DNA of 64,000 bases from Flammeovirgaceae bacterium (GTDB lineage Bacteria; Bacteroidota; Bacteroidia; Cytophagales; MED-G16). Made by a program: the position numbers and the translations under genes. Shown piece after piece: positions 1 through 64,000 of the stretch. How positions within the stretch are numbered: the first letter of the stretch is position 1; every line of letters starts with the position of its first letter. Below the pieces are notes generated by a model, which saw nothing but the letters and a program-made list of their open reading frames with translations, made no database searches and had not been told where the DNA came from. The DNA is taken from positions 22,015 through 86,014 of the forward strand of contig JAYNOQ010000001.1 of the NCBI GenBank assembly GCA_038113315.1, written 5' to 3'.

Positions 1-190
1 TAATAGTTATACCCCTTTCTTTTTCTTCAGGAGCATTATCGATTTGATCAAATTCTCTTTGCTCTGCTAATCCTTTATCAGCTAATACCTTGGTGATTGC
101 AGCAGTTAGAGTAGTTTTACCATGATCAACGTGACCTACAGTCCCAATATTCACATGGGGTTTCGATCTATCAAAGGTTTCTTTTGCCAT
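1..190 (-). CDS. tuf: Elongation factor Tu, N-terminal fragment (gene continues beyond the window start)
   Basis: Reverse-strand translation from 190 reads [63 protein letters not shown], the EF-Tu N-terminus with the GHVDHGKT P-loop. Not in the ORF track because it is truncated. Confidence 0.95.
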
Positions 191-255
191 AATTTTAAAA
201 TTTAACTCAAATTTAACTTAATTAAATAATATTTCAATTATTTATTTTTTTTTCG

Positions 256-327
<72 letters not shown>

Positions 328-332
328 ATTAG

Positions 333-405
333 AGCGGGCGAAGAGATTCGAACCCTCGACCTACAGCTTGGAAGGCTGTCGCTCTACCAACTGAGCTACG
401 CCCGC
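333..405 (-). tRNA. tRNA-Gly (anticodon TCC)
   Basis: Reverse complement is GCGGGCGTAGCTCAGTTGGTAGAGCGACAGCCTTCCAAGCTGTAGGTCGAGGGTTCGAATCTCTTCGCCCGCT. Acceptor stem GCGGGCG/CGCCCGC, anticodon loop CTTCCAA. Confidence 0.9.
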
Positions 406-421
406 TTATTATATTATTAAG

Positions 422-504
422 TGGGGGGAGCAGGATTCGAACCTGCGAAGACATAAGTCAACAGATTTACAGTCTGCCCCATTTGACCGCTTTGGTATCC
501 CCCC
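422..504 (-). tRNA. tRNA-Tyr (anticodon GTA), long variable arm
   Basis: Reverse complement is GGGGGGATACCAAAGCGGTCAAATGGGGCAGACTGTAAATCTGTTGACTTATGTCTTCGCAGGTTCGAATCCTGCTCCCCCCA. Anticodon loop CTGTAAA, with the long extra arm typical of bacterial tRNA-Tyr. Confidence 0.9.
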
Positions 505-547
505 TTCTCAAAACATACAATACTTTGCCAATGAGCTCAAAGGTCAG

Positions 548-577
548 CAAAATTATATTGTTTTTTAATTATTACAA
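548..577 (-). promoter_or_regulatory. Candidate Bacteroidota-type promoter for the tRNA-Tyr/Gly/Thr-tuf unit
   Basis: On the minus strand, TAATTTTG (555..548) matches the TAnnTTTG -7 consensus exactly. A TTG lies at 577..575 (19-nt spacer). The box is 43 nt upstream of the tRNA-Tyr 5' end. Confidence 0.4.
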
Positions 578-665
578 ATTTTTGAATGATAATTAAGTTT
601 TGAAAAAATATCTAAATACGAGACAGTAAAATCACATTTTAATATTTAGATTTATAATTACAATA

Positions 666-1370
666 ATGAAATACAAAAGGATACTATTAAAACTCAGTGG
701 TGAAGCACTAATGGGTGATGGGAATTACGGTATAGATTCTAATTTGTTGGAAAAATATTCCAGCCAAATCAAAAAACTTCACGAGTCAGGGATAGAAATT
801 GCTATTGTCATTGGAGGAGGTAATATTTATAGAGGAATAGAAGCTGAAGAATCAGGAATTAATAGAGTTCAAGGAGATTATATGGGTATGCTAGCAACAT
901 TAATTAATAGCATGGCTTTACAAAGTCATTTAGAAAAATTAGAATGCGATACAAGACTAATGTCAGGATTTAATATTGATCAAGTATGCGAACCTTTTAT
1001 CAGGAGAAGAGCTATTAGACATTTAGAAAAAGGAAGAATAGTAATATTTGGAGCTGGACTTGGTAAACCATATTTTACAACAGATTCAACTGCAAGTCTT
1101 AGAGCTATTGAAATAGAAGCTGATATTGTTTTAAAAGGAACCAGGGTAGATGGAGTTTATGACTTTGATCCAGAAAAAGTAAAAGAGGCGAAAAAATATT
1201 CAGAACTTTCTTTCAAAGAAGCATATGAAAAAAATTTGAATATAATGGACATGACGGCCTTCACACTATGTAAAGAAAATAATTTACCCATAATTGTTTT
1301 TGACATGAACAAGCCTGGCAATCTGATTAAATTAGTTGAAGGAGAAAAAATTGGAACATTAATATATTAA
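666..1370 (+). CDS. pyrH: UMP kinase
   Basis: 234 aa. The KRILLKLSGEAL N-terminus and overall amino-acid-kinase-fold pattern are typical of PyrH. It is followed by frr, as in most bacteria. Confidence 0.95.
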   Translation: MKYKRILLKLSGEALMGDGNYGIDSNLLEKYSSQIKKLHESGIEIAIVIGGGNIYRGIEAEESGINRVQGDYMGMLATLINSMALQSHLEKLECDTRLMSGFNIDQVCEPFIRRRAIRHLEKGRIVIFGAGLGKPYFTTDSTASLRAIEIEADIVLKGTRVDGVYDFDPEKVKEAKKYSELSFKEAYEKNLNIMDMTAFTLCKENNLPIIVFDMNKPGNLIKLVEGEKIGTLIY

Positions 1371-1371
1371 A

Positions 1372-1932
1372 ATGGAAGAACTAGATATGATCATAGATGA
1401 CACAAATGAAAGAATGGATAAATCTATTCAGTTTTTAGTGTCAGAATTAAAAAAAATTAGAGCAGGAAAAGCTATGCCTAGTATGTTAGATGGAATTATG
1501 GTTGAATATTATGGTACCCCTACTCCCCTAATACAAGTTGCATCAATAACAACACCGGATAGTAGAACAATATTCATCAAACCTTGGGAAAAGACTATTA
1601 TTCAAGATATTGAAAAAGCTATTACCAGTAGTGATTTAGGGCTAAACCCACAAAATGATGGTGAAAATATAATCATAAATATCCCCCCGCTTACAGAAGA
1701 AAGAAGAATGATATTAGTTAAACAAATTAAAGGTGAAGGCGAAAAAGGAAAAATCAGCATTAGATCAGTAAGAAAAGAATCTAATGAATTGATGAAAAAA
1801 CTTTCTAACGAAGGAGTATCTGAAGATGCTATTAAAGATGGAGAAAATGAGATTCAAAGAATCACAGATTCAAAAATCAATCGAGTTGATGAAATTATTA
1901 AATCAAAGGAAGAAGAGATAACAACTATTTAG
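1372..1932 (+). CDS. frr: Ribosome recycling factor
   Basis: 186 aa. Contains KIRAGKAMPSMLDGIMVEYYGTPTPLIQVASITTPD, the hallmark RRF sequence. Conserved pyrH-frr pair. Confidence 0.95.
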   Translation: MEELDMIIDDTNERMDKSIQFLVSELKKIRAGKAMPSMLDGIMVEYYGTPTPLIQVASITTPDSRTIFIKPWEKTIIQDIEKAITSSDLGLNPQNDGENIIINIPPLTEERRMILVKQIKGEGEKGKISIRSVRKESNELMKKLSNEGVSEDAIKDGENEIQRITDSKINRVDEIIKSKEEEITTI

Positions 1933-2467
1933 TATAATATTTGTTTAGTAATATATCACTCTCAACATTTTCAGGAACTAAGCCTCTTATACTCAAGTTA
2001 TTTTGGATTTTATTTCTTATCTCAGATGATGAAACATTAAATATTTCAGAAAACTCATATTTATTATTTTCTTTCTCCCTCGGATAAACAATTATTTCAA
2101 AATTATCTTGAATAAATTCATGTTCTTTCCAAGAACTTAGGTTTTCATAATTATCTTGCCCCATAATAATTTTAAATTTTTCCTTTGGAAACTCTTTTAA
2201 TATTTTCTTTAGAGTTTTATAAGTATAATTTGGTTGGGGCATATTAAATTCTATCTTAGAAATAGTAATATTTTTCAAGCTTCTTAATGCAATTTCCATT
2301 AACCTTAATCTAATATTTTTATCTAGTATCGAACTTTTTTCAGGACTTTGAGGAGAAAGTATCATCCAAATATTATCAATTTCGGTTTTTTTAAGAATTT
2401 CTTCGGAAATTTTAATATGTCCATTATGAATTGGATTGAATGAACCAAAATATAAACCAATACTCAT
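1925..2467 (-). CDS. nadD: Nicotinate-nucleotide adenylyltransferase
   Basis: 180 aa. GLYFGSFNPIHNGH nucleotidyltransferase (H/T)xGH motif at the N-terminus. Size is typical of NadD. Confidence 0.85.
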   Translation of the reverse strand: MSIGLYFGSFNPIHNGHIKISEEILKKTEIDNIWMILSPQSPEKSSILDKNIRLRLMEIALRSLKNITISKIEFNMPQPNYTYKTLKKILKEFPKEKFKIIMGQDNYENLSSWKEHEFIQDNFEIIVYPREKENNKYEFSEIFNVSSSEIRNKIQNNLSIRGLVPENVESDILLNKYYTK

Positions 2468-3027
2468 TATTTCAAGAATTTATTAACAATATCTAAAATT
2501 TCTATTTTGGATTTCTCAATATTATCATTCATAATTACAACATCAAATTTTTCCTTTTCTACAGTTTCTGATTTTGCCTTAAGTAACCTCTCTTCAATAT
2601 TTTCCTTGAGATCAGTCCCTCTTTTTTTTAACCTTTTTTCTAAATCTTTAAAAGATGGGACATCAACAAAAATTGATAAAGAATTTTTTCCAAAATATTT
2701 TTTAAGGTTTAAACCTCCAACTACATCTACATCAAATATTATATTTTTCCCATTTGAAACTAACCTATCAATCTCACTTTTAAGGGTTCCTTTATAGTCA
2801 TTATTATATACTTGCTCCCACTCTACAAAATTTTGATTATCTATATTTTTTTTGAATTCATCATTAGAAATGAAATAATAATTTACACCATGAACCTCAT
2901 TTTTTCTCATTGTTCTCGTTGTTGAAGATACTGAAAAAGATAAAGAAGAAATATTTGTAAGTAAATGAGAGGCTAGAGTAGACTTGCCAGAACCAGAGGG
3001 AGCCGAAATGATTATGAATTTAGACAT
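2467..3027 (-). CDS. gmk: Guanylate kinase
   Basis: 186 aa. P-loop SAPSGSGKST, SVSSTTR and the YYF motif region are typical of Gmk. Confidence 0.9.
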   Translation of the reverse strand: MSKFIIISAPSGSGKSTLASHLLTNISSLSFSVSSTTRTMRKNEVHGVNYYFISNDEFKKNIDNQNFVEWEQVYNNDYKGTLKSEIDRLVSNGKNIIFDVDVVGGLNLKKYFGKNSLSIFVDVPSFKDLEKRLKKRGTDLKENIEERLLKAKSETVEKEKFDVVIMNDNIEKSKIEILDIVNKFLK

Positions 3028-3063
3028 TTGTAAAATTAGCCGATTTTAATTAATTGAGAAATA

Positions 3064-3813
3064 TTATAATAACCTAACAGATCCAAAATCAAATTTTTCT
3101 CTATTACCATTAACTTTTATAATAATTCTACCATCATTATCTACATCAACTATTCTTCCTATAAAAACATTTTTATAATTAGCAAAGTTTTGATCTGTAT
3201 TTAGCTTATATAGATTAGCAATGTATTCAAGTTTTAATTCTTCAATATTTTCAGAAATATCTAAGTATCTTTTTTCAATTTCAGCATTCAGTAGATTTCT
3301 AATATGTTTTATATCAGATTCATTTCCACTTTCTTTTAAGATTGATGTTGCGTTTAAATCAAAAAAATTATTTTGATTAATATTTAAGCCAATTCCAATG
3401 ATAACTTGTTTAATTTTTTTATTGAAAATTTGACTTTCTATTAATATTCCAGAAATTTTTTTATCGTTTATATAGATATCATTAGGCCATTTAACCTTTA
3501 CATCTTTTAGATCAAGTTTAGTTAGTGTTTCCTTAATCGCCAGGGATATTATAATATGCAACTTAAACTGATCAGATAATGGAATATCTGGTTTTAATAA
3601 TAAAGAAAAAAGTAAATTTTTACCTCTTTCTGACTCCCAATTATTATTCCTTTGGCCCCTACCACTCAATTGATAGTCAGTCAAAACATATGAACCTTCA
3701 ACTAAATTATTTTTTCTTGATAATTGAGTCAAAAAATCATTTGTTGAAAGACATTCTGACACATAAATATTAGTTTTGTCTTTAAATGATGAGTTGGCAG
3801 ATTTTTTGCGCAT
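3064..3813 (-). CDS. birA: Biotin--[acetyl-CoA-carboxylase] ligase (no N-terminal HTH domain)
   Basis: 249 aa. GRGQRNNNWES matches the GRGRxGRxW biotin-binding loop. KWPNDIY and GIGLN motifs are present. Confidence 0.85.
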   Translation of the reverse strand: MRKKSANSSFKDKTNIYVSECLSTNDFLTQLSRKNNLVEGSYVLTDYQLSGRGQRNNNWESERGKNLLFSLLLKPDIPLSDQFKLHIIISLAIKETLTKLDLKDVKVKWPNDIYINDKKISGILIESQIFNKKIKQVIIGIGLNINQNNFFDLNATSILKESGNESDIKHIRNLLNAEIEKRYLDISENIEELKLEYIANLYKLNTDQNFANYKNVFIGRIVDVDNDGRIIIKVNGNREKFDFGSVRLL

Positions 3814-3841
3814 TGTAAATTAAATATCTTAGCAATATATA

Positions 3842-4216
3842 TTGAAAATAAAAGAAAAAATAAATTCAGATAAACTAAGCGAATTCATAGCAAATTGTAT
3901 GGATGATAAAAAAGCTGAAGATATCAGAATAATTAATTTGAAAGAAATAGATAACTCAGTTACTGATTATTTCGTTCTAGCTACTGGTAATTCAAACATA
4001 CATATAGATGCTATAGCTGACGGGATCCAAGAAAATGTTTACAAAGAATATAATGAGAGACCTTGGAAAAAAGAGGGAATAGAAAATAGAGAGTGGATAT
4101 TAATTGATTTTGTAAATGTTGTCGCACATATATTTGATGAAAATAAAAGAAATTTGTATGAACTTGAAAAATTATGGGGAGACGGAATAATTAAAAATTT
4201 TAATTCTAAAAAATGA
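3842..4216 (+). CDS. rsfS: Ribosome silencing factor RsfS (iojap family), TTG start
   Basis: 124 aa. [20 protein letters not shown] and [14 protein letters not shown] are RsfS signatures. The ORF-track start codon at 3842 is TTG. Confidence 0.85.
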
Positions 4217-6231
4217 AAAAGAAACCAAATAAAAATATTATAAATAATAATAACTTCAATAATCAGATATGGATAGTATTTCTAGTATCTATTTTCATTT
4301 ATCTTTCTTTTGGGTTCTTTTCAACTAAACCAATCACTGTAGACTATAATCGTTTCCAAAAAATGATTAAGAGCCATGATATTTCAAAGATAGTTGTTAT
4401 AAAAAATCAAGAAATTGTAGAAATATCCCTTAAAGAAGAGGCTCTTCTCAATACTACGTATAAAGATGAATTAGAATCATCAAGTTTATTAAGTAATACT
4501 TATGGACCTCATTATAGGTTAGAAGTATCTTCAATTGAATCTTTTGAAAAAAGATATGACGATTTGATAAGTTCGCTTGGTAAAGAAAACACTAATGAGA
4601 TTGAGTATCTAACTGAAAGTCGAACTGATATATATTCTTTTTTACAAACTTGGGGTTTTACAATTTTAATATTAGTTGGTTTTTGGTTTTTATTAAGAAG
4701 GATGTCAACAGGCGGTGGCCCCGGTGGACAAATATTTAATATAAGTAAATCAAAAGCATCACTTTTTGATAAAGAAAGCAAAATAAAATTAACTTTTAAA
4801 GATGTGGCTGGTCTAGAAGAAGCAAAAGAAGAAGTTAAAGAAATTGTAGAATTTTTAAAGAATCCTAAAAAATTTACAAAATTAGGTGGTAAAATTCCAA
4901 AGGGTGCACTTCTAGTAGGATCACCGGGCACAGGTAAGACATTGCTAGCGAAAGCTGTAGCAGGTGAAGCTAACGTACCTTTCTATTCACTTTCTGGATC
5001 AGATTTTGTAGAAATGTTTGTTGGAGTTGGAGCAGCAAGAGTAAGAGATTTATTCAAAAAGGCAAAAGAAAAAGCTCCATGTATAGTATTTATTGATGAA
5101 ATTGATGCAATCGGAAGAAGTAGAGGAAGAGGACAAATGCCTGGATCAAATGATGAAAGAGAAAATACTTTAAATTCATTACTTGTTGAAATGGATGGTT
5201 TTTCTACAGATTCAGGTGTCATTATATTAGCAGCAACTAACAGACCAGATGTTCTTGATTCAGCGTTATTAAGACCTGGTAGATTTGATAGACAGATTTC
5301 TATTGATAAACCTGATCTAAAAGGAAGAGAAGAAATTTTCAAAGTACACATACGACCATTAAAGCTAAATGATGATGTGAATGTAAAAAATCTTGCAGCG
5401 CAAACACCAGGTTTTGCAGGAGCTGAAATAGCTAACGTATGTAATGAATCCGCTCTCATTGCTGCAAGAAAAAACAAAGATTCAATTGAAATGTCTGATT
5501 TTCAAGATGCTATTGATAGAGTAATTGGTGGATTAGAGAAAAAAAATAAAATTATATCTCCAGAAGAAAAGAAAATAGTTGCTTATCATGAAGCTGGTCA
5601 TGCTGTTGCTGGATGGTATTTAGAACATGCTGATCCCCTTGTAAAAGTGAGTATTGTACCTAGAGGTATTGCTGCACTTGGATACGCGCAGTATCTACCA
5701 AAGGAACAGTATTTATATCAAACTGATCAATTACTAGATGAAATGTGTATGGCTCTTGGTGGGAGAGCAGCAGAAGATATAACATTTGGAAAAATTTCCA
5801 CTGGTGCTTTAAGTGATTTAGAAAGAATTACTAAAATGGCATACAGTATAGTTTCTGTTTATGGCATGAACAAAAACATTGGTAATATATCTTTTTATGA
5901 TTCTAAACAATCAGACTACAACTTCACTAAACCATATTCTGATTCAACTGCAGAAAAAATTGATTCAGAAGTTAAAAGAATTGTTGATAGTGCATATGAT
6001 AGAACTAAGAAACTACTTCTTAGCAAAAGAGAACAACTTGAGAAAATTGCTAATAAACTTTTAGAGAAAGAAATTCTATTTCAAAACGACCTTGAAAAAC
6101 TCATTGGAAAAAGACCATTTAAATCAAATCTTGAATTAAGTCAAGAAGAGAATAGTATTCAAGAAACAAAAGAAGAAATCAAAAATAAAAATGAGTTAGA
6201 TGGAAAGAATTCAAATCAAACTAAAAAATAA
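4213..6231 (+). CDS. ftsH: ATP-dependent zinc metalloprotease FtsH
   Basis: 672 aa. Two N-terminal TM segments, AAA Walker A GSPGTGKT, Walker [10 protein letters not shown], zinc motif HEAGHAV. Confidence 0.97.
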
Positions 6232-6949
6232 TAAAAAAGCATATTTTGCAGGTGATTTCCATCTTGGCATTCCTAACGAGAAATCTTCAATGATAAGAGA
6301 GAAGAAGATTATTAAGTGGTTAGATTCAATAGAAAACCATACACAAGAACTTTTTTTAATGGGAGATATTTTTGATTTCTGGTTTGAATATAAATATGTA
6401 GTACCAAAGTATTATTTTAATTTTCTATCGAAAATATCAAATATGATTGATAATGGCATTAATGTACACTTTTTCAAGGGCAATCATGATATGTGGACTC
6501 TTGATTACTTCGAGAATATAGGTTTAAAAGTTTATGATAATCACCAAAGTTTTAAAATAGATAATTCAAATATAATGGTTGGTCATGGTGATGGTTTGGG
6601 TAAAGGAGATAGAGGATATAAAGTCATGAAATCTATATTTAAGAACAGAGCTACACAATTCATGTTTAGAATATTACACCCTGATATAGGTATAAAACTT
6701 GGCACCTATCTATCAAAGTCAAATAAAAATAGAGAAGACAATTCCGAAAAAAATAATAATAGAATTTATAATTTTTGTAAAGATTATAATGATAAGGAAT
6801 CTAATAAAGCATATATTTTTGGTCATTCGCACAAAGTATCTATTAAAAAAATATCGAATTCAAGTACATATTTTAATACTGGAGAATGGTTAAATGAATC
6901 AAGCTATCTCGAATTAGATTCAGATAATTTTAAACTTAAAAAGTTTTAA
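6200..6949 (+). CDS. lpxH: UDP-2,3-diacylglucosamine diphosphatase (LpxH family metallophosphoesterase)
   Basis: 249 aa. Motif series GDFHLG, GDIFDFW, GNHD, GHGD fits the LpxH/calcineurin-like family. I found no alternative in-frame start after the ftsH stop, so the 32-nt overlap with ftsH seems real. Confidence 0.8.
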
Positions 6950-8124
6950 ATCTCAAAGAAAAAACCAATTAAACCTGCTGCTATTATTAAGAATATTGGA
7001 TGAATTTTTGTATTATTTAAAACAACAAATGTCAAAATACATGCTATTATACTATAAAGGCTTATATCAGCTTGTTGCTTAAACATTATAACATAACTTG
7101 AATAACATATCAGACCAATAATGCCTATTTTAAAACCATCTATTATAAGTTTAATGGTACTATTTTTTTTAATAAAGTAGTATACTCTCGAAAAAAAAAT
7201 TATTACTACGGATGAGGGAAGAAAAATAGATAAGGTTGATAAAAAAGCCCCAAGTAAACCATTCATTTTATAGCCAATAAATGTTGCTGTTATTAGAATA
7301 GGACCAGGAGTAATTTGCCCCATAGCAATTGAATCTATAAACTCTCGCTGAGTGAGCCAACCTAATTGCTCCACTATAATTTTATCTAAATAAGGAATAA
7401 AAACATACCCACCTCCAAATAGGGTGAGAGAAATGTTTGCAAAAACTCTAGAAAGATCAAAGTTAATAGTACTTATTGGCGCAGTATTTAAAAACACCAA
7501 AAGAATTGTCATCACTAGGGAAGCTATTATAATTCCTTTTACCCTAATAAATGCCTTTTTTGGATTTGAAATTTTTTTAATCTTATCACCATTATAAAGG
7601 AGATTAAGACCACCACAAACTAAAAGGGGTAATATGATTGAAATATAACCTTTAATCGATGATGTTAGTATGAAACTAAGAATTGATAAAAGAATCGCTA
7701 AGTTCTTATCTTTAGAGTCCTTATAAAAACCATAAGCAACTGAAAAAATAACAGCAGCAACAACAGGCATCACACCATTAAAAAAAGATGAAAAACCTGG
7801 AATATTCTTAGAGTTAATATACAGGTGAGTAAAGATTACCATTATAAAGAAGGAGGGTAATAAAACAGCAACAAAAGACACTACGGCTCCCTTCCATCCT
7901 TTCAAAATGAAACCAATATAAGAAGCAACGTTTATAGCCATAGGGCCAGGTAGGAAACTGGCCATTGTTATTGCATCAATTATTTTCTTTTTCTTTATTA
8001 TTTTTTTTCTAATAGAAAACTCATACCTAATCATTGATATTAACATCATATAACCACCAAAGGATATTGTGCCAGTCTTCAAAAAAGTTAAAAAAAGGCT
8101 GAAATAAGATATATTTTTTTTCAT
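6946..8124 (-). CDS. chrA: Chromate transporter family protein (duplicated CHR domain)
   Basis: 392 aa polytopic membrane protein. FGGYMMLISMI and FGGGYVFIPYL motifs occur in the two halves, the typical ChrA repeat signature. Confidence 0.8.
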   Translation of the reverse strand: MKKNISYFSLFLTFLKTGTISFGGYMMLISMIRYEFSIRKKIIKKKKIIDAITMASFLPGPMAINVASYIGFILKGWKGAVVSFVAVLLPSFFIMVIFTHLYINSKNIPGFSSFFNGVMPVVAAVIFSVAYGFYKDSKDKNLAILLSILSFILTSSIKGYISIILPLLVCGGLNLLYNGDKIKKISNPKKAFIRVKGIIIASLVMTILLVFLNTAPISTINFDLSRVFANISLTLFGGGYVFIPYLDKIIVEQLGWLTQREFIDSIAMGQITPGPILITATFIGYKMNGLLGAFLSTLSIFLPSSVVIIFFSRVYYFIKKNSTIKLIIDGFKIGIIGLICYSSYVIMFKQQADISLYSIIACILTFVVLNNTKIHPIFLIIAAGLIGFFFEI

Positions 8125-8150
8125 AACTTACGGTAAAGTATAAGTAAATT

Positions 8151-8525
8151 ATGAAAAAGGTATTAATAATTTCAGTAATATTTATTATTTCATCTTGTAC
8201 CAGTGAAATTGATCTAAGAGGAGATTGGAAAGCAACTCATTTAGTTATTAATAATGAAGATTCAGTAGGAGTACCTTCTTTTCCTCTAACTTATTTCAAA
8301 TCAGATAGCTTAGTTATATATTTTGAGAGATTAATGAGGTACAGTATATCTGGTGATAGTATAATATTCATCAATGAAAGTAATCCTAGGGATACTGTAT
8401 TAAAATATAAAATAGAAATAATTAATGAAGATAATTTAATATTTTACTATTCTAGAAAAGTTACAGACTCAACAAATAATATAATAAATATTCCTTATCA
8501 TAGTTTCTGGGAAAGAAAAAAATAA
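8151..8525 (+). CDS. Small lipoprotein of unknown function
   Basis: 124 aa. Signal peptide ending in the lipobox ISSC. No family recognised by eye. Confidence 0.5.
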   Translation: MKKVLIISVIFIISSCTSEIDLRGDWKATHLVINNEDSVGVPSFPLTYFKSDSLVIYFERLMRYSISGDSIIFINESNPRDTVLKYKIEIINEDNLIFYYSRKVTDSTNNIINIPYHSFWERKK

Positions 8526-8536
8526 ATTCTTTTAAC

Positions 8537-8574
8537 AAAAAAAAAGGGTAATCATATGATTACCCCTTTTTTTC
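8537..8574. terminator. Bidirectional intrinsic terminator
   Basis: A perfect 20-nt palindrome GGGTAATCATATGATTACCC (8546..8565) is preceded by an A-run and followed by a T-run. It sits between the convergent genes ending at 8525 (+) and 8603 (-). Confidence 0.75.
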
Positions 8575-8602
8575 TTGTATTATTTTCTAATACATATTTA
8601 GA

Positions 8603-9553
8603 CTAATTAGTTAATGCTGGCCAAGTAGATCCGTCTGCATACCTCATCTCAGCTCTTCCAGCCTCACCGTAAGTATTGGCCCAATCGTAAGTAAAGATTT
8701 TACCATCTGAACTTACAGAAGCTGATCCAGGAAGCATTGACCATCCCTCAGCATAATTATCTGATCCACTAATACTCATTACATTACAAGCATCTGTGAA
8801 TGCAGGACCTTGAGCAGATGTTATTGAATAACCAATAAAAGCCCATGCCCCAGCAGTCATATCATTCTTTAATGTATAAACATTATCAGCAGATCCAACT
8901 TTTACAAGTTCGTCCTGGTGTCCAGTTACAGAGTATACCCACCATGATATATCAGAAAGACCTGCGTCTTCTGAGTCAACAATGACAGCACCCTCTAAAC
9001 TTGAAGGACAAACAATATAAACATTTAATCTAAATAGAGCAGCAAATGCATTAGATGACTGTAAGTTTGGTCCAGTATTATTGTAATCAAAAACACGACC
9101 ATCATTCATCGTGATTGTAAACCAATATCTGAAATAACTTCCACCATCAACGTCAGCCTGAGTAATACCCAAGGCAGACATAGCAGCATCAAATCCAAGA
9201 TTAATATCAGAACTAAGATATCCGTCTGCGTTTGTAACAAACTCAGAAGAAGAAATAGTTTTGAAATCTTTTCTGGCAACACTCTTTGCACCTCCACTAA
9301 TCATGTCAACATACTCAACATCAATATCGTACTGAGCAATGCCAGTACCATTATTAGCATCATAGTACTCTACATGTAAATCTATTGCTGAAGACCCAAT
9401 ATCGAAGTAGTTATACTCACCAGTTTGAGTCATCTTTCTAGCATATGCGCCATATTCCATATCATCGAATAATTCAACAGGTAAATCTGGATCACTACAT
9501 GATACTGCAAAAACAGCTAAAAACGCTATAAATGATTTTTTTAAATATTTCAT
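8603..9553 (-). CDS. Surface lipoprotein of unknown function encoded downstream of SusC/SusD
   Basis: 316 aa. Signal peptide plus lipobox (AVSC), followed by the acidic SDPDLP stretch expected of Bacteroidota surface-exported lipoproteins. It lies 19 nt downstream of the SusD-like gene. Composition is Gly/Ala/Asp/Ser-rich, unlike the flanking genes. Confidence 0.6.
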   Translation of the reverse strand: MKYLKKSFIAFLAVFAVSCSDPDLPVELFDDMEYGAYARKMTQTGEYNYFDIGSSAIDLHVEYYDANNGTGIAQYDIDVEYVDMISGGAKSVARKDFKTISSSEFVTNADGYLSSDINLGFDAAMSALGITQADVDGGSYFRYWFTITMNDGRVFDYNNTGPNLQSSNAFAALFRLNVYIVCPSSLEGAVIVDSEDAGLSDISWWVYSVTGHQDELVKVGSADNVYTLKNDMTAGAWAFIGYSITSAQGPAFTDACNVMSISGSDNYAEGWSMLPGSASVSSDGKIFTYDWANTYGEAGRAEMRYADGSTWPALTN

Positions 9554-9572
9554 AATTAATAAAATTTAAAAA

Positions 9573-11321
9573 TTAGTTTAAACCTGCACCTGCTCTATCC
9601 CAGAAAATTTTCTCTCCTAAATCTGTTCTAACAGGAGCATTCTTGTTCAAGTTAGAAAAATCTGAAGGATATGGGAAAAGCCTTGGAAAAGTACCAGCAT
9701 CAGGAGTCTTCATAGGACCCTGCATCTCAGTTGGATGACCAGTTCTTCTCATAGCATTATACAATTCGATACCATTAGAGAATGAAGCGAGTCTATGCTC
9801 TTTTACAATGATATTCATCTTTGCTTCATTATCTGCTGCAGCATCATACGCATTCAATACATAATTGACATAAGAATCAATTACTCTTGACTCAGGTACT
9901 GTACCAACTCCGTTTTCGTCAAAGTCACCAACTGGACCCCAACCTGCAGAGTAAGACATTACTGAAGCTATTGATTCTCTAATACCAGCTTCTAACATGT
10001 CTTTAGCATTTTCACTAGAAAGACCATCAAGAGCAGCTTCCGCTCTCATGAAGTAAACATTAGCAGCCATTAATAAAGGAGCATGACCGTCTCCGCCTCC
10101 ACCCATGGTTCCGAGTTGCTGAGTGTGAATAGTTGTAGCTGAACCAGCTTCAACAGCACCATCAGTCTCAGATGCAGCATCACCATCATCATATGCACCA
10201 GCTGCAGGATAAATACCACGAGATGTTCTCTTTCGACCATCTGGAGGAGTTCCGTCATTGTTTCCATGATCCCTACCCCAGTATCCTTTTGCTAAAGCTG
10301 CATCAACAGTAGTTAAAGAGCTAGCAGCACAGAAAGGCCAAGTTTTTGTCTCTCCGTATGCATTAGTATACTGGTTGTCATACCAGACTGGTCTAGTTTC
10401 AGGAACAACACAATCGATAGTAAATAAGTCTTCACCTACAATTTGCAAGTCCTGTCTCTTATAATAATACCTAAGTCTTGGATCAGGAAAAGGCTTTTCT
10501 TCCATTAACTCCCACATGAAGTAGTTAGATTGATATGGGCCAGCACCAGATTCATATGCACCAGCATACCACGGGTGTCTAGAATCAGGATTTTGTCTGT
10601 TACTTCCGTATTGAAAAACCCAATCATCAGCCTTACTATCTATAACACCTGCAGATAAAGCAGCCGATATCTTTCCAGCATTACCTTCATTTAGAGCAAG
10701 TCTAAACTTAAGTGTGTTAGCAAGGGTTATCCACTTAGCTTTATCACCACCATAAAAAATGTCCACAGCTGGACCACCAATAGCAGTTTTACCTAAATCT
10801 ACAATTGCCTCATCATATAATCCTTCGATTGCTGCGTACACAGTTTGTGCATCATCAACTTTAGGACTAAGGTTTTCTGTTCCTTGCCATGCCTCAGAAT
10901 AAGGAATTGCACCATGCTTGTCAACAAGCATTTGTAAAGCATATCCTTTTAAGATTTTACCAGCACCAACATGAATCCAAGATTCAGCAGCAGCACCAGC
11001 CTCAACCATAGCATCAATATCAGGAATTAAACCAGAATAAGCAGAATTCCATGAACCATTAAAACTAGAAGATAAGTAAGCATTGTCATACGTCTCACCC
11101 CATGTCATACATGCAACCCTAGCTACTTGAAGCAATGGAGTTTGATTTCCATACCACCAACCCCCAAAACTAGTTTGAACAGAGTTCCAGTATAAATCAA
11201 GACCTGCGTTTTCAGCAGTTACAGCATTCGGGTTGTTTAACTGATCAAGATCAGTAATCTCACATGAATACCCAACAAACATGAAAGCTATTATTAAGTA
11301 TAATTTATTTAATTTTTTCAT
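9573..11321 (-). CDS. SusD/RagB-family outer-membrane nutrient-binding lipoprotein
   Basis: 582 aa. Lipoprotein signal (GYSC). Length, TPR-like helical N-terminal pattern and position immediately after a SusC-type TonB-dependent transporter all fit. Confidence 0.88.
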   Translation of the reverse strand: MKKLNKLYLIIAFMFVGYSCEITDLDQLNNPNAVTAENAGLDLYWNSVQTSFGGWWYGNQTPLLQVARVACMTWGETYDNAYLSSSFNGSWNSAYSGLIPDIDAMVEAGAAAESWIHVGAGKILKGYALQMLVDKHGAIPYSEAWQGTENLSPKVDDAQTVYAAIEGLYDEAIVDLGKTAIGGPAVDIFYGGDKAKWITLANTLKFRLALNEGNAGKISAALSAGVIDSKADDWVFQYGSNRQNPDSRHPWYAGAYESGAGPYQSNYFMWELMEEKPFPDPRLRYYYKRQDLQIVGEDLFTIDCVVPETRPVWYDNQYTNAYGETKTWPFCAASSLTTVDAALAKGYWGRDHGNNDGTPPDGRKRTSRGIYPAAGAYDDGDAASETDGAVEAGSATTIHTQQLGTMGGGGDGHAPLLMAANVYFMRAEAALDGLSSENAKDMLEAGIRESIASVMSYSAGWGPVGDFDENGVGTVPESRVIDSYVNYVLNAYDAAADNEAKMNIIVKEHRLASFSNGIELYNAMRRTGHPTEMQGPMKTPDAGTFPRLFPYPSDFSNLNKNAPVRTDLGEKIFWDRAGAGLN

Positions 11322-11341
11322 AATATTTAATATTTAAAAAA

Positions 11342-14300
11342 TTAGAATGTTAAACTTAGAGTTGCACCATACTTCTTAGCAGTAGGACCAGTCATCTCAT
11401 CCCAACCTCTAGCATTAGATCCAGTACCATAACTTATAACCTCAGGGTCAAAGTTTGCACCTCTCGGAAAATTATATGCTAAATGCCATAGATTTTGAGC
11501 AGAAACAGTTAAACTCGCGCTTCCAAATGGAGTACCATTAAGGAATGATTTAGGAGCAACTAAAGAAAGAGAAACTTCTCTTAGTCTCATCACTGAAGCA
11601 TCATACACAGAGTTTTCATCATAGAATACTCCAGTATTTGGCCAATAATGAGCGTTAGCTGTAGTTTGTTTAGTATTAACAGCACCATCATTAGTTAATC
11701 CAGTAGTTACTACAGGAACGAATCTATCGAAACCAGTTTCCTCAAGAATACCTCTACCAAGTAAAGTTGAACTAGTAGTAGAGAATACATCTCCACCTAC
11801 AGAAGCATCAAACTGAACTCTAGCAGTTAACCACTTATAAGTTAAGGTATTAGTTACACCATAAACAAAATCTGGATTAGGATCACCAATTACTGCATAA
11901 CCAAGTTGTTGGTATCCACCATTTGAATTAACAATTGGAGTGTAATTAGTTCTATCGTCCCAATGAACTTGCTTATGATCAGTACCATCAAGGCTACCAT
12001 AATCTCTCTTGATAATATCACCTTCCATTATACCAAAAGGTAATCCAGGAATTGCAATATTTCCTCTACCAACATAACCTGCAACATATATTTTTTCAAC
12101 ACCATCAGCAATAGAAAGCACCTCACTTCTTAATAATGAGAATTGTCCCGATACTTCCCATGTAAAGTCTCTAGACTGTACAGGAACTAAAGAAACAATT
12201 GCTTCTAAACCTTTGTTATTAATAGACGCTGAGTTTACAGTTGAAGATCTATAACCTGTAGTTGCATCAAGATCTAAATCAATGATAAGATCTTCAGAAT
12301 CCTTAGTAAATAAAGATAAATCTATACCAACTCTATTCTGGAAAAACTTACCCTCAATTCCAAGTTCAATTTCTTTGTGAATCTCAGGTGTTAATCCTGG
12401 ATTAGCAAAGAATGTACTTACATTATTCGAATTAAGAAGTGTACCACCAGAAGTTTGGAAAACTTTAGTTCTAGTTACCAACGATCCTCTAGTTGAGTAT
12501 GGCGAAGGGTAACCTGCAGAAGTTCCAAATCCAAATCTAACTTTTAAAAAGTTTAAATTCTGATTAGATATACCTAATGCATCAAATGGTAATACCGATA
12601 AAGAAACTGAAGGATATAAAAATGATCTGTTTTCAGGCTCCAAAGTAGAAGTCCAATCATTCCTAGCAGATGCAGTTAAAAATCCCCAATCTTTATATCC
12701 TAAAGAAAGGTTTGCATATGCACCATAAGTATTCTCTCTAAGTACGTAAGAGTTTGCAGTAGTTACTGTAAAGTTACTATGGTCAAAGAAGTCGAAAATG
12801 AACATATCAGAACTAAATATCTGAGCTAATTCATAATTTCTTGATTGTAAGTTTGCACCTACTAAGAAATCAAAATCTAAATCTTCAGATAGTTCTACTG
12901 ATCCATTAAGGTTAACTACTTGATCATAATTAATATTATTTCTATATGACGTTTGATAGGCTCCTAAAACAGCATAACCCATAACTCCATTCTTATTAAT
13001 CATGTAGTTATTCAGCATATTCGTTCTATCAAGACCTATTCTGTATGTCAGATTTAAGAAATCAGCAACTTCATAACTGAGGGTAACATTACCAATAAAT
13101 CTGTTAACATCGTCTTTGTCCCTAGAATTGTGTAAAGTCCATAATGGATGTTGCATTCCGTTATCTCCCCTGTAGTATACACTACCACGAGTATCTGGTC
13201 TTTCATATTCTAATCCGAATAAATTCCAACTTCTAGGAGTATATAAAACATTACCAAATAAAGAAACATTACTTGCATTTGAGTTTCTACTCGGAGCAAC
13301 TGGTGGCTTATTAGCTTGAGATTCAATATAATTGAATGAAGCATTAATTTTTAAACCATTTGCAAGCTGAGTATTAGCACCTAAAGCAAAATTATGTTTT
13401 CTATAATCGTTGAAAGGAATATATCCATTGTCTTTAGTCCAACCATAATTTGCTTTTATTGATGAAGAACCAACTTGAGCATTAATACCAATAGAGGTAT
13501 TTTGTTGAGAACCATCGACAAAGAAGTTCTGTAAATTGTCATAAGCTTGGTACTTCCATCTTGCACCTACGTACTGAGGAAAAACAGCATTCCAAGAGCT
13601 TCTGTCATAAGGATGTTTTATCGTACCATCAGTTAATCCGTTTCTATTAGGATCATCAAAAGGAGCTCCCCAGTTACTAAATGCAGCTGATGCTCTATTT
13701 TGCCATCCATTACCATACTGATCTTGATCGTCTGGTACACTAGCTACCTGATTTACAAAATATGATTGGCTATATGAAACTTCTAAACCTTTATTAGATG
13801 TGCTTCCAATTTGACCAGTTTTGGTCGTAATAAGGATCACACCATTTCTACCAGCCTCACCGTATAGTACGGTAGCAGCAAGTCCTTTTAGCACACTTAT
13901 CTCTGCTACGTTGTTAGGATCAAGATCTAAAAATCTACTAGAAGCAGTTGCACCACCACTAGTAAAGCCTCTATCCGAATAAGTTGAACCGTCAATCGGC
14001 ACACCATCTAAAACGAATAAAGGTTGATTAGAACCTGAAATTGAGGTATATCCTCTAATAATAATATTAGTACCAGTTCCAGAAACACCACTTTGTGAAG
14101 TGATATCAACACCAGGAACTTTACCTCTTAACAACCTAGCTATGTCTGCTTCGGGTCTAGCTTCAAGCTGTTCACCACCAACAGAAGTTACTGCATAACC
14201 AAGTGCAGCTTTTTCTTTGGTGATACCCAATGCAGTTACAACAACCTCTTGAAGTTCTTCAACATCAGAGCTCATAACTACATCCACCACTGATCTAGCA

Positions 14301-14551
14301 CCAATTGCAACTTCTTGCGATACTAAACCAATAAATGAAAATACTAAGGTACCTCCATCACTAGGAACATCTAGCGAGTATGAACCATTGACATCTGTAG
14401 TAGTACCAATAGTCGTACCTTGAAGGATCACGTTAACACCAGGAAGACCACTACCGTCTTCGTCAGATGAAACAGATCCAGAAATAGTTCTGTCTTGAGC
14501 CCAAACATTTGAAGCCAAAAACAAGAAACTAACTAGTATAAATCTAAACAT
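11342..14551 (-). CDS. SusC/RagA-family TonB-dependent transporter
   Basis: 1069 aa. Signal peptide, N-terminal carboxypeptidase-regulatory-like domain (ISGSVSSDEDGSGLPGVNVILQGT), a plug region (VTALGITKEKAALGYAV), a long beta-barrel and a C-terminal aromatic residue (LTF). Confidence 0.93.
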   Translation of the reverse strand: MFRFILVSFLFLASNVWAQDRTISGSVSSDEDGSGLPGVNVILQGTTIGTTTDVNGSYSLDVPSDGGTLVFSFIGLVSQEVAIGARSVVDVVMSSDVEELQEVVVTALGITKEKAALGYAVTSVGGEQLEARPEADIARLLRGKVPGVDITSQSGVSGTGTNIIIRGYTSISGSNQPLFVLDGVPIDGSTYSDRGFTSGGATASSRFLDLDPNNVAEISVLKGLAATVLYGEAGRNGVILITTKTGQIGSTSNKGLEVSYSQSYFVNQVASVPDDQDQYGNGWQNRASAAFSNWGAPFDDPNRNGLTDGTIKHPYDRSSWNAVFPQYVGARWKYQAYDNLQNFFVDGSQQNTSIGINAQVGSSSIKANYGWTKDNGYIPFNDYRKHNFALGANTQLANGLKINASFNYIESQANKPPVAPSRNSNASNVSLFGNVLYTPRSWNLFGLEYERPDTRGSVYYRGDNGMQHPLWTLHNSRDKDDVNRFIGNVTLSYEVADFLNLTYRIGLDRTNMLNNYMINKNGVMGYAVLGAYQTSYRNNINYDQVVNLNGSVELSEDLDFDFLVGANLQSRNYELAQIFSSDMFIFDFFDHSNFTVTTANSYVLRENTYGAYANLSLGYKDWGFLTASARNDWTSTLEPENRSFLYPSVSLSVLPFDALGISNQNLNFLKVRFGFGTSAGYPSPYSTRGSLVTRTKVFQTSGGTLLNSNNVSTFFANPGLTPEIHKEIELGIEGKFFQNRVGIDLSLFTKDSEDLIIDLDLDATTGYRSSTVNSASINNKGLEAIVSLVPVQSRDFTWEVSGQFSLLRSEVLSIADGVEKIYVAGYVGRGNIAIPGLPFGIMEGDIIKRDYGSLDGTDHKQVHWDDRTNYTPIVNSNGGYQQLGYAVIGDPNPDFVYGVTNTLTYKWLTARVQFDASVGGDVFSTTSSTLLGRGILEETGFDRFVPVVTTGLTNDGAVNTKQTTANAHYWPNTGVFYDENSVYDASVMRLREVSLSLVAPKSFLNGTPFGSASLTVSAQNLWHLAYNFPRGANFDPEVISYGTGSNARGWDEMTGPTAKKYGATLSLTF

Positions 14552-14850
14552 AGTTTAATTGATATTTAATTAATAGTTGTTTAACAATAATTAACTGTGA
14601 TTTTACCAATTTTCTCAAAAAATGAGAGAAAAAAGAATACACCACAGACAAGTCTCCCTACCCAAAATCCTCATTTAGAGCAAGGAAACGAATATTTTAA
14701 GGTTTTTTAACAAAAAACCCATTGGCTATTTTAATAATTACAGATGAGAAATCAATGATATTTCTAATTTTTTTTCAATAATTTATTTACGATTTATTCA
14801 CATTAAATTAACATGTGAAAAAGTTTTTCCAGTGTTTTTTTTAAAGAAGA

Positions 14851-16626
14851 CTAGTTGTTGATCTTGAATTCTATTCTCCTATTCTCAGGGCCATCATAAT
14901 TAGGTCTAATTGGTAATGAATTTCCAAAGCCTTTATAATATATATTTTTTATAGTAGGATCAATTGATAGTATAAACTTAACAACAGCCTCTGCTCTTGC
15001 TTCTGATAAACTATAATTATATTCATCAGAACCAACATTGTCTGCATGACCAGAAATCTGAATTTCTTTAAAATTATTATTACCTAACCACTGAGATATT
15101 ATTGATAAGTATTTTTTTGAATCACTACTTAACTCATAACTATCAAAATCAAAATATATATTTTTCAATATAATATTTTCATCCAACCTACTCATAAAGA
15201 TATCAATAGTATCACTCGACAAATCTTCAATGACACTAGGGAAATAAGCCTTTGACTCAGCTATTATTGAAGAGTTAGAATAAAAATCCTCATTATATTT
15301 TGATTGGTTACTAAATCTTTTTCTTTCTCCATCATTTATAATAAACAAATCACTTATTATTTCTTCACCTGTCTCTTTATCATATGTTCTGACAAGTTTA
15401 TTAACTTGTATAGGCTCATATTTTTTGGAAATTTGTCCATAGATTATTTGTGACTTCTTATTTGACATGATATCCTCAACGGTCAACAAAAGATTATCAC
15501 CCCATATAAATATTGATGTCTCATCAAGATATGAATTTACGGAAGAGCCAAGATTAAATATTAAGTTATTATCTAATAAATAAATATCATAACCACCATA
15601 GGAATTATCTCTATTTGAGGAAAAATAAAAAATAGCATCGTTAACAACTGGAGATACCTCCTCATGTTTTGTGTTAACCTCCTTAAAATTCAATGCTTTA
15701 GAAAATGATCCATCTTCTTTTATTACTGAATAATAAATATCTCTTCCACCCACTCCACCTGGCCTATTTGATACAAAGTATAGCGTACCATCATACATGA
15801 AAGGTTGTGAATCCCAAAAAGCTGAATTTACGTTATCATCAAATTTTCTAGGCTTAGACCATAAATTACCTTTCATTTGAGAGTAGTATATATCGCAAGA
15901 GTTATTCTTAAAGTCCATCTCACAAGAGGTAAACACCATAAACTTTCCATCATCAGAAAATGATGGAGTACCCTCATTGTTCTCAGAATTAAGACTAATG
16001 TAGGGTTTAAAATCAGTAAAATTATTATTAGATAAAGACGCTGTTACAATATTTTCATCATCAAAAAGGTTTCCACCTTCTCTTACTGTAAAGAATAACT
16101 TTTTTACATTTTGATCAAAGTGGGGAGAATATTGATAGTACCATCTATCTATAGAATCATTTTTAATGTAAGATATTAATTGATTATTTGTGTTATTGAT
16201 GTAGTAATTAATATTACTTCTATATTTTGATAATGAAATAAACTTCAATGTATCATCAATAGAATCAAAATGTTTTTTTGACTCTGATATGTTACCACTT
16301 AAAAAATAAAATTCACCCAAATAATAACTTACATCATCCTTATTTTGCTGGCATAATTTGTCATTATAAACTAAAAGCCAGTTCTTATAATCTGAGAACA
16401 TATTTATTTTTTTATACGATAACCCTAATTTATAAATAGCAGGACAAAAATCAGGGTCAGACTTTAAAGATTTTAAAAATAAATCAATTGCTGAATCAAA
16501 ATCTCCTATTGAATATAATGCATTACCCTCTTTATAAAATTTAGTTGCTTTCTTATAATTCTGGGAATAAGATTGACTTGAAAGAAAATTAAAGAAGCAT
16601 AAAAAAATTAATAATCTAGTCAACAC
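14851..16626 (-). CDS. OmpA-family protein with N-terminal TPR and TolB-like (WD40-like) repeats
   Basis: 591 aa. Signal peptide, TPR-like YKEGNALYSIGDFDSAIDLF, PD40-like repeats (SPHF, PSFSDDGKFMVFTS, RPGGVGGRDIYYS). C-terminal OmpA/MotB peptidoglycan-binding motif ISGHADNVGSDEYNYSLSEARA. Confidence 0.8.
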   Translation of the reverse strand: MLTRLLIFLCFFNFLSSQSYSQNYKKATKFYKEGNALYSIGDFDSAIDLFLKSLKSDPDFCPAIYKLGLSYKKINMFSDYKNWLLVYNDKLCQQNKDDVSYYLGEFYFLSGNISESKKHFDSIDDTLKFISLSKYRSNINYYINNTNNQLISYIKNDSIDRWYYQYSPHFDQNVKKLFFTVREGGNLFDDENIVTASLSNNNFTDFKPYISLNSENNEGTPSFSDDGKFMVFTSCEMDFKNNSCDIYYSQMKGNLWSKPRKFDDNVNSAFWDSQPFMYDGTLYFVSNRPGGVGGRDIYYSVIKEDGSFSKALNFKEVNTKHEEVSPVVNDAIFYFSSNRDNSYGGYDIYLLDNNLIFNLGSSVNSYLDETSIFIWGDNLLLTVEDIMSNKKSQIIYGQISKKYEPIQVNKLVRTYDKETGEEIISDLFIINDGERKRFSNQSKYNEDFYSNSSIIAESKAYFPSVIEDLSSDTIDIFMSRLDENIILKNIYFDFDSYELSSDSKKYLSIISQWLGNNNFKEIQISGHADNVGSDEYNYSLSEARAEAVVKFILSIDPTIKNIYYKGFGNSLPIRPNYDGPENRRIEFKINN

Positions 16627-17233
16627 CTAAATATTTATGGGTTTGTAGTGATATTTTCCACTTTGGATTACTCTTAATATATTCTAGAATACTAGAATTA
16701 ATTTTTTCAGATTTTGACCATTCCGGCTGTAAAATAAGATCAGGATTATTCTTAATTTTTTTTAAATTTTCTTCAGCCCACAAAAAGTCCGAATTATTAT
16801 AAATTATTATTTTTAATTCGTCAGATAACTCAAAGAATTCGTCTAACGGTTCCTTAAATTTTTTAGGTGAAAAACAAATCCAGTCAAAGTTACCTGACAA
16901 AGGATGAGTTCCTGATGTCTCTAAATGTATCTTTTTATCATATTCCTTTAGAATAGTTGTTAGCTCAGTTAAGTCATGCATTAGAGGCTCACCACCAGTT
17001 ATAACAATTATTTCGGCAGGTGATTTTAGTACATCATTTACTATTTCTTTGACAGTTTTAAATTGGTTTTCATCAATGTCCCACGAATCCTTCACATCAC
17101 ACCAGTGACAATTTACGTCACAACCAGCTAATCTAATGAAATAAGATGGTTTACCAGTATGAGTTCCCTCACCTTGGATACTATAAAAAGTCTCCATTAC
17201 TGGAATTTTAGAATCAGATCTTGAACTTATCAC
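16616..17233 (-). CDS. queE: 7-carboxy-7-deazaguanine synthase (radical SAM)
   Basis: 205 aa. FYSIQGEG, radical-SAM cluster CDVNCHWCD and ITGGEP are typical of QueE. Confidence 0.85.
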   Translation of the reverse strand: MISSRSDSKIPVMETFYSIQGEGTHTGKPSYFIRLAGCDVNCHWCDVKDSWDIDENQFKTVKEIVNDVLKSPAEIIVITGGEPLMHDLTELTTILKEYDKKIHLETSGTHPLSGNFDWICFSPKKFKEPLDEFFELSDELKIIIYNNSDFLWAEENLKKIKNNPDLILQPEWSKSEKINSSILEYIKSNPKWKISLQTHKYLGVD

Positions 17234-18089
17234 AATATACTTTTAGTGTATTTTGAAGTAAAGAGACAATAGTCATCGGACCAACGCCACCAGGAACAGG
17301 TGTAATAAGACTAGCTTTTTTAGAAACATTTTCAAAGTCAACATCGCCAACAATTTTATAGCCGGATTTTTTAGAAGAGTCTTCTACTCTAGAAATACCA
17401 ACATCAATTATTGCAACTCCTTCCTTGACCATATCTTGAGTAACTAAATTAGGTTTACCAACAGCAGATATTATAAGATCAGCATCAATTGTTAGAGATT
17501 TTAAATTTTTGGTTTTGCTGTTACAAACAATTACTGTAGCATCTTCTCTCTCAACTAGCATTTGAGCAATAGCACCGCCAACATTTCTGCTTGCACCTAG
17601 CACAACACACTTTTTTGAATCTATATCTATTCCATACCTTTCAATTAATGTCATAACTCCAAGGCCAGTAGCTGGCATTAATTTTTTCTTTTTAGAGGTA
17701 ATACTTCCAATATTATCGTTCGTAAACCCATCAATATCTTTGGACGGATCAATAGATTCAATTACTTTCTGAACACTAATTTGATCAGGCAAGGGTAATT
17801 GAACAATAAAACCATCAAGATTTACATCAGAATTAAATTTCTTTATGATATTTAATAATTCCTGCTGATTAATGTTATCGTTTAAATTAATTAACTCCGC
17901 ATCGATCCCTACACTCTCACAAGCCTTAAGTTTTGCATTCACATAAATTCTACTGGGACCATGAGCTCCGACCAGAATAATTTTTATAGATGGGGCCCTA
18001 TTACCTTTAGAAATAGAAAATGAAATCTTTTTTGTTATTTCATCTTTTATTTCACTTGCTACTTTTATTCCGTCAATTAAATTATTCAT
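17214..18089 (-). CDS. folD: Bifunctional methylenetetrahydrofolate dehydrogenase/methenyl-THF cyclohydrolase
   Basis: 291 aa. [34 protein letters not shown] and [10 protein letters not shown] signatures. Confidence 0.95.
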
Positions 18090-19896
18090 CTATTTTAAGT
18101 ACTGCTAAAAATGCATTTTGTGGAATTTCTACATTTCCGACTTGTCTCATCCTTTTTTTACCTTTTTTCTGTTTTTCTAAAAGCTTTCTTTTCCTTGTTA
18201 TATCACCACCATAACATTTTGCTGTAACATTTTTTCTTAAAGCCCTAACAGTTTCTCTTGCAATAATTTTATTTCCGATAGAGGCCTGAATAGCAATTTC
18301 AAACATCTGACGGGGTAATAATTCCTTTAATTTTTCACAAAGTTTTTTACCCCAAGTATATGCTTTGTCTCTGTGAACGATAGCTGAAAGTGCATCAACC
18401 TTATCGCCATTAAGCATTATATCCAGTTTAGACATTTTTGATTCAGAAAATCCGGTGAGTTCATAGTCTAAAGATGCATAACCCCTTGATATAGATTTTA
18501 ATTTATCATAAAAATCAAAAACGATCTCGGAAAGAGGTAAAATAAATGATAATTCAACTCTATCTTTTGATAAATAAACCTGATTTTGTAGCGCCCCCCT
18601 TCTGTCAATACATAATTTAATTATACCGCCTATAAAATCAGATTTTGTGATGATCTGAGCAGATATTACTGGCTCTTCAATTTTCGATATCTCATTTGGC
18701 TCTGGCATTTCTGAGGGAGCATAAATACTATTAAGTTCACCATTAGTTTTATAACAATTAAACTCAACTGATGGTACAGTTGTAATTACAGACATATTAA
18801 ATTCTCTATCTAGTCTTTCTTGAATTATATCCATATGGAGCATACCAAGGAAACCACATCTAAAACCAAATCCTAACGCAGCTGAGGTTTCAGGCTCCCA
18901 TACAAGAGAGGCATCATTTAATTGTAATTTTTCTAATGAATTTCTCAATTCCTCATAATCAGAACTATCTACAGGATATATTCCAGCAAATACCATAGGT
19001 TTAACATCTTCAAAACCTTTTATAGCTTCTACAGAATTATTATCATTATGTGTTATTGTGTCACCAACTTTTACCTCCTTAGCATTTTTAATACCAGAAA
19101 TTAAGTAACCTACATTTCCTGAAGAAATCTCACTTTTTGACTCTTTTTTTAATTTTAAAATTCCAATTTCATCAACGTCATACTCTTTACCTGTATTAAC
19201 AAATTTAACTTTATCTCCCTTCTTAATTTTACCATTAAATACCCTAAAAAGAACTTCAATTCCCCTATATGAATTATATACTGAATCGAAAATCATAGCT
19301 TGAAGCGGCTTTGAGTCATCACCAAGAGGAGGGGGTATTTTATCTATAATCTCCTTTAATAGACTTTCTATTCCTATACCATCTTTAGCACTAACGTGCA
19401 AAATATCTTCTTTCTCACATCCTATAAGATCTATAACCTGATCAGAAACTTCTTCAATCATTGCTCCTGGCAAATCTATTTTATTTAGCACTGGAATAAT
19501 TTCTAAGCCTTGCTCAAGAGCAAGATATAGATTTGAAATAGTTTGAGCTTGAATACCTTGAGAAGCATCCACTACTAAAAGAGCCCCTTCACATGAAGCA
19601 ATTGATCGTGATACCTCATAGGAGAAATCAACATGACCAGGAGTGTCAATTAAGTTTAAAGTAAAAACTGAATTTTCATGTTTATGAGACATTTGAATCG
19701 CATGAGATTTAATAGTTATACCCCTCTCTCTCTCAAGATCCATATTATCAAGAAGCTGATTAGTCATCTCCCTAGAATCAACAGTTCTGGTAAACTCCAA
19801 AAGTCTATCTGCAAGAGTACTCTTGCCATGATCAATGTGAGCTATAATGCAAAAATTTCTTATTTTTTCCATAATGTGAGACCCAAAATTAGACAA
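18082..19896 (-). CDS. lepA: Elongation factor 4
   Basis: 604 aa. [34 protein letters not shown], and a LepA-specific C-terminal domain. The true start may be the internal Met at MEKIRNF (19872) rather than 19896. Confidence 0.96.
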
Positions 19897-19908
19897 TAAA
19901 TATCTATT

Positions 19909-20742
19909 TTATTTGGTTAATTTCCATCTTTTATGAGACCACAACCAATCTCCAGGATTCTGAATAATTTGATTCTCCAATTGTTTAGCATATTCTTTAA
20001 TTATTGAATTTTTATCTGAGGATTCAGAAGCGGAAATTTTTATAAATTTTACAGCATATTTTCCTCTAGATTCTCTTACCATTGAAGCATAATAAACTAC
20101 ACTATTAGTTACTCTAGGAATATAATTTATAGAATCAAAAAAAGCAGTATCCTGATTTAGCATTCTTGCCCATTCAATTCTATTTTTTTTATTTGGAGAT
20201 TGATCAGCAACTACCCCTAAAATTTTTATATCATTAATATCACTTTTAAGCTTTGAAATAGCATCTTTTGACTCTAAAAGAATAGATCCAAATCTTGATC
20301 TTGATTTATACATAATTTCATCAAACGTTGAACTGGAAAGTTTTTTATAAATAAAATGAAGATTTGATATTAAATTAATCTCAGCAGATATAGCAAGCCA
20401 TTCCCAGTTACATTGGTGGCTTGTTAAAACTACTACCCTCTCATTATTTGATATATGGTTATTGATAATATCTATATTTCTAAAGGATACGTGTTTTAAT
20501 AAATCCGCTTTTTTGATTGAATAAGATTTGATTGTCTCAAAGAAAATATCACAAAAATTTTTATAAAACCTTTTCTTAATTTTCTTAAACTGTTCCTCTG
20601 AAAGATCGGGGAATGAATTTTTGATATTTGTTTCAACTACTTTTTTTCTATAAAATCTTGATATAAATACATAAAAAAAATCTGAAAAAACATACAAAAC
20701 TTTAATAGGCAATTTTGATACTAGATGATAAAAGAATTTCAT
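19909..20742 (-). CDS. Lipid A biosynthesis (LpxL/HtrB-family) acyltransferase
   Basis: 277 aa. N-terminal hydrophobic anchor and SHQCNWEW, which matches the HxxxxE/D acyltransferase catalytic motif of the lauroyl/myristoyl acyltransferase family. Confidence 0.72.
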   Translation of the reverse strand: MKFFYHLVSKLPIKVLYVFSDFFYVFISRFYRKKVVETNIKNSFPDLSEEQFKKIKKRFYKNFCDIFFETIKSYSIKKADLLKHVSFRNIDIINNHISNNERVVVLTSHQCNWEWLAISAEINLISNLHFIYKKLSSSTFDEIMYKSRSRFGSILLESKDAISKLKSDINDIKILGVVADQSPNKKNRIEWARMLNQDTAFFDSINYIPRVTNSVVYYASMVRESRGKYAVKFIKISASESSDKNSIIKEYAKQLENQIIQNPGDWLWSHKRWKLTK

Positions 20743-20746
20743 ATAA

Positions 20747-22306
20747 CTAAATAATTTTATTTAGCTTATTACTTTTTGAATCACTTTCGATTTGAATAAT
20801 CTCTTTAATTGATTTATCCCTTCTTATTAATGTTTTGACATATTTCCAAGTTGCCTGAACTTTATCTCTATTGAAGTCTAAAATTAGGTAACCATGATCC
20901 CTTGTATTTGTATATTTAAGATGCGGGTTGATAGACTCATCTGTTATGTAATTTTCATGGTCAATTAAATTTTGTAGAGGAACATTAGAAAACCTTTCAT
21001 CAGAATTTCCTGAATTTATACTTGGGGTACCAAATTCCAATGCATACGGTTTTATAGGGAAGTCAGATTCTAATGGAATATGATTTACCTCAAAAGCCCA
21101 AGACTGATGTGTGTCACCCGTAATAAAAACAACATCATTTATATCATTACTAACTATATGATCAGCAATTCTTTGTCTCTCAACAGGATAGCCATCCCAC
21201 GAATCTAAATTTATATTAAAGTCTGGTCTTCCATAATTTAAGTATGAAAATATAACTTGATTACCTATTATTTTCCACTGGGTTGAATTATCGGATAAAT
21301 TATTTAAAAACCAATTAAGTTGAACCTCGCCAAGCATAGTCCTGTCAGACTCAAATAAACTTGAATCTTGTAAACTGCTCGCTTGTTTTGTTCTACCCTC
21401 CAGCCTTTCTTCTAGAATTATGAGATCTGCTAAACTACCAAAAGTAAACTTCCTGTATGGCATTTGATTTTCTCTTATTGGCTGCCACTCGTAATAAGCT
21501 TGAAGTGCAAATGAAATTCTTTCATTAAAATTTCCTTCTTTTTCCTCTTGATGATTTTCAGCTCCATCTTTATATGTATTATTAGCAGTTTCGTGATCAT
21601 CCCATATTAAAATAAAAGGATGACTACTATGAGCACTTATTAAATCAGGGTCTAATTTGTATTGAGAGTGCCTTGTCCTGTAGTCTGTCAAAGAAACAAT
21701 TTCTTTATCAGGTAAATGTAATCTTTTGAAAATCCCATTGCTATAATCACGAGACTTATACTCATAAATATAATCTCCTAAATGTATTACTGCATCTAAA
21801 TCCTCATCAGCAAGTGATCCATAAGCATTAAAAAAGCCTCTTTGATAGTCACTACAGCTAATTGCTGCTATCTTTAGTGAACTTGTAGAATCACTAATTG
21901 TTTTTGTTCTGCCAACCATTGATTCTTTTCCTAAAGCTTCAAACTTATAAAAATATGTTTTGCCAGGACTTAATTTGTCCACATCAACTTTTACAGTATA
22001 ATCTCTTTCATTATTTGTAATAAACACACCTTCATTTATAATTTCATTAAAATCCTTTGATTCAGATATTTTCCATTTTACAGAAATTTCACTTAACGTT
22101 TTTTCAGGTGTAACTCTAGTCCAGATTATAACTTTATTTTCTAAAGGATCACCTGATGCTACTCCATGATAGAAAGGGGCCATAGAATCAACTTTAAGAC
22201 CATCAACGTCTTCAATAAATGATAATTCTTTATTTGTACAATTAATTAAAATAAAAATTGCACAAAAAAGATAAACTAAAACTGAAAGAGACTTTTTCAT
22301 TTTCAT
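20747..22306 (-). CDS. phoD: PhoD-family alkaline phosphatase/phosphodiesterase, predicted lipoprotein
   Basis: 519 aa. PhoD-like metallophosphatase pattern (FYHGVASGDP, HLGDYIYE, WDDHE, GDTHQSW). The N-terminus has a lipobox (LINC) and no twin-arginine motif. Confidence 0.85.
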   Translation of the reverse strand: MKMKKSLSVLVYLFCAIFILINCTNKELSFIEDVDGLKVDSMAPFYHGVASGDPLENKVIIWTRVTPEKTLSEISVKWKISESKDFNEIINEGVFITNNERDYTVKVDVDKLSPGKTYFYKFEALGKESMVGRTKTISDSTSSLKIAAISCSDYQRGFFNAYGSLADEDLDAVIHLGDYIYEYKSRDYSNGIFKRLHLPDKEIVSLTDYRTRHSQYKLDPDLISAHSSHPFILIWDDHETANNTYKDGAENHQEEKEGNFNERISFALQAYYEWQPIRENQMPYRKFTFGSLADLIILEERLEGRTKQASSLQDSSLFESDRTMLGEVQLNWFLNNLSDNSTQWKIIGNQVIFSYLNYGRPDFNINLDSWDGYPVERQRIADHIVSNDINDVVFITGDTHQSWAFEVNHIPLESDFPIKPYALEFGTPSINSGNSDERFSNVPLQNLIDHENYITDESINPHLKYTNTRDHGYLILDFNRDKVQATWKYVKTLIRRDKSIKEIIQIESDSKSNKLNKII

Positions 22307-22356
22307 AATATGTAAAATTAGATTATTAATGTATTACACAATGAATATAAGTGAAT

Positions 22357-22364
22357 TATATTTG
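22357..22364 (+). promoter_or_regulatory. Candidate -7 promoter box for the 22373-25728 gene string
   Basis: TATATTTG matches TAnnTTTG exactly, 8 nt upstream of the ATG at 22373. No clean TTG at the expected -33 position. Confidence 0.3.
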
Positions 22365-22372
22365 AGTCCAAA

Positions 22373-23386
22373 ATGAAAATATCAGCATCAATATACTCAA
22401 ACAACGACAGAAGTTTAGAAATCCTTATTCAAGATCTTGATAAATACAATATTGATATGTTTCATGTTGACTTTAATGACAAAAAAATAGAGTTCAATAA
22501 GATCGAGGAAGATATTAAAGAAATTAGAAAGATTAGCAATAAGCCTATTGACTTACATATTATTTCAGATAACCCAAATAAATATGAGAACTTCATTATT
22601 GAAAATGAGATCGAATTTGTAACATACCAATTAGAAAATATTAAGGATGAATTAGAGTTTCCTAACTCAGTTAAGACTCAATTTGGTATTGCAATAACAT
22701 CAGATACAGAGGTAAGTAAATTTGAAAATTACAAAAACAATTGTGATTTTATTCTTCTTATGACTACTACTCCAGGAGAAAGTGGAGGTAAATTCAATAA
22801 AATTAATTTTAAAAAAATAAGAGATTTCAAGAATACATATCCATCAAAAAAGGTTCATATAGATGGAGGGGTAAATGATGAAATTGCATTTATACTTAGA
22901 ATTCATGGCGTTAAATCTGTTGTGTCTGGATCATATCTTGTTAACGGTGATATTGCAAAGTCTTTATTGGAACTAAAATCATCAGTATCATCATCTCAAA
23001 TTAAAGTAAGTGAGTTTATGCTTAATAGAAATGAGTCACCAATTGTAAATGAAAATAGCAAAATAGATGAAATTTTATCTACTATCGAAAAATATGATCT
23101 AGGTTTTACTTGTGTAGAAAATAGAAAAAAAGAATTAATTGGAATTATTAGTATGGCAGATATACGAAAAAGTTTAATTAATAATATAGAAGCTTTTAGC
23201 ACTTTTAAAGCTGAGGACATTATAAATAAGAATCCAATAATTATAAAGGAGGGTGATAGTATTAATAATATGTTGAAGACTATTCAAAACCATAATTTTC
23301 TTATATCTTTTATTCCCGTTACTAATGAAGTAATGAAGTTAGTAGGGCTAGTTACATTTTTTAATCTAATAAAAAGCGAATCATGA
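22373..23386 (+). CDS. Ribulose-phosphate 3-epimerase-like TIM-barrel domain fused to a C-terminal CBS pair
   Basis: 337 aa. The N-terminal ~205 aa follow the RPE pattern (KISASIYS, FHVDFND, IDLHIIS, LLMTTTPGESGGKF, VHIDGGVN, VVSGSYL). The C-terminal ~125 aa show two CBS-like repeats (SEFMLNRNESPIV...GIISMADIRKSL and AEDIINKNPIII...GLVTFFNLIKS). Confidence 0.65.
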   Translation: MKISASIYSNNDRSLEILIQDLDKYNIDMFHVDFNDKKIEFNKIEEDIKEIRKISNKPIDLHIISDNPNKYENFIIENEIEFVTYQLENIKDELEFPNSVKTQFGIAITSDTEVSKFENYKNNCDFILLMTTTPGESGGKFNKINFKKIRDFKNTYPSKKVHIDGGVNDEIAFILRIHGVKSVVSGSYLVNGDIAKSLLELKSSVSSSQIKVSEFMLNRNESPIVNENSKIDEILSTIEKYDLGFTCVENRKKELIGIISMADIRKSLINNIEAFSTFKAEDIINKNPIIIKEGDSINNMLKTIQNHNFLISFIPVTNEVMKLVGLVTFFNLIKSES

Positions 23387-24381
23387 TTATTCATTTACAA
23401 GAAAACATATCTGTCGATAATGCAAGAAAAATTTCATCAGAGCTAGAAGGAAAATTAATATTCAATAACGAAAATAAATTGATAATAACATCCTCTAAAA
23501 CAAAATTTATTGATAAAAAATATGAAGACTTTATCTCAGAAAAATTTGTTTTAGAATCAGATATTCAATTATCAAGTAAAGATTATATTAAAAAAACTAG
23601 AAAGGTAAAAATAAATAATATTGAAGTCGGAGGGGAAACAAATAACACACTAATGATAACTGGTCCATGTTCTATTGAAAGTGAAGATCAAATTAGAGAA
23701 TCAGCTAATTTATTAAAGAAATTAAATCTTACTACACTTAGAGCTGGTTGTTTTAAACCTAGAACATCACCATATTCTTTCCAAGGACTTGGTGTAGAAG
23801 GATTGAAAATGTTATCGGATATAAGAGATGAGTTCGGATTTAATATAATTTCAGAGGTTAAAGACGCATCTCACGTTGATGATGTCATAAAATACACTGA
23901 TATTATTCAAATCGGAGCCAAAGCAATGTATGATCATGGCATCCTCAGAGAAACAGGCCAACAAAATAAGCCTGTACTCCTTAAAAGAGGTTTTGGATCT
24001 AATCTACAGGAGTTTGTCCAGGCTGCTGAGTTTATTTTATCAGAAGGAAATCCAAATGTAATTTTATGCGAGAGAGGAATTAGAACTTTTGAAACAAAGA
24101 CTAGGTTTACTTTAGATTTATGTGGAGTTTCTTTTTTAAAGGAGTATACCAATTTGCCCATCATATTAGATACCAGTCATGCTATGGGATATAGTTATGG
24201 AGTTCCTGATCTGACTAGAGCTTGTGTAGCAATGGGAATAGATGGTTTATTAATAGAGAGTCATCCTAACCCAAAAGTTGCAAAGTCTGATGCATCTCAG
24301 CAACTAAACTTTAAAGAATTTGAAGAAATGTTTTCAAGCTTAGTTCCAATATGTAAAGCTGTAAATAGAAATTTGATATGA
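23383..24381 (+). CDS. 3-deoxy-7-phosphoheptulonate (DAHP) synthase, class I-beta with N-terminal ferredoxin-like regulatory domain (Thermotoga type)
   Basis: 332 aa. GPCSIES, FKPRTSPYSFQGLG (the DAHPS-type KPRT motif, not the KDO8PS KANRS motif), IIQIGA, LLKRG, ILCERGIRTFE, LDTSHAMG. About 90 extra N-terminal residues. Confidence 0.82.
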   Translation: MIIHLQENISVDNARKISSELEGKLIFNNENKLIITSSKTKFIDKKYEDFISEKFVLESDIQLSSKDYIKKTRKVKINNIEVGGETNNTLMITGPCSIESEDQIRESANLLKKLNLTTLRAGCFKPRTSPYSFQGLGVEGLKMLSDIRDEFGFNIISEVKDASHVDDVIKYTDIIQIGAKAMYDHGILRETGQQNKPVLLKRGFGSNLQEFVQAAEFILSEGNPNVILCERGIRTFETKTRFTLDLCGVSFLKEYTNLPIILDTSHAMGYSYGVPDLTRACVAMGIDGLLIESHPNPKVAKSDASQQLNFKEFEEMFSSLVPICKAVNRNLI

Positions 24382-24854
24382 GAATACCTAAAATAAAAAT
24401 GCTTATTCTAGATGTAGATGGTACCATGACAGATAATGGCATATATATTGATGAAAATGGCATTGAATCTAAAAGATATAACGCAAAAGACGGGGTAGGT
24501 ATTTATGAGCTTATTAAAAAAGGTGTGAAAATTGGAATTATAAGTCATTCAGAGAGAGGTGATGGAATTAAATCAAGAGCATCTTATCTAGGTATTAAAA
24601 GCTGTTATGTAGGAAATGCACCAAAAGATAAAATCTTAATTGATTGGATAAATGAAGATAAAATTACATTAGAAGAAGTTGCGTTTATTGGAGATGATAT
24701 AAATGATATGAGTATAATTGATATTGTTGGTTTTAGTGCTTGCCCTAGCGATGCGTCTCAACCTGTTAAAGAAAAAGTATCATTAGTACTAAATACTAAG
24801 GGAGGATATGGTTGTGTAAGGGAATTTAGTGATTTATATTTGAGCCAAATTTAA
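24378..24854 (+). CDS. KdsC/YrbI-family HAD phosphatase (3-deoxy-ulosonate phosphate phosphatase family)
   Basis: 158 aa. HAD motif [15 protein letters not shown], motif IV GDDINDM, C-terminal GGYGCVRE. The size and pattern fit the YrbI subfamily. Confidence 0.8.
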
Positions 24855-24858
24855 AAGA

Positions 24859-25728
24859 ATGAGTGTTCTAGTTAATAAAAACTCCAAAGTAATAGTTCAA
24901 GGATTTACAGGATCTGAAGGAACTTTCCATGCTTCTCAAATGCTAGAATATGGCACAAATGTAGTAGGTGGAGTTACTCCTGGAAAAGGTGGTACATCAC
25001 ACTTAGAAAGACCTGTATTTAATACTGTCTATGATGCAAAAAAAAATACTGGAGCCAATGTTTCGATAATTTTTGTTCCTCCAGCTTTTGCTGCAGATGC
25101 AATTTTAGAATCTATAGACTCTGATATTGAAGTTGTTGTTGCAATAACCGAGGGTATTCCAGTTAAGGATATGATTAAAGTTAAATCCGCATTAAAAAAC
25201 AAAAAAAGTACTTTAATCGGCCCAAATTGTCCAGGAATTATAACTCCTGAAGAAGCTAAAGTTGGCATTATGCCTGGTTTTGTTTTCAAAAAAGGAAATG
25301 TTGGTATAGTCTCAAAATCTGGAACCTTGACATATGAAGCTGCAGACCAAGTTGTTAAAGCAGGGTTCGGAATATCTACTGCAATTGGTATAGGTGGCGA
25401 TCCAATTGTTGGTACCTCTACTTTGGATGCTATAAAATTATTTATGAGTGATACTGAAACTTCAGGTATAGTTATGATTGGAGAAATAGGTGGTAACTAT
25501 GAAGCTGAAGCTTCAAAATGGATTAAAGATAATGGTAACCAAAAACCAGTAGTTGGTTTTATTGCAGGTCAAACTGCACCAAAAGGAAAAAGAATGGGTC
25601 ATGCAGGTGCAATAATTGGAGGTAAAGACGATACTGCTGAAGCTAAAATGAAAATAATGAGGGAAAGCGGACTAACTGTTGCTGAATCCCCTGCAAATAT
25701 TGGATCAAAATTAAAAGAAGTTCTATAA
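24859..25728 (+). CDS. sucD: Succinate--CoA ligase subunit alpha
   Basis: 289 aa. [22 protein letters not shown] and SKSGTLTYE, with the phosphohistidine loop MGHAGAII. Confidence 0.95.
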
Positions 25729-27111
25729 GTGAATTACTTCATTATATGCAGCAGCTGTTGCTTCCATTATTGCTTCTGACATTGTAGGATGTGGATGTAC
25801 TGACTTTATAATTTCATGAGCAGTTGTCTCTAATTTTCTTGCAGCAACTACTTCAGCAATCATTTCAGTAACATTATAACCAACCATATGACAACCTAAC
25901 CATTCTCCATATTTTTTATCAAATATAACTTTAACAAATCCATCTGAATGTCCAGCAGCATTTGCTTTTCCTGAAGCAGAAAAAGGAAACTTACCAACAT
26001 TTATTTCATAACCTAGATCTTTGGCTTGCTTTTCAGTAAATCCAACTGAAGCAACTTCGGGACTACAATAAGTACATGATGGAATATTATCATAATTTAA
26101 AACCCCTGGATTTTTACCAGCCATCTTTTCAACACATATAATTCCTTCAGCAGAAGCAACATGTGCCAGAGCTGGTCCTTTTATCACATCTCCAATCGCA
26201 TATATACCATCAATATTAGTTTGATAATAATCGTCAACATTTATCTTACCCTTTTCAGTAATTATACCAAGCTCTTCAAGTCCAATATTTTGAATATTTG
26301 TTTCAACTCCAACCGCAGATAATACAACATCGCAATCAATTACAGATTCTTTTTCGTTACTGGAGTAAGTTACTTTACAACCCTTACTATTAGAAGAAAC
26401 GGCTTTAACTTCTGTATTTGTTAAAATCTCAATTCCTGATTTTTTGAATGACTTTTCTAGCTGTTTGGAAACATCTATATCTTCTAATGGAAGAATATTT
26501 GGCAAGTATTCAACTAATGTAACCTTAGTTCCTATACTATTATAGAAATAAGCAAATTCTGAACCAATAGCACCTGAACCAATTACAACCATTGATTTAG
26601 GTTGTTTCTTTAAAGTCATTGCTTTTCTATACTCAATAATTTTCTCACCATCTAGCTTTATATTTGGTAATTCTCGTGATCTACCCCCGGTAGCAATAAT
26701 TATATTATCAGCTTTATAATTTTTTTTATTTTTTTTATCATCTTCAACCTCAACTTCATTTTTGGAAATAATTTTACCAAATCCATTGATGATATCAATC
26801 TTATTTTTTTTCATTAAAAAATTAACACCTTTACTCATACCGTCAGCAACACCTCTACTTCTATTTATAATAGAATCAAAATCAATACTTGAACTTTTAA
26901 TATTAATACCATAGTCGCTTGAATGACTAACATAATCAAAAACTTGAGCACTTTTTAGAAGGGCTTTTGTAGGAATACATCCCCAGTTTAAACATATTCC
27001 ACCTAAAGATTCTTTTTCGACAACAGCAACTTTCATTCCTAATTGAGAAGCTCTAATAGCTGCTACATATCCTCCAGGACCAGATCCAATAACTATTAAA
27101 TTGTATGACAT
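25723..27111 (-). CDS. lpdA: Dihydrolipoyl dehydrogenase
   Basis: 462 aa. [16 protein letters not shown] motif, redox-active [14 protein letters not shown]-terminal HPHPTMSE dimerisation motif. Confidence 0.93.
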
Positions 27112-27127
27112 AATTATATTTTTTTGA

Positions 27128-27135
27128 CAAATTTA
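27128..27135 (-). promoter_or_regulatory. Candidate -7 promoter box for lpdA
   Basis: The minus strand reads TAAATTTG (exact TAnnTTTG), 16 nt upstream of the lpdA ATG at 27111. No clean -33 TTG seen. Confidence 0.3.
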
Positions 27136-27227
27136 TATTCTAAATGTTTATAATAAAACTATTGATAATTTTATCTTAAAATTTGTAAGAAAGTTTATAT
27201 AATTTTAAGCTCATTCAATTAATTAAT

Positions 27228-27974
27228 ATGAAAAATCTAAAAAATAAAACTGCAATAATTACTGGAGGTTCAAAGGGTATAGGAAAAGGAATTGTTGAAA
27301 AATTCGCTAAAGATGGATGTAATGTTGCATTCACTTATCTGAGTAGTGAATCATCTGCAAATGAAGTTGAAGAAAAAGCAAAATCTTATGGTGTAAAAGT
27401 AATTAAATATAAATCCGATGCTTCAAGCTTTGAACAAAGTAGTGAACTGATTGATAATGTAATTAAAGATTTCGGATCATATGATATACTAATAAATAAC
27501 GCAGGAATTACAAGAGATAACCTTTTATTAAGAATGGATGAAGAGTCATGGAAAAAAGTAATTGATATTAATTTAAACTCTTGTTTTAATCTAACAAAAT
27601 GTGCAATTAGAGAATTTATGAAAAAAAAAGAAGGTGTAATTATCAATATTAGCTCTATAGTTGGCGTAAAAGGAAATGCAGGTCAATCAAATTATTCAGC
27701 TTCAAAAGCAGGAATAAATGGATTTACAAAATCAATAGCATTAGAATTAGGATCTAGAAATATTAGATGTAATGCAATTGCTCCCGGATTTATAGAAACT
27801 GACATGACAAGTCAAGGAGATGGTAAGTTATTAGAAAGCTGGATAGAGTCTATTCCTCTAAAAAGAGCTGGTAGTATAGATGACGTCGCAAACTTATGTT
27901 CATATTTAGCCTCTGATGAAGCATCTTACATAACAGGTCAAATAATAAAGGTAGATGGGGGGCTAGTTACTTAG
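27228..27974 (+). CDS. fabG: 3-oxoacyl-[acyl-carrier-protein] reductase
   Basis: 248 aa SDR. TGGSKGIG, NNAG, and the catalytic YSASKAG motif. Length and termini are typical of FabG. Confidence 0.88.
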   Translation: MKNLKNKTAIITGGSKGIGKGIVEKFAKDGCNVAFTYLSSESSANEVEEKAKSYGVKVIKYKSDASSFEQSSELIDNVIKDFGSYDILINNAGITRDNLLLRMDEESWKKVIDINLNSCFNLTKCAIREFMKKKEGVIINISSIVGVKGNAGQSNYSASKAGINGFTKSIALELGSRNIRCNAIAPGFIETDMTSQGDGKLLESWIESIPLKRAGSIDDVANLCSYLASDEASYITGQIIKVDGGLVT

Positions 27975-30495
27975 ATTCTTGCTTATTTTTCTTTGTATCT
28001 AGTTTAGTTATTTTAATTCCCTTAGACTTTTTGTCGTAGTCAGCCAAAACTAAGTCACCTTGTTTCACATTTCCAGATAAAATTTCTTCGGCAAGAACGT
28101 CTTCAATATGTTTTTGGATAGCTCTCTCCAACGGACGTGCACCATATTTTGGGTTATAGCCTTTATCAATAATGAAATCCTTTGCTTCATTAGTTAGATC
28201 AATAGAATAACCTATTTCATCTGCTTTTGAGTACAACTTTTTTAAGTTTATGTCTATAATTTGATATAAATTTTCTTTAGTTAAAGAATTAAATATTATT
28301 ATATCATCAAGTCTATTTATAAATTCAGGATTAAAAGTTCTTTGTAATGCTTTATCAATTGTTGAATTTAAATTTTCATTAATATTTTCAACTCTTGACT
28401 TAGTATCAAAACCGATACCTGCACCAAAATCTTGAACATCTCTTGCCCCAACATTTGAGGTCATTATCATAATAGTATTTCTAAAATCAACTCTATGACC
28501 TAAGCCATCAGTCAAGAATCCCTCATCAAGAATTTGTAGTAGGAGGTTAAATACGTCAGGATGAGCTTTTTCAATTTCATCAAGTAAAATAACACTGTAA
28601 GGCTTTCTTCTTACTTTCTCACTTAATTGACCTCCTTCTTCGTAACCAACATATCCAGGAGGAGCACCTACAAGTCTAGAAATAGAAAATTTCTCCATGT
28701 ATTCTGACATATCAACCCTAATTAGTGCATCATCTTTATCAAAAAGTTCATTAGCCAAAACTTTAGCTAATTCAGTTTTACCTACACCAGTTGGCCCTAA
28801 AAATATAAATGATCCAATAGGTTTCTTCGGATCCTTTAACCCAACCCTAGTTCTTTTAATAGCTCTGACTAATTTATCTATTGCATCGTCTTGACCTACA
28901 ACTTTCTTTGATAAAGTTTTAGACATAGACATCAATCTTGAACTTTCATTTTGTTCAATTCTTTCAAGTGGTATCCCAGTCACCATTGAAATAACTTCTG
29001 CAATGTTTTTTTCTTCAACTTTATGTCTCTTTTTCTTTGATTCCTCTATCCACTTCTTTTTTTGAACATCTAACTCTGCAAGTAATTTTTTTTCGGTATC
29101 TCTTAATTGAGCCGCTTCCTCGTATTTTTGATTTTGAACAACTTGATTTTTCTGACTTTTAATCTCTTCAATTTTATTTTCAATATCAATGATTACCTCT
29201 GGAACATCAAGATTATGCATATGAACTCTTGATCCTGCCTCATCCATTAGATCTATAGCCTTATCAGGTAAAAACCTATCGCTAATATATCTATCTGAAA
29301 GTTTAACACAAGCCTCAATAGCTTCTTTAGTATAAATAACATTATGATGACTTTCATACTTATCTTTTATGTTATCTAAAATATTTTCTGTTTCCTCAGG
29401 TGTTGTAGGATCAATAATAACGTTTTGAAATCTCCTTGCTAAAGCTCCGTCTTTTTCAACATATTGTCTATACTCATCTAAAGTTGTTGCACCTATACAC
29501 TGTAATTCACCCCTAGCAAGGGCCGGTTTGAACATATTAGATGCATCTAAGGAACCAGAAGCTCCTCCAGCTCCAACAATGGTATGAAGTTCATCAATAA
29601 ATAAAATGATGTTATCAGACTTTTCAATTTCAGTCATTACCGCTTTCATTCTTTCTTCAAACTGCCCACGATATTTTGTGCCAGCAACTAAAGAAGCTAA
29701 ATCTAGGGTTACTACCCTCTTGTTATGAAGTATTCTAGATACTTTCTTTTGTGTAATTCTTAATGCTAATGCTTCAGCAATAGCTGTTTTTCCTACTCCA
29801 GGCTCACCAATTAAAATTGGATTATTTTTCTTTCTTCTAGTAAGTATTTGAGCAACTCTTTCAATCTCTTTTTCTCTACCAATGACTGAATCTAATTTAT
29901 TTTGCTCAGCAAGTTTAGTTAAGTCTTTACCAAAATTATCAAGTATTGGAGTCTTAGACTTTTCCTTAGTTTTAGGAGTTTTAGAAGAAGAGCTGCCTTT
30001 TAAACTAGACATATCATCTTCCTCCATTGGCTCAGAAGATGTACTCGCTTGTGGATTACTTGTTTGATACTCAAGTAATTCTTTGACTACATCATATGTT
30101 ACATCAAACTTATCAAGAATTTGAGTTGCAATATTATCTTCATCTCTTAGAATAGATAATAACAAATGTTCAGTCCCAATTAATTTACTTTTAAATATTT
30201 TAGCCTCTAGATAAGTTATTTTAAGGACTTTCTCAGTTTGTCTAGTAAGAGGAATATTAGTTACATTCTTTAAATTTGAAGATGTAGTATTTTTAGTGTT
30301 ATGTTCAACAGATGCTCTTAGGTCTTCTAAACTAATTCCTAATTTTTTAAGTAATCCAATCGCTACACCTTCTCCTTCTCTTATTACCCCTAACAATAAG
30401 TGTTCAGTACCAATGTAGTCATGTCCTAGCCTGAGGGCTTCTTCTCTACTTAATGATATTACTTCTTTAACTCTATTTGAAAACTTTGCTTCCAT
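27967..30495 (-). CDS. clpC: ATP-dependent Clp protease ATP-binding subunit, ClpC type
   Basis: 842 aa. Duplicated Clp_N repeats, two AAA modules ([18 protein letters not shown]), a UVR-like linker ([16 protein letters not shown]). No long ClpB middle domain. Confidence 0.9.
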
Positions 30496-30538
30496 AACTT
30501 TATAACGTAAGGATAACTCATTTTAATAAAAAAAACTA

Positions 30539-31144
30539 TTAATTTTTTTCTTTAAAATTTCTTATAAAATAACCTGATTCAGGCCCTTTTAAGAAAATTA
30601 AGTCTATCACACTATAATCATAATCAAATTTCTTGCCAAGAAAGAAATTATTTCTTTTTTGATCGACATCTTCTTTTTTTGAAAATGAATTATAATGACT
30701 ATATACCTCTATTACGTCTTCTAAGTTGTTTTTATTCTGAAATTTTTCAATTTTATTTTCAAAATCTAAAAATTGACAAAACAATGTCAATAAGTCATAA
30801 TTTAGATCAATTAGGAAATTATGTCTTAGTTTAAGAATCTTGATTATTTCGTCAACATAATAAATATAATATGGGAATCTACCATATGAAGATTGTATAG
30901 ATTGAAAATGACCATTAATCCAATTTTTATTATGGTCTATTTTTAATTCTTTTATTTTTATATCTTTTGAGCTGAAGATCAAAGGAACCTCCATTTCAAA
31001 GGCATTAGAACGATTTACAATTTTAGTTTTATTTATATTTAAAAAATGAGAATAATCTGAATTAAAGTCAACAAGAATTTTGTTGTCCTTTAATTTCTTG
31101 AAAAAATTTACAGTTGGCAAATATTGTGGTTGAACTAAAATCAT
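30539..31144 (-). CDS. Hypothetical protein, possibly WbqC-like family
   Basis: 201 aa. The N-terminus MILVQPQYLPTVNFF resembles the QPxYxPxxxYF start of WbqC-like proteins. The assignment is by eye only. Confidence 0.4.
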   Translation of the reverse strand: MILVQPQYLPTVNFFKKLKDNKILVDFNSDYSHFLNINKTKIVNRSNAFEMEVPLIFSSKDIKIKELKIDHNKNWINGHFQSIQSSYGRFPYYIYYVDEIIKILKLRHNFLIDLNYDLLTLFCQFLDFENKIEKFQNKNNLEDVIEVYSHYNSFSKKEDVDQKRNNFFLGKKFDYDYSVIDLIFLKGPESGYFIRNFKEKN

Positions 31145-31171
31145 ATTATTACCTTTACAAGTAAATATAAA

Positions 31172-32200
31172 ATGAGTAAGAAAAAAATTTTAATTCCTTT
31201 AATTATTTTCTCTACAATACTTACTACAGGTAGCGTATATACCTACCAAATGTTATATTCTCCAAATTTTTTAATTAACGCTGATGATAAATTTATAATA
31301 ATTGAAGAAAATACTGACTTTAATGAGTTAATAAAAAAATTAGAAGACGACACCTTAATTAATGATATTCTATCATTTAGTTTTCTTAGTAAATTAATGG
31401 AATACCAAGAAAATATTAAAATTGGAGCTTACAAGGTTAAAATGAATATGTCCAATTACGAAATGATAACTATGCTTAGGTCTGGTAATCAAACTCCAAT
31501 TAAACTCACATTTACGTATGCAAGGAAAATTGAAGACTTAGCAGAAAAAATCACTACAAAATTAAAGATGTCAAAAGATGATCTTCTAAATTACTTAAAT
31601 GAGAATATTAATAATTATAGCGGATTTAAAAAAACTGATATAATTAGTATTTTCTTACCAGATACCTATGAAGTTTATTGGAATATATCTCCCGAGAAGC
31701 TAACAAATAAAATGTATTCCGAATATAAAAAATTCTGGAATGAGGAAAGGCTTTCAAAACTTGACAAGATAAATCTAAATCAGAAAGAAGCGATTGTGCT
31801 AGCGTCTATTATAGCATCTGAATCTAGAATGTTAGATGAAGCAGATAGAATAGCAGGATTATATATTAATAGACTAAATAAAAACATGCGCCTTCAAGCA
31901 GATCCTACTTTAATATTTGCAGCAAATGATTTTACCATTAGAAGAGTTTTAAATAAACATAAAAAAATTAAGTCACCCTATAACACTTATATTCATAGAG
32001 GCTTACCTCCTGGACCTATAAGATTAGCATCAAAAAAATATATTGATGCTGTATTAAATTATGAAAAACATAATTATATCTATATGTGTGCTAAAGAAGA
32101 TTTTTCGGGATACCATGCATTTGCCACAAACCTATCTGATCATAATAGAAATGCAAAGAAGTTTCAGATTGCATTAAATAGGAGAAAAATATATAGATAA
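31172..32200 (+). CDS. mltG: Endolytic murein transglycosylase (YceG family)
   Basis: 342 aa. N-terminal TM anchor. ASIIASESRMLDEADRIAGLYINRL, LQADPT, YNTYIHRGLPPGPI are YceG/MltG signatures. Confidence 0.85.
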   Translation: MSKKKILIPLIIFSTILTTGSVYTYQMLYSPNFLINADDKFIIIEENTDFNELIKKLEDDTLINDILSFSFLSKLMEYQENIKIGAYKVKMNMSNYEMITMLRSGNQTPIKLTFTYARKIEDLAEKITTKLKMSKDDLLNYLNENINNYSGFKKTDIISIFLPDTYEVYWNISPEKLTNKMYSEYKKFWNEERLSKLDKINLNQKEAIVLASIIASESRMLDEADRIAGLYINRLNKNMRLQADPTLIFAANDFTIRRVLNKHKKIKSPYNTYIHRGLPPGPIRLASKKYIDAVLNYEKHNYIYMCAKEDFSGYHAFATNLSDHNRNAKKFQIALNRRKIYR

Positions 32201-32604
32201 TGATCAAGGGAGAAATAAAACTAAGGGTAAGATATTCAGACACTGATCAAATGGGATATGTATATTATGGGAGATACGCCAGTTTCTATGAAGTTGCAAG
32301 AGTGGAGTTATTTAGAAATTTAGGTTTTTCATATAAAAAATTAGAAGAGGAGGGAGTAGGTATGCCAGTAATTGACTTGGAAACAAAATATATTTTGCCA
32401 ATTAAATACGATGAGGAAATTACTATAAAAACAAGCATTAAAGAAATACCTTCTTCAAGGATTATATTTTTTTATGAGATATATAATCATGATAATGTAT
32501 TATCTAATACGGCAAAAACAACATTAACATTCATTAACTTATCTAGCAAACGACCAGTAAGAACACCGAAAGAACTTTTAGAAATAATTAAAGATAAATT
32601 TTAA
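32200..32604 (+). CDS. Acyl-CoA thioesterase, hotdog fold (YbgC/4HBT family)
   Basis: 134 aa. RVRYSDTDQMGYVYYGRYASFYEVARVE is the canonical 4HBT-family catalytic Asp region. Confidence 0.75.
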   Translation: MIKGEIKLRVRYSDTDQMGYVYYGRYASFYEVARVELFRNLGFSYKKLEEEGVGMPVIDLETKYILPIKYDEEITIKTSIKEIPSSRIIFFYEIYNHDNVLSNTAKTTLTFINLSSKRPVRTPKELLEIIKDKF

Positions 32605-33527
32605 TGAAATCTATTATTGATAATATAGTTACATTTTTAAGAGCATTATTCAAGAAACTTTATTTGGTTGGTAATACAGTAAGTTATTATAATGTATTTA
32701 AAATATTTAAATCAAAATTGTCAGAAGATGAGATATTTGAAAGGTCTCTGGCAGTAGCATTTAGTTTTACCATCGCATCATTTCCATTAATAATTTTCTT
32801 ATTTACTTTAATTCCGTATATCAATGCTTGGATACCAGAAATTGATTCTGTGAAAATTCTAATTTTTTTGGAAAATATAATGCCTGAGAATATGTTCAGC
32901 ATAACTAAAAATACTATACTTGACCTGGTTGAAACAAAAAGAGGAGGCTTATTATCTATAGGGGTGATTTCATCAATATTTCTATCCTCTAACGGATTTA
33001 ATACATTAATAAAAACATTTAATAGCTGCCATAGAATTAGAGAGAATAGGAGTTTCTATGAGACAAGATTAATTGCGATGTTACTTACTTTAGTCTTTTT
33101 TATCGTCACAATAGTTGCAATAGTACTTTCAACTTTGGGTGATTTTATAATAAATATATTATTAGAATATAACGTCTTTAAAGATGTAGAATACTACACT
33201 ATAAATTCATATAAATTATTATCTCTATTTGTTTCTTTTTATCTTCTAATTACCTCCATTTTTTATTTTGCTCCTGTTAAACATAATAAGTGGACATTTA
33301 TTTCATCTGGATCAATAATATCAACTTTAGGTTGTGTAGTTATCTCATTAGCATTCTCCTACTACATAATAAATTTTCCTACTTACAATAAACTTTATGG
33401 ATCAATTGGTATTTTAATTGCTTACATGGGATGGGTATATTTTATATCTTCAATAATTCTTATTGGCTTTGAATGGAATACAAGTATTGATATTGCAATT
33501 AATAAATTAAAGTCAAAATTTAATTAA
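32604..33527 (+). CDS. YihY/BrkB-family integral membrane protein
   Basis: 307 aa. About 6 TM segments. ERSLAVAFSFTIASFP and YGSIGILIAYMGWVYF patterns fit the YihY (formerly ribonuclease BN) family. Confidence 0.72.
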   Translation: MKSIIDNIVTFLRALFKKLYLVGNTVSYYNVFKIFKSKLSEDEIFERSLAVAFSFTIASFPLIIFLFTLIPYINAWIPEIDSVKILIFLENIMPENMFSITKNTILDLVETKRGGLLSIGVISSIFLSSNGFNTLIKTFNSCHRIRENRSFYETRLIAMLLTLVFFIVTIVAIVLSTLGDFIINILLEYNVFKDVEYYTINSYKLLSLFVSFYLLITSIFYFAPVKHNKWTFISSGSIISTLGCVVISLAFSYYIINFPTYNKLYGSIGILIAYMGWVYFISSIILIGFEWNTSIDIAINKLKSKFN

Positions 33528-33535
33528 AGAACATA

Positions 33536-33568
33536 TTTGGTAAATGTCTTAATTAAAATATATTTTTG
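33536..33568 (+). promoter_or_regulatory. Candidate Bacteroidota-type promoter for tRNA-Ser
   Basis: TTTG (33536..33539), a 21-nt spacer, then TATTTTTG (33561..33568, exact TAnnTTTG). The box ends 16 nt before the tRNA 5' end. Confidence 0.42.
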
Positions 33569-33584
33569 CTGCCAAGATTATTAC

Positions 33585-33669
33585 AGAGGAGTGGCAGAGT
33601 GGTCGAATGCGGCGGTCTTGAAAACCGTTGTACCGCAAGGTACCGGGGGTTCGAATCCCTCCTCCTCTG
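33585..33669 (+). tRNA. tRNA-Ser (anticodon TGA), long variable arm
   Basis: AGAGGAG/TG/GCA-GAGTGGTCGAA-TGC/G/GCGGT-CTTGAAA-ACCGT, extra arm TACC-GCAA-GGTA, GGGGG-TTCGAAT-CCCTC, CTCCTCT/G. It lies inside the 5' part of ORF-track entry 33566..34015. The first base pair appears to be A1-T72. Confidence 0.9.
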
Positions 33670-33685
33670 CTTACTTACCAACCCA

Positions 33686-34015
33686 GTGAATTCTGATTTT
33701 TTTAAAAGTGTATATGAAGTTGTAAAACTAATACCCTATGGAAAAGTAACTTCCTATGGGGCTATTGCTAAATATCTAGGAACAACCAAGAGCGCTAGGG
33801 TTGTTGGATGGGCAATGAATAACTCACATAATGATTCAAGTATTCCTGCACACAGAGTTGTTAACAGAAATGGATTACTTACTGGAAAACATCACTTTCC
33901 CGGAGAAAATTTAATGGAAGATCTACTAAAGAAAGAAGGAATTTCAGTAAGAAATAATAGGATTGAAAATTTTACTGATGTATTTTGGGATCCTACTAAA
34001 GAGCTAGAGTTATAA
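33686..34015 (+). CDS. Alkyltransferase-like (ATL) / MGMT-family DNA-binding protein lacking the acceptor cysteine; proposed GTG start
   Basis: The C-terminal 109 codons of ORF 33566..34015 give NSDFFKSVYEVVKLIPYGKVTSYGAIAKYLG...IPAHRVVN. This is the MGMT DNA-binding fold with PAHRV in place of the catalytic PCHRV. The in-frame GTG at 33686 is the first plausible start after the tRNA. Confidence 0.72.
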   Translation: MNSDFFKSVYEVVKLIPYGKVTSYGAIAKYLGTTKSARVVGWAMNNSHNDSSIPAHRVVNRNGLLTGKHHFPGENLMEDLLKKEGISVRNNRIENFTDVFWDPTKELEL

Positions 34016-34016
34016 T

Positions 34017-35237
34017 ATGAAAAAAATATTTGTTTCCTTAATCCTATTTCTGTCTCAAAGTCTTTACAGTCAAGAAGATTTAAATAATTTGTTTATCAAA
34101 TGTGATAGATGTGATAATAATTTCTTGAAGAATGAAATAAACTATGTTAACCATGTGAGGGAACAAGGTCTTGCCGATATTCAATTATTTATTTACAGAA
34201 ATAGAAATGCAAATAATGGAAATAGATATAGCCTAGATTTCATTGGTAAAAATGAATTTTCTGAAAAAGAACTTTCATTAGTTTTAGATACAAATCCTAG
34301 ACTGACCCAAGATGAAGTTAGAAATGCATTGAAAAAAAAAATTGATATTGGATTAGTGTATTTTCTTGTTGAAAGCAATATTTCCAATAGAATAAATATA
34401 TCATATGATTCAATAATAAATAATAATGAATCATATGAATCAAGTTCAGATAAATGGAAAAACTGGGTGTTTCAAAGTGCTGGAGAAGTAAATTTTGAAA
34501 ATGAAACAAGTAGAAATGAATCTAATGTTAGAATTGAACTTGATGCAGATAAAGTTACCGATAAAATCAAGTTACAATTCGATGTTGACTTTGAAAGATC
34601 AAATAATAAATATGAAAATCAGGATAATGTATTTATTAGCAAAAGAAATAGAAAATCATTTGGAGCAAAAAGCGTTTGGAGTATAAATGATAAATGGTCA
34701 GCTGGATTTAATGCTGGTGCTAGCGGAGACACCTATCAAAATATAGACTTTAGATACTATATAATGCCAGCAATAGAATATAGTTTTTTCCCATATTATG
34801 AATTTGTTAGAAGAGAAATGGTAATAAACTATAGAATAGGTTATGGATATAGAAATTATATTGAAGAGACGATCTATAATAAATTTGAAGAAAATGTTTA
34901 TTTACATCAACTTGCTTTTGAGACTAGATTTAGACAACCATGGGGTGAGATATATACTAATCTTAGAGCAAAATCATTTCTCCAAGACCCATCAAAAAAT
35001 AGTTTTAGGTTTGATAGTTGGTTCTCTATTAGAGTATTCGAAGGTCTTGCAGTCAGATTTGGTGGGGAAATCGAATTAATTAGAGATCAATTAAGCTTAC
35101 CAAAGGGGAACGCTTCTATTGAAGACTTACTTCTTCAACAACAAGAAATTGCTACTGACTTTAGATCAGAGTTTAGAATAGCAATTGGCTACACCTTTGG
35201 ATCTGCATTTAATAATTATCTGAATAGTAGACTTTAG
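34017..35237 (+). CDS. Hypothetical outer-membrane protein (probable beta-barrel)
   Basis: 406 aa. Signal peptide (SLYSQ). The C-terminal ~250 aa show alternating hydrophobic/aromatic beta-strand-like periodicity. No family recognised by eye. Confidence 0.4.
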   Translation: MKKIFVSLILFLSQSLYSQEDLNNLFIKCDRCDNNFLKNEINYVNHVREQGLADIQLFIYRNRNANNGNRYSLDFIGKNEFSEKELSLVLDTNPRLTQDEVRNALKKKIDIGLVYFLVESNISNRINISYDSIINNNESYESSSDKWKNWVFQSAGEVNFENETSRNESNVRIELDADKVTDKIKLQFDVDFERSNNKYENQDNVFISKRNRKSFGAKSVWSINDKWSAGFNAGASGDTYQNIDFRYYIMPAIEYSFFPYYEFVRREMVINYRIGYGYRNYIEETIYNKFEENVYLHQLAFETRFRQPWGEIYTNLRAKSFLQDPSKNSFRFDSWFSIRVFEGLAVRFGGEIELIRDQLSLPKGNASIEDLLLQQQEIATDFRSEFRIAIGYTFGSAFNNYLNSRL

Positions 35238-35239
35238 TT

Positions 35240-36667
35240 CTACCTCTTAATAAAGTATAATCCTAAAAAAGTTAGTAGGCCATTCAACAATAAAATTTCA
35301 AAACCAAACCTGTACCCAAATAATAACTCTTCAGAATAAATATTGATTAAATAGCTAATTAGTGGAGAAATCAAACAGACAAAAAATACAAATTTGTCTT
35401 TAATTTTATATTTAGTAAAAATACCAAAAGAGAAAAGACCAAGTAGTGGTCCATATGTATACCCAGCTGCTTTAAAAATTGAATTGATTACACTTTCATC
35501 ATTAATTTCATTAAATATTAATATGACAATAAAAAGTAAAATTGAAAAACCTATATGTACCAAAAGCCTAGTTTTTCTTTTGTTATTCCTTTTTTGAATG
35601 TCTAAGAAATCAATACAAAAAGAAGTAGTTAATGAGGTCAATGCAGAATCAGCACTTGAATAAGCAGCCGCAATAATTCCTAAAATAAAAATAATAGAGG
35701 TTAAGAAACCTAATTCATTTAATGCTAATAAAGGATATAAGTCATCGGTACTTGTGGGTAACTGAAAATTTACTGATTCCGAGTAAAGATATAGCAGTGC
35801 TCCAAGGAATAGAAATAAGAGATTTGCTATAACTAAAATCACACAAAACCAGAAAATATTTTTTTGTGCATCTCCAAGATTTCTACATGTTAAATTTTTT
35901 TGCATCATATCCTGATCAAGACCCGTCATAACAATTGCAATAAATGCTCCAGAAATAAATTGTTTGAAAAAATCATTACCAGCTCTCCAATCAAAATAAA
36001 AAATATTTGAGTAAGAAGTATTCTTAACCATATGAAAGGATTCATATAATGAAATATTCATTTTATCTGTGATGATAACTATTGTAATGATAACAGCAGA
36101 TAACATAAAAAGAGTTTGAAGTGCATCAGTCCAAACTATAGTTTTAATTCCTCCTTTGAAAGTGTATATCCAAATCAATAATATTGTTAGAAGGACTGAG
36201 AAGAAATACGGAAGACCTAATTGATTAAATATTGCAATTTGAAGAACACCAGCAACTAAAAATAATCTAAATGAAGCTCCTATAGTTCTAGATAACAAAA
36301 AGAAAAATGCACCTGCCTTATAGCTATAAAATCCAAACCTATCTTCTAGGTAAGTATATATAGAAATTAAATTATGCTTATAGTATAATGGCAACAATAC
36401 TTTCGCTATCACATAGTACCCTACTAAGTATCCCAAAACAACCTGGAAATAACTAAAGTTAGAACTCCCCACTTCGCCAGGCACTGAAATAAAGGTAACG
36501 CCTGACAATGAAGTTCCTATCATCCCAAATGCAACTAAATACCATGGAGATGATCTGTTAGCATTAAAGAAATCAGTGAAAGTTGATTTTTTTGATGTGA
36601 GATTTGATATAAATAATAGTACCAAAAAATATATTATAAAAATCAGAAGTATAATATTAGCATTCAT
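35240..36667 (-). CDS. Sodium:solute symporter family transporter
   Basis: 475 aa. About 12-13 TM segments. N-terminal FFNANRSSPWYLVAFGMIGTSLSGVTFISVPG is typical of the SSF family. Confidence 0.82.
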   Translation of the reverse strand: MNANIILLIFIIYFLVLLFISNLTSKKSTFTDFFNANRSSPWYLVAFGMIGTSLSGVTFISVPGEVGSSNFSYFQVVLGYLVGYYVIAKVLLPLYYKHNLISIYTYLEDRFGFYSYKAGAFFFLLSRTIGASFRLFLVAGVLQIAIFNQLGLPYFFSVLLTILLIWIYTFKGGIKTIVWTDALQTLFMLSAVIITIVIITDKMNISLYESFHMVKNTSYSNIFYFDWRAGNDFFKQFISGAFIAIVMTGLDQDMMQKNLTCRNLGDAQKNIFWFCVILVIANLLFLFLGALLYLYSESVNFQLPTSTDDLYPLLALNELGFLTSIIFILGIIAAAYSSADSALTSLTTSFCIDFLDIQKRNNKRKTRLLVHIGFSILLFIVILIFNEINDESVINSIFKAAGYTYGPLLGLFSFGIFTKYKIKDKFVFFVCLISPLISYLINIYSEELLFGYRFGFEILLLNGLLTFLGLYFIKR

Positions 36668-36760
36668 ATCTATTTTTGGAAAAAAACAATTATGTTAGGG
36701 TTTGTTTTTAATAAAGTTAAATCAAAATCAAAATTAGATTTCATATAGAGGTTAATTTTT

Positions 36761-37375
36761 ATGAAGCTTCCAACAAAAATTATTGAAAATGCAGTAAATG
36801 AAATATCCAAATTACCTGGAATTGGAAAAAAAACTGCATTGAGACTTTCTCTTTATCTACTTAAAAAAGATTTACAGTTTTCAAAAAACATTTCTAAAGC
36901 AATTGAAGATTTAAAAGAAAAAACTCAATACTGTGATATATGCCATATGATTTGTGAAGAAGGAAATTGCATATGTAAATCAAATAATCCATTCACAAAC
37001 AGAAAGATACTTTGTATTGTTGAAGATACTCCAGATGTTTTAGCAATTCAAAACACTAATCATTACAATGGATTATTTCATGTGATCGGCGGCTTAATTT
37101 CTCCAATTGATGGTATTGGACCTGAAAATCTTAACATTGATAGCCTAGAAAAAAGAGTAGAAGAAGGAGAAATAGAGGAGATAATATTTGCGCTTAGTCC
37201 TACTTTAGATGGAGATACAACATCCTTCTATATTTCTAAAAGATTATCAAAATTTAACCTAAGAATAACGACTATATCTAGGGGTATTCCGATTGGAGGA
37301 GAAATAGAGTACGCAGATGAAGTTACATTAGGAAAAAGTATATCATCAAGAATTAATTATAATATAGAAAAATGA
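36761..37375 (+). CDS. recR: Recombination protein RecR
   Basis: 204 aa. LPGIGKKTALRL HhH motif, a Cys4 zinc finger (CDICHMICEEGNCICK) and a Toprim domain. Confidence 0.95.
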   Translation: MKLPTKIIENAVNEISKLPGIGKKTALRLSLYLLKKDLQFSKNISKAIEDLKEKTQYCDICHMICEEGNCICKSNNPFTNRKILCIVEDTPDVLAIQNTNHYNGLFHVIGGLISPIDGIGPENLNIDSLEKRVEEGEIEEIIFALSPTLDGDTTSFYISKRLSKFNLRITTISRGIPIGGEIEYADEVTLGKSISSRINYNIEK

Positions 37376-38574
37376 AAAACACTGAATCGTTAAGACTACA
37401 AGGAGTTGAAGAATCGTCAACACTAGCAATGGCTGCTCTAGCAAGGGAATATAAAGTAAAAGGCGTGGATGTAATTAGTTTAAGCTTAGGTGAGCCTGAT
37501 TTTAAAACACCAACTAATATATGTGAAGGCGCTAAAGAAGCAATAGATTCTGGTAAATATTTCTCATATCCACCTGTTCCCGGTTATTTAGATTTTCGTG
37601 AAGCAATTTCTGAAAAATTCAAAAATGAAAATGGCTTAAATTATAGCCCTAGTGAAATAATTGTTTCTAATGGAGTAAAACACTCAATTACCAATGTCAT
37701 GTTTTCAATCTTAAATCCTGGAGATGAGGTAATTGTATTTGCACCTTTTTGGGTAAGCTATTCTGCTATAATATCACTAGCTGATGGAATACCTAAATAT
37801 ATTAATACTACAATTAAAAATGACTTTAAACCAACTAATGATCAATTAGAGGAAGCTATTTCAACAAAAACTAAAGCGATAATTTTTAGTTCCCCTTGTA
37901 ACCCAACTGGCACAGTATTTACTAAGGAAGAATTAGAAGGTTACAGAAATATTTTAGTTAATCATCCAGATATTTATGTTATTTCAGATGAGATTTATGA
38001 GCATATAAATTTTACGGATGAACATGCAAGTTTTGGCTCCCTCGAAGGGATGAATGATAGGACAATAACAATGAACGGTTTTTCTAAGGGATTCGCAATG
38101 ACAGGATGGAGATTAGGATATATAGGTGCTCCGGCTAAAATTGCTAAATCAATCAATAAGATGCAAGGTCAAACTACATCTGCTAATTGTTCAATAGCAC
38201 AAAGAGCAGGGCTTACTGCGCTCAGAGGAGGAAATGAAAGTGCGCTAAATATGAAAAAAGAATATCTGAAAAGAAGAAATATTGTTTTTGATTTATTATC
38301 AAAAATTGATAAAATCAAACTAAATAAGCCTCAGGGTGCTTTCTATTTTTTCCCTGAAATTTCTAATTACCTTGGAAATAAAACTAAAGATGGGAAAAAA
38401 ATTAATAGTGCAAATGATCTTGCATTATATCTCCTTGAAGATGCTAAAGTTTCTTTAGTTCCTGGTGAGGACTTTGGAGCACCTAATTGTATAAGAATTT
38501 CCTATGCAGCAAGTGAAAAAGAACTTATAGAGGCTACTCAAAGAATTGAGAAATCTTTAAGCAAGTTATCCTAA
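37372..38574 (+). CDS. Pyridoxal-phosphate-dependent aminotransferase (aspartate aminotransferase class I)
   Basis: 400 aa. LSLGEPDF, SNGVKHS, NPTGTV, and the PLP-lysine region NGFSKGFAMTGWRLGY. Confidence 0.88.
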   Translation: MKNTESLRLQGVEESSTLAMAALAREYKVKGVDVISLSLGEPDFKTPTNICEGAKEAIDSGKYFSYPPVPGYLDFREAISEKFKNENGLNYSPSEIIVSNGVKHSITNVMFSILNPGDEVIVFAPFWVSYSAIISLADGIPKYINTTIKNDFKPTNDQLEEAISTKTKAIIFSSPCNPTGTVFTKEELEGYRNILVNHPDIYVISDEIYEHINFTDEHASFGSLEGMNDRTITMNGFSKGFAMTGWRLGYIGAPAKIAKSINKMQGQTTSANCSIAQRAGLTALRGGNESALNMKKEYLKRRNIVFDLLSKIDKIKLNKPQGAFYFFPEISNYLGNKTKDGKKINSANDLALYLLEDAKVSLVPGEDFGAPNCIRISYAASEKELIEATQRIEKSLSKLS

Positions 38575-39554
38575 TGAAAATCAAAAATATCTTTGATAAA
38601 ATTAAAGGAAAAGAAATTATTATTATTGGAGATTCAATGGTTGATTCCTATGTAATAGGAGAAATAAACAGAAATTCTCCAGAAGCTCCAGTTCCTATTG
38701 TTGATATTCAAAAAGAAGAAGCAAAACTTGGGGGAGCTGCAAATGTTGCACTAAATATTCAAAGCCTTGGAATGAAACCAATTTTATGCTCAGTAATTGG
38801 TGAAGATGAAGACGGAAAAAATTTTTTAGAAATATGTAATGATTATAATTTAGATACCTCAGGAATTTTAGTTGATAGAGAACGAAAGACAACAAATAAA
38901 AAGAGAGTTATAGTAGATAAAAAACATATACTGAGAATTGATAATGAACATACCAACTTATTAAATGATGAAATCTTTGATAGATTTTTAAAAAATATTG
39001 AGGGATTAATTTCGGATGATCAAATTATTATTTTTCAAGACTATGACAAAGGAGTGATTGAAAAAAAATTGATTAATAAAGTAAAAAAAATGGGCAATAA
39101 GCTATTTATTGCTGTAGATCCAAAAAGAAGAAATTTTTTTGATTATGAGGATATTGATTTATTTAAGCCTAATCTCAATGAAATCTTAGACGCTTATAAG
39201 ACTGAAGATAAATCGATTAGTAACATAAATCATGTTTCAGATAAATTAAAAAGAGAAAAAAACATTAAAAATTTAATGGTTACTCTTTCAGATAAAGGTC
39301 TAATTATCAATAACAATAAGGGTTTTATTCACAATAAGATTGAAAAGAAAAAAATTATTGACGTATCTGGAGCTGGTGATACTGTAATTTCCCTTGCAAC
39401 AATTTTATTTTATCTTGATTTACCAGAAAAGTTTATTGCAGAGATATGTAATCTTGCTGGAGGAATTACGTGTATGAAATCAGGAGTAAATGCAATTAAC
39501 CTCAAAGAGCTATTAGAAAATGCAGAAAGAAACAATTTAGATTTATATCTTTGA
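38574..39554 (+). CDS. PfkB-family sugar kinase resembling the heptose-7-phosphate kinase domain of HldE/RfaE (kinase domain only)
   Basis: 326 aa. IIIIGDSMVDSYVIGEINRNSPEAPVPIVDIQKEEAKLGGAANVALNIQSLG closely follows the RfaE domain-I N-terminus. C-terminal DVSGAGDT PfkB motif. No cytidylyltransferase-like second domain. Confidence 0.7.
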   Translation: MKIKNIFDKIKGKEIIIIGDSMVDSYVIGEINRNSPEAPVPIVDIQKEEAKLGGAANVALNIQSLGMKPILCSVIGEDEDGKNFLEICNDYNLDTSGILVDRERKTTNKKRVIVDKKHILRIDNEHTNLLNDEIFDRFLKNIEGLISDDQIIIFQDYDKGVIEKKLINKVKKMGNKLFIAVDPKRRNFFDYEDIDLFKPNLNEILDAYKTEDKSISNINHVSDKLKREKNIKNLMVTLSDKGLIINNNKGFIHNKIEKKKIIDVSGAGDTVISLATILFYLDLPEKFIAEICNLAGGITCMKSGVNAINLKELLENAERNNLDLYL

Positions 39555-39570
39555 ATAAAATTAATACCTA

Positions 39571-40140
39571 ATGAACATTATATTATTTGGACCACCTGGG
39601 GCTGGAAAAGGCACTCAAAGCGATAAAATAATTGAAAAATATAAATTAAAACACCTATCTACAGGTGATTTATTTAGAATGCATTTAGGCAATAATACTC
39701 CACTTGGAATTGAGGCTAAAAAATATATGGATGAAGGTAATCTTGTCCCTGACAGTGTGGTAATAAATATGGTGAAAGAAGAAATTGAAAATAATAACCA
39801 GAGCAAAGGTTTCATTTTTGATGGGTTCCCGAGAACCGTGAACCAAGCAGTTGCACTTGATGAAATGTTAAAAGAAAAAACATTATCTATTGATAACTTA
39901 ATTTCATTGGAGGTAGACGATGATGAATTAATTTCAAGAATAAAAAAGAGGGCATTAGTTTCTGGAAGAATTGATGATCAAAGTGAAGAAAAAATAAACA
40001 ATAGAATCAGAGTTTATAAAGAGGAAACGTTACCAGTATTAAATCATTACAAAAAACTTGAAAAATACATCCCTATTAATGGAGTTGGATCAATTGATGA
40101 AATCTTTGAATTGATTATCTCAAAAATAGAGGGAAAATGA
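39571..40140 (+). CDS. adk: Adenylate kinase (short lid type)
   Basis: 189 aa. GPPGAGKGTQ, LSTGDLFR, GFIFDGFPRT. Confidence 0.95.
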   Translation: MNIILFGPPGAGKGTQSDKIIEKYKLKHLSTGDLFRMHLGNNTPLGIEAKKYMDEGNLVPDSVVINMVKEEIENNNQSKGFIFDGFPRTVNQAVALDEMLKEKTLSIDNLISLEVDDDELISRIKKRALVSGRIDDQSEEKINNRIRVYKEETLPVLNHYKKLEKYIPINGVGSIDEIFELIISKIEGK

Positions 40141-41126
40141 GTAACCCAAATTTTATTGACCATATAAAAATTTTCTGTAAATCAGGAAATGGAGGAAGAG
40201 GTTCATCTAGTTTTCGAAGAGAAAAATTTGTTCCTAAAGGTGGACCAGATGGAGGTGATGGTGGAAAAGGAGGCAATATTATTTTAAAAGGTAATAGTCA
40301 ACTGTGGACACTCCTACACTTAAGATATACCAAACACTTAAAAGCTGAGAACGGAGAAGGGGGGCAAGGTTCAAAAAAACATGGAAAAAATGGGAAAGAT
40401 GTAGTTATAGAAGTTCCTCTAGGTACTATTGCGAAATCAGCTGATAATGATAATATTTCTATTGAAATCTTAAATCATAATGAAGAAAAAATATTATTAG
40501 AAGGTGGTATAGGCGGATTAGGTAATGTTCACTTTAAAACCTCAACCAAGCAAGCGCCACAATATAGTCAACCTGGGATTCAGGGAATTGAAGAATGGAT
40601 AAACTTAGAGCTTAAAGTATTAGCCGATGTTGGCTTAGTTGGATTTCCAAATGCTGGAAAGTCTACTTTATTATCTTCAATATCAAAAGCAAAACCAAAA
40701 ATTGGAGATTATCCATTTACGACACTTACACCCAATCTCGGGGTAATTCCTTATAAGGATAATTTATCTTTTATAATGGCTGATATTCCTGGAATTATTG
40801 AGGGTGCCTCTGAAGGAAAAGGACTTGGAATAAGATTTTTAAGGCATATTGAAAGAAACTCAATCCTTCTATTTATGATTCCTGTCACATCAGAAGTTGA
40901 TAAAGAATTTAAATTATTACATAAAGAGCTGAAGAGTTATAATAAGGAGCTACTAGAAAAAAAGATAATAATTGCAGTAACAAAGTGTGATTTATTATCC
41001 GAAAAAGAATTGAAAGAAATGAAATTCAACTTAAAACAAGAAATAATTAAGATTTCAAGTGTAACTGGATATGGATTGGAAAATCTTAAGGATGCAATTT
41101 GGAAAAAAATTAATTTAAATAATTAA
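40137..41126 (+). CDS. obgE: GTPase Obg
   Basis: 329 aa. FIDHIKIFCKSGNGGRGSSSFRREKFVPKGGPDGGDGGKGG Obg fold. G1 GFPNAGKST, G3 DIPGII, G4 TKCD. Confidence 0.95.
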   Translation: MSNPNFIDHIKIFCKSGNGGRGSSSFRREKFVPKGGPDGGDGGKGGNIILKGNSQLWTLLHLRYTKHLKAENGEGGQGSKKHGKNGKDVVIEVPLGTIAKSADNDNISIEILNHNEEKILLEGGIGGLGNVHFKTSTKQAPQYSQPGIQGIEEWINLELKVLADVGLVGFPNAGKSTLLSSISKAKPKIGDYPFTTLTPNLGVIPYKDNLSFIMADIPGIIEGASEGKGLGIRFLRHIERNSILLFMIPVTSEVDKEFKLLHKELKSYNKELLEKKIIIAVTKCDLLSEKELKEMKFNLKQEIIKISSVTGYGLENLKDAIWKKINLNN

Positions 41127-41130
41127 TACT

Positions 41131-41171
41131 AGTCAAAATGTCATAAAGTATCTTTGGCAAACTTTTTGCAA
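41131..41171 (+). promoter_or_regulatory. Conserved 41-bp element upstream of grpE-dnaJ with a sigma-54-like -24/-12 core
   Basis: AGTCA-N3-TGTCA-N11-TGGCA-N7-TGCAA. The core TGGCAA-ACTTT-TTGCA (41155..41170) fits TGGCAC-N5-TTGCW. The same spacing architecture recurs at 45823..45863 upstream of dnaK. Confidence 0.45.
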
Positions 41172-41182
41172 ATATCTAAAGT

Positions 41183-41671
41183 ATGAATAAAAGAAAATCA
41201 AAAAAAACTACTGACAGTAAGAAATCAGATAAATCAAAAGGCCTCAATATTGAGTTACAAGAAACAAAAGATAAATATTTAAGGCTATATTCAGAATTTG
41301 AAAACTACCGAAGAAGAACATCAAAAGAAAAAATTGAGATGATAGATTCTGCCAATAAGGAACTTCTTTCAGATATACTTCCAGTTGTTGATGATTTTGA
41401 GAGAGCTTCTAAAGCTATTAAAAAAGAGGATGAGTCATATCTTGAGGGATTCAATTTAATTCATCAAAAATTAATTAGTACACTTGAAAAATATAATGTC
41501 AAGAAGATGGAAATTAAAAAAGGAGATGATTTTGATTCTGAGTACCATGAGGCAATTACAAGCACTCCATCAGAAAAAAAATATAAAGGAAAAATAATTG
41601 ATGTTGTTGAGAATGGATATCATATAGGAGATAACATTCTGCGTTTTGCAAAAGTTGTAACTGGATCATAA
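41183..41671 (+). CDS. grpE: Nucleotide exchange factor GrpE
   Basis: 162 aa. YLRLYSEFENYRRRTSKE and LPVVDDFERA are GrpE signatures. It is followed directly by dnaJ. Confidence 0.93.
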   Translation: MNKRKSKKTTDSKKSDKSKGLNIELQETKDKYLRLYSEFENYRRRTSKEKIEMIDSANKELLSDILPVVDDFERASKAIKKEDESYLEGFNLIHQKLISTLEKYNVKKMEIKKGDDFDSEYHEAITSTPSEKKYKGKIIDVVENGYHIGDNILRFAKVVTGS

Positions 41672-42786
41672 TGTCTAAAAGAGATTTCTACGAAATTTTA
41701 GGTGTAAATAAATCTTCTTCTCAAGAAGAAATAAAAAAAGCTTATAGAAAAGTTGCTATTAAATTTCACCCTGATAAAAACCCTGACGATAAAGCTGCTG
41801 AAGAAAAGTTTAAAGAGGCTGCCGAAGCATATGAGGTTTTAAGTAACCCTGAAAAAAAGCAGAAATATGACAGATTTGGTCACGATGGACTTAGAGGAGG
41901 TCCTGGTGGGTTTTCAGGGGGAGGAATGAATGTTGAAGATATTTTTGAACAATTTGGAGATATTTTTGGAGGAGGTAGTCCTTTTGATAGTTTTTTTGGA
42001 GGGGGTAGTTCAAGACAAAGAAATAAAGGAACTAATTTAAGAATTAAGTTAAAATTAACAATTCAAGAAATAGCTACAGGAGTAGAAAAGAAGATTAAAG
42101 TCAAAAGGCTTGTTACTGCTCCAGGGGTTACATTTAAAACATGTAGCGTTTGTAATGGAACTGGAAAAGTAAGTAAAGTTGTAAATACTATGCTTGGACA
42201 AATGGTTTCCTCTACTACATGTTACCAGTGTAATGGAAATGGAAAAACTATAGATAATAAACCACCAGGAGTAGATAGTACGGGACTTCAATTTAAAGAA
42301 GAAATTTTAAAAATAAATATACCCTCAGGAGTTGGAGATGGGATGCAATTATCAATGACTGGAAAAGGAAATGAATCTCCAGGTGGAGGTATATCAGGTG
42401 ACTTATTAATATTAATTGAAGAAAAAGAAGATGATAATTTTAAGAGAGATGGTAATAATGTTGTTTATGATTTATTTATCAATTTTGTAGATGCTGCAAT
42501 AGGTAATGAGCTTGAGGTACCAACTCTCAATGGAAAAGTAAAAGTTAAGATACCACCTGGAACACAAAGTGGTAAAATTTTTAGGTTGAGAGGAAAAGGA
42601 ATTAAGGATTTGAATACTTCAATTACAGGAGACCAGCTAATTCATGTCAATATTTGGACTCCAAAAAAATTAACATCAGAAGAAGAAAAGTTATTAATTC
42701 AATTAAAAAAATCTAAAAACTTTAAACCAAATCCTGGAAAAACAGAAAAAGGATTTTTCGATAGAGTAAGAGACTTCATGAGCTAA
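41671..42786 (+). CDS. dnaJ: Molecular chaperone DnaJ
   Basis: 371 aa. J domain with HPDKN, a G/F-rich linker, and a CxxCxGxG zinc-finger region (CSVCNGTG, CYQCNGNG). Confidence 0.96.
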   Translation: MSKRDFYEILGVNKSSSQEEIKKAYRKVAIKFHPDKNPDDKAAEEKFKEAAEAYEVLSNPEKKQKYDRFGHDGLRGGPGGFSGGGMNVEDIFEQFGDIFGGGSPFDSFFGGGSSRQRNKGTNLRIKLKLTIQEIATGVEKKIKVKRLVTAPGVTFKTCSVCNGTGKVSKVVNTMLGQMVSSTTCYQCNGNGKTIDNKPPGVDSTGLQFKEEILKINIPSGVGDGMQLSMTGKGNESPGGGISGDLLILIEEKEDDNFKRDGNNVVYDLFINFVDAAIGNELEVPTLNGKVKVKIPPGTQSGKIFRLRGKGIKDLNTSITGDQLIHVNIWTPKKLTSEEEKLLIQLKKSKNFKPNPGKTEKGFFDRVRDFMS

Positions 42787-42821
42787 TTTATATAGTTTTA
42801 TATCTAGATAAATTTATTAGA

Positions 42822-43988
42822 TTGAATATCTCAAACATCCAAAAAGAATTAACCTGGCTTACAATAACAACACTTCTTGTGTTTACAGTATCATTAGTTT
42901 ATTTCTCTAATATGACCATTAAAGAAATAAAAGAAAGGGAAATTAAAACAATTGAAAGATATTCAAAATTTATAGAGCTTGTTGCAAATTCTGAAGTTGA
43001 ATCTGCAAATTATTTTGTAGATGACATTCTAATTGAAAATAACTCGATACCAATAATTGTCACTGACAGTGATGGTAATATCATTGAATATAAAAATATT
43101 TCTGAACCATCTGAATCTAATCTTTTTGACCAATTAGGGTCTATGAAAAAAAGATATGAGCCAATTAAAATAAATATTTTAGATAAAGAAAGGAATGAAG
43201 TTGGATATCAGCTTATTTATTACAATAATTCTAAAATTCTTGATTTGCTAATTATTGCACCTTATTTTATTATATCACTAACTTTTTTAATCTTACTATC
43301 AATCTATTTAATATCATTTTATTCAAATAAATCTGAGAGAGATAGATTATGGACTGGCCTTGCAAAAGAAACTGCACACCAGCTGGGAACACCCCTTTCT
43401 TCTTTAATTGGATGGAATGAGTATTTGAAATCAAAAAAAAAGGTTGATAAAGGATTTATAAGTAGTGAAATAGATAAAGATCTTAATCGACTTAAAATAA
43501 TAACTGATAGGTTTTCTACAATAGGTTCTAAGCCTTCCCTAATTGATACAGACATTAAAATAACCATTATTGAATCGATCGATTATCTTAAAAGAAGAGT
43601 TTCACCAAATGTCAAAACAAAACTTAATTTAGAAACAGTAAATTATAATTTCAATAAACAATTATTTGGGTGGGTAATTGAAAATTTATATAAAAATTCT
43701 ATTGACGCTATCGGTAAAAATGGTACTGTAGAAATTAAATTATATGAGGATAAAGATTCAGTAATTATTGATTTTATTGATGATGGTATTGGAATAAATA
43801 AATCAGATTTTTCAAAAATATTTAAACCTGGCTTTACAACAAAGGAAAGAGGATGGGGTTTAGGTTTAACTTTAGTAAATAGAATAATATCAGATTATCA
43901 CAAGGGGAGAATATATGTTAAAAACTCTATTAAAAATGTTGAAACTACAATAAGAATAGAATTAAAAAAATTTGATAAAAAAAGTTAA
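42822..43988 (+). CDS. Sensor histidine kinase (orphan, TTG start)
   Basis: 388 aa. Two TM segments flank a ~120-aa extracytoplasmic region. H-box ETAHQLGTPLSSL. HATPase N box (NLYKNSIDA) and G boxes (DDGIGI, GWGLGL). No response regulator adjacent. Confidence 0.8.
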   Translation: MNISNIQKELTWLTITTLLVFTVSLVYFSNMTIKEIKEREIKTIERYSKFIELVANSEVESANYFVDDILIENNSIPIIVTDSDGNIIEYKNISEPSESNLFDQLGSMKKRYEPIKINILDKERNEVGYQLIYYNNSKILDLLIIAPYFIISLTFLILLSIYLISFYSNKSERDRLWTGLAKETAHQLGTPLSSLIGWNEYLKSKKKVDKGFISSEIDKDLNRLKIITDRFSTIGSKPSLIDTDIKITIIESIDYLKRRVSPNVKTKLNLETVNYNFNKQLFGWVIENLYKNSIDAIGKNGTVEIKLYEDKDSVIIDFIDDGIGINKSDFSKIFKPGFTTKERGWGLGLTLVNRIISDYHKGRIYVKNSIKNVETTIRIELKKFDKKS

Positions 43989-44074
43989 TAATAACTTCAT
44001 ATATGACTTTGTTAAATTGTATTTATAATTTATTTTCGCAGTACTATAAATTTTAATTAACATACCTTATATAA

Positions 44075-45583
<1,509 letters not shown>

Positions 45584-45584
45584 T

Positions 45585-45821
45585 ATGTTCTTAGAAATAT
45601 TATCTGCAGAAGAAAAGATATTCAGCGGAGAAGTAGATTCAATAATTTTTCCGGGGTCAGGCGGTCAATTTCAAATACTAAATAACCACGCACCTATAAT
45701 TAGTTCTCTAACGAAAGGCGAAATTAAATATAAAGAAAACTCAAAAGATGTAAGTTTGGCTGTAAATGGAGGTATTGTTGAGGTTCTAGATAATAAAGTC
45801 AGCGCACTTATTGAAAAATAA
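45585..45821 (+). CDS. atpC: F0F1 ATP synthase subunit epsilon, short form (beta-sandwich domain only)
   Basis: 78 aa immediately after atpD. LEILSAEEKIFSGEVDSIIFPGSGGQFQILNNHAPIIS matches the epsilon N-terminal domain. No C-terminal helical hairpin. Confidence 0.85.
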   Translation: MFLEILSAEEKIFSGEVDSIIFPGSGGQFQILNNHAPIISSLTKGEIKYKENSKDVSLAVNGGIVEVLDNKVSALIEK

Positions 45822-45822
45822 C

Positions 45823-45863
45823 TGACATTCTGTCATATATGATTATTGGCATAAATCTTGTCA
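45823..45863 (+). promoter_or_regulatory. Conserved 41-bp element upstream of dnaK (second copy of the grpE-type element)
   Basis: TGACA-N3-TGTCA-N11-TGGCA-N7-TGTCA. The core TGGCAT-AAATC-TTGTC (45847..45862) is sigma-54-like, with GT instead of GC at -12. 25 of 41 positions are identical to 41131..41171, including most G/C positions. Confidence 0.45.
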
Positions 45864-45895
45864 TATAAATAAGTAATATTTAAAATTTAAAAATT

Positions 45896-47830
45896 ATGAG
45901 TAAAATAATTGGAATAGATTTAGGAACCACAAATTCATGTGTATCCGTAATGGAAGGTAATGAGCCAGTAGTTATACCAAATAGCGAAGGAAAGAGAACT
46001 ACACCTTCTATAGTTGCATTTCTAGATGAAGGAAAAGGAGAAAGAAAAGTTGGTGATCCTGCTAAAAGACAGGCTATAACCAATCCAAAAAACACAATTA
46101 ATTCTGTAAAAAGATTTATGGGGAAAAAATTCTCTGATATCAATGAAGAAAAAAGAAACTTAGCTTATGAAGTTGAAAAAGGAACTAATGATACAGTAAG
46201 AGTAAAAATTGGAACAAGAAAATATACTCCACAAGAAATATCAGCAATGATATTACAAAAAATGAAATCTACTGCAGAGGATTATCTTGGATCTGAGGTA
46301 AAAGAAGCGGTAATTACTGTACCTGCTTATTTTAATGATTCAGAGAGACAGGCAACCAAAGAAGCAGGGACAATTGCTGGTTTAGATGTCAAAAGAATTA
46401 TTAATGAACCAACTGCTGCTGCGCTAGCTTATGGTTTGGATAAAAAAGATAAGGACTTAAAAATTGCTGTTTATGATTTAGGAGGAGGAACATTTGATAT
46501 TTCTATTCTTGAATTAGGTGATGGAGTTTTTGAAGTAAAGTCTACTAACGGAGATGTTCATTTAGGTGGAGATGACTTTGATAGTGTACTTATTGATTGG
46601 TTAGCTGACGAATTTAATAAGGACGAAGGCATTGATTTAAGAAAAGATCCTATGGCATTACAGAGATTAAAAGAAGGTGCTGAAAAAGCTAAAATTGAAT
46701 TATCTAGCTCATCATCAACTGAAATTAATCTTCCATATATAATGCCAGTTGATGGAGTTCCTAAACATTTAGTTAAAACACTATCTAGAGCTAAATTTGA
46801 ACAATTGACTCAAAAATTAGTTGAAAGAACTTTAGAGCCATGTTCCAAAGCATTAAAAGACGCTAAAATGGGAGTTGGTGATATTGATGAGATAATATTA
46901 GTAGGAGGTTCAACAAGAATTCCAAAAATACAGGAAGAAGTAGAAAAATTCTTTAAAAAGAAGCCATCTAAAGGTGTAAATCCTGATGAGGTTGTAGCAG
47001 TTGGTGCCGCAATACAAGGTGGTGTATTAACAGGTGAGGTAAAAGATGTACTTCTTTTAGATGTAACACCTCTTTCACTAGGTATTGAAACTTTAAATGG
47101 AGTATTTACTAAATTAATTGAGTCTAATACTACAATACCTACTAAGAAATCTGAAACATTTTCTACAGCTGCTGATAATCAACCTGCTGTTGAAATTCAT
47201 GTTTTACAAGGAGAAAGACCAATGGCAAAAGATAACAAGACGATTGGAAGATTTCACTTAGATGGAATTCCGCCCGCACCTAGAGGTGTACCACAGATAG
47301 AGGTTACATTCGATATAGATGCTAATGGTATTTTAAATGTTTCAGCTAAAGATAAGGGTACAGGAAAAGAACAAAACATTAGAATTGAAGCTTCTTCAGG
47401 ACTAACTGAGGAAGAAATAAATAAAATGAAAGATGAAGCTAAAGCCAATGAGGATACAGATAAGAAAGAAAGAGAGAAGGTTGATAAGCTAAATACTGCA
47501 GATGGATTAATTTTTCAAACTGAAAAACAATTAAAGGAGTTTGGTGAGAAACTTTCTGAACCTAACAAAAAAGCAATTAAAGATTCTCTTGAAAAATTAA
47601 AGGCTATTCACAAAGAACAAAAAATTGATGAAATTGATGGAGCGGTTGAGGCTTTAAATAAATCATGGGAAGCAGCAAGCCAGGAAATTTATAAGGCGAC
47701 TCAAGAACAACAGGCAGCAAATGGTGGTGCTGGAGCTGATCCATCAGCTAAATCAGATGGACCAAAAGGTGATGGTGGAGATGATATATCCGACGTCGAT
47801 TTTGAAGAAGTAAAAGACGAAAAGAAGTAA
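45896..47830 (+). CDS. dnaK: Molecular chaperone DnaK
   Basis: 644 aa. [28 protein letters not shown], and the C-terminal EEV-like acidic tail. Confidence 0.98.
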
Positions 47831-47859
47831 TTTTTCATTTTGTTTAAAATTTAATTAAA

Positions 47860-47892
47860 GGTTATACAAAAAATTGTATAACCTTTTTTTTT
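47860..47892 (+). terminator. Intrinsic terminator downstream of dnaK
   Basis: GGTTATACA-aaaaat-TGTATAACC hairpin (47860..47883) followed by a 9-nt T-run. Confidence 0.75.
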
Positions 47893-47947
47893 AATTAATT
47901 TAGTTACTAGTTATACAGTTTAAAATAAATAATAAAATACTTAAGAA

Positions 47948-48523
47948 ATGAAAAAGTTTTTGATAGTCATATTAACAATTATTTCAATAAATGTTAGTGC
48001 ACAAAATGACAACCTACCCTTTAAAGAACTTGGGGCCTATTCTGAGGAGTTTAGTCCTAATAATATAGTTGCTAGAATGATTGAAGGCCTGGGTTATAGA
48101 TTCTACTGGGCTACAGAATCATTAACAGATAAAGACCTTAAATATAAACCAAGTGAAGATAGTAGATCTAGCTTACAAACCTTAGAACACATATATGGTT
48201 TAAGTGTATTTATTTTATATACTTTAGAAGGAAAAGAATATGATTTTTCACAAGATGAAATGACTTTTACAGAGTTAAGAAATGGTACATTAAAAAATTT
48301 AAAGATAGTTTATGATATGCTCAATGAAAATGCAGATATATCACAAATGCAAGTTAGACTAAACCTAAATGGTCAAAGTCTCGCTTTCCCGTTTTGGAAT
48401 GCTATTAATGGTCCTATTTCTGATTCATTATGGCATACTGGTCAAATAGTTTCATTTAGAAGAGCAAGTGGAAATCCAATTAATCCTAAGGTTAACGTCT
48501 TTATAGGAAAAACAATGGAATAA
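47948..48523 (+). CDS. Secreted hypothetical protein, possibly DinB-superfamily-like
   Basis: 191 aa. Signal peptide (NVSAQ). Spaced His residues (LEHIYG, LWHTGQIVSFRR) recall DinB/YfiT four-helix-bundle proteins. Weak, by-eye assignment. Confidence 0.4.
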   Translation: MKKFLIVILTIISINVSAQNDNLPFKELGAYSEEFSPNNIVARMIEGLGYRFYWATESLTDKDLKYKPSEDSRSSLQTLEHIYGLSVFILYTLEGKEYDFSQDEMTFTELRNGTLKNLKIVYDMLNENADISQMQVRLNLNGQSLAFPFWNAINGPISDSLWHTGQIVSFRRASGNPINPKVNVFIGKTME

Positions 48524-48524
48524 T

Positions 48525-49046
48525 ATGAAGGCATCTCTAGATAAGGTAGTTAAAATTGCTGAAATCATAGGATCATTAGGAATTGTAATAAGCTTAATTT
48601 TTGTTTCAATTCAATATCAAAATAATTCATTAGCGCTTCAAACTTCAACAGCAAATTCAGTAAATGCAAATATTGCAGATTGGTACACTGCTTTTTTTGA
48701 AAACGCTGAGGCCTCAGAAGCATTTATGAAATTTGTTTCTGCCCCAGAATCTGTTACTCCATCAGAAAGATTTAGAGCTATAATGAGACTTCATTCTCTC
48801 AATCTTCATTTGCAAAACGCGCTCTATCTTGAAGGAAAAGGGGTTTTAGATGAAAATTTAAGAAAAACAATATCTATGGCTGTTTATAGCGGTTTAGGCT
48901 CGCCAGGATTCTATATTTTTTGGGAACAAAGAAAAGATATGTATACTGAGGAGTGGAGAAATTTTGTAGAGGATTTAATCCAATCTAAAAAAGATAGGAA
49001 TGAAAATCTTGAAAAATTATTCAATGATAATGATAGTATAAACTAA
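48525..49046 (+). CDS. Hypothetical membrane-anchored protein
   Basis: 173 aa. Single N-terminal TM (IAEIIGSLGIVISLIFVSI). It starts 2 nt after the preceding gene. No family recognised. Confidence 0.4.
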   Translation: MKASLDKVVKIAEIIGSLGIVISLIFVSIQYQNNSLALQTSTANSVNANIADWYTAFFENAEASEAFMKFVSAPESVTPSERFRAIMRLHSLNLHLQNALYLEGKGVLDENLRKTISMAVYSGLGSPGFYIFWEQRKDMYTEEWRNFVEDLIQSKKDRNENLEKLFNDNDSIN

Positions 49047-50470
49047 AAATTACAATTACCAGGAGTTCTAGGAAAAGGAATTACATCTCTAATATTTTTC
49101 ATACCAGTTATAAACTGAACCAGTCTTTCAAGTCCCAAGCCAAAACCAGAGTGAACAACTGATCCAAATCTCCTAGTATCTAAATACCAACTCAGATCAT
49201 CTTTAGAAATATGCATATCATCCATTCTCTTTGATAATTCACCTAGCCTTTCCTCTCTCTGAGATCCTCCTATTATTTCCCCAACAGAAGGAAAAAGTAC
49301 ATCCATTGCTGCAACAGTTTTTTCATCATCATTTGATCTCATGTAAAATGCCTTAATTTTTTTTGGGTAATCTCTGACAATAACTGGATTTTTAAAATGT
49401 TTTTCAACTAGATATCTTTCGTGTTCAGATTGAAAATCAATTCCCCACTCGTCAACTTTATATTCAAATTTATTTTTTTTATTAGGCTTTGAGTTTTTAA
49501 GTATGTCGAATGCTTCAGTGTATGTTATTCTATCAAATTTTTTGTTCAAAATACCAGATAACCTTTCAATTAGCGGAATTTCATTTCTTTGAATCTGAGG
49601 TAAAGATTTTTCTTCATTAATCTCTAAATTTTGAAGAAAAAGAAGATCATCTTCGCAATTTTCAAGAATATACTTTATTACGTATTTTAGCATATCTTCA
49701 GCTAAATCCATATTATCATTGATATCATAAAAAGCCATTTCAGGTTCAATCATCCAAAATTCAGCAAGATGTTTGGAAGTATTTGAATTCTCAGCACGAA
49801 ATGTTGGCCCAAAAGTATAAACTTCAGAAAGAGCTAAAGCACCTAACTCAGCATTAAGCTGACCAGATACTGTTAAATTAACTTGCTTTGAAAAGAAATC
49901 ATTTTTAAAGTCCAAATCTTTTTTATTTAAATCGAGAGATGTCACTTTAAACATTTCACCAGCTCCTTCAGCATCTGATGAGGTTATTATAGGCGTATGA
50001 ATGTTAAAAAATCCTCTATCATTAAAAAACTTATGGATTGAAAATATTACGGAGTGCCTTATCCTAAATATTGCACTAAATGTATTTGTTCTTGGTCTTA
50101 AGTGGGCAACATCTCTGAGAAATTCAAAAGTATGTCTTTTTGGTTGAATTGGATATTCATCAGGATGAGCTTTTCCTAATATCTCTACTTTGGAGGCAAG
50201 AATTTCAAATTTTTGATTTTTACCTTCACTTTTTAAAAGCTTACCTACAACAGAAAGAGAACAACCTGTTGATATTTCATCTATAAATGATTCTGTAAAA
50301 TCACTCATTTCAAAAACAATTTGGAGATTGTTTATTGTTGAACCGTCATTTAATGACACAAAAGACACATTTTTACTTTGTCTCTTTGTCCTTACCCAGC
50401 CAGAAACGTGAACTTCAGTTTCATTGTGACTGTCATTTATAGAAATAATTTTGGTTCTTTTTAGTCTCAT
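49043..50470 (-). CDS. asnS: Asparagine--tRNA ligase
   Basis: 475 aa. N-terminal OB anticodon-binding domain and class II motifs (FRAENSNTSKHLAEFWMIEPE, GGSQRE, GFGLGLERL). Confidence 0.95.
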   Translation of the reverse strand: MRLKRTKIISINDSHNETEVHVSGWVRTKRQSKNVSFVSLNDGSTINNLQIVFEMSDFTESFIDEISTGCSLSVVGKLLKSEGKNQKFEILASKVEILGKAHPDEYPIQPKRHTFEFLRDVAHLRPRTNTFSAIFRIRHSVIFSIHKFFNDRGFFNIHTPIITSSDAEGAGEMFKVTSLDLNKKDLDFKNDFFSKQVNLTVSGQLNAELGALALSEVYTFGPTFRAENSNTSKHLAEFWMIEPEMAFYDINDNMDLAEDMLKYVIKYILENCEDDLLFLQNLEINEEKSLPQIQRNEIPLIERLSGILNKKFDRITYTEAFDILKNSKPNKKNKFEYKVDEWGIDFQSEHERYLVEKHFKNPVIVRDYPKKIKAFYMRSNDDEKTVAAMDVLFPSVGEIIGGSQREERLGELSKRMDDMHISKDDLSWYLDTRRFGSVVHSGFGLGLERLVQFITGMKNIRDVIPFPRTPGNCNF

Positions 50471-50531
50471 ACTAAATAAGAGGTAAAAAAAGTATAATTT
50501 AATCTTATTTCAAAGAATAGAGTAATTATAA

Positions 50532-50539
50532 TAAATTTG
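50532..50539 (+). promoter_or_regulatory. Candidate -7 promoter box for rpoN
   Basis: TAAATTTG (exact TAnnTTTG), 18 nt upstream of the rpoN ATG. No clean -33 TTG. Confidence 0.25.
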
Positions 50540-50557
50540 TAATTCAAATATTTTTTA

Positions 50558-51928
50558 ATGCAAAAGTTACAACTTAGACAAAATCAATCCCAAAAGCTTT
50601 CTCCTCAACAAATTCAGTTTATAAAACTATTACAATTATCCAATTCTAATATTGAGGCAGAAATTAAAAAAGAAATTGAAGAAAATCCTGCGCTTGAGGA
50701 AAATGAAAAAAACGAAAATATAGATACAGTTAATACAGAAAATTACAATTACTATCAAAAATCAAATAACGAAAATTCAAATTTCAATAGAGAAGAAAAT
50801 ATATCAAATACAGAATCATTTAGAGAAAATCTAATTTCTCAGCTTAATTACCAGAAGTTAGATAAAGGCGAGAATATAATTGCAAATCAAATTATAGGAA
50901 CATTAGATAATGATGGATACTTAAGAAGAGATATTGAGTCAATAATTGATGATATTGCATTTGCTGAAAACATTGAATTTAAAAATTCAGACATAGAAAA
51001 AGTACTTTTAAAAATTCAAAAACTTGAACCAGCTGGTATAGCTGCAAGAAATTTAGAAGAATGTTTAATTCTTCAAATTGATTCGATTGAAGAACCTACT
51101 CAAAATCAATTACTAGCAAAAAAAATTATTCTTGAGAATTTTAAAGAATTTACTAATAAAAAGTTTGATGTCATTTATCAAAAGTATGATCATCCAAAAA
51201 ATATAATAAATAATGCTTTTGATTATATCAAAACCCTAAACCCTAAACCATCTGGAGGACTTGAAGATTCTAATCTTACCGAATTTTTAATTCCTGATTT
51301 TATTGTAAAAAAAGATAATAATGAATTTATAGTTGAATTAGCATCTGGAAATAAACCATTAAATATTAATAAAAATTACATTTCTATTTATGATGAATTA
51401 AAAAATAAAAAAAATAAAGACAATGAATCTAAAGAATCATTTGATTTTATTAAGAGTAAATTAGAAAAAGCACAATGGTTTGTTGAAGCTTTAAATCAAA
51501 GAAACAACACATTACTTAAAACAATGAACACAATCGTTAAAATTCAGAAAAGATTTTTTAATGATGGAGATGAAAATGATTTGAAACCAATGATATTAAA
51601 AGATATTGCTGAAATTATTAAAATGGATATTTCTACAGTTAGTAGAATCGTAAAAAGTAAAAATGCTCAAACTGATTATGGAATTTTTCCTCTTCGATAT
51701 TTTTTCTCTGAATCAACAATTAAAAAGGGAGATGATTTAGTAAGTAGTAAAATTGTAAAAAATTATTTATCAGATCTAATAGAAAATGAAGATAAATCAT
51801 CACCATATTCAGATGATCAACTAGAGAAAATACTAAAAAAAGAGGGCTATGATGTTGCAAGAAGGACTGTAGCTAAATATAGAGAACAGTTAAATATCCC
51901 TGTAGCGAGATTGAGAAAAGAATATTAA
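50558..51928 (+). CDS. rpoN: RNA polymerase sigma-54 factor
   Basis: 456 aa. Region I (LQLRQNQSQKLSPQQIQFIKLLQL), an acidic/Asn-rich linker, a C-terminal HTH and the RpoN box (ARRTVAKYREQLNIP). Confidence 0.93.
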   Translation: MQKLQLRQNQSQKLSPQQIQFIKLLQLSNSNIEAEIKKEIEENPALEENEKNENIDTVNTENYNYYQKSNNENSNFNREENISNTESFRENLISQLNYQKLDKGENIIANQIIGTLDNDGYLRRDIESIIDDIAFAENIEFKNSDIEKVLLKIQKLEPAGIAARNLEECLILQIDSIEEPTQNQLLAKKIILENFKEFTNKKFDVIYQKYDHPKNIINNAFDYIKTLNPKPSGGLEDSNLTEFLIPDFIVKKDNNEFIVELASGNKPLNINKNYISIYDELKNKKNKDNESKESFDFIKSKLEKAQWFVEALNQRNNTLLKTMNTIVKIQKRFFNDGDENDLKPMILKDIAEIIKMDISTVSRIVKSKNAQTDYGIFPLRYFFSESTIKKGDDLVSSKIVKNYLSDLIENEDKSSPYSDDQLEKILKKEGYDVARRTVAKYREQLNIPVARLRKEY

Positions 51929-52653
51929 AAAATAGAAAAAGATATTCCTACCTTGTTAATATTCGGATTTACATTTTCATATATTGGCAAAGAATTATCA
52001 TCGAATAAATTAGAGATATATCTTTTATAATAAATATGAAAATTTCCAACTCCTATCTGGAAAGAAAGACCATATTTTAAGTCATTGATTCCAAAATCTT
52101 TTTTATTCTTAACTAGGTTAGCTGAATTATTAATTGTTTGTTTCAATTTTGTAGAAGAATTAAGTAATAATCCAATTTCACCACCAAAACCAATAAAAAA
52201 CCTTCTCTTATCGTAGGAACCTGAACCAAAATAATATCTAAAATCCAAAGGAACTACAAGATATGTTGATTTTAATGAGTTTTTATCTGGAGAGAAAGAA
52301 AGGGTATCAATTATTATATTTCGATTACCATCAACATCAAAGGATTCAGAAAGAATAACATCATTTGAAAATGACAGCCTATCATTTGAAATTCCAATAC
52401 CAGGATTAAATGAAAAGTCTTTACTTAAAAATAGAGGTTTTGAATAATATAAATCTAGTGAACGAGATGGAAAAAGATCCGACTTTAAAGAATGTCCTTT
52501 ATTCTCGACAAGAGTAAAACCAAAGTCAAGTTTTAAGTATCCTGGCAAATTAAAATTTGATTCTAAATTAATTTTATTTTCGGATGAACTTTGGGCAAAA
52601 GAACTGAACTGGAAAAATATAAATACTACTAATATTCTCGTGTATAGTTTCAT
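51925..52653 (-). CDS. Outer-membrane beta-barrel protein (PorT/OmpA-like small barrel family)
   Basis: 242 aa. Signal peptide (SFAQS), alternating beta-strand pattern, C-terminal SFSIF aromatic terminus. Confidence 0.6.
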   Translation of the reverse strand: MKLYTRILVVFIFFQFSSFAQSSSENKINLESNFNLPGYLKLDFGFTLVENKGHSLKSDLFPSRSLDLYYSKPLFLSKDFSFNPGIGISNDRLSFSNDVILSESFDVDGNRNIIIDTLSFSPDKNSLKSTYLVVPLDFRYYFGSGSYDKRRFFIGFGGEIGLLLNSSTKLKQTINNSANLVKNKKDFGINDLKYGLSFQIGVGNFHIYYKRYISNLFDDNSLPIYENVNPNINKVGISFSIF

Positions 52654-52720
52654 GACGGCAAATATATGTGATTATATTCTATATTCTAAATAATAAGAAA
52701 AGCTACTTGTTATTAATTGT

Positions 52721-52728
52721 TAAATTTG
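52721..52728 (+). promoter_or_regulatory. Candidate -7 promoter box for tRNA-Arg
   Basis: TAAATTTG (exact TAnnTTTG), ending 7 nt before the tRNA-Arg 5' end. No TTG at the canonical -33 spacing. Confidence 0.33.
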
Positions 52729-52735
52729 CGCTAAT

Positions 52736-52809
52736 GGACTCGTAGCTTAACTGGATAGAGCACCTGGTTACGGCCCAGGAGGTTGGGGGTTCGACTCCCT
52801 CCGAGTTCA
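52736..52809 (+). tRNA. tRNA-Arg (anticodon ACG)
   Basis: GGACTCG/TA/GCTT-AACTGGATA-GAGC/A/CCTGG-TTACGGC-CCAGG/AGGTT/GGGGG-TTCGACT-CCCTC/CGAGTTC/A. Confidence 0.9.
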
Positions 52810-52820
52810 CATATTTCTAA

Positions 52821-52837
52821 CTCAACTTTTAGTTGGG
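52821..52837. terminator. Weak hairpin between tRNA-Arg and the 3' end of the M14 peptidase gene
   Basis: CTCAACT-ttt-AGTTGGG (7-bp stem with one G-T pair, 3-nt loop). No flanking T-run on either strand, so terminator function is uncertain. Confidence 0.25.
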
Positions 52838-52842
52838 ATTGA

Positions 52843-54072
52843 TTAATTAAGCATTATCTTCATCATAGATAAAGCTGATTCTTTCCCAATTAATTGAATC
52901 CTATCTCGTGGTGTATTATCTCCAATTTCATATACAATTCCAACAGCTTTATGTGCATTAAGAAACCATCCTTTTGAAACAGGTTGCTTACTTACACTTG
53001 GCTGCTCATTAACTTCATAATCAGGAATATTTTCTTCTAAACTAGAAAACCAATTATCAAGAAAATAAGGCATTGAGGTTGAAGCTCTTTCCTCATTTGT
53101 ATAAAAAACATCATAAAATGTTGAATGAAAATCAATACCTAAAACAAGTTGTGAATTGTTATCTTTTAAGGTTTTTGAAATAAAATCCACTGTAGTTTTA
53201 ATTTCTTTCTGGTTGTAAGCTGACCAATCTCTATTTAAATCAATCCCACCAGCATTATGTCTCCAATGCCCAAGATCAACACCATCTGGATTCATAAGTG
53301 GAAATGCTAAAACCCTAAATTTTTCCAAAAAGGCAGATGAAAGATTACTTTCATCAAGGATTGTAGATAAATATGATTTAAAAGCTAGATATCCCGTCAC
53401 TTCAGGAGGGTGCTGTCTTGTAATTAAAACAACTACAGGCTTTTCTCTAGGGTTACCTTTATTAATATCTATCACCATAAATGGTCTTTTAAGTTTTGAT
53501 TTTCCAATCTTATTAAAACTTACATAATTCTCCTTCCCATCAATAACTTCATTAACCCAACTATAAACAATTTCACTGTTATTTAATTCTTGGCCAGAAA
53601 CAATAATTGGTTTATTATCTAAACTAAGTTTAAGAATACGTTTATTATTTAATTTCTGAAAAGAGGTCGAGTCTGATATTAACCATTTTCCATCTGATAA
53701 TATTTTAGGAATATATCTATGCTTATACCCTTCGGGATAATTAAATTCAAGTACTATTTTTTTTGGAGTTCTGCTCCATACCTCAAAGGCATAAAATGGA
53801 CTTGGATTAATAGGTTGATTTTCTGGGAGAATTGATATGATAAAAGATGTATCATTTTTTTTTATAACATCATTTAATCTAGCGCCTAGAAAATCATTTG
53901 AAAAATAAACACCAGCTTGTTCAAAAGAAAATGTTTTTTTCTCCTGTATACTAATTCTTTTACTTTTAGTATCAACTGGATCCTCAAATAAAATTTTTGG
54001 AGTAGTAATACAACCCCCTAAAAAAATAAGAACTAACCAAAAAAAAATAAAGAAATGAGGTTTATAATTCAT
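52843..54072 (-). CDS. M14-family zinc carboxypeptidase, predicted lipoprotein
   Basis: 409 aa. Lipobox (LGGC), then a ~200-aa N-terminal domain. The catalytic domain has QHPPEVTG (HxxE zinc site), NPDGVDLGHWRHNAGGIDLNRDW and IDFHS. Confidence 0.8.
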   Translation of the reverse strand: MNYKPHFFIFFWLVLIFLGGCITTPKILFEDPVDTKSKRISIQEKKTFSFEQAGVYFSNDFLGARLNDVIKKNDTSFIISILPENQPINPSPFYAFEVWSRTPKKIVLEFNYPEGYKHRYIPKILSDGKWLISDSTSFQKLNNKRILKLSLDNKPIIVSGQELNNSEIVYSWVNEVIDGKENYVSFNKIGKSKLKRPFMVIDINKGNPREKPVVVLITRQHPPEVTGYLAFKSYLSTILDESNLSSAFLEKFRVLAFPLMNPDGVDLGHWRHNAGGIDLNRDWSAYNQKEIKTTVDFISKTLKDNNSQLVLGIDFHSTFYDVFYTNEERASTSMPYFLDNWFSSLEENIPDYEVNEQPSVSKQPVSKGWFLNAHKAVGIVYEIGDNTPRDRIQLIGKESALSMMKIMLN

Positions 54073-54074
54073 CC

Positions 54075-54929
54075 TTAATTATTCTTTAAGACAGATTGAA
54101 GTTCTATATATTTTTCTATTGCAGACTGAGCTGTTAAGTGGAAAGTTTTATCTAATTCTAATTTCATTGAATTTGTATAAACTTCATTTTTAGAAAATTT
54201 TAAATAAAAATTATCTGGATTTATACCCTTCTTAACATTTGTAGTAAGAGTTGAATTAATTTCAAGTCCCTCAACAGGAATCTCACAAATTACTGGGTTA
54301 TATTCTTTTAAACCTTGATCAATAATTTTATTTGTCATATTTTCAAATGGTATAGGAATTTCAATTTTTTCCCTATTATTAAAAAAATAAATCTTTTCTT
54401 GAGATGATAAAATAGTAAATTTTGATGGTCTTGATTCATCTAGATGAAGTCTTATTAAATCATTATTTAAATAATATTCTACTATTGTATTTTCTTTATT
54501 TGTATTATTTTTTTTTGTGCTCTTAGTCAAAGTTCTTTTATCAACAACTTGTGTAGGAGGTTCTGAATCAACTTTAACTGCCCCTGCACTATTTACATAA
54601 GCTGATTGTGTAAGTGGAGGAGGAGCATTTGATCCAACATCACCTATATCATTATTTTCTTCAGAAAATATTTTAGGATCACTTACATTAATTTTTTGTT
54701 CAGATTTAATGAAAGAGGATACATAGTATAAGGGCTTATTAACTTTATTAGTTAATTTAAATTTTATGTTATATGTGTTTTTTTTCTTTGTTTCTTCAAC
54801 AAGATCAACCACATACACAACACTGATATATTCATTCTCGATCAATTTATTTTGATCTTTAAAAGAAGATATTAAAAATAGTAAGTTTATCAATACATTT
54901 ATCATATATACAATCTTATAAAGATTCAA
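54075..54929 (-). CDS. Hypothetical membrane-anchored protein
   Basis: 284 aa. N-terminal hydrophobic anchor and a central low-complexity Pro/Thr/Asn linker (NAPPPLTQ...EPPTQ). It ends 2 nt before the M14 peptidase start. No family recognised. Confidence 0.45.
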   Translation of the reverse strand: MNLYKIVYMINVLINLLFLISSFKDQNKLIENEYISVVYVVDLVEETKKKNTYNIKFKLTNKVNKPLYYVSSFIKSEQKINVSDPKIFSEENNDIGDVGSNAPPPLTQSAYVNSAGAVKVDSEPPTQVVDKRTLTKSTKKNNTNKENTIVEYYLNNDLIRLHLDESRPSKFTILSSQEKIYFFNNREKIEIPIPFENMTNKIIDQGLKEYNPVICEIPVEGLEINSTLTTNVKKGINPDNFYLKFSKNEVYTNSMKLELDKTFHLTAQSAIEKYIELQSVLKNN

Positions 54930-54992
54930 AAAAAATTCAAAATTGATTTGAAGTAGAGTTAAAGAATATATTTTGTATTAATTTTAATTTGT

Positions 54993-56402
54993 ATGAAAAT
55001 AAGGGAATTTTTTTTAGTTATTATATTTCTTATAGGATGTGCTGATAAAGAAATCAATAATAAAATAATTATTGAAAATATAAAAGCTGATACTTTAAAT
55101 GGAGGATTAATTTTACCAGGAGGTTTTGAATCATTAGTAGTTACGGAAGGAGTTGGCCCTTCTAGACATTTAGCGGTAAATAATAATGGGGATATTTATG
55201 TAAAACTTAGAACAGCAACTGGAAGAAATGGTAATGTTGCCTTGAGAGATACGAATGGTGATGGAAAAGCAGATATAATTGAACGATTTGGAGATTATCC
55301 TAATGATGGAAAATTTGGAACAGAAATGAAGATAAATGAAGGATACCTATACTATAGCTCTGAACTAGTAGTATATCGTCAAAAACTATCAGAAAATCAA
55401 TTAATCCCTATCGGAAAACCAGAAATAATAGTAGTTGATCCCTATCCAATAAGATGGCATAACGCGAAATCATTAGCGTTTGATAAAAATGATAATATTT
55501 ATGTCACATTTAGTGCACCCACAAACGCATGTGAAGATTGGGACTCAAAGCCAAATACATATTCTACAAGAGATGTTAAAGGTCAATATCCTTGTGAACA
55601 ACTAGATATCCTTGCAGGAATATGGAAATTCAATAAGAATACATTAGGCCAAGATATTTCTGATGGAGAGAGATACGCAACTGGAATAAGAAGTGTCGTA
55701 GGATTGACATGGAATAATTTAACTAATAGTCTTTATGGTGTAAATCACGGAAGAGATTTTCTATATAATCATGCTCCACAATTTTATTCAGAATGGGACA
55801 ATGCCATATTACCTGCTGAAGAATTTATGAAAATTAGTGAAGGTGATGATTTCGGATGGCCATATACCTATTATAATCAGTTTAAAAATGAGAGAATAAT
55901 TGCACCAGAATACGGAGGAGACAGTAATAAAAAAGCTGCTGAATCTTATGCAAATCCTATTATGGGATTACCTGCACACTGGGCACCAAATGATCTTCTA
56001 TTTTATACTGGAAATCAATTTCCTGAAAGATATAAGAACGGAGCATTTATTGCATTTCATGGGTCAACAAATAGAGTACCATATCCACAAGCTGGATATG
56101 TAGTTGGATTTATCCCATTTAAGGAAGGTAAGCCTAATGGAGACTTAGAAATTTTTGCTGATGGATTTGCAGGAAAAGAAATATTGATTGATATGGAAGA
56201 CGCAAAATATAGACCTATGGGTTTAGCTCAAGGTCCTGACGGATCACTATTCATATCAGAGTCAAAAAAAGGTAAAATTTGGAGAGTATTTTTTTCTGGA
56301 GATAGAAATAACTTTGGAGAGAAAGAATTAGATTCTATGGTTAAGAGAGAAGAAAGAAGTTACACTAAAATACCTGATAAAATAAATGACAGAATAGAAT
56401 AA
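54993..56402 (+). CDS. PQQ-dependent sugar (glucose/sorbosone) dehydrogenase-like beta-propeller protein, lipoprotein
   Basis: 469 aa. Lipobox (LIGC). Motifs NNNGDIYV, RDTNGDGKAD, GIRSVVGLTWN, GDDFGWPY, AHWAPNDLLFY, GPDGSLFISE are typical of the soluble aldose/sorbosone dehydrogenase fold. Confidence 0.68.
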   Translation: MKIREFFLVIIFLIGCADKEINNKIIIENIKADTLNGGLILPGGFESLVVTEGVGPSRHLAVNNNGDIYVKLRTATGRNGNVALRDTNGDGKADIIERFGDYPNDGKFGTEMKINEGYLYYSSELVVYRQKLSENQLIPIGKPEIIVVDPYPIRWHNAKSLAFDKNDNIYVTFSAPTNACEDWDSKPNTYSTRDVKGQYPCEQLDILAGIWKFNKNTLGQDISDGERYATGIRSVVGLTWNNLTNSLYGVNHGRDFLYNHAPQFYSEWDNAILPAEEFMKISEGDDFGWPYTYYNQFKNERIIAPEYGGDSNKKAAESYANPIMGLPAHWAPNDLLFYTGNQFPERYKNGAFIAFHGSTNRVPYPQAGYVVGFIPFKEGKPNGDLEIFADGFAGKEILIDMEDAKYRPMGLAQGPDGSLFISESKKGKIWRVFFSGDRNNFGEKELDSMVKREERSYTKIPDKINDRIE

Positions 56403-56403
56403 A

Positions 56404-58293
56404 TTAATTAGTTTTTTTAAAAGAACTAATTATTTTGTCAACAATTTCTGGATTTAATAAAGTTGAAATATCTCCAAAATTATTAAACTCATTTGAAGCG
56501 ATTTTTCGCAAAATTCTTCTCATAATTTTACCTGATCTTGTTTTTGGTAACCCAGGAACTATTAAAATTTTATCCGGTTTTGCAATAGGTCCGATATGAT
56601 TTGAGACAGTTTTTCTAATAGAGTCAAAATAATCTGTTTTTTCACTTTCATTATTTATTATTACAAACCCAAAGATACCTTGACCTTTAATGTCGTGTGG
56701 ATATCCAACAACAGCAGATTCAACTACATCACTATTTTGGTTAATAGCATCTTCAACCTCAGCAGTTCCTATCCTATGTCCAGAAACGTTTATTACATCA
56801 TCGACTCTTCCTAAAATTCTATACATACCATTCTCATCTCTTTTTGCACCATCGCCTGTAAAATAGAAACCTTTAAAGGTAGAAAAATAAGTTTCCTTAC
56901 ATCTCTTGTGATCACCGTACGTGGTTCTTAAGATAGATGGCCAAGGAAACTTAATACATAAATTTCCTTCTATATTATTCTCTAAAATTTCATTACCATC
57001 GTTATCTAGTAGGACTGGCTGTATTCCAGGTAACGGTAAAGTTGCATATGTTGGTTTACATTCAATAATATTAGGAAGTGGTGATATCATTATACCACCA
57101 GTTTCTGTCTGCCACCATGTATCAACTATCGGACAATTATTTTTACCTACCTTTTCATTATACCAATTCCAAGCTTCCTCATTGATTGGTTCACCAACCG
57201 ATCCAATAACTTTGAGGGAAGAAAGGTCTGATTTTTCTAAAAATTTCTCTCCAAAAGATTGCAATGCTCTTATTGCAGTTGGAGCTGTATAAAATTGATT
57301 AACATTATATTTATCAATAATATTCCAAAATCTTGAAGGATCTGGATATGTAGGAACCCCTTCAAACATAATAGTTTTTGCTCCTTTTAGAAGAGGACCA
57401 TAAACTATATAACTATGACCAGTAATCCATCCTACATCTGCAGTGCACCAGTATGTATCTCCATCTTTATACTGAAATACATTTTCAAAAGTAAAATGTG
57501 TAAATATCATGTAACCGGCACATGTGTGGACAACACCTTTTGGTTTTCCCGTTGACCCAGAAGTATATAAAATAAACAATAAATCTTCGGAATTCATTTC
57601 AACAGCTGAACAATAATCTTCTACATTTTTTACTTCTTCATGATACCAATAATCTCTCCCTTTCATCATTTCAACATTACCTGAAGTTCTTCTAACAGTT
57701 AAAATACTTTTAACTGAAGGACAACTTTTTACAGCTTCATCAACTACAGCTTTAACAGGAACTGTTTTATTTCCTCTAAAATTTCCATCAGAAGTTATAA
57801 CAACTTTAGCCTCACAATCATTAATTCTATCAGACAATGAATTAGCACTAAATCCAGCAAAAACAACAGAATGAACAGCACCTATCCTTGCGCAAGCAAG
57901 CATTGAAATTGCAGCCTCTGGAATCATAGGAATATATATAATTACTCGATCACCTTTTTTAACTCCTAACTTTTTTAGAACATTTGCAAAGCGACAGACC
58001 TCCTCGAATAACTGTCCATAGGTAAATGATTTCTCTTTATCATTTGGTTCATTTGGTTCCCATACAATAGCAGTTTGATTTTTTTTATCTTGATTTCTTT
58101 CGAAAATATTTTCAGTAATATTTAAACTACCATCTTGAAACCACTTGACATCAGGAGATTCAAAATTCCAATCTAAGATTTTAGCTGCTTTTTTTCTCCA
58201 AATAAATTGTTCGGAATAATCATTCCAAAACTTTTCTGGATCACTTACACTTAAATTATATTGCTTATGATAGTCTTCTAGAGTTTTAATCAT
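56404..58293 (-). CDS. acs: Acetyl-CoA synthetase
   Basis: 629 aa. AMP-binding YTSGSTGKPKG, WWQTETGG, YFTGDGAKRDENGMYRILGRVDDVINVSGHRIGTAE, and C-terminal PKTRSGKIMRR. Confidence 0.96.
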   Translation of the reverse strand: MIKTLEDYHKQYNLSVSDPEKFWNDYSEQFIWRKKAAKILDWNFESPDVKWFQDGSLNITENIFERNQDKKNQTAIVWEPNEPNDKEKSFTYGQLFEEVCRFANVLKKLGVKKGDRVIIYIPMIPEAAISMLACARIGAVHSVVFAGFSANSLSDRINDCEAKVVITSDGNFRGNKTVPVKAVVDEAVKSCPSVKSILTVRRTSGNVEMMKGRDYWYHEEVKNVEDYCSAVEMNSEDLLFILYTSGSTGKPKGVVHTCAGYMIFTHFTFENVFQYKDGDTYWCTADVGWITGHSYIVYGPLLKGAKTIMFEGVPTYPDPSRFWNIIDKYNVNQFYTAPTAIRALQSFGEKFLEKSDLSSLKVIGSVGEPINEEAWNWYNEKVGKNNCPIVDTWWQTETGGIMISPLPNIIECKPTYATLPLPGIQPVLLDNDGNEILENNIEGNLCIKFPWPSILRTTYGDHKRCKETYFSTFKGFYFTGDGAKRDENGMYRILGRVDDVINVSGHRIGTAEVEDAINQNSDVVESAVVGYPHDIKGQGIFGFVIINNESEKTDYFDSIRKTVSNHIGPIAKPDKILIVPGLPKTRSGKIMRRILRKIASNEFNNFGDISTLLNPEIVDKIISSFKKTN

Positions 58294-58311
58294 ATTTCAA
58301 TTTATGAAAAA

Positions 58312-59634
58312 TTATAAAAGTTCATTAGCTAAATTCGCAAGATCTGATCTTTCACCTTTTTTAAGTGTTATATGAGAGTATAGTTTTTGTCCTTTAAGCT
58401 TATCAATTAAATACGAAAGACCATTACTTTGAGAGTCAAGATAAGGCGTGTCAATTTGATTAATATCTCCAGCAAAAACAATTTTTGTATTTTCTCCAGC
58501 TCGAGATATTATAGTTTTTATCTCATGTGGAGTGAGATTTTGAGCTTCATCAACAATAAAGATAATATTTGAAAAACTTCTACCCCTTATATAAGCTAAA
58601 GGCTGAATAACAAGCTTCTCTGATTCAATCATATTTTTTAGTATTTTAAATTCTTTAGAGGTCTGCTTATACTGATTCTGGATATATTTAAAATTATCCC
58701 ATAAAGGTTCCATATATGGATTAATCTTTGAGTTAATATCTCCAGGTAAATACCCAATATCTTTATTGCCCAGTGGTACAATAGGCCTTGCTACAAATAT
58801 TTGTTTATAATTTCTTCGCTGAGATATTGCAGATGCTAATGCTAAAAGAGTTTTACCTGTTCCTGCAACTCCATTAATAGAAACTAAAGAAACATTTTCA
58901 TTTAATAAAGAATGAATTGCAAAGGCTTGCTCAGCATTTCTTGGTTTAATTCCGGAGATTGTTGTCTTCTCTACTCTATTAATTGTTTGTTTATCACTAT
59001 CATAATATACGAGAGCTGATTTATTAGAATCTTTTAATACATAATACGAATTATCTATGAGCTTTTTTCTAGGAAAAATATCTTTTTTATCGATTGAGTT
59101 ACTTTCATAAACTTTATCAATAATAGCAGGTTTAATATTTTCAATTATTTTCTCTTCTAGATCTAAGGAATTTAAATTTTCAATTTTACCAGTTAAATAA
59201 TCCTCTGCCTTTAGATTTAGAGATTTAGCTTTTAATCTTAAGTTAATATCCTTTGAGACAAGAGTGACAATTTTATTTTTTTCCTCTTTTTGTAAGTTTA
59301 ATGCTGAGTCTAAAATTTTATGATCATTTATATCATCATTAAAAATATTATTTTTTGTTTTCTGATTAACAAGAATTTTAAATTTACCTTTTGTTTTACC
59401 ATTTAATGGAATCCAATCGTTAAGCATTTTATCAATAGAGAGTTTATCTATCATTCTAATAAATTCTCTTGCTTCAAAATTTAAGGTATCGTTTCCCTTT
59501 TTCATTTGATCAAGTTCTTCTAAAACTGTTATCGGTATTCCAATATCATTCTCTTCAAAATTCATGATAGAATCATGAGAATATAAGATCACTGATGTAT
59601 CAAGAACATATATTTTTTTCTTTTTCTGTGACAC
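58312..59634 (-). CDS. PhoH-family ATPase with N-terminal PIN domain (YlaK-like)
   Basis: 440 aa. N-terminal PIN-like YVLDTSVIL...VLEELD. C-terminal PhoH P-loop GVAGTGKT and Walker B FIIVDEAQN. Confidence 0.85.
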   Translation of the reverse strand: MSQKKKKIYVLDTSVILYSHDSIMNFEENDIGIPITVLEELDQMKKGNDTLNFEAREFIRMIDKLSIDKMLNDWIPLNGKTKGKFKILVNQKTKNNIFNDDINDHKILDSALNLQKEEKNKIVTLVSKDINLRLKAKSLNLKAEDYLTGKIENLNSLDLEEKIIENIKPAIIDKVYESNSIDKKDIFPRKKLIDNSYYVLKDSNKSALVYYDSDKQTINRVEKTTISGIKPRNAEQAFAIHSLLNENVSLVSINGVAGTGKTLLALASAISQRRNYKQIFVARPIVPLGNKDIGYLPGDINSKINPYMEPLWDNFKYIQNQYKQTSKEFKILKNMIESEKLVIQPLAYIRGRSFSNIIFIVDEAQNLTPHEIKTIISRAGENTKIVFAGDINQIDTPYLDSQSNGLSYLIDKLKGQKLYSHITLKKGERSDLANLANELL

Positions 59635-60758
59635 TACCCTTTATTTAAAATGTTTTTATAAAACTCAACATATTTTGGTAATATTATGTTTATATCATAA
59701 TTATTTGCAATTCTAAGTGCATTTTCCTTAAAACCACTTAGATTTTTTTTATCTAAAACTTTTATCGCTTTCTCTGACATAGAATTAACATCACCTATAT
59801 CACATGTAAAACCAGATACCCCCTCCTCAACTAACTCGGGTAATCCTCCTGCATTAGAAGAAATTACTGGAACTGAAGAAGCCATTGCCTCTAAGGCAGA
59901 TAATCCAAAGCTTTCTTTTTCAGATGTTAAAAGAAATAAATCAGCTTTATAAAGCACGGTTTCTACATCTGGAATTTTTCCAACAAACATAACATCTCTT
60001 AAGGAACACAAAGATCTTGTAAGAGACTCAATGTTTGCTCTTTCAGGACCATCACCAATCATTATTAATTTGGAAGGAATTTCTTTATTTATCTTACAGA
60101 AGACATTAATTACATCTTGAATTCTTTTTACCTTTCTGAAGTTAGAAGTATGAATTAACAACCTTTCCCCTTTTGGACATAACTTACTCCTAAATGGATT
60201 TCTTTTAACCTTAGAATATTTATCAATATCAATAAAATTAGGAATTACATTAATTTCATTTGTTATATTAAATAGACTTAATGTTTCCTCTTTTAAACTA
60301 TTTGAAACAGCAGTAACCCCATCCGAATTATTAATAGAATAATTAATCACAGGTTTACAAGATGGATCCTTACCAACTAAAGTAATATCTGTACCATGTA
60401 AAGTAGTTATAACAGGGATATCTATCCCCATTGATTTTAAAATTTCTTTTGCTAATAATGCAGAGGATGCATGGGGGATAGCATAATGTACATGAATAAA
60501 ATCAAGCTTCTCGAACTGAACAATTTCAACAAGCTTACTTGTTAGAGATGTTTCATATGGGGGATATTCAAAGAGGGGGTAATTTTTAATAGATACTTCG
60601 TGATAAAATAAATTATTACTAAAAATGTTTAATCTGGCTGGCTGTGCGTATGATATAAAATGAACAGTATTACCAGTTTCAGATAAAGCTTTTCCTAGTT
60701 CAGTTGCAACAATGCCACTTCCTCCAAACGTAGGGTAACAGACAATACCTATCTTCAT
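59634..60758 (-). CDS. bshA: N-acetyl-alpha-D-glucosaminyl L-malate synthase (GT4 glycosyltransferase, bacillithiol biosynthesis)
   Basis: 374 aa. The N-terminus MKIGIVCYPTFGGSGIVATELGKALSETGNTVHFISY is the characteristic BshA start. GT4 EX7E region ESFGLSALEAMASSVPVI. Confidence 0.78.
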   Translation of the reverse strand: MKIGIVCYPTFGGSGIVATELGKALSETGNTVHFISYAQPARLNIFSNNLFYHEVSIKNYPLFEYPPYETSLTSKLVEIVQFEKLDFIHVHYAIPHASSALLAKEILKSMGIDIPVITTLHGTDITLVGKDPSCKPVINYSINNSDGVTAVSNSLKEETLSLFNITNEINVIPNFIDIDKYSKVKRNPFRSKLCPKGERLLIHTSNFRKVKRIQDVINVFCKINKEIPSKLIMIGDGPERANIESLTRSLCSLRDVMFVGKIPDVETVLYKADLFLLTSEKESFGLSALEAMASSVPVISSNAGGLPELVEEGVSGFTCDIGDVNSMSEKAIKVLDKKNLSGFKENALRIANNYDINIILPKYVEFYKNILNKG

Positions 60759-60872
60759 AAAATGAATTATATTTTTTTAAGAAAACTTAAGAGTTCCTTA
60801 ATAAATTATCTATTACTAATTTAACAATTTTTCAATCTATCTTTATGTAATAATTAATTTGATTTACTAAAT

Positions 60873-61172
60873 ATGAGACTTCCTTCGTTTATTAAATTAC
60901 CTAATAATAGAAAATTTAAATTTTCTGCGAGGCATTATGATCCAATCAAAGATGACCTTGACCAAAGAATATCGAAGGCTAAAAATACCAAAAAGAAATA
61001 CTTTAATAGAAATAGGAAACCAAATGAAGTAAATGCATCAAAACTTCAACTATTTATAGCCCTTTTTCTTTCATTATTAATATTTGGATGGCTATACATA
61101 GGAAATACCATTTTTATTTTTTTGCTTTTAATACCTTTATTTTTCATTTATAAAAAAATCTCCAAAAATTGA
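60873..61172 (+). CDS. Small hypothetical membrane protein
   Basis: 99 aa. Basic N-terminal half and two C-terminal TM segments. It ends 1 nt before mutL. Coding status is supported only by ORF length and position. Confidence 0.35.
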   Translation: MRLPSFIKLPNNRKFKFSARHYDPIKDDLDQRISKAKNTKKKYFNRNRKPNEVNASKLQLFIALFLSLLIFGWLYIGNTIFIFLLLIPLFFIYKKISKN

Positions 61173-61173
61173 T

Positions 61174-62910
61174 ATGAGTATTATTACCCAATTGCCAAAG
61201 TCTGTAGCTAATCAAATTGCAGCTGGAGAAGTAATTCAAAGACCGTCTTCAATTATTAAAGAATTACTTGAAAATAGCATTGACGCAAATTCGAAAAATA
61301 TAAAAGTGCTTATTAAAGATGCTGGTAAACAATCTGTAACAGTTGTTGATGACGGAGAAGGGATGACAAAAGAAGATGCAGTAAAATGTTTTGGTAGACA
61401 CTCTACATCAAAATTATCTAAAGCAGAAGACCTATTTAAAATTAAAACTATGGGTTTTAGAGGTGAAGCGCTGGCTTCTATAGCAGCTGTATCTGAAATC
61501 ACATTAAAAACAAAAATCGAATCAGCAAAAATTGGTCAACAGGTTATTATAAAAGATTCTAAGATAATTGAACAAAAAGAAATTAGCTTTCAAAAAGGAA
61601 CAAGTATCAATGCCAAAAACTTATTTTTTAATATTCCTGCTAGGAGAAATTTTTTAAAATCTAATAATCTAGAAATAAAATATATAATCGATGAGTTTAT
61701 TCGTTGCGCAATTGCTAACCCAGAAATTTCTTTTTCTCTAATAAATGAAGATGCCGAAATATATAATTTAAAAAGTACTAATCTAAAGAAAAGAATAATT
61801 TCAATTTTTAAGAAAAATTATGAAAAAAACATGATTGAATGCGAGGAAAAATTTGGGGCTATAACAATTAATGGATTTATCGGAAAGCCAGAAAATACAA
61901 AAAAAACAAGAGGTGAGCAATTTATTTATGTTAATAATAGATTTATTAGGAGTGCCTATATAAATCATGCAATAATTAATAGTTATGAAGGAATGATAGA
62001 AGAGAAAAATTTTCCTTTTTACGTATTATTTATATCTATAAATACTGATCTAGTAGATGTTAATATTCATCCCACAAAAACAGAAATAAAATTTGAAGAC
62101 GAGAAACTTATTTATAATCTGGTAAAATCCTCAGTTAAAAAATCTTTGGAAAAATTTAATGTATCTCCATCTATTAATTTTGACGCGGATATAAACTTCA
62201 AAGAAAATATTAGTTTTCAAATAAGCTCTAGCAAGAATGAAAATATCAAGGAGTCCTACTCAAATAAAAAGAAAGATTGGGAAAAAATCTTTGAGAATGT
62301 AAAAATTGAGAACTCAGATAAAATGCTATTTGAAAATACATCTTCAATTGATAATGAAAATAAACCTGTTCAGTTTCTAGAAAATTTTATATTTAAACAA
62401 GTTGGTGAGAAACTTTTAATATTTAATCACAAATACTGTCAGCAAAGAATTCTTTTTGAAAAATTTACAAATTCAAATATTAAGACCTATACTAATACTC
62501 AACAAAGTCTATTCCCACAATACATTGAGTTTAATAAGTCAGATTTTAGAATTATTCAAGAAATAATTGATGATATAAAATCTATTGGATTTAATATTGA
62601 TTTTTTTGGAGAGAACTCAGTAGTTATCAATGGAATACCTAATGGCTTAGATGACATCAATGAAAAAGAAATAATAGAAGGTTTTATAGAAGAAATAAAG
62701 AATAATAACTCTGATAAATTAGAAAAAAGAGACCTAATAATAAAGTTCTTTTCTAAAAAAGCAAAAATTATAAATAATAAAAGCTTAAGTATTACAGAAA
62801 TGAATCTAATTATTGACAGGTTATTTGCATGTAAAAATTCAAAGTATTCTCCTGATGGGAAACAAAATTATATTGAATTAGGTATTGATAAAGTAGAAAA
62901 TTTATTTTGA
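61174..62910 (+). CDS. mutL: DNA mismatch repair protein MutL
   Basis: 578 aa. GHKL ATPase motifs (IAAGEVIQRPSSIIKELLENSIDA, DDGEGM, GFRGEALASIA) and a C-terminal dimerisation domain. Confidence 0.93.
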   Translation: MSIITQLPKSVANQIAAGEVIQRPSSIIKELLENSIDANSKNIKVLIKDAGKQSVTVVDDGEGMTKEDAVKCFGRHSTSKLSKAEDLFKIKTMGFRGEALASIAAVSEITLKTKIESAKIGQQVIIKDSKIIEQKEISFQKGTSINAKNLFFNIPARRNFLKSNNLEIKYIIDEFIRCAIANPEISFSLINEDAEIYNLKSTNLKKRIISIFKKNYEKNMIECEEKFGAITINGFIGKPENTKKTRGEQFIYVNNRFIRSAYINHAIINSYEGMIEEKNFPFYVLFISINTDLVDVNIHPTKTEIKFEDEKLIYNLVKSSVKKSLEKFNVSPSINFDADINFKENISFQISSSKNENIKESYSNKKKDWEKIFENVKIENSDKMLFENTSSIDNENKPVQFLENFIFKQVGEKLLIFNHKYCQQRILFEKFTNSNIKTYTNTQQSLFPQYIEFNKSDFRIIQEIIDDIKSIGFNIDFFGENSVVINGIPNGLDDINEKEIIEGFIEEIKNNNSDKLEKRDLIIKFFSKKAKIINNKSLSITEMNLIIDRLFACKNSKYSPDGKQNYIELGIDKVENLF

Positions 62911-63689
62911 TGTTTAATCTTACACCAGCTGCAAAAAATATTTTAATAATTAATGGAATCATTTTCATTTTAACCAGTGGATACTTAATTGAAGAATTTG
63001 GATTAAGATATATACTCTCAGACAACTTCAAGCCTTACCAATTCCTCACATATATGTGGATTCATGCAGGTTTTGGACATCTATTTAGTAATATGTTTGC
63101 AGTTATTGTTTTTGCTCCTATTCTTGAAAGAGTATGGGGCTCAAGAAAATTTTTTACTTTTTATTTAATCACAGGAATAGGTGCTGGGATTCTTTATTCA
63201 GGGGTCAATTTTTTTGAAAATTATTCATTAGAATCTAAAGTAAAGTCTTATCAACAAAATCCAAACCCTGAAAGATTTAGAAAATTTATTCTCGAAAATT
63301 CAAAAGAATATTATAATCAATTATATGATTTTATTTCGGTTTATTCTGATAACCCTGGAAATGAAGAATACATTAGAGAAAGCATAAGTATCAGCAATAC
63401 TATACTAAGAAATAATAATGATATACCTATGGTAGGAGCTTCTGGTGCCGTTTTTGGCATTTTATTAGCATTTGCTATGTTATTTCCAAACATGCAGCTT
63501 ATGTTATTAATTCCTCCAATTCCAATAAAAGCAAAATATCTAGTATTAGTTTATGGTTTTTATGAAATATGGAGTGAATTTAACAGAATGCCTGGAGATA
63601 ATGTAGCTCATTTAGCTCACCTTGGAGGAATGTTAATTGCTTATATTGTTCTTCGATACTGGAAAAATAAATACGGAACATACTACTAA
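62907..63689 (+). CDS. Rhomboid-family intramembrane serine protease (copy 1, with internal insertion)
   Basis: 260 aa. WIHAGFGHLFSNM, catalytic GASGAVFG and HLAHLGG motifs. About 80 hydrophilic residues are inserted between the second motif region and the catalytic Ser helix. Confidence 0.8.
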   Translation: MMFNLTPAAKNILIINGIIFILTSGYLIEEFGLRYILSDNFKPYQFLTYMWIHAGFGHLFSNMFAVIVFAPILERVWGSRKFFTFYLITGIGAGILYSGVNFFENYSLESKVKSYQQNPNPERFRKFILENSKEYYNQLYDFISVYSDNPGNEEYIRESISISNTILRNNNDIPMVGASGAVFGILLAFAMLFPNMQLMLLIPPIPIKAKYLVLVYGFYEIWSEFNRMPGDNVAHLAHLGGMLIAYIVLRYWKNKYGTYY

Positions 63690-63691
63690 TA

Positions 63692-64000
63692 ATGGCAAAT
63701 TTTATAATTGAAGATTTTAAAAGTGCATGGAGCAAAGACGATAATGGTCTAGTAAAGATCATATTAATAAATGTTATAGTTTTTGTTTCAGTGAGTTTTT
63801 TAGAGGTATTTATAACCCTTTCAGGTGGAGGAGCTATAATAAACACATTAATTAATAAGTTAATGTTACCTGCATCATTTACTACATTTATTTTACAGCC
63901 TTGGTCATTAATATCTTATTTTTTCTTGCATCTAAGCTTTGGACATATTTTGTGGAATATGCTTTTCTTGTATTGGTTTGGAAAAATAATTAATGATAAT
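63692..64000 (+). CDS. Rhomboid-family protein (copy 2), N-terminal fragment running off the window end
   Basis: ATG at 63692 opens a frame that stays open to 64000 (MANFIIEDFKSAW...QPWSLISYFFLHLSFGHILWNMLFLYWFGKIINDN). It carries the rhomboid (Q/E)PW...H-x4-H-x3-N motif. Not in the ORF track because no stop is reached. Confidence 0.7.
   Translation, partial: MANFIIEDFKSAWSKDDNGLVKIILINVIVFVSVSFLEVFITLSGGGAIINTLINKLMLPASFTTFILQPWSLISYFFLHLSFGHILWNMLFLYWFGKIINDN

Follow-up and report, generated by a model that had tools for sequence, protein, structure and literature searches.

Three adjacent genes at positions 8603-14551 of the window, i.e., the whole 64,000-nucleotide stretch of DNA that was analysed, are GC-richer than their surroundings, and this likely marks strong selection, not foreign DNA. 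The reading that we favour is a native locus whose composition is held by strong selection and which additionally appears to act as an allelic cassette within its clade. The phenomenon is of an already known kind. The original prediction had offered two explanations, i.e., selection on an abundant uptake system or recent transfer from a higher-GC donor, and of these the former stood and the latter did not.

All three genes lie on the reverse strand. The gene susC (11342..14551) encodes a 1069 aa SusC/RagA-family TonB-dependent outer-membrane transporter (TIGR04056, 520 bits against a cutoff of 368) composed of a signal peptide, a CarbopepD_reg-like N-terminal extension, a plug, and a barrel, with Pfam matches to CarbopepD_reg_2 and Plug. 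By far the nearest solved SusC is BT2264, a full-length match over residues 78-1068 (E = 1e-102). The 582 aa product of susD (9573..11321) is a SusD-like lipoprotein that serves as lid in the SusCD pair (Pfam SusD-like_2, E = 6e-42; SusD-like, E = 6e-30), and its N-terminus, MKKLNKLYLIIAFMFVGYSC, contains the lipobox cysteine. The third gene (8603..9553) encodes a 316 aa clade-restricted surface lipoprotein with the lipobox ...AVFAVSC and two all-beta domains in its AF2 model (pLDDT 75.7). It retrieved no match in Pfam or NCBIfam, and the sole hint from the PDB was 5fq8_G, an accessory lipoprotein of BT2261-64 (prob 0.92, E = 0.013). It is probably an accessory subunit of the SusCD complex. 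Its homologues form 99 clusters when grouped at 90 % identity; 97 of these share 43 % identity or more with the window's protein and two share 31-33 %. Those that carry a label come from this marine clade, bar one labelled Marinamargulisbacteria.

The block had been described as sharply bounded, and its borders are indeed sharp. At 8538-8573, between convergent genes, lies a palindromic hairpin flanked by a run of A and a run of T (A8-stem-T7; AAAAAAAAGGGTAATCAT/ATGATTACCCCTTTTTTT), which was matched by a terminator scan and looks like a bidirectional intrinsic terminator. On the other side, the 299-nt upstream/leader region of susC (14552..14850, reverse strand) contains conserved blocks, including one before the ATG (14564-14590), and three hairpins found by alignment and folding (14701-14720, 14652-14689, and a long, variable one at 14595-14647). 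The leader folds with a z-score of -4.4 and has no Rfam match. The long hairpin was found in 19 of the 20 relatives with anchors, although the sequences of its arms differ; the lone relative without it, the single-cell genome L012, is probably an anchor artefact. No tRNA was found near the block, no convincing direct repeats flank it, and no integrase or transposase is among its neighbours, as the original prediction had also stated.

The GC content of the block is 0.370 vs. 0.296±0.011 (maximum 0.325) in non-overlapping 5949-nt windows elsewhere in the stretch, and that of its genes is 0.372, 0.400, and 0.357 (lipoprotein, susD, and susC) vs. 0.292±0.033 in the other ORFs (z = 2.0-3.3). The amino acid usage is likewise the block's own, as had been claimed: G+A+D+T+V makes up 0.38-0.41 of its proteins vs. 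0.26±0.05, and K+N+I 0.14-0.15 (SusC 0.154, SusD 0.144, lipoprotein 0.139) vs. 0.28±0.05. The statement that most sampled 60-nt rows reach about 45 % GC was overstated, however; the median row has 36.7 % (10-90 % range 30-46.7 %), with just 13 % of rows at 45 % or more, so the difference from native atpD (0.354) and dnaK (0.337) is small. Only codon positions 1 and 2 carry the excess. GC2 is 0.43-0.45 in the three genes (susC 0.429, susD 0.453, lipoprotein gene 0.435) vs. 0.31±0.05, while GC3 is 0.185-0.235 vs. 0.18±0.03, and GC at four-fold sites (0.07-0.09; susC 0.087, susD 0.068) is below the norm of the window (~0.13 in typical genes) and like that of atpD (0.081) and dnaK (0.077). Neither the restriction to positions 1 and 2 nor the low four-fold GC had been part of the original prediction. 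Other exported or outer-membrane proteins nearby have an ordinary AT-driven make-up, namely an OMP_b-brl_2 barrel, an OmpA-family protein, PhoD, an M14 peptidase, a GSDH lipoprotein, and, in relatives, a T9SS-tailed FG-GAP protein. Classical signatures of cost minimisation are weak, since the biosynthetic cost of the block's proteins is just mildly low (z about -0.7 to -1) and, of the three, the lipoprotein alone is low in nitrogen.

Synonymous codon usage is also distinctive. Four-fold sites end in T at a frequency of 0.56-0.65 in the block vs. 0.44±0.06, and NNY codons end in C at 0.27-0.33 vs. 0.17±0.05. As the window contains no ribosomal-protein genes, a proxy set of highly expressed genes was used (atpD, dnaK, sucD, lpdA, clpB, frr, ftsH, dnaJ, and lepA); the codon shifts of the block correlate with those of this proxy set (r = 0.68, p = 4e-9), running in the same direction and being larger in the block. 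G-ending NNR codons (AAG, GAG, CAG) are enriched in the block, an enrichment not common to the proxy set, and at 36-38 the block's effective number of codons does not stand out.

The relatives compared are uncultured marine 'Marinoscillum'/Cytophagales MAGs and SAGs of ~30 % GC, their contigs including four single-cell genomes and contigs of 0.85-1.1 Mb. In all relatives examined, neither the slot nor the composition of the block differs: loci anchored on SusC share the order PhoD-acyltransferase-LepA-FolD-QueE-OmpA-SusC-SusD-lipoprotein-...-ChrA, and all four informative loci anchored on the flanking OmpA-family gene contain the block in that order. Across nine relatives, GC2 is 0.426-0.429 in susC and mostly 0.44-0.465 in the other two genes, and K+N+I is mostly 0.13-0.18. 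One relative (L001) has the lipoprotein in two separate ORFs, with GC2 of 0.376 and 0.478, the second fragment having a K+N+I of 0.10. The relatives' SusC proteins are 81-94 % identical to that of the window, and SusD identity among clade members is 71-91 %. The lipoprotein diverges further, chiefly in a hypervariable C-terminal domain (residues 176-316; 8606..9028, reverse strand) recognised from its identity profile, where mean pairwise identity is 26-46 % vs. 62-76 % in the N-terminal domain and dN/dS is 0.15-0.38. Nevertheless, its K+N+I stays constant at 0.143±0.012 over 87 homologues. Since composition holds while synonymous sites between the more distant relatives are saturated and the lipoprotein sequence turns over, the bias is an equilibrium and not a relic.

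Identity comparisons along the locus show the SusC barrel, SusD, and the lipoprotein acting as an allelic cassette that clade members exchange by homologous recombination. The window is a mosaic relative to single relatives. Compared with L026, nucleotide identity is 96-99 % at 14000-17900; around 13700-14000 it goes from 97-99 % down to 83-89 %, and further in it falls to ~70 %. Identity matrices are incongruent across the locus, the SAGs L012 and L018 included, as is allele similarity in the lipoprotein C-terminal domain with respect to the flanks; between L008 and L011, dS is 1.08 for LepA, 0.27 for SusC, and 0.18 for SusD. The first 200 codons of susC (13952..14551, reverse strand), which form the left edge of the cassette, stand out throughout the clade for the unusual conservation of their DNA sequence: nucleotide identity is 91-99 % in the main clade (86 % to L003, which is more distant), synonymous-codon identity is 79-89 % vs. 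52-57 % expected at saturation, and dS is 0.03-0.36, the lowest among all segments every time. This cassette behaviour was an unexpected result. The view that nothing horizontal is at work here stands for recent foreign import but not for alleles, which are swapped by homologous recombination within the clade. Allele exchange does not explain the composition of the block.

Elevated overall GC and sharp borders could point to a recent acquisition from a higher-GC Bacteroidota donor whose composition has not yet ameliorated. We consider this extremely unlikely and rejected it: silent sites should show the GC of the donor first, yet they are AT-richer than the genome; integrase, tRNA, and att-like repeats are lacking; the slot is the same in the relatives; the lipoprotein family is nearly confined to the clade; and no close donor was found, the best SusC match outside the clade being at most 53 % identical and the nearest such relatives (40-53 %) being spread across Saprospiraceae, Tenacibaculum, and Cyclobacteriaceae. 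GC-biased gene conversion at a recombination hotspot, which would raise local GC at what is demonstrably a site of intra-clade recombination, is only slightly less improbable; it should be most visible at silent sites, where four-fold GC3 is instead the lowest in the neighbourhood, and the recombination tract edges (about 6000, 10500-11000, and 13700-14000) differ from the compositional edges at 8574 and 14552. This candidate was discarded as contradicted by the GC3 data. That a foreign piece was joined into the MAG contig during assembly or binning is scarcely credible. The mosaic nature of the window would be in line with such an artefact, as would its conserved segments (the 5' end of susC, for one), where an assembler might switch strains, but the same order and composition recur on many independent contigs, single-cell genomes among them, and flanking synteny is unbroken on either side.

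An acquisition before the radiation of the clade, with silent sites ameliorated and the amino acid composition lagging behind as a 'fossil' of the donor, is somewhat easier to entertain though still improbable. The scatter of the nearest outsiders (40-47 % identity) across Bacteroidota families makes ancestry untraceable, and slow non-synonymous amelioration is conceivable in the highly conserved SusC. Against this, K+N+I in the lipoprotein remains at equilibrium and does not decay even as its C-terminal domain diverges, the T3/C3 codon bias is kept despite saturated synonymous sites, and SusC matches its whole subfamily and not a particular donor. The composition of SusC is ordinary for its subfamily, to which the family-wide comparison was confined (K+N+I 0.184±0.021 and GARP 0.244±0.022 over 134 representatives, vs. 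0.154 and 0.242 in the window). This favours a pure protein-class effect, by which SusC barrels, SusD lids, and beta-sandwich lipoproteins need such a composition whatever their expression. SusC is about as conserved against the relatives (81-91 %) as FtsH (89-93 %) and LepA (85-95 %); FtsH, LepA, and DnaK have nevertheless drifted (K+N+I 0.23-0.25) although conserved or presumably well expressed, so conservation alone is no predictor and a protein-class component must contribute. As the entire explanation it is unlikely, because K+N+I in the subfamily extends up to 0.25 and a Tenacibaculum member at 0.237 indicates that the fold tolerates drift, AT-shifted composition is seen in a further outer-membrane barrel and several exported proteins of the window, and the extreme synonymous bias of the three genes is left unexplained.

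Selection on a native locus, the explanation that we prefer, fits the sequence evidence, including the SusC conservation, the codon shifts, and the constancy of composition during lipoprotein turnover. Points that tell against it are the G-ending NNR enrichment, the ordinary effective number of codons, the weak cost-minimisation signatures, and the drift of FtsH, LepA, and DnaK. The three genes would encode one outer-membrane uptake machine, i.e., a BT2264-type SusC barrel, a SusD-like lid, and a two-domain accessory lipoprotein, whose place in the chromosome has stayed the same across a clade of streamlined marine Cytophagales of ~30 % GC that goes by the label 'Marinoscillum'. AT-biased mutation pressure would push most proteins of the genome toward Lys, Asn, and Ile, while these three would be held at a Gly/Ala/Thr/Asp/Val-rich, Lys/Ile/Glu-poor composition, making the GC 'island' a protein-level effect. 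Synonymous sites follow the genome and exceed it, with T-ending four-fold and C-ending NNY codons strongly preferred. As the most likely cause we see purifying and translational selection acting strongly on a surface complex that is probably very abundant, an abundance that we infer from sequence. Clade members swap the cassette among themselves, one crossover zone lying in the first ~200 codons of susC, which are highly conserved, and all of its alleles share this composition.

Mitigated AT drift is known from highly expressed genes in Buchnera, Prochlorococcus, and ocean metatranscriptomes, and the block shifts in the same direction. In ocean metatranscriptomes, the expressed genes of AT-rich marine bacteria are Ala/Gly-enriched, Lys/Ile/Asn-depleted, and more conserved (PMC3129676). 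That paper refers to Palacios & Wernegreen 2002 for Buchnera, where the effect is the same, and also cites Banerjee & Ghosh 2006. Unlike in those cases, the effect in the window is concentrated in one three-gene operon and exceeds that in atpD, dnaK, ftsH, and lepA, and high expression is what we infer. The block shares local GC deviation and sharp borders with classical horizontally acquired genomic islands; it differs in its native silent-site composition, its synteny in relatives, and its lack of mobility genes, a tRNA junction, and flanking repeats.

The nearest structural counterpart is the BT2261-2264 SusCD system of Bacteroides thetaiotaomicron (PDB 5fq6, 5fq7, 5fq8), which has no CAZyme partners and carries an oligopeptide ligand in its crystal structure (PMC7782687). 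BT2263 is among the SusD matches, the window's SusD being distantly related (E = 5e-13), and that complex also has small accessory beta-rich lipoproteins, one of which is the weak fold match to the window lipoprotein. In contrast, the window has one 316 aa accessory lipoprotein in place of two small ones, with no sequence similarity detected, and its host is a streamlined ~30 % GC marine Cytophagales and not a gut Bacteroides. With ragAB of Porphyromonas gingivalis, whose RagA is related to the window's SusC only distantly (E = 1e-37), the locus shares a SusC/SusD-type pair, discrete alleles, which in the window are incongruent with the flanks, and a conserved N-terminal/5' part of susC. PMC11817032 and references therein describe ragAB alleles as exchanged horizontally between strains and species, the N-terminal part of ragA as highly conserved, and the locus as historically taken for an HGT-acquired 'pathogenicity island'. 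Unlike rag, the window locus is most variable in its third gene, in the lipoprotein C-terminal domain, falls into more than four allele classes (grouping at 90 % identity gives 99 clusters), and owes its compositional deviation to the protein level.

The minus-strand block of susC, susD and lipoprotein genes at 8603-14551 (the trio) has 37.0 % GC, against 30.1 % for the window overall and 29.6±1.1 % (maximum 32.5 %) for equally long non-overlapping stretches elsewhere. By gene, GC is 0.372 for the lipoprotein, 0.400 for susD and 0.357 for susC, compared to 0.292±0.033 for the other window ORFs, a baseline that still includes a 149-aa ORF at 33566-34015 (GC 0.384); this ORF overlaps a tRNA gene at 33585-33669, is probably spurious, and is excluded from the later analyses. 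The original prediction, which had placed most sampled 60-nt rows of the island near 45 % GC, was right that there is a rise but set it too high: the rows have a median of 36.7 %, just 13 % of them reach 45 %, and the island is only slightly GC-richer than atpD (35.4 %). The amino-acid shift is as had been described, with Lys at 3-4 % vs 9.4 % and Ile at ~5 % vs 10.4 % in the other window ORFs, Glu lower, and Ala, Gly, Thr, Val and Asp raised. Sharp borders had also been claimed and are present, namely a palindromic A8-stem-T7 hairpin at 8538-8573 between convergent genes and a 299-nt gap at 14552-14850. The compositional observation is real, smaller than first stated, and a protein-level effect.

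When GC was split by codon position (GC1, GC2, GC3), the excess was found in positions one and two, with GC1 at 0.46-0.51 vs 0.39 and GC2 at 0.43-0.45 vs 0.307±0.048, whereas GC3 of the trio is near baseline (0.185-0.235 vs 0.18±0.03). At four-fold sites, GC is 7-9 % in the trio, ~13 % in typical window genes, 8.1 % in atpD and 7.7 % in dnaK. DNA recently received from a GC-richer donor would be expected to be GC-rich above all at silent sites, and since the opposite is seen, a recent import is not supported. The trio prefers T-ending four-fold codons (GGT 0.65 vs 0.39, ACT 0.68 vs 0.44, GCT 0.59 vs 0.46) and C-ending NNY codons (TTC 0.37 vs 0.17, AAC 0.30 vs 0.16); its T3 at four-fold sites (0.56-0.65) and C3 at NNY (0.27-0.33) are among the window's highest, and the susD gene tops the whole window for both. 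For comparison we took a set of native genes as a proxy for high expression (atpD, dnaK, sucD, lpdA, clpB, frr, ftsH, dnaJ and lepA); the shifts that set them apart from the remaining genes correlate with those of the trio (r = 0.68, p = 4e-9), the shifts being two to three times larger in the island than in the proxy set. In the direction of its codon choice, then, the trio behaves like the highly expressed genes of this genome, which on sequence grounds suggests that its products are abundant. The trio is also enriched in G-ending two-fold NNR codons (AAG 0.38 vs 0.20, GAG 0.39 vs 0.24, CAG 0.34 vs 0.22), an enrichment that is absent from atpD, dnaK and the other housekeeping genes.

On the minus strand, the trio encodes a SusC/RagA transporter of 1069 aa (11342-14551), a SusD-like_2 protein of 582 aa (9573-11321) and a lipoprotein of 316 aa (8603-9553). 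The first matches profile positions 1-981 of 981 of TIGR04056 with 520.1 bits (cutoff 368.25) and contains the Pfam domains CarbopepD_reg_2 (residues 23-105, E = 5e-17) and Plug (residues 117-238, E = 7e-18), matches that mark it as a SusC/RagA TonB-linked outer-membrane protein, N-terminal extension of the SusC type included, with predicted TonB-dependent import. The susC stop is followed after 20 nt by the SusD-like_2 gene, which has the same orientation and whose product matches SusD-like_2 (PF12771) with 144.4 bits (threshold 27) and carries a lipobox cysteine in its N-terminus (...FMFVGYSC). The nearest solved SusC is BT2264 (E = 1e-102 along its whole length, against 7e-47 for the one that follows), and BT2263 is among the matches of the SusD. 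The lipoprotein retrieved no Pfam or NCBIfam match. It has 99 homologues, nearly all at least 43 % identical; those labelled come from the uncultured marine 'Marinoscillum'/Cytophagales clade to which the window belongs, apart from a 53 %-identical homologue (P0188) deposited as 'Candidatus Marinamargulisbacteria bacterium SCGC AG-414-C22', which is probably contamination of that single-cell assembly and not a true presence in another phylum. The predicted lipoprotein model has two all-beta domains (pLDDT 75.7), and its one suggestive PDB match, a weak one, is to 5fq8_G, an accessory lipoprotein of BT2261-64 (E = 0.013, prob 0.92). No CAZyme is adjacent to the trio in the window. Accessory lipoproteins are part of the BT2261-64 complex, whose structure contained an oligopeptide (PMC7782687); by analogy, the trio may work as an importer of the pedal-bin SusCD kind, joined by an accessory lipoprotein at the surface, and its substrate would be a peptide or a glycan. 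The start regions of the lipoprotein and SusD genes (9532-9572 and 11300-11340) are 80 % identical over 41 nt, each consisting of an A/T-rich spacer followed by an MKxLxK signal-peptide start, which suggests that initiation contexts are similar within the operon.

A 'Flammeovirgaceae bacterium' MAG has an annotated protein that matches the window SusC at 100 % identity, and marine metagenomes contain hundreds of relatives at 82-94 % identity, a part of them on contigs of 0.85-1.1 Mb. The species-representative genomes that carry it are uncultured 'Marinoscillum sp.', Marinoscillaceae and Cytophagales MAGs and SAGs, and the local GC of the relatives' loci is 29-33 %. In all SusC-anchored loci the locus is present and syntenic, with the conserved order PhoD-acyltransferase-LepA-FolD-QueE-OmpA-SusC-SusD-lipoprotein-(small lipoprotein)-ChrA. 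To avoid ascertainment bias, the flanking OmpA-family gene was used as a second query, and SusC came next after it in 4/4 flank-anchored loci with enough downstream sequence. Across nine relatives the compositional pattern repeats almost to the digit: GC2 is 0.426-0.429 in SusC and mostly 0.44-0.465 in SusD and the lipoprotein, the summed Lys, Asn and Ile fraction (K+N+I) is mostly 0.13-0.18, and four-fold GC3 is 0.06-0.15. Gene content varies among the homologous loci of clade relatives (L001-L026). Two extra genes of ordinary AT-shifted composition lie between the lipoprotein and ChrA in L003/L004 (16044-21424), L011 (14490-19879) and L008 (15978-21367); one encodes a protein of ~1355 aa with FG-GAP, UnbV_ASPIC, VCPO_2nd and Por_Secre_tail domains (two ORFs in L008), the other a ~438-aa arylsulfotransferase, and both are missing from the window, L001, L005, L012 and L018. 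In L001, a contig of ~1.1 Mb, the lipoprotein gene is split at 14994-15964 into ORFs of 148 and 157 aa (GC2 0.376 and 0.478), while the sister contig L002 has it intact at 322 aa; the split is either a frameshift/pseudogene or a long-read assembly error.

Foreign origin, one of the two explanations first offered for the compositional island, would make the trio a horizontally acquired genomic island from a GC-richer donor. The GC rise and its sharp borders invite such a reading, but four-fold GC3 is 0.07-0.09, at or below that of native genes, the codon-usage shifts parallel those of native housekeeping genes, and presence is not patchy, as all SusC-anchored and 4/4 flank-anchored loci carry the locus. 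As the original prediction had also observed, there is no mobility gene in the neighbourhood, no tRNA junction nearby, and no att-like or direct repeat flanking the island; the sole candidate, D6, pairs A/T-rich hairpin sequences that match at 74 %. Nor did we find a candidate donor among SusC relatives outside the clade, the best of which are 40-53 % identical, with the named ones in Saprospiraceae, Tenacibaculum and Cyclobacteriaceae. We reject transfer from a GC-richer donor as the origin of the trio. A generic effect of being exported or inserted in the outer membrane is ruled out by other envelope proteins in the window and relatives, which are AT-shifted: an OMP_b-brl_2 barrel (51925-52653), the OmpA-family neighbour, PhoD, an M14 peptidase, a GSDH lipoprotein and, in some relatives, a T9SS-tailed FG-GAP protein.

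Within the clade SusC is 81-91 % identical, much as FtsH (89-93 %) and LepA (85-95 %) are; SusD is intermediate (71-85 %) and the lipoprotein fast-evolving (48-81 %), with its C-terminal domain diverged to 26-46 % identity. Synonymous sites are saturated between more distant relatives (codon identity ~50-60 %, equal to the 0.51-0.66 that codon frequencies predict), yet codon bias and composition stay uniform throughout, K+N+I of the lipoprotein being constant at 0.143±0.012 across 87 homologues. Saturation and lipoprotein divergence with unchanged bias and composition rule out a relic and point to a mutation-selection equilibrium. Economy of synthesis accounts for little: the Akashi-Gojobori cost of the trio (22.9-23.4 vs 24.4±1.5) is lower by a z of only ~-0.7 to -1, which rules out metabolic-cost minimisation as the main driver, and side-chain nitrogen is low just in the lipoprotein (0.206 vs 0.329±0.054), with SusC and SusD near average, so that nitrogen-cost minimisation is rejected as well.

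The SusC subfamily offers a reference for what was retained. Among 134 full-length representatives, K+N+I is 0.184±0.021 and GARP 0.244±0.022, and the window SusC, at 0.154 and 0.242, is ordinary for this subfamily; the gene therefore gained no GC but rather did not follow the AT drift of the genome. The SusC fold tolerates such drift, because subfamily members reach a K+N+I of 0.25 (one Tenacibaculum protein has 0.237). Expressed genes of marine bacteria show Ala and Gly up, Lys, Ile and Asn down, and higher conservation (PMC3129676), a pattern that the island's composition matches, and that paper cites precedents in Buchnera and Prochlorococcus. The best explanation, and a likely one, is in our view that selection acts on a SusCD-lipoprotein complex that is native, conserved and probably very abundant. 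Strong purifying and translational selection would act on a surface complex whose high abundance we infer, and the intrinsic composition of the SusC family would set the target of that selection. Our literature search found no paper on this lineage's locus; all that it gave on the lineage is that a 'Cytophagia clade Marinoscillum' recurs at 1-3 % after North Sea blooms (PMC4829426).

The protein identity matrices of the trio alleles and the flanking genes are incongruent. The window and L026 share 96-99 % nucleotide identity over 14000-17900, a span that takes in the flank plus ~550 nt at the start of susC, and further in this falls to 83-89 % in the rest of susC, 70-88 % in susD and ~70 % in the lipoprotein gene; at the protein level, OmpA is 96 % identical and the lipoprotein 51 %. 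The window and the SAG L018 are 36 % identical in OmpA, 87 % in LepA, 82 % in the lipoprotein and 94 % in ChrA. The SAGs L012 and L018 share LepA at 99 %, SusC at 91 % and the lipoprotein at 66 %, and the L015 lipoprotein resembles that of L026 (75 %) more than those in its own clade (63-66 %). Synonymous distances confirm that exchange has gone both ways: for L008 vs L011, dS is 1.08 in LepA and 1.38 in OmpA, compared to 0.27 in SusC, 0.18 in SusD and 0.15-0.26 in the lipoprotein, and for L003 vs L013 it is 0.09 in LepA and 0.26-0.47 in the lipoprotein. Positive selection on the lipoprotein was not demonstrated at the domain scale (dN/dS 0.15-0.38). The edges of the recombination tracts (~6000, 10500-11000 and 13700-14000) do not coincide with the compositional edges, and the composition is common to all alleles, so recombination, including GC-biased conversion, is not the cause of the island. 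Elsewhere, window positions 21001-24500 are 94-98 % nucleotide-identical to the SAG L005, with the rest at 66-87 %, and 6001-10500 is nearest to L018 (83-88 %). We read the mosaicism of the window as intra-clade recombination, a strain-chimeric MAG assembly being less likely.

The first 200 codons of susC (13952-14551), next to the cassette breakpoint at ~13700-14000, are 91-99 % identical in DNA within the main clade (86 % to L003) and 90-100 % in protein. Their synonymous identity is 79-89 % vs 52-57 % expected at saturation, and their dS of 0.03-0.36 is always that of the lowest segment. The RNA of 13950-14300 folds with z = -3.5, and no conserved overlapping ORF is evident in these codons. 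The leader at 14552-14850 folds with z = -4.4 and contains a long imperfect hairpin of ~55 nt (14595-14647, minus strand), with a conserved block on either side (14652-14689 and 14564-14590). In 19/20 relatives in which the anchors were found, the hairpin is at the same position, L012 being probably an anchor artefact; its arms differ in sequence between lineages, with dG of -13 to -26 kcal/mol and z of -2 to -7.6. These are single-sequence folds, used in place of RNAalifold, which yielded no consensus structure from a MAFFT alignment that is unreliable in the leader. In the 299-nt gap Rfam recognised neither a riboswitch nor any other known RNA, and elsewhere it matched just tRNAs, and a sigma-70 promoter scan, whose coverage does not extend to Bacteroidota promoters, was not above chance (31 matches vs 30.1 expected). 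The hairpin may serve as a 5' stem-loop that stabilises the mRNA or has a regulatory role. For the 5' susC conservation and the hairpin together, recombination anchoring, mRNA stabilisation and regulation are all candidate causes.

A broader and more speculative reading, which we hold only tentatively and think rather doubtful as a whole, is that the trio is both the dominant surface complex and a population-level replacement cassette of an abundant, ~1 Mb streamlined marine clade, with the DNA-conserved 5' susC segment and the leader hairpin, constant in structure and variable in sequence, flanking alleles of barrel, lid and lipoprotein that frequency-dependent selection maintains. Such selection could come, for example, from phages or grazers recognising the exposed C-terminal domain of the lipoprotein. 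If this were true, a protein-level GC island would be the fingerprint of dominant, selection-shielded surface machines in AT-rich streamlined genomes. 

The trio illustrates that in an AT-rich genome a local GC rise counts as a sign of foreign DNA only where silent sites are raised too, and splitting GC by codon position, four-fold sites especially, settles the matter in one step. In a widespread, uncultured marine Bacteroidota clade with streamlined genomes, the trio is probably the chief machine for nutrient uptake. The parts of it that are exposed, and most of all the C-terminal domain of the clade-specific lipoprotein, circulate as exchangeable alleles, which bears on substrate specificity and on possible phage or grazer recognition in the ocean.

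In kind, each element of the locus is already known: a SusCD system of the BT2264 type, expressed genes that resist AT drift, and an allelic cassette like rag. Among solved SusCs, that of the window is nearest to BT2264 of the BT2261-2264 complex, while the oligopeptide ligand is a feature of the B. thetaiotaomicron complex (PMC7782687). At the rag locus of P. gingivalis, allele classes are exchanged between strains, an N-terminal ragA segment is conserved, and the locus was once called an HGT island (PMC11817032); the window cassette likewise has divergent allele classes that conflict with their flanks and, at the border of its variable part, an N-terminal stretch of the SusC gene that is conserved.

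Follow-up and report, generated by a model that had tools for sequence, protein, structure and literature searches.

The locus lies in a window of 64,000 nucleotides (the whole stretch of DNA that was analysed) from a Marinoscillum-like bacterium of the Cytophagales, which is 98% identical to SAG AH-321-C20. ORF calling places three co-directional ORFs, here called g1, g2 and g3, on the + strand, with sucD next in line:

22357..22364, + strand: candidate Bacteroidota-type -7 promoter element TATATTTG, found by eye, 8 nt upstream of the g1 start codon
22373..23386, + strand: g1, 337 aa; RPE-family TIM barrel (approx. aa 1-205) followed by a C-terminal CBS pair (approx. aa 210-337)
23383..24381, + strand: g2, 332 aa; ferredoxin-like domain (aa 1 to approx. 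60) and DAH7PS-type I-beta barrel (aa approx. 85 to 332)
24378..24854, + strand: g3, 158 aa; C0 HAD phosphatase of the YrbI/KdsC family
24859..25728, + strand: sucD, succinate-CoA ligase alpha (NF004230, 441 bits), starting 4 nt past the g3 stop

Neighbouring members of the trio share ATGA overlaps of 4 nt each (g1/g2 at 23383-23386, g2/g3 at 24378-24381), which were read in the sequence. These overlaps and the close spacing of sucD had been described in an earlier note on this DNA and are evident in both ORFs and sequence; its three domain assignments, including a Thermotoga-type architecture for g2 and YrbI membership for g3, are upheld by profiles and, in the case of g2, by a structure model. 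The host group, which the note had taken to be Flavobacteriia, has to be corrected to Cytophagales. The promoter candidate, to which low weight is given, fits TAnnTTTG, the consensus of the Bacteroidota -7 element. Between positions 22000 and 26200, a sigma-70 scan yielded no excess of sites and a scan for terminators yielded none, including in the g3-sucD gap; an Rfam scan of 20000-28000 returned no RNA element. It is probable that sucD is co-transcribed with the trio, yet it stands outside the module: it is found with the trio in only 29 of 80 related loci, all of them Cytophagales-type, and sucD, lpd and fabG accompany the trio inside Cytophagales. Housekeeping genes (sucD, lpd, fabG, lepA) surround the trio, and the window also encodes LpxL-like, LpxH-like and HldE-like genes; on this basis, the host is predicted to make LPS. 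No kdsA, rpe or second phosphatase gene was found in the window or in the 80 related loci.

The trio is widely conserved. The gene for g1 was found in no fewer than 572 species genomes, and in the 80 best loci, which come from MAGs labelled Cytophagales, Flavobacteriales, Chitinophagales and Bacteroidales, the only widely shared neighbours are g1 (78 loci), g2 (75) and g3 (68). The gene for g2 directly follows g1 in 75 loci, in 67 of them with the identical 4-nt overlap, and g3 comes next in 68 of the 80, mostly no more than 15 nt away. A conservation check across relatives had been proposed in the earlier note, and the trio is indeed kept across Bacteroidota orders; the accompanying caveat, that overlaps are simply common in this genome, does not hold as an explanation. 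Distant, rearranged clusters again pair a g1-like gene (31-34% identity) with a g2-like gene (47-51% identity). Nonetheless, g1 is an accessory rather than an obligatory partner, because g2-g3 persists without it in some lineages (L162/L209). A natural g2-g3 fusion (P0242), with a phosphatase half 41% identical to g3, was not accepted as strong evidence, since it occurs in a single lineage on contigs at 2.9x coverage. A full-text search of the literature returned nothing on this module.

The product of g1 appears to be a sugar-phosphate epimerase that depends on a metal and carries a regulatory module. Its Pfam matches are Ribul_P_3_epim (PF00834; residues 2-189, 90.7 bits) and two CBS domains, and a Foldseek search with an AF2 model (pLDDT 91) returned RPEs as the best matches (TM 0.75-0.82), the CBS pair resembling, among others, the CBS pairs of KdsD. 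Residues H31, D33, D36, H62 and D164 are unchanged in 60 homologues and kept in most of the distant relatives; by alignment they coincide with the metal ligands and the two catalytic Asp residues of RPE. With Rpe and AlsE (allulose-6-P 3-epimerase), g1 shares the fold, the His/Asp/His/Asp metal set and both catalytic Asp residues, whereas identity is approx. 20-23%, Asn35 and Ile64 occupy two of the positions of the Met 'cushion', and g1 is fused to a CBS pair and coupled to g2. The host's normal Rpe was rejected as an identity for g1 on account of this coupling and of scores far under every NCBIfam rpe cut-off (TIGR01163, 79.5 vs. 212.6; NF004076, 100 vs. 165). No SIS domain was matched in g1, and KpsF/KdsD models catch only the CBS part (residues 210-334, 27-31 bits), compared with 152-320 bits for the true KdsD genes of L148 and L163. 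Action of g1 on the product of g2 was likewise rejected, since a deoxy C3 would leave nothing epimerisable beside the carbonyl.

For g2, a role as a synthase that condenses PEP with an aldose phosphate to an ulosonate phosphate is proposed. The protein carries KPRTSPYSFQGLG, matches DAHP_synth_1 (Pfam, 227 bits) and lies above the DAH7PS cut-offs (NF006421, 353.4 vs. 335; TIGR01361, 313 vs. 267.75) and well under those for KDO8PS (NF003543, 133 vs. 242; TIGR01362, 128 vs. 314); for comparison, a true KdsA adjoining a g2-like gene scores 346. The core gives 268 bits to the DAH7PS of A. pernix and 257 bits to that of P. furiosus, as against 60-92 bits to KDO8PS. The metal ligands C96, H266, E292 and D303 and the K125-P-R-T-S129 motif are invariant in 58 homologues; KPRTS stands in place of KANRS, the extended beta7-alpha7 loop is absent, and all metal and PEP ligands are retained except for one Arg-to-Lys change. 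In the structure model, the N-terminus adopts a beta-alpha-beta-beta-alpha-beta ferredoxin-like fold, and the whole model aligns with the T. maritima enzyme (1RZM) with a TM of 0.81 over 345 columns.

The earlier note had read g2 as a DAH7PS of type I-beta. Signature and profile scores agree with this, but g2 is not a plain DAH7PS: as judged from alignments and a tree, it is set apart from ordinary members by its place in a small subclade, which is monophyletic and has a changed active-site loop. In a set of approx. 140 sequences representing the closest DAH7PS clusters, nearly all contain G[AST]RN-x-QN, and in characterised DAH7PS it is the Arg of this G-A-R-N-x-Q-N loop that binds the PEP phosphate. 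This form is absent from g2, where the loop reads QIGAKAMYDHG; the family shows no variation at K180, M182, Y183 and D184. Within the same set, g2 and its nearest relatives alone combine G[ATS]K-x-M-[YF]-D with SHAMG-x-x-YGV, and the subclade is monophyletic in 100 of 100 bootstraps of a neighbour-joining tree. Compared with the type I-beta DAH7PS of Thermotoga maritima (1RZM, 3PG9), g2 has the same two-domain architecture, metal ligands, KPRTS and most PEP ligands; the clade differs in showing these motifs instead of GARNMQN and SH-x-x-G-R-R, and it is partnered by an RPE-like gene and a gene for a YrbI phosphatase rather than by aro genes. The two enzymes also differ in the N-terminal domain, since PF18152 (the Pfam DAH7PS ferredoxin-like domain) does not detect that of g2 and does detect that of ordinary relatives. 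Neither aro genes nor a CM domain were found near clade members in about 120 loci. The missing aro neighbours were, however, dropped as an argument, because both ordinary-DAH7PS control loci (one of which encodes a CM_2 fusion) lack them too.

The third gene probably encodes an ulosonate-phosphate phosphatase. It passes the YrbI family model TIGR01670 (115 bits vs. a cut-off of 106.95) and falls under the equivalogs for KdsC (NF007019, 116 vs. 208) and KDN9P phosphatase (NF058599, 124 vs. 180). Its PDB matches are approximately equidistant, comprising BT1713, KdsC of H. influenzae and E. coli, and the KDO8PP of B. thetaiotaomicron, with BT1713 at the top (91 bits). Among 68 orthologues there is no variation at D12, D14, D106 and D107, the DxD nucleophile motif included, and Arg67 is invariant as well. 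The signature residues used for comparison are those reported by Lu, Daughtry and colleagues. The specificity position is variable (E/F/K), and motif 2, S-[HSN]-[SG], contains a one-residue insertion. In KDO-8-P phosphatase the specificity Arg of T-G-R is E. coli Arg78, and a Glu56/Lys67 pair is reportedly the signature of KDN-9-P phosphatase; unlike BT1713, g3 has a hydrophobic residue (M/Y/L) at the position aligned with Lys67, and the Glu varies within the family. By alignment, g3 has the equivalent of the carboxylate-binding Arg and lacks the signatures of both KDO8P phosphatase and KDN9P phosphatase.

Members of the g2 clade elsewhere occur in five types of gene context:

ctp, RraA-like, g1, g2 (L083, L164, L166, L182): beside UDP-glucose dehydrogenase and methyl-, acetyl- and sulfotransferases
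g1, g2, fusion of cytidylyltransferase and YrbI phosphatase, RraA-like (L088, L113, L180, L185, L149): beside GT2, an ABC transporter and GDP-mannose dehydratase
GT29 sialyltransferase-like, g1, g2 (L129, L196): KdsB nearby
kdsB, g1, g2 (L115)
kdsD, kdsA, kdsB, g2 (L148, L178, L190, L197)

In five loci, a g2-clade gene shares its operon with canonical kdsD, kdsA and kdsB. The basal clusters encode cytidylyltransferases that are only distantly similar to KdsB, scoring 32 bits vs. cut-offs of at least 193. In the g2-clade tree, built by neighbour-joining only with 100 bootstrap replicates, the CMP-ulosonate cluster types branch basally, so that the window type is nested among them; B1 was basal in 81 of 100 replicates, and all type B clusters together were monophyletic in 0 of 100. 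A dedicated cytidylyltransferase, an RraA-like gene or a glycosyltransferase was found neither at the window locus nor at the 80 related loci.

On this evidence, the probability is about one half that the trio forms the core of an uncharacterised route to a free 3-deoxy-2-ulosonic acid, probably with seven carbons, for envelope glycans. The most likely product is a Kdo-like envelope sugar acid rather than precursors of aromatic amino acids. This function is extrapolated by analogy from relatives with 45-55% identity. The logic would be that of Kdo, KDN and sialic acid synthesis, carried out by different enzyme lineages. In the first step, g1, as a metal-dependent two-base epimerase of the RPE family, would reset the configuration of a sugar phosphate, possibly converting erythrose-4-P to D-threose-4-P by C2 epimerisation, a pair that would match Ru5P/Xu5P isosterically once C1 is left off; the CBS pair of g1 might sense a nucleotide-type effector. 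Next, g2, for which the fold and catalytic residues are in place, would join PEP to the aldose phosphate supplied by g1, possibly under allosteric control by the ferredoxin-like domain. The product would probably be a seven-carbon 3-deoxy-heptulosonate 7-phosphate, because the tetrose-type KPRTS is retained. As a member of the YrbI family, g3 would then take off the phosphate, and, to judge from relatives, a CTP_transf_3 enzyme encoded outside the window would form the CMP-sugar, which a glycosyltransferase would install. Dehydroquinate synthase needs the phosphate of DAH7P, and dephosphorylation of DAH7P would therefore be useless for the shikimate pathway. A still more specific version is tentative, with the odds against it: many Bacteroidota and other bacteria with the fuller clusters might make an undescribed CMP-activated seven-carbon Kdo homologue (3-deoxy-D-lyxo- or D-arabino-heptulosonate) from erythrose-4-P by means of an RPE-family tetrose-4-phosphate 2-epimerase, a neofunctionalised DAH7PS subclade and a dedicated YrbI phosphatase, and incorporate it into LPS or capsule, for which some lineages would use GT29-type transferases. 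To our knowledge, tetrose-4-phosphate 2-epimerisation has no precedent in the RPE family.

The proposed route resembles the CMP-Kdo pathway in its order of sugar-phosphate rearrangement, PEP condensation, dephosphorylation and CMP activation, in the families of g3 and KdsC (YrbI) and of g2 and KdsA (the DAHP_synth_1 superfamily), in the C-terminal CBS pair of g1 and KdsD, and in that kdsA, kdsB and kdsD share an operon with clade members in some lineages. It differs in that g1 has the barrel of the RPE family and the Asp pair of an epimerase, whereas KdsD is a SIS-domain isomerase, in the DAH7PS-like active site and ferredoxin-like regulatory domain of g2, and in that g3 has neither the score nor the signature of KdsC; the product is probably not Kdo. 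Combinations of a PEP-dependent synthase with a YrbI-family phosphatase are also found in the KDN pathway of B. thetaiotaomicron (KDN-9-P synthase BT1714 and KDN-9-P phosphatase BT1713), and cytidylyltransferase-phosphatase fusions like those among relatives of the module occur in sialic acid pathways; the synthases of these pathways are, however, of the NeuB type and not of the DAHP_synth_1 type.

It is conceivable, albeit doubtful, that the trio is instead a housekeeping operon, with g2 as the feedback-regulated, Thermotoga-type DAH7PS of the shikimate pathway, g3 as the normal LPS KdsC, and g1 as a pentose-phosphate epimerase paralogue balancing Ru5P/Xu5P and thus the supply of erythrose-4-P or arabinose-5-P, all co-transcribed because they use PEP and pentose-phosphate intermediates. 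The core of g2 is very close to proven DAH7PS, so the enzyme may simply make DAH7P; its score, KPRTS, nearly complete ligand set and full-length match to the T. maritima enzyme all agree with this, and its homologues are annotated as DAH7PS in the sources. If g2 is the sole DAH7PS of a carrier, it must serve the shikimate pathway there. The housekeeping surroundings, with no CMP-transferase or glycosyltransferase nearby, point the same way, as does the survival of g2-g3 without g1 in L162, which also weakens the epimerase-first scheme; where a complete canonical kds set is present, g2 might be an unrelated passenger. However, such an operon leaves unexplained why relatives lie within polysaccharide clusters, together with GT29-like genes, RraA-like genes and fusions of cytidylyltransferase and phosphatase, and why these branch basally, nor does it account for the clade-wide loss of GARNMQN or the g2-g3 fusion. 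The low rpe scores of g1 and the failure of PF18152 on the g2 N-terminus also speak against it, and g2 is not the chorismate-mutase fusion that is reportedly (Wu and Woodard 2006) the usual DAH7PS of Bacteroidota.

An alternative route to Kdo itself, in which g1 would yield arabinose-5-P in place of KdsD (e.g., by 2-epimerisation of ribose-5-P), g2 would be the KDO-8-P synthase in place of KdsA and g3 would be KdsC, is unlikely. The gene order and the 'catalytic domain + CBS pair' layout of g1 parallel this pathway, a genuine kdsB shares an operon with g1-g2 in L115 and is nearby in L129, the trio is retained in a housekeeping context by a streamlined LPS-making genome, and some archaeal DAH7PS enzymes reportedly accept arabinose-5-P (Schofield et al. 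2005). Against it stand the KPRTS motif, the missing beta7-alpha7 loop and the KDO8PS scores of g2 (128-133 bits vs. cut-offs of 242-314), the lack in g3 of a residue aligned to the KDO8P-phosphatase Arg, and the distance of the basal-cluster cytidylyltransferases from KdsB. Moreover, in the five loci with canonical kdsD, kdsA and kdsB the clade is not a KdsA substitute, and the trio is not a simple KdsA replacement. A variant KDO route replacing KdsD and KdsA, as the earlier note had envisaged, has accordingly lost ground, whereas its broader suggestion of an isomerase or epimerase, a synthase and a phosphatase leading to a 3-deoxy-ulosonic acid gains support from relatives whose neighbours include polysaccharide genes, CMP-transferases, YrbI fusions and a GT29-like transferase. 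That unrelated genes came to lie side by side by chance is extremely improbable: the genome is compact with common short overlaps, sucD follows at 4 nt, and sucD, lpd and fabG travel with the trio in Cytophagales, but the g1-g2 pair is found in 75 of 78 loci from MAGs labelled with several orders and recurs in distant, rearranged clusters. The conservation data effectively refute it.

Kdo-type sugar acids both anchor and decorate the outer membrane and are targets of antibiotics, phages and immune recognition. Should the product of the trio be a new ulosonic acid, one more envelope sugar would be known from a major phylum of environmental and gut-associated bacteria. Hundreds of genes named '3-deoxy-7-phosphoheptulonate synthase' would then be misassigned to aromatic amino acid synthesis, with consequences for how the metabolism of marine Bacteroidota is reconstructed and their auxotrophies are predicted, and the clade would exemplify in nature how a DAH7PS is taken over for glycan synthesis, much as in the old transition from DAH7PS to KdsA. 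The RPE-CBS family, whose members are labelled in the sources as CBS-domain protein, hypothetical protein or pentose-5-phosphate 3-epimerase, would likewise acquire a function.

The three co-directional genes of the trio lie on the forward strand of the window:

22373..23386, forward strand: g1, 337-aa ORF, RPE-like barrel with a CBS pair
23383..24381, forward strand: g2, 332-aa ORF, DAH7PS-type synthase
24378..24854, forward strand: g3, 158-aa ORF, YrbI/KdsC-family phosphatase

As first read from the sequence, both g1-g2 and g2-g3 are joined through ATGA stop/start overlaps, and sucD starts 4 nt past g3. Scans found no intrinsic terminator in 22000-26200 and no Rfam element in 20000-28000. 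Read by eye, TATATTTG is located 8 nt 5' of the g1 start codon, and we take it to be a candidate motif of the Bacteroidota -7 type. The earlier note looked to Flavobacteriia for relatives. However, AH-321-C20, a single-cell genome of an uncultured Marinoscillum sp., has a contig with which the window shares 98% protein-level identity, and the host (GC ~30%) is therefore a low-GC marine Cytophagales bacterium, outside Flavobacteriia. Upstream of the trio and divergent from it are genes for an LpxL-like lipid A late acyltransferase (19909..20742, reverse strand; 121 bits, under the cut-off of 248) and a PhoD-like phosphatase (20747..22306, reverse strand; 332 bits, far under the equivalog cut-off), which hold the same place in Marinoscillum-like loci (17/80 and 12/80, respectively). 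Two other sub-threshold genes, for an LpxH-like UDP-2,3-diacylglucosamine diphosphatase (6200..6949, forward strand; 90 bits vs. a cut-off of 134) and an HldE-domain-I-like heptose-7-P kinase (38574..39554, forward strand; 277 bits vs. 345), indicate that the organism makes LPS with a heptose-containing core.

When one genome per GTDB species was scanned, at least 572 were found to encode g1 relatives. Carriers available in culture include Crocinitomix algicola, Reichenbachiella sp., and Roseihalotalea indica. MAGs labelled Cytophagales, Flavobacteriales (Crocinitomicaceae, Vicingaceae), Chitinophagales, and Bacteroidales supply the best 80 loci. The gene immediately after g1 is g2 in 75/80, and g3 is next in 68/80. 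The neighbourhood is conserved in relatives of several orders, and the operon is conserved phylum-wide. The identical 4-nt g1-g2 overlap recurs in 67 of the 75 loci, and g2-g3 spacing is at most 15 nt in almost all cases. This conservation of adjacency and overlap excludes chance adjacency of the three genes. No further neighbour is broadly common to the best 80 loci; sucD (29), fabG (27), and lpd (25) accompany the trio only inside Cytophagales. Neither these loci nor the window contain a g1, g2, or g3 paralogue or kdsA.

Several of the best 80 loci depart from this layout. L070:5921-6970 is the sole one with enough downstream sequence in which g2 does not follow the g1 homologue. In the Reichenbachiella-type loci L013:12050-13518, L037, and L043, g1-g2 are followed, in place of the phosphatase, by a 301-aa nucleotidyltransferase-like gene with weak GlmU/GalU-type matches and then, as read by eye, a peroxiredoxin-like gene. 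The KdsC-like gene at L060:12000-12713 (237 aa) starts right at the g2 stop and has an HTH-looking N-terminal extension of ~75 aa (weak RstR-family match); the same extension is seen in other loci with a "gap" of ~220 nt between g2 and the phosphatase domain, such as L041, L054, L056, L063, and L068.

The folds and catalytic residues of all three proteins can be assigned, and the family assignments of the earlier note stand. The description of g1 as a sugar-phosphate epimerase-like barrel fused to CBS domains agrees with profile searches (Ribul_P_3_epim barrel, residues 2-189, followed by two CBS domains) and with a confident AlphaFold model (pLDDT 91), whose nearest structures are ribulose-5-P 3-epimerases (TM 0.75-0.82) and whose C-terminal half is similar to CBS pairs, among them those of KdsD. 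Scores are far under both NCBI rpe cut-offs (79.5 vs. 212.6 and 100 vs. 165). Residues H31, D33, D36, H62, and D164 are invariant among 60 homologues and align with the RPE metal ligands and both catalytic aspartates; thus, metal-assisted two-base epimerisation would be expected. Membership of g3 in the YrbI/KdsC HAD subfamily is likewise confirmed (115 vs. the family cut-off of 107), but it falls under the equivalog cut-offs for KdsC (116 vs. 208) and KDN-9-P phosphatase (124 vs. 180), and is about equally distant from all solved YrbI-family members. Across 68 orthologues, the HAD aspartates and Arg67 are invariant, and one extra residue is inserted in motif 2, S-[HSN]-[SG]. Arg67 aligns with E. 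coli KdsC Arg86 and BT1713 Arg64. The position of the KDO8P-phosphatase Arg or KDN9P-phosphatase Glu is unconserved in the g3 family, and that of BT1713 Lys67 is hydrophobic. Lu et al. 2009 and Daughtry et al. 2013 are reportedly the source of these reference specificity residues. Overall, g3 looks like a third specificity class, putatively for a 2-keto-3-deoxy acid phosphate.

The synthase is a DAHP_synth_1 protein. Its score is above the cut-off of the DAH7PS subfamily (353 vs. 335) and below those for KDO8PS (128-133 vs. 242-314); its core is very close to the DAH7PS enzymes of A. pernix (268 bits) and P. furiosus (257 bits), vs. 60-92 bits against KDO8PS. The model has an N-terminal beta-alpha-beta-beta-alpha-beta domain, and the whole of it can be aligned with T. 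maritima DAH7PS, in keeping with the Thermotoga-type synthase first recognised. Nonetheless, g2 is not of the plain DAH7PS type, as it belongs to a subclade with an altered active-site loop. When g2 was scored against 1.84 billion cluster representatives and active-site motifs were tabulated, nearly all of the ~140 closest DAH7PS representatives carried Q-[IV]-G-[AST]-R-N-x-Q-N-[FY] and D-P-S-H-x-x-G. Two other motifs, G-[ATS]-K-x-M-[YF]-D together with S-H-A-[MIL]-G-x-x-[YK]-[GY]-V, were confined to g2 and its top relatives (P0241, P0242, P0245, P0247, P0249, and the degenerate P0252). The clade, monophyletic in 100/100 neighbour-joining bootstraps, retains Cys96, His266, Glu292, Asp303, Lys201, Arg231, and KPRTSPYSFQG. 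In an alignment with E. coli KdsA, the changed loop covers the position of the PEP phosphate-binding Arg of DAH7PS and also that of the Arg (R106 in A. aeolicus) which in KDO8PS extends into the adjacent active site. Structures of the A. aeolicus KDO8PS R106G mutant turn up in the g2 structure comparison. The Pfam model of the DAH7PS ferredoxin-like domain detects the ordinary relatives P0248 and P0253 but not g2. The g2 clade therefore has a separate status among DAH7PS-type proteins.

Representatives of the clade were looked up, and metagenomes were scanned with a clade-specific DNA pattern excluding the window-type Ala179; 37 of the 107 stretches retrieved contained true g2-like genes. Beside the window type (type A), the following contexts were found:

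Type B1: cytidylyltransferase / RraA-like / g1-like / g2-like (L083, L085, L164, L166, L182, L175)
Type B2: g1-like / g2-like / 396-aa CTP_transf_3 + YrbI phosphatase fusion / RraA-like (L088-L090, L113, L180, L149, L185, L172/L173/L087)
Variant: Glyco_transf_29 (sialyltransferase-family) directly upstream of g1-g2 (L129:5222-5980, L196:734-1492)
Type C: kdsD / kdsA (KANRS, 346 bits) / kdsB (283 bits) / g2-like, with end-to-start overlaps (L148, 2551-5654; L178, L190, L197)
Type D: kdsB (300 bits) / g1 / g2 (L115/L207)
Type E: g2 / yrbI without g1 (L162/L209:10001-13560), with window-type synteny (threonine aldolase upstream, sucD downstream)
Type F: g2 beside a purine nucleoside phosphorylase gene, no g1 nearby (L097, L123, L141, L160)

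Taken together, genes of all the Kdo-type pathway classes are repeatedly linked to the g2 clade: the synthase partner, the phosphatase, the cytidylyltransferase, the transferase, and kdsA/B/D. B1 clusters adjoin UDP-glucose dehydrogenase and methyl-, acetyl-, and sulfotransferases; B2 clusters adjoin GT2, an ABC transporter, and GDP-mannose 4,6-dehydratase. Most g1-like proteins of such fuller clusters keep the RPE catalytic residues. The B1 and B2 cytidylyltransferases form a group of their own and are distant both from KdsB (32 bits, with cut-offs of at least 193) and from PseF (49 vs. 206). In the variant, a HAD_2 phosphatase and a bona fide kdsB lie beside the GT29 gene. The type C operon recurs in L204, and L163 has the order kdsA / kdsD / g2; in L148-type operons KdsD consists of one SIS domain of 200 aa and has no CBS domains, and in L163 it is the usual 319-aa SIS + CBS protein. 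The type D contig encodes PorP/SprF and Peptidase_C25, typical of Bacteroidota. Given its window-type synteny, the type E lineage has lost or moved g1. P0242 (L081:72-1637) is a g2-g3-type fusion with a Pro/Ala-rich linker and a phosphatase half 41% identical to g3; because it is a singleton lineage, from a metagenome contig of 67% GC and 2.9x coverage (two assemblies starting at the same base), it carries little weight.

An RraA-like gene is constant in the fuller clusters (L083:4358-5008, L088:10128-10751, and equivalents in L113, L164, L166, L180, L182, and L185). Its family is that of class II pyruvate aldolase / oxaloacetate decarboxylase, with NCBIfam matches including an archaeal "hexulose-6-phosphate synthase/RraA" fusion; 3-deoxy-2-ulosonic acids, being 4-hydroxy-2-oxo acids, belong to the class of substrates on which this family acts. 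On the Firmicute-like contig L093:8001-11254 (BofA, Gin, RecR, and DnaX neighbours), a degenerate g2-clade protein lacking the metal Cys and carrying KRRTS is encoded upstream of a NeuB-family synthase and YrbI phosphatase.

In a neighbour-joining tree of the g2 barrel (234 columns, 100 bootstrap replicates), types B1 and B2 occupy deep branches, with A, C, D, and E nested above; B1 is basal in 81/100 replicates, and all type B together are monophyletic in 0/100. On the simplest history, the clade would have originated within a CMP-ulosonate cluster, and the trio of Bacteroidota would be a reduced, housekeeping-embedded derivative.

We put the probability that the trio is a module making a free ulosonic acid for a glycan at about 0.5. 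The window trio would yield such an acid, probably of seven carbons because KPRTS sets the phosphate at tetrose distance, and g1 would epimerise erythrose-4-P, an isostere of ribulose-5-P lacking C1. Against this stand the closeness of g2 to proven DAH7PS enzymes, the dispensability of g1 in some lineages, and the lack of a dedicated CMP-transferase or glycosyltransferase in window-type loci. An ordinary DAH7PS and KdsC operon with an accessory epimerase is less likely than the ulosonate module. A phosphatase acting on DAH7P would not serve the shikimate pathway; the pointlessness of such dephosphorylation makes g2-g3 coupling an argument for a glycan sugar. Of the original proposal, a 3-deoxy-ulosonic acid fits the Kdo-type links of clade relatives, but KDO itself is disfavoured: an alternative Kdo route is quite improbable because canonical kds genes share one operon with a g2-clade gene and because g2 has the KPRTS motif.

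The logic of the trio is that of the Kdo, KDN, and Neu5Ac-9-P routes. However, it has an RPE-family epimerase with a CBS pair in place of the SIS isomerase, a DAH7PS-derived synthase instead of KdsA or NeuB, and a phosphatase whose signature differs from known YrbI phosphatases. The literature searched yielded no description of an RPE-CBS / DAH7PS-like / YrbI module. Homologues carry the labels "3-deoxy-7-phosphoheptulonate synthase" and "CBS domain-containing protein"; systematic mis-annotation is therefore likely.

What the first reader, a model, noticed from the sequence alone, without database searches (positions are those of the whole stretch)
41131..41171. Sigma-54-like promoter core within a 41-bp element upstream of grpE-dnaJ
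The element begins 5 nt after the obgE stop. The intergenic sequence reads AGTCA-aaa-TGTCA-taaagtatctt-TGGCA-aactttt-TGCAA. The core TGGCAA-ACTTT-TTGCA (41155..41170) matches the sigma-54 consensus TGGCAC-N5-TTGCW in both conserved GG and GC dinucleotides and in spacing. The same architecture, with identical 3/11/7 spacings, recurs upstream of dnaK (45823..45863). I did not see TGGCA-N6-TTG in any other intergenic region of the window, and rpoN itself lies at 50558..51928. I am not aware that heat-shock control in Bacteroidota has been assigned to RpoH or HrcA/CIRCE-type systems, so a shared element on both chaperone operons is worth testing. Caveats: a sigma-54 start here would fall about 2 nt before the grpE ATG (41183), giving an essentially leaderless mRNA. 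The element could instead be an operator for a repressor.
Basis: partly seen in the sequence, partly recalled or inferred. Interest (0 to 1): 0.6.

Follow-up and report, generated by a model that had tools for sequence, protein, structure and literature searches.

The report
Sigma-54 heat-shock promoters with upstream dyad
The element is real and is a conserved sigma-54-type promoter driving the chaperone genes grpE-dnaJ and dnaK, a control system already described for this bacterial phylum; the one possibly new detail is a fixed-position paired site just upstream that probably binds its regulator.

Summary
TGTCA-N11-TGGCA-N7-TG occurs exactly twice in 64 kb (0.00 expected), directly upstream of grpE-dnaJ and of dnaK, and rpoN is at 50558-51928.

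The sigma-54 reading is supported. TGGCA-N6-TTG lies upstream of dnaK in 73 of 80 Bacteroidota genomes. It also lies upstream of grpE in metagenomic relatives down to about 40% GrpE identity.

This is not new. Published 5'-end mapping in Flavobacterium psychrophilum places sigma-54 -24/-12 promoters before groES-groEL, lon, dnaK, grpE-dnaJ, htpG and clpB. A 2025 survey found the same enrichment across Bacteroidota. This is therefore a new member of a known kind.

New observations here:
- The two upstream pentamers form a dyad, TGNCA-N3-TGNCA, about 60-fold enriched. It sits only 11-13 or 21-23 bp upstream of TGGCA, one helical turn apart. It was absent from the five non-chaperone sigma-54 promoters of F. 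psychrophilum examined.
- A third copy precedes rsfS-ftsH (3749-3809). A dyad-less candidate precedes a clpC-like gene (30638-30624, minus strand).
- The grpE mRNA is predicted to be leaderless.

The dyad most likely binds the cognate activator or a dedicated regulator. No activator gene lies in the window.

The parts
41131..41143 (+). Upstream dyad of the grpE promoter: AGTCA-aaa-TGTCA, 11 bp before TGGCA
   Evidence: G-CA...AATG-CA is invariant in 11 diverged relatives. The spacer length is fixed at 11-12 bp although its sequence varies.
41155..41170 (+). Sigma-54 core of the grpE-dnaJ promoter: TGGCAA-ACTTT-TTGCA (GG 41156-57, GC 41168-69)
   Evidence: Conserved upstream of grpE in the L013 relative and in the metagenome relatives L085-L164.
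41181..41183 (+). Predicted transcription start of grpE (0-2 nt leader, so a leaderless mRNA)
   Evidence: Inferred. In F. psychrophilum the mapped start is 13-15 nt after the G of the -12 TTG. The distance from that G to the A of the ATG is exactly 15 nt in every close relative, despite sequence drift in between.
41183..42786 (+). grpE (41183-41671) and dnaJ (41671-42786), the transcribed operon
   Evidence: NCBIfam hits.
45823..45835 (+). Upstream dyad of the dnaK promoter: TGACA-ttc-TGTCA, the only exact TGNCA-N3-TGNCA in the window
   Evidence: CTGACATTCTGTCA is conserved in 17 family-level relatives with a fixed N11 spacer.
45847..45861 (+). Sigma-54 core of the dnaK promoter: TGGCAT-AAATC-TTGT (-12 is GT rather than GC)
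   Evidence: Across 72 Bacteroidota dnaK promoters the base after TTG is A in 42, T in 23 and C in 7.
45896..47830 (+). dnaK. Predicted start 45873-45875, leader about 21-23 nt. Hairpin terminator at 47857-47886.
   Evidence: The start position is inferred.
3749..3809 (+). Third composite element: aGACA-ttc-TGACA, N33, TGGCAG-ATTTT-TTGCG, upstream of rsfS-ftsH
   Evidence: Conserved in 4 relatives with 65-85% RsfS identity (L165-L168) and absent in Penaeicola (L169). It overlaps the 5' end of the divergent birA-like ORF 3064-3813, so coding constraint contributes to the conservation.
3842..6231 (+). rsfS (3842-4216) and ftsH (4213-6231)
   Evidence: Pfam RsfS; Peptidase_M41 plus AAA plus FtsH_ext. 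ftsH is co-expressed with the sigma-54 chaperone cluster B254 in F. psychrophilum.
30624..30638 (-). Candidate sigma-54 core TGGCAAGAAATTTGA, 143 nt upstream of a clpC-like AAA+ gene (27967-30495, minus strand), with no clear dyad
   Evidence: It is invariant in relatives whose surrounding WbqC-like protein is only 51-87% identical.
50558..51928 (+). rpoN (sigma-54)
   Evidence: TIGR02395, full length, 424 bits against a cut-off of 277.

Best explanation
The 41-bp element is a sigma-54-dependent promoter for grpE-dnaJ. It belongs to a protein-quality-control regulon that in this window also includes dnaK, probably rsfS-ftsH, and possibly a clpC-like gene.

Proposed mechanism:
1. RNA polymerase carrying sigma-54 (rpoN, 50558-51928) binds TGGCA (-24) and TTGC (-12) as a closed complex.
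2. An AAA+ enhancer-binding activator, encoded outside the window, remodels that complex using ATP.
3. Transcription starts 13-15 nt after the -12 G, that is at 41181-41183. The grpE mRNA is therefore leaderless.
4. The two upstream pentamers are not part of the sigma-54 site. Together they form a dyad, TGNCA-N3-TGNCA, placed two or three helical turns upstream of the -24 GG on the same DNA face. The dyad marks the chaperone subset of sigma-54 promoters. I take it to be the binding site of the regulator that confers stress control, most likely the DNA-binding domain of the cognate activator acting from an unusually close position.

What is shown: motif, spacing, conservation, helical phasing, and presence of rpoN. 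Start sites are shown only in a related class, by publication.

What is inferred: start sites in this organism, dependence on an activator, which protein binds the dyad, and heat as the signal.
For: - Exact GG-N10-GC promoter at grpE and at rsfS.
- The composite pattern occurs 2 times against 0.00 expected, both times directly before Hsp70-system operons.
- Four of the five TGGCA-N6-TTG sites in the window face proteostasis genes.
- Phylum-wide conservation upstream of dnaK, 73 of 80 loci, and upstream of grpE.
- Published start-site maps place sigma-54 promoters before the same genes in F. psychrophilum (PMC9723704). A survey based on position-specific scoring matrices found enrichment in Bacteroidota (PMC12316311).
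- Dyad frequency: 63 of 84 dnaK promoters and 26 of 43 grpE promoters carry it within 70 nt. The background rate is 0.18 per kb.
- Dyad position: spacers are only 11-13 or 21-23 bp. TGTCA and TGACA are about 6-fold enriched and phased.
- Specificity of the composite pattern: in about 1.1 Mb of dnaK loci it hits dnaK in 49 of 56 cases, plus a thioredoxin-like gene. In the grpE loci plus the window it hits only grpE, dnaK and rsfS.
- The dyad is visible in the F. psychrophilum groS and clpB promoters. It is absent from five non-chaperone sigma-54 promoters there.
Against: - No activator gene (GAFTGA motif) lies in the window or in any fetched flank, so its presence in this genome is unverified.
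- There are no RNA data for this organism.
- dnaK has GT rather than GC at -12.
- A dyad centred near -45 is far closer than classical enhancers at -80 to -150.
- Some Bacteroidetes activators are reported to lack DNA-binding domains (PMC3372290). In that case another protein would bind the dyad.
- A TAtcTTTG match to the Bacteroidota housekeeping -7 box overlaps TGGCA at 41149-41156, although it is not conserved in relatives.
- No terminator separates obgE from grpE or atpC from dnaK, so read-through also contributes to expression.
Confidence: 0.85

Rival explanations
1. The sigma-54 promoter is real, but the dyad is the operator of a separate dimeric regulator rather than the activator's own enhancer. 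That regulator could be a heat-labile repressor or an adaptor. It would gate an activator that lacks a DNA-binding domain and acts from solution.
For: - Bacteroidetes are reported to have activators without enhancer-binding domains (PMC3372290).
- The dyad abuts the polymerase footprint at a fixed helical phase, which is unlike looping enhancers.
- The clpC-like candidate promoter has no dyad.
- clpB falls in a different co-expression cluster from dnaK and grpE in F. psychrophilum.
Against: - No candidate repressor gene is linked to these loci.
- A site at -45 does not overlap -24/-12, so simple occlusion of polymerase is unlikely.
- No data show what binds the dyad.
Confidence: 0.3
2. The element is not a sigma-54 promoter. 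It is an operator or housekeeping-sigma promoter (TAnnTTTG -7 box, or TTGGCA-N17-TAAAGT) that only resembles -24/-12.
For: - TAtcTTTG at 41149-41156 matches the Bacteroidota -7 consensus (consensus from PMC9723704).
- The sigma-70 pattern scan lists TTGGCA-17-TAAAGT and TTGTCA-17-TAAAAT.
Against: - The TAnnTTTG match is lost in most relatives, while TGGCA-N6-TTG is kept.
- Sigma-70-type matches are no more frequent than in shuffles, 33 against 38.7.
- A -10 box at 41177-41182 would start transcription inside grpE.
- The orthologous promoters in F. psychrophilum were classed as sigma-54 with probability about 1, with matching start sites.
Confidence: 0.05
3. It is a chance similarity in AT-rich DNA, or a transcribed RNA element such as a thermometer or leader.
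For: - The window is 29% G+C.
- A score matrix built from the dnaK sites alone is not specific. It scores 16.7 inside a kdsC-like coding region, and shuffles reach 21.
Against: - 0.00 copies of the composite pattern are expected by chance.
- Conservation is deep.
- There is no Rfam match.
- Folding z-scores are +0.47 and -0.05.
- The grpE element lies upstream of the predicted start, so it would not be transcribed from this promoter.
Confidence: 0.01

Closest known systems
Sigma-54 (motif SM4) promoters of the proteostasis cluster B254/B415 in Flavobacterium psychrophilum (Guerin et al. 2021, PMC9723704)
   Same: Same genes (dnaK, grpE-dnaJ; ftsH is co-expressed). Same TGGCA-N6-TTG core. The start lies 13-15 nt after the -12 G. 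A TGTCA or TGTCC pentamer lies 12 bp upstream of the core in the groS and clpB promoters.
   Different: Different order: a streamlined marine relative of Cytophagales, about 29% G+C, with a 1.3-Mb contig. The grpE promoter is squeezed into a 56-nt gap and gives a leaderless mRNA. I found no mention of an upstream dyad in the text or supplements of that paper ('inverted repeat' and 'palindrom' gave 0 hits).
Predicted sigma-54 regulation of the GroEL, GroES, GrpE, DnaJ, DnaK and IbpA orthologue groups in Bacteroidota and Planctomycetota (Carrera-Reyna et al. 2025, PMC12316311, citing Sabree et al. 2009 on Blattabacterium)
   Same: Same conclusion at phylum scale, including the class Cytophagia.
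   Different: That work is based on score matrices only, with no start sites and no upstream element. The Sabree paper could not be read here.
Classical enhancer-dependent sigma-54 promoters (NtrC-glnA, NifA TGT-N10-ACA, PspF-pspA; from general knowledge)
   Same: A -24/-12 core plus dyad-symmetric upstream sites that are helically phased.
   Different: Classical enhancers lie about 80-150 bp upstream and act by DNA looping. Here the nearest dyad ends 11-13 or 21-23 bp from TGGCA. The half-sites are palindromic pentamers 8 bp apart.
CIRCE/HrcA, RpoH and CtsR heat-shock controls
   Same: Same target genes. The first half of the grpE dyad, AGTCAAA, resembles a CtsR heptad.
   Different: There is no CIRCE match even with 3 mismatches. 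No RpoH-like promoter lies near the chaperone genes. The CtsR repeat period is 10 bp rather than 8, and GTCAAA is not conserved in relatives.

Membership tests
Sigma-54-dependent promoter | -24 GG and -12 GC elements with exact GG-N10-GC spacing (TGGCAC-N5-TTGCW) | tested here: met
   Met exactly for grpE (41155-41170) and rsfS (3795-3809). dnaK has GG-N10-GT, as do most Bacteroidota dnaK promoters.
Sigma-54-dependent promoter | rpoN encoded in the genome | tested here: met
   50558-51928, TIGR02395, 424 bits, full length.
Sigma-54-dependent promoter | Conservation of the core upstream of orthologous genes | tested here: met
   dnaK in 73 of 80 loci. grpE across the metagenome relatives L085-L164. 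rsfS in 4 of 5 loci.
Sigma-54-dependent promoter | Transcription start about 12-15 nt downstream of the -12 element | not testable with these tools
   No RNA data exist for this organism. The feature is met in F. psychrophilum orthologues by published 5'-end RNA-seq. The fixed 15-nt distance from the -12 G to the ATG in relatives is consistent with it.
Sigma-54-dependent promoter | An AAA+ enhancer-binding activator (PF00158, GAFTGA motif) present | tested here: inconclusive
   None in the 64-kb window or in any fetched flank. The remaining ~1.27 Mb of the 1.33-Mb contig carrying this grpE could not be searched.
Sigma-54-dependent promoter | Loss of transcription in an rpoN mutant | not testable with these tools
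   Requires an experiment.
Enhancer (upstream activating sequence) of an enhancer-binding activator | Dyad-symmetric site or sites, helically phased with the promoter | tested here: met
   TGNCA-N3-TGNCA. Spacers are 11-13 or 21-23 bp only. Further pentamer clusters occur at roughly 10-bp steps.
Enhancer (upstream activating sequence) of an enhancer-binding activator | Location about 80-150 bp upstream, acting by DNA looping | tested here: not met
   The nearest dyad is centred about 20 or 30 bp from the -24 GG, near -45 or -55.
Enhancer (upstream activating sequence) of an enhancer-binding activator | Bound by the cognate activator | not testable with these tools
   The activator has not been identified.
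CIRCE/HrcA operator | TTAGCACTC-N9-GAGTGCTAA inverted repeat upstream of chaperone genes | tested here: not met
   0 matches with up to 3 mismatches.
Structured RNA leader or thermometer | Rfam match, or folding stability beyond shuffled sequence | tested here: not met
   No Rfam hit at E<=1. Folding z-scores are +0.47, -0.05 and -0.78.

The most novel reading that the evidence does not exclude
The TGNCA-N3-TGNCA dyad is a previously undescribed, phylum-wide cis-element. It would define the heat-shock branch of the Bacteroidota sigma-54 regulon. It would be bound by a dedicated regulator, either the activator itself or a separate stress-sensing repressor, that must sit exactly two or three helical turns upstream of the -24 element. 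That would be a short-range, non-looping mode of sigma-54 control. Using the dyad as bait would identify the still unknown heat or protein-misfolding sensor of the phylum.
Probability: 0.4. Interest if true: 0.55.

Novelty: new member of a known kind. Interest (0 to 1): 0.3.

Why it matters
Bacteroidota lack the RpoH and HrcA/CIRCE paradigms and instead use sigma-54 for chaperone genes, which is already known. This window shows that the arrangement survives in a highly streamlined marine genome. There the whole promoter, including its regulatory dyad, fits into 56 nt and yields a leaderless grpE mRNA.

The practical value is the dyad. It gives a sharply defined, testable handle (half-sites, fixed spacer length, helical phase) for finding the protein that senses stress in this phylum. 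It also helps separate chaperone-type from other sigma-54 promoters in genome annotation.

Tried and rejected
- **Score matrix from 72 dnaK promoters, scanned over the window.** Not specific. It missed grpE, scored a kdsC-like coding site (24437) at 16.7, and shuffles reached 21. The 24437 site encodes the HAD-phosphatase motif DNGIYIDE and is taken as chance.
- **CIRCE and RpoH-like TTGAA-N13-17-CCCAT.** Nothing near the chaperone genes.
- **Rfam and RNA folding.** Nothing.
- **Sigma-70 consensus scan.** No enrichment.
- **Search for an activator by the GAFTGA motif in the window and in the fetched flanks.** None found. The complete genome could not be reached with the tools.
- **Literature searches for a described heat-shock activator or upstream dyad in Bacteroidota.** None found in the held library. 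Sabree et al. 2009 is not held.
- **CtsR-like reading of AGTCAAA.** Rejected on repeat period and lack of conservation.
- **rsfS upstream region in the more distant Penaeicola (L169).** No motif.
- **TGACAGGTTATTTGC at 62814, before a rhomboid gene.** Lacks the GG dinucleotide and was not pursued.

Full report
**Observation.**
Upstream of grpE it reads AGTCA-aaa-TGTCA-N11-TGGCA-N7-TGCAA at 41131-41171. This sits between the obgE stop (41126) and the grpE ATG (41183). Upstream of dnaK it reads TGACA-ttc-TGTCA-N11-TGGCA-N7-TGTCA at 45823-45863.

NCBIfam confirms ObgE, GrpE, DnaJ, AtpD, DnaK, AsnS and RpoN. It also identifies an AtoS/ZraS-like histidine kinase just after dnaJ. The exact pattern TGTCA-N11-TGGCA-N7-TG occurs twice in 64 kb, against 0.00 expected.

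**Organism.**
The window is 27-36% G+C and carries a SusC/SusD pair. Its DnaK is 93% identical to that of a Flammeovirgaceae metagenome-assembled genome (L013) and 74-82% identical to other Cytophagales. The identical GrpE protein is encoded on marine metagenome contigs, including one of 1.34 Mb. This is a streamlined marine member of Bacteroidota related to Cytophagales.

**Conservation of the core.**
- dnaK: in 80 Bacteroidota dnaK loci, 73 have TGGCA-N6-TTG within 250 nt of the start, typically about 60 nt upstream. The taxa span Cytophagales, Chitinophagales, Sphingobacteriales, Bacteroidales, Flavobacteriales and Saprospirales, plus one Chlorobiota genome. Of the seven without it, one has only 43 nt of upstream sequence and most others carry variants (TGGTAC in three Dyadobacter loci and one Cytophagales MAG).
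- The base after TTG in dnaK promoters is A (42), T (23) or C (7). The dnaK promoters of the phylum are therefore typically GG-N10-G(A/T).
- grpE: in the 80 metagenomic grpE loci, most relatives with enough upstream sequence, from 99% to about 40% GrpE identity, keep TGGCA(A/G)-N5-TTG preceded by the pentamer pair (a 43%-identity group has a TGGAAT variant). An alignment of 11 diverged relatives shows invariant G-CA, AATG-CA, TGGCA, TTG and ATG, with variable sequence between them.

**Comparison with what is known.**
This turned out to be published.
- Guerin et al. 2021 (PMC9723704) mapped 5' ends in Flavobacterium psychrophilum. They found a -24/-12 sigma-54 motif (SM4) upstream of groES-groEL, lon, dnaK, grpE-dnaJ, htpG, skp, clpB and a rhomboid protease. 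ftsH and secA are co-expressed with these genes.
- Carrera-Reyna et al. 2025 (PMC12316311) found predicted sigma-54 promoters enriched at the GroEL, GroES, GrpE, DnaJ, DnaK and IbpA gene families in Bacteroidota, including Cytophagia, and in Planctomycetota. They cite Sabree et al. 2009 for grpE and groES.
- The promoter sequences in the supplementary start-site table put the start 13-15 nt after the G of the -12 TTG.

Applied to this window, that rule predicts starts at 41181-41183 (grpE), 45873-45875 (dnaK) and 3821-3823 (rsfS).

In every close relative the -12 G lies exactly 15 nt before the A of the grpE ATG, although the intervening bases vary. This argues for a genuinely leaderless grpE mRNA. 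Leaderless mRNAs make up 5.5% of mRNAs in F. psychrophilum.

**The upstream pentamers.**
These are not part of a sigma-54 site. TGNCA is its own reverse complement, so the pair forms a dyad, TGNCA-N3-TGNCA.
- In the 130 nt upstream of the dnaK cores, TGTCA occurs in 50 of 70 loci against 8.5 in shuffles. TGACA occurs in 43 against 7.9. Start positions cluster at -16/-17, -24 to -28 and -35/-36 relative to the T of TGGCA, with further clusters at roughly 10-bp steps.
- With a relaxed dyad pattern, 63 of 84 non-redundant dnaK promoters and 26 of 43 grpE promoters carry it within 70 nt. The background is 0.18 per kb, about 0.013 expected per 70-nt region.
- The spacer to TGGCA is 11-13 bp (62 cases) or 21-23 bp (22 cases). 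It is never 14-20 bp.
- The dyad centre therefore lies about 2 or 3 helical turns from the -24 GG, on the same face of the DNA.
- In 17 family-level relatives the dnaK spacer keeps a length of 11-12 bp while its sequence changes freely.
- The composite pattern is highly specific. In about 1.1 Mb of dnaK loci, 49 of 56 hits are dnaK promoters, and most of the rest precede a thioredoxin-like gene in Bacteroidales. In the grpE loci plus the window it hits only grpE, dnaK and rsfS.
- In the F. psychrophilum table, groS (ATGTCA-N12-TGGCA) and clpB (ACATTTTGTCC-N12-TGGAA) show the dyad; lon carries only a single TGCCA pentamer 15 nt upstream of its core. Five non-chaperone sigma-54 promoters (remF and four others) show no TGNCA between -50 and -28. 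This sample is small, but it points to a regulon-specific site rather than a general extension of the promoter.

**More members in the window.**
TGGCA-N6-TTG occurs five times, against 1.38 expected.
- Besides grpE and dnaK, one copy (3795-3809, TGGCAG-ATTTT-TTGCG) lies 33 nt before rsfS-ftsH. It has aGACA-ttc-TGACA 33 bp further upstream, which is the usual 11 bp plus two helical turns. It is conserved in four relatives and absent in the more distant Penaeicola. It overlaps the start of a divergent birA-like gene, so coding constraint also contributes to its conservation.
- Another copy (30638-30624, minus strand) lies inside the 3' end of a wbqC-like gene, 143 nt before a clpC-like AAA+ gene. 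The core and the whole stretch down to the clp start codon are nearly invariant, even where the WbqC-like protein is only 51% identical. It has no dyad.
- The fifth copy (24437) is in a kdsC-like coding region and is taken as chance.

**Mechanism and rivals.**
I commit to a sigma-54 promoter. The shown parts are the motif, its spacing, the presence of rpoN and the conservation. Start sites are shown only in a related class.

An AAA+ activator is required by the established biochemistry of sigma-54. None is encoded in the window or in any fetched flank.

The dyad is most simply the activator's binding site. Its position near -45 or -55 is much closer than classical enhancers, and some Bacteroidetes activators are reported to lack DNA-binding domains (PMC3372290). 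A separate regulator, for instance a heat-labile repressor gating an activator that works from solution, is therefore a serious rival for that sub-element.

Other alternatives are weak:
- There is no CIRCE match and no RpoH-like promoter near the chaperone genes.
- There is no Rfam family and no stable RNA fold.
- Sigma-70-type matches are at chance level.
- A TAtcTTTG match to the housekeeping -7 box overlaps TGGCA at 41149-41156, but it is not conserved.

No terminators separate obgE from grpE or atpC from dnaK, so read-through from upstream operons probably adds basal expression.

**Verdict.**
The finding is real and correctly interpreted, but the phenomenon is already described for the phylum. 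It is a new member of a known kind, and interest is low to moderate.

The part worth carrying forward is the phased dyad. I did not find it described in the library available to me.

Noticed in passing
window 3749-3809 (+): A third composite element, aGACA-ttc-TGACA-N33-TGGCAGATTTTTTGC, lies upstream of rsfS-ftsH. It overlaps the first codons of a divergent birA-like gene. It is conserved in 4 relatives and absent in Penaeicola.
   Followed up: yes
window 30496-30638 (-): TGGCAAGAAATTTGA lies inside the 3' end of a wbqC-like gene, 143 nt before a clpC-like AAA+ gene. The whole ~140 nt down to the clp start codon is almost invariant, even in a relative whose WbqC-like protein is 51% identical. 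This suggests a promoter plus a conserved leader. There is no Rfam hit and the fold z-score is -1.5.
   Followed up: partly
window 42822-43988 (+): A membrane histidine kinase sits 36-126 nt after dnaJ. It has two transmembrane segments, a periplasmic loop of about 110 aa, and is AtoS/ZraS-like. The arrangement is syntenic across the family (obgE-grpE-dnaJ-kinase-atpDC-dnaK). No response regulator lies nearby. It may be co-transcribed with grpE-dnaJ and may be a partner of an NtrC-type activator.
   Followed up: partly
window 41149-41156 (+): TAtcTTTG is a perfect match to the Bacteroidota housekeeping -7 box (TAnnTTTG) and overlaps the TGGCA of the grpE promoter. It is not conserved in most relatives.
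   Followed up: yes
window 24437-24451 (+): TGGCATATATATTGA is the second-best hit of the dnaK-derived score matrix. It lies in the HAD motif (DNGIYIDE) of a kdsC-like gene and is judged to be chance.
   Followed up: yes
window 62814-62828 (+), before rhomboid gene 62907-63689: TGACAGGTTATTTGC is a near-miss to the sigma-54 core (GA instead of GG). It lies in the 3' end of mutL, about 80 nt before a rhomboid protease gene. A rhomboid gene is sigma-54-driven in F. psychrophilum.
   Followed up: no
window 47948-49046 (+): Two ORFs downstream of the dnaK terminator (191 and 173 aa) have no NCBIfam or Pfam match.
   Followed up: no
L037, L047, L049, L060 (Bacteroidales dnaK loci, minus strand): A 119-aa thioredoxin-like gene near dnaK carries TGACAAAGTTACA, then about 45 nt, then TGGCA-N6-TTG. 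This makes it a further likely member of the regulon in Bacteroidales.
   Followed up: no
F. psychrophilum THC0290_0729-0733 (PMC9723704): A sigma-54-dependent regulator gene is in an operon with lptE, a few genes from secG and groES-groEL. It is a candidate for the chaperone-specific activator.
   Followed up: no

Follow-up and report, generated by a model that had tools for sequence, protein, structure and literature searches.

To our knowledge, Bacteroidota lack sigma-32. Control of a heat-shock gene through sigma-54 is known from Myxococcus xanthus, in which lonD is governed by the HsfA/HsfB two-component system. At nif promoters, NifA binds the upstream activator sequence TGT-N10-ACA approximately 80-150 bp upstream and acts by IHF-assisted looping.

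Within the Bacteroidota, transcription start site maps of F. psychrophilum (Guerin et al. 2021) placed a -24/-12 motif named SM4 before groES-EL, lon, dnaK, grpE-dnaJ, htpG, skp and clpB (PMC9723704). The SM4 chaperone genes make up co-expression cluster B254, with clpB in B415, and the authors mention three PF00158 proteins, none of them assigned as the activator, and give no site upstream of the motif (PMC9723704). A phylum-wide in-silico survey published in PLoS One in 2025 reports that sigma-54 promoters are enriched at GroEL/ES, IbpA, GrpE, DnaJ and DnaK in Flavobacteriia, Bacteroidia and Cytophagia (Bacteroidota) and also in Planctomycetota (PMC12316311). For the dependence of grpE and groES on sigma-54 in Bacteroides thetaiotaomicron and F. 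psychrophilum, the survey cites Sabree et al. 2009, a study of Blattabacterium (PMC12316311). Published work places chaperone genes behind sigma-54 promoters and does not give the stress-sensing factor or its site (PMC9723704, PMC12316311).

In the 64-kb stretch of DNA analysed here (the window), TGACATTCTGTCA-N11-TGGCATAAATCTTGT is found at positions 45823-45861, between atpC and dnaK. The best explanation, with a probability of roughly 0.85, is that this element is the heat-shock promoter of dnaK, dependent on sigma-54 (RpoN) and of a form that is typical of Bacteroidota. Sigma-54 control of Bacteroidota chaperone genes is already established, and the window is a further instance. While the finding is real and functionally meaningful, it is mostly known biology; the parts worth follow-up are a conserved dyad that is helically phased with respect to the promoter and the regulon-wide occurrence of A/T in place of the -12 C.

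Genomic setting

The window has a G+C content of approximately 30%. Its DnaK has 93% identity with DnaK from a 'Flammeovirgaceae' MAG, as compared to 71-82% with other Bacteroidota DnaK proteins, and near-identical copies of its histidine kinase are present in Tara Oceans and other marine metagenomes. Together, these similarities point to an uncultured marine Cytophagales lineage as the source. Locally, the genes are arranged as adk, obg, grpE, dnaJ, a sensor histidine kinase, atpD, atpC, dnaK, two ORFs, asnS (minus strand) and rpoN, and this order was kept in every relative fetched with the exception of the two ORFs after dnaK. The features relevant to the regulation of dnaK are as follows:

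42822..43988, + strand: gene for a membrane sensor histidine kinase, 35 nt past dnaJ and followed by atpD, in a position conserved in the lineage
45896..47830, + strand: dnaK coding sequence (NCBIfam DnaK, E = 1.9e-302), with its ATG at 45896
47857..47895, + strand: intrinsic terminator after dnaK, a 13-bp stem followed by a T-run
50558..51928, + strand: rpoN (sigma-54), with Pfam Sigma54_AID, Sigma54_CBD and Sigma54_DBD, the RpoN box ARRTVAKYR and the activator-interacting region I present

The rpoN gene is located 2.7 kb downstream of dnaK in the same window, and relatives keep it in the same syntenic position near dnaK. The histidine kinase, which contains two transmembrane segments, may share a transcript with dnaJ. 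It is tied to the chaperone regulon by its position alone and is only a lead; as an RprX orthologue it was rejected, with 29% similarity that covers the ATPase domain only. From motif scans and the Pfam/NCBIfam annotation of approximately 58 ORFs, the 64-kb window has no gene for an AAA+ enhancer-binding protein or a response regulator.

The element upstream of dnaK

The stop codon of atpC ends at 45821 and is followed by a C at 45822, after which the element begins with TGACA at 45823. The full sequence of 45823-45863 is TGACATTCTGTCATATATGATTATTGGCATAAATCTTGTCA. It may be considered in terms of three conserved blocks, namely a TGNCA-N3-TGNCA dyad, a -24 TGGCAT and a -12 TTGT:

45823..45835, + strand: dyad TGACA-TTC-TGTCA, a perfect palindrome whose centre is at approximately -44 relative to the predicted start; a candidate target of a dimeric regulator
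45836..45846, + strand: 11-bp spacer from the dyad to the -24 element, conserved in length and free in sequence among relatives
45847..45852, + strand: -24 element TGGCAT, with GG at 45848-45849; TGGCATA is invariant in the lineage
45858..45861, + strand: -12 element TTGT, in which T replaces the canonical C; the TGGCA-N6-TTG spacing is exact and TTGTCATA is invariant in the lineage
45871..45875, + strand: predicted transcription start at approximately 45873 (G), 12 nt past the -12 position 45861, leaving a leader of approximately 23 nt

The sigma-54 motif is situated 49 nt before the dnaK ATG, and the GG-N10-G(C) spacing, which corresponds to TGGCA-N6-TTG, is found exactly in the window. The start site near 45873 is predicted from the geometry of sigma-54 promoters.

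An earlier, sequence-only reading of the window had described this element as the second copy of one found upstream of grpE. When its statements were recomputed, the position, letters, palindrome, identity count and shared spacing were all correct. The palindrome TGACA-TTC-TGTCA is indeed perfect, and TGTCATA-N9-TGGCA, the spacing said to be shared by the two copies, occurs exactly twice in 64 kb (at the dnaK and grpE sites), while 0.01 occurrences are expected from shuffles. The match of 25/41 positions between the copies stands as an ungapped count against 41131-41171; however, it is weak when taken alone since unrelated intergenic 41-mers reach 22-23/41. Similarly, a position weight matrix (PWM) built from orthologous promoters ranked the dnaK site at the top of the window, with an equal score reached in 2/20 shuffled windows. 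The significance of the element therefore rests on the spaced motif, its conservation at orthologous loci and its specificity for chaperone genes. One other site with a high PWM score, TGGCATATATATTGA at 24437, is inside a kdsC-like ORF without a dyad and was treated as a chance match.

Conservation in the lineage and additional copies in the window

The atpC-dnaK spacer was aligned from nine lineage members in which the histidine kinases are 63-99% identical. The blocks CTGACA...TGTCAT, TGGCATA and TTGTCATA are invariant in all nine, and variation is seen in the 3-bp centre of the dyad, in the sequence of the 11-bp gap, in the leader and in the 4 bp that separate the two promoter elements. 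The length of the gap stays at 11 in the lineage members while its sequence changes. The conservation in related genomes that had been proposed as a check of the element is thus observed, both in the nine lineage members and across the phylum.

The obg-grpE spacer behaves alike in seven lineage members, where GTCAAAATGnCA and TTTGGCAAAC-TTTTGC do not change and the second half-site has T, A or G at its centre. From this variation, the half-site is therefore TGNCA and the dyad belongs to both copies. The palindrome had initially been taken as an addition specific to the dnaK copy, which does not hold: the grpE copy contains the same dyad with one mismatch and the same 11-bp gap, and the dyad is present phylum-wide. 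The grpE copy and one further copy of the composite are located as follows:

41131..41169, + strand: grpE-dnaJ copy, AGTCA-AAA-TGTCA, an 11-bp gap and TGGCAA-ACTTT-TTGC (canonical GG-N10-GC)
3749..3809, + strand: rsfS-ftsH copy, AGACA-TTC-TGACA, a 33-bp gap and TGGCAG-ATTTT-TTGC

All three copies in the window precede proteostasis genes (dnaK, grpE-dnaJ and rsfS-ftsH). The rsfS-ftsH copy shares its sequence in part with the start of birA, which is encoded on the opposite strand. Four lineage relatives (L209-L212) retain this copy, with a promoter spacer that varies and one half-site centre that changes from A to T. This conservation may be taken as only moderate evidence, because it is confounded by the coding sequence of birA. 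A possible fourth copy, TGGCAAGAAATTTG (30638-30625, minus strand), places TGGCA-N6-TTG 130 nt before a clpB/clpC-like gene and inside a wbqC-like ORF; no N3 dyad was found near it.

Conservation across Bacteroidota and specificity for chaperone genes

The comparison was extended to 81 dnaK upstream regions, consisting of the window and 80 genomes that are mostly Bacteroidota of many orders. The motif [TC]GG[CT]A-N6-T[TC]G was found in 74/81 of these regions with a fixed spacing, mostly 42-95 nt before the ATG. A matrix made from 73 dnaK promoters reads TGGCA[CT]A-nn[C]A-TTG-[A/T], with approximately 1.7-1.8 bits per position over TGGCA[CT]A. Upstream of the promoter, the relaxed dyad TGNCA-N3-T[GT]NCA is present in 54/73 Bacteroidota dnaK promoters, as compared to 0.22 expected by chance in total. 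When 2 Mb of Bacteroidota loci were searched for the exact composite, 34 of its 36 occurrences were directly before dnaK.

A metagenome scan with TGACANNNTGTCA-N11-12-TGGCA-N6-TTG, in which no gene served as an anchor, returned 120 hits. Approximately 100 of the 120 are directly upstream of chaperone genes (dnaK, groES, grpE, htpG, clpB or a small HSP), and far more of the hits have a gap of 12 bp than of 11 bp. The downstream genes were identified by BLASTP against the proteins of the window and by Pfam on representatives of the classes that BLASTP left over; Pfam confirmed the representatives of these classes. The first downstream genes are distributed as follows:

DnaK: 44
GroES: 17
GrpE: 15-16
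small HSP (Hsp20): approximately 10
HtpG: 9
ClpB: 6
thioredoxin: 2
sigma-70-family factor: 1
the rest: an unidentified gene or no ORF downstream

By these counts, the composite is a signature of the heat-shock (proteostasis) regulon as a whole and not of dnaK alone.

The suggestion that a sigma-54-type element is common to the grpE and dnaK upstream regions gains from the presence of rpoN in the window, from the phylum-wide occurrence of the motif and from the published mapping of transcription start sites. The 41-bp element is, in all likelihood, a sigma-54 promoter. The phylum-wide conservation of the dyad in turn supports the proposal of a dimeric regulator site as a candidate, and it is very likely that the dyad is a functional binding site for a protein.

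The -12 position

At dnaK, the canonical C of the -12 GC is a T, and this counts against a sigma-54 promoter. The grpE and ftsH copies in the window keep the canonical TTGC. Among the 73 dnaK promoters, the base after TTG is A in 55%, T in 34% and C in 10%, and among the 120 metagenome hits it is A in 68, T in 33, C in 19 and G in 0. The Flavobacterium locus L076 has TTGT at -12, as does the window. The view that TTGT makes for a weaker -12 element finds no support in these data, given that A/T is the usual choice there in the dnaK promoters (89%) and also in the metagenome hits. TTGT departs from the canonical TTGCW, yet among the promoters compared here this departure appears to be shared by the class that has been mapped at its start sites as sigma-54-type in F. 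psychrophilum. A systematic loss of the -12 C throughout one regulon is also relevant to the stringency of silencing at sigma-54 promoters, a question that matters because chaperone genes need high basal expression.

Distance between the dyad and the promoter

The distance from the last base of the dyad up to the initial T in TGGCA was determined for 55 cases. The gap is 11-13 bp in 25 of them and 22-23 bp in 22, and the remaining gaps are 30, 54, 55, 66, 86, 87, 96 and 96 bp; gaps of 14-21 bp are absent among the 55. The ftsH copy in the window contributes a further value of 33 bp. With 47/55 gaps at 11-13 or 22-23 bp, the centre of the dyad is mostly at approximately -44 or -55. All but one of the gaps (54/55) are within 1 bp of 12 + 10.6n, where the period was fitted post hoc and formal P values are therefore too favourable. 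The bimodal 12/22.5 pattern does not depend on P values and is robust.

The quantised gaps thus hold the dyad to a single helix face with respect to the polymerase. A fixed face points to either direct protein contact or a defined DNA bend. In terms of the hallmarks of an upstream activator sequence, dyad symmetry upstream of the promoter is present with the consensus TGNCA-N3-T[GT]NCA, and the quantised gaps, with their post hoc period, display face-of-helix dependence; however, instead of two or more sites 80-150 bp upstream there is a single dyad at approximately -44. A dyad at -44/-55 is far nearer than classical enhancers at -80 to -150, and there is one per promoter, which counts against the best explanation given above.

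It is close to an even bet that the dyad is an undescribed cis element which, throughout the phylum, marks out the heat-shock regulon of Bacteroidota and acts from approximately -44/-55, or from whole turns further upstream, at promoters without the canonical -12 C. If true, this would represent a promoter-proximal, face-of-helix-dependent form of sigma-54 control unlike the distant looping enhancers of textbooks, and DNA-affinity capture with the 41-mer would provide a direct handle on the Bacteroidota heat-shock regulator.

Alternative explanations

The same letters may be read as a sigma-70-type promoter in which TTGTCA (45858-45863) serves as the -35, TAAAAT (45881-45886) serves as the -10 and TGGCA is incidental. 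A consensus scan scores TTGTCA-17-TAAAAT at 10/12 matches, and TTGACA or TTGTCA is present at the same place in many orthologues. However, the putative -10 TAAAAT is not conserved even in the closest relatives, whereas TGGCATA 6 bp upstream of TTG is invariant and the TGGCA-N6-TTG spacing is fixed in 74/81 loci. Hexamers of this kind arise by chance in AT-rich DNA (7 here versus 2.2 in shuffles, counting both strands). Further, the primary sigma factor of Bacteroidota uses a -33 TTTG and a -7 TAnnTTTG and not the E. coli hexamers, and no TAnnTTTG box of this type is found at the dnaK promoter. A sigma-70-type promoter is highly improbable. It is scarcely credible that the palindrome acts in RNA, either as the weak terminator stem once suggested for atpDC or as a hairpin that stabilises the atpDC transcript. 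While the palindrome starts 2 nt past the atpC stop and could form a 5-bp stem with a 3-nt loop, there is no terminator-like site between atpC and dnaK, with neither a G+C-rich stem nor a T-run, and the predicted fold energy resembles that of shuffled sequences (z = -1.06). The central bases of the half-sites vary without compensation, and the same dyad precedes dnaK, grpE, groES, htpG and clpB in genomes where the upstream genes are unrelated, so that it is kept without an upstream atpC; the terminator was rejected on these grounds. No Rfam family matched at the palindrome. Likewise, CIRCE (TTAGCACTC-N9-GAGTGCTAA) had no match anywhere in the window with up to 3 mismatches allowed. As the atpC-dnaK spacer contains no terminator, dnaK could also be transcribed by read-through from atpDC, without need of the promoter.

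A different kind of alternative accepts the sigma-54 promoter and assigns the dyad to a repressor or modulator other than an enhancer-binding protein, such as an RprY-like response regulator of the OmpR family. The sigma-54 chaperone promoters would be held down by this protein until it is removed under stress, and an AAA+ activator without a DNA-binding domain would work from solution. In Porphyromonas gingivalis, RprY shifts promoter fragments of dnaK, groES and clpB and behaves as a repressor (PMC3646045); however, it also binds unrelated promoters (nqrA, ahpC and its own) at micromolar protein and has no defined motif (PMC3646045, PMC6032018). Operons of an RprX/RprY-like histidine kinase and response regulator are found less than 6 kb from dnaK in 7/80 loci and directly adjacent in L064, although an OmpR-type regulator is not encoded in the window. 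The half-site CTGTCAT equals what we take to be the PhoB half-site, which is only a lead for an RprY-like protein, and OmpR-family sites usually repeat every 10-11 bp rather than 8 bp. Helical phasing out to 55-96 bp is also not needed by a repressor. On the other hand, REC-AAA+ activators without an HTH are conserved in Chitinophagaceae, where 120 homologues of 386-411 aa (almost all 386-395) were found and PF02954 was detected in none. The existence of this family makes activation from solution with a DNA-bound gatekeeper plausible, and therefore the dyad may not be the activator site. In the form set out here, with an RprY-like operator, this explanation is unlikely.

Within the approximately 1.9 Mb of fetched loci, only one activator gene was found near chaperone genes (L078), and its product is without a DNA-binding domain. 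In Chitinophaga pinensis, this activator is unlinked to dnaK, and neither the dyad nor a sigma-54 promoter was found upstream of the L078 gene. Viewed more broadly, binding of the dyad by a separate co-regulator or repressor has a little under even odds. That the dyad is the activator's own site is a tentative reading that falls short of an even chance. Two features speak for an activator site, namely that apart from the promoter nothing but the dyad is conserved and that its phasing is like that of the NifA upstream activator sequence.

Proposed mechanism and implications

Under the preferred reading, a sigma-54 heat-shock promoter of dnaK, sigma-54 RNA polymerase would bind TGGCAT (-24) and TTGT (-12) and form a closed complex. 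An AAA+ activator would then open this complex, and transcription is expected to proceed from approximately 45873 to the terminator at 47857-47895. The dyad at approximately -44 would provide a regulon-specific site for a dimeric DNA-binding protein, held on a fixed helix face relative to the polymerase, and the bound protein would most likely relay the heat-shock signal to the promoter, which makes dnaK a predicted heat-inducible gene. This protein may be the DNA-binding domain of the regulon's enhancer-binding protein in an unusually close position, or it may be a separate adaptor or repressor that gates an activator without a DNA-binding domain. The same module may be expected to drive grpE-dnaJ and probably rsfS-ftsH in the window.

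The window represents a complete compact module in a streamlined marine genome, and, when compared across the phylum, it yields a testable rule in which a dyad is followed by 12 bp or 12 + 10.6n bp and by TGGCAYA-N4-TTG[A/T]. Should the dyad prove to be the site of the regulator, the heat-shock regulon would become definable computationally in any Bacteroidota genome, including those of gut Bacteroides, fish pathogens and insect endosymbionts. In that case, the dyad would also serve as bait to identify the regulator.

Comparison with known systems

The closest described system is SM4 of F. psychrophilum, which belongs to the same phylum, has the -24/-12 motif and covers a gene set that matches that of the metagenome scan. 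The two differ in that SM4 was defined from mapped starts and expression, whereas the element in the window, from an uncultured marine Cytophagales, was defined from sequence. The consensus of the 2025 survey is TGGCAC-N5-7-TTGCT, and neither the A/T preference at -12 nor the dyad is found in the passages of that article that were searched (PMC12316311). A literature search, of incomplete coverage, found no paper that describes the dyad, its spacing or its activator. RprY of P. gingivalis is likewise a Bacteroidota regulator, with binding to dnaK, groES and clpB fragments seen by EMSA; however, it has a broad regulon (nqrA, ahpC) and an undefined motif, and no connection to sigma-54 was made (PMC3646045).

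The HrcA-CIRCE, HspR-HAIR, CtsR and sigma-32 systems likewise have regulon-wide cis elements that mark chaperone genes, but with other sequences and with sigma-70-family promoters. The CtsR repeat, which we take to be GGTCAAA-N3-GGTCAAA, superficially resembles AGTCAAA-A-TGTCATA of the grpE copy; the spacing is 8 bp in the latter, not 10. As with HsfA/HsfB and lonD, a heat-shock gene would be controlled through sigma-54 and an NtrC-type activator and not through sigma-32 or HrcA, HspR or CtsR, although the Myxococcus system belongs to another phylum and has a single target gene. Like the NifA site, the dyad is a single dyad upstream of a sigma-54 promoter with helix-face dependence. Unlike the NifA site, the class to which the window dyad belongs is centred at approximately -44 or -55 and its half-sites are 8 bp apart.

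Repeated nonamer and transcription of the dnaK promoter

The nonamer TGTCATATA is present twice in the sigma-54-type promoter of dnaK, with the copies positioned 28 bp apart.

45831-45839, TGTCATATA copy 1: the promoter-proximal half-site of the dyad
45859-45867, TGTCATATA copy 2: overlaps the -12 element

Both copies are near-invariant across the lineage of marine Cytophagales relatives. The -12 region of the dnaK promoter might have an additional role as a third half-site for a putative dyad-binding protein.

The genes grpE, dnaJ, a kinase gene, atpD, atpC and dnaK are encoded on the same strand with spacers of 1-89 nt, and no terminator was found in the atpC-dnaK spacer (45822-45895). A basal dnaK transcript could be produced without sigma-54 by read-through from the upstream genes.

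At the grpE copy of the promoter, the distance from the -12 TTGC to the annotated ATG is only 13 nt (window 41166-41185), which places the predicted transcription start 1-3 nt 5' of the ATG. This would mean that either the grpE mRNA is leaderless or the start codon is mis-set. The short distance is kept within the lineage, and some of the grpE matches from the metagenome scan have comparably short distances.

Other features of the window

47948-49046: two ORFs of 191 and 173 aa between dnaK and asnS
30625-30638, minus strand: TGGCAAGAAATTTG, 130 nt 5' of a clpB/clpC-like gene
42822-43988, same strand as dnaJ: sensor histidine kinase gene, 35 nt 3' of dnaJ

A search of the 191-aa and 173-aa ORFs against Pfam and NCBIfam identified nothing significant, the best match being a sub-threshold DinB_2 (E = 0.003). 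Both are missing in all relatives compared (L009, L081, L083, L085 and L087), where asnS directly follows dnaK, and the region looks like a strain-specific insertion of 1.1 kb.

The TGGCAAGAAATTTG element is located within the 3' portion of a WbqC-like ORF. No TGNCA-N3-TGNCA dyad was found in its vicinity, and a TGACA-N6-TGTCA palindrome lies 135 bp farther upstream. The element is a candidate promoter.

The histidine kinase has two transmembrane segments and a ~115-aa periplasmic loop. Its gene holds a constant position behind dnaJ across the lineage. A response regulator that could act as its partner was not found within the window.

Regulators and promoter variants in other Bacteroidota

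In 7 of 80 Bacteroidota genomes (L039, L043, L045, L056, L063, L064 and L071), an RprX/RprY-like operon, encoding a histidine kinase and an OmpR-type response regulator, was found no more than 6 kb from dnaK. In L064 (Lewinellaceae; about 3800-5800), it is immediately 5' of dnaK. An NtrC-type activator gene was identified at other loci.

L078 1-1221 (the same gene as L214 4334-5518): NtrC-type activator
L215 6001-7185: NtrC-type activator

The activator is composed of REC, Sigma54_activat and AAA_lid domains without a C-terminal HTH domain, and a GSFTSA loop replaces GAFTGA. No kinase is encoded next to this orphan activator. Across 120 homologues in Chitinophagaceae, which are 386-411 aa long and nearly all in the range 386-395 aa, its conservation is 75-100%.

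Promoter variants were identified at L019, L031, L038 and L047 (Cytophagales MAG and Dyadobacter) and at L052 and L072 (Hymenobacter). The -24 element of the Hymenobacter loci is TGGTAC; Dyadobacter and L019 also present TTT instead of TTG at -12, as in TGGTACGGGCTTTTTAA. In L031 and L072, the loci in which the spacing was read, the 23-bp dyad gap is retained. In the metagenome match L169, one composite element is positioned upstream of a sigma factor gene whose product belongs to the sigma-70 family and contains regions 1.2 and 2. The heat-shock regulon of some Bacteroidota may include a second sigma factor as a member.
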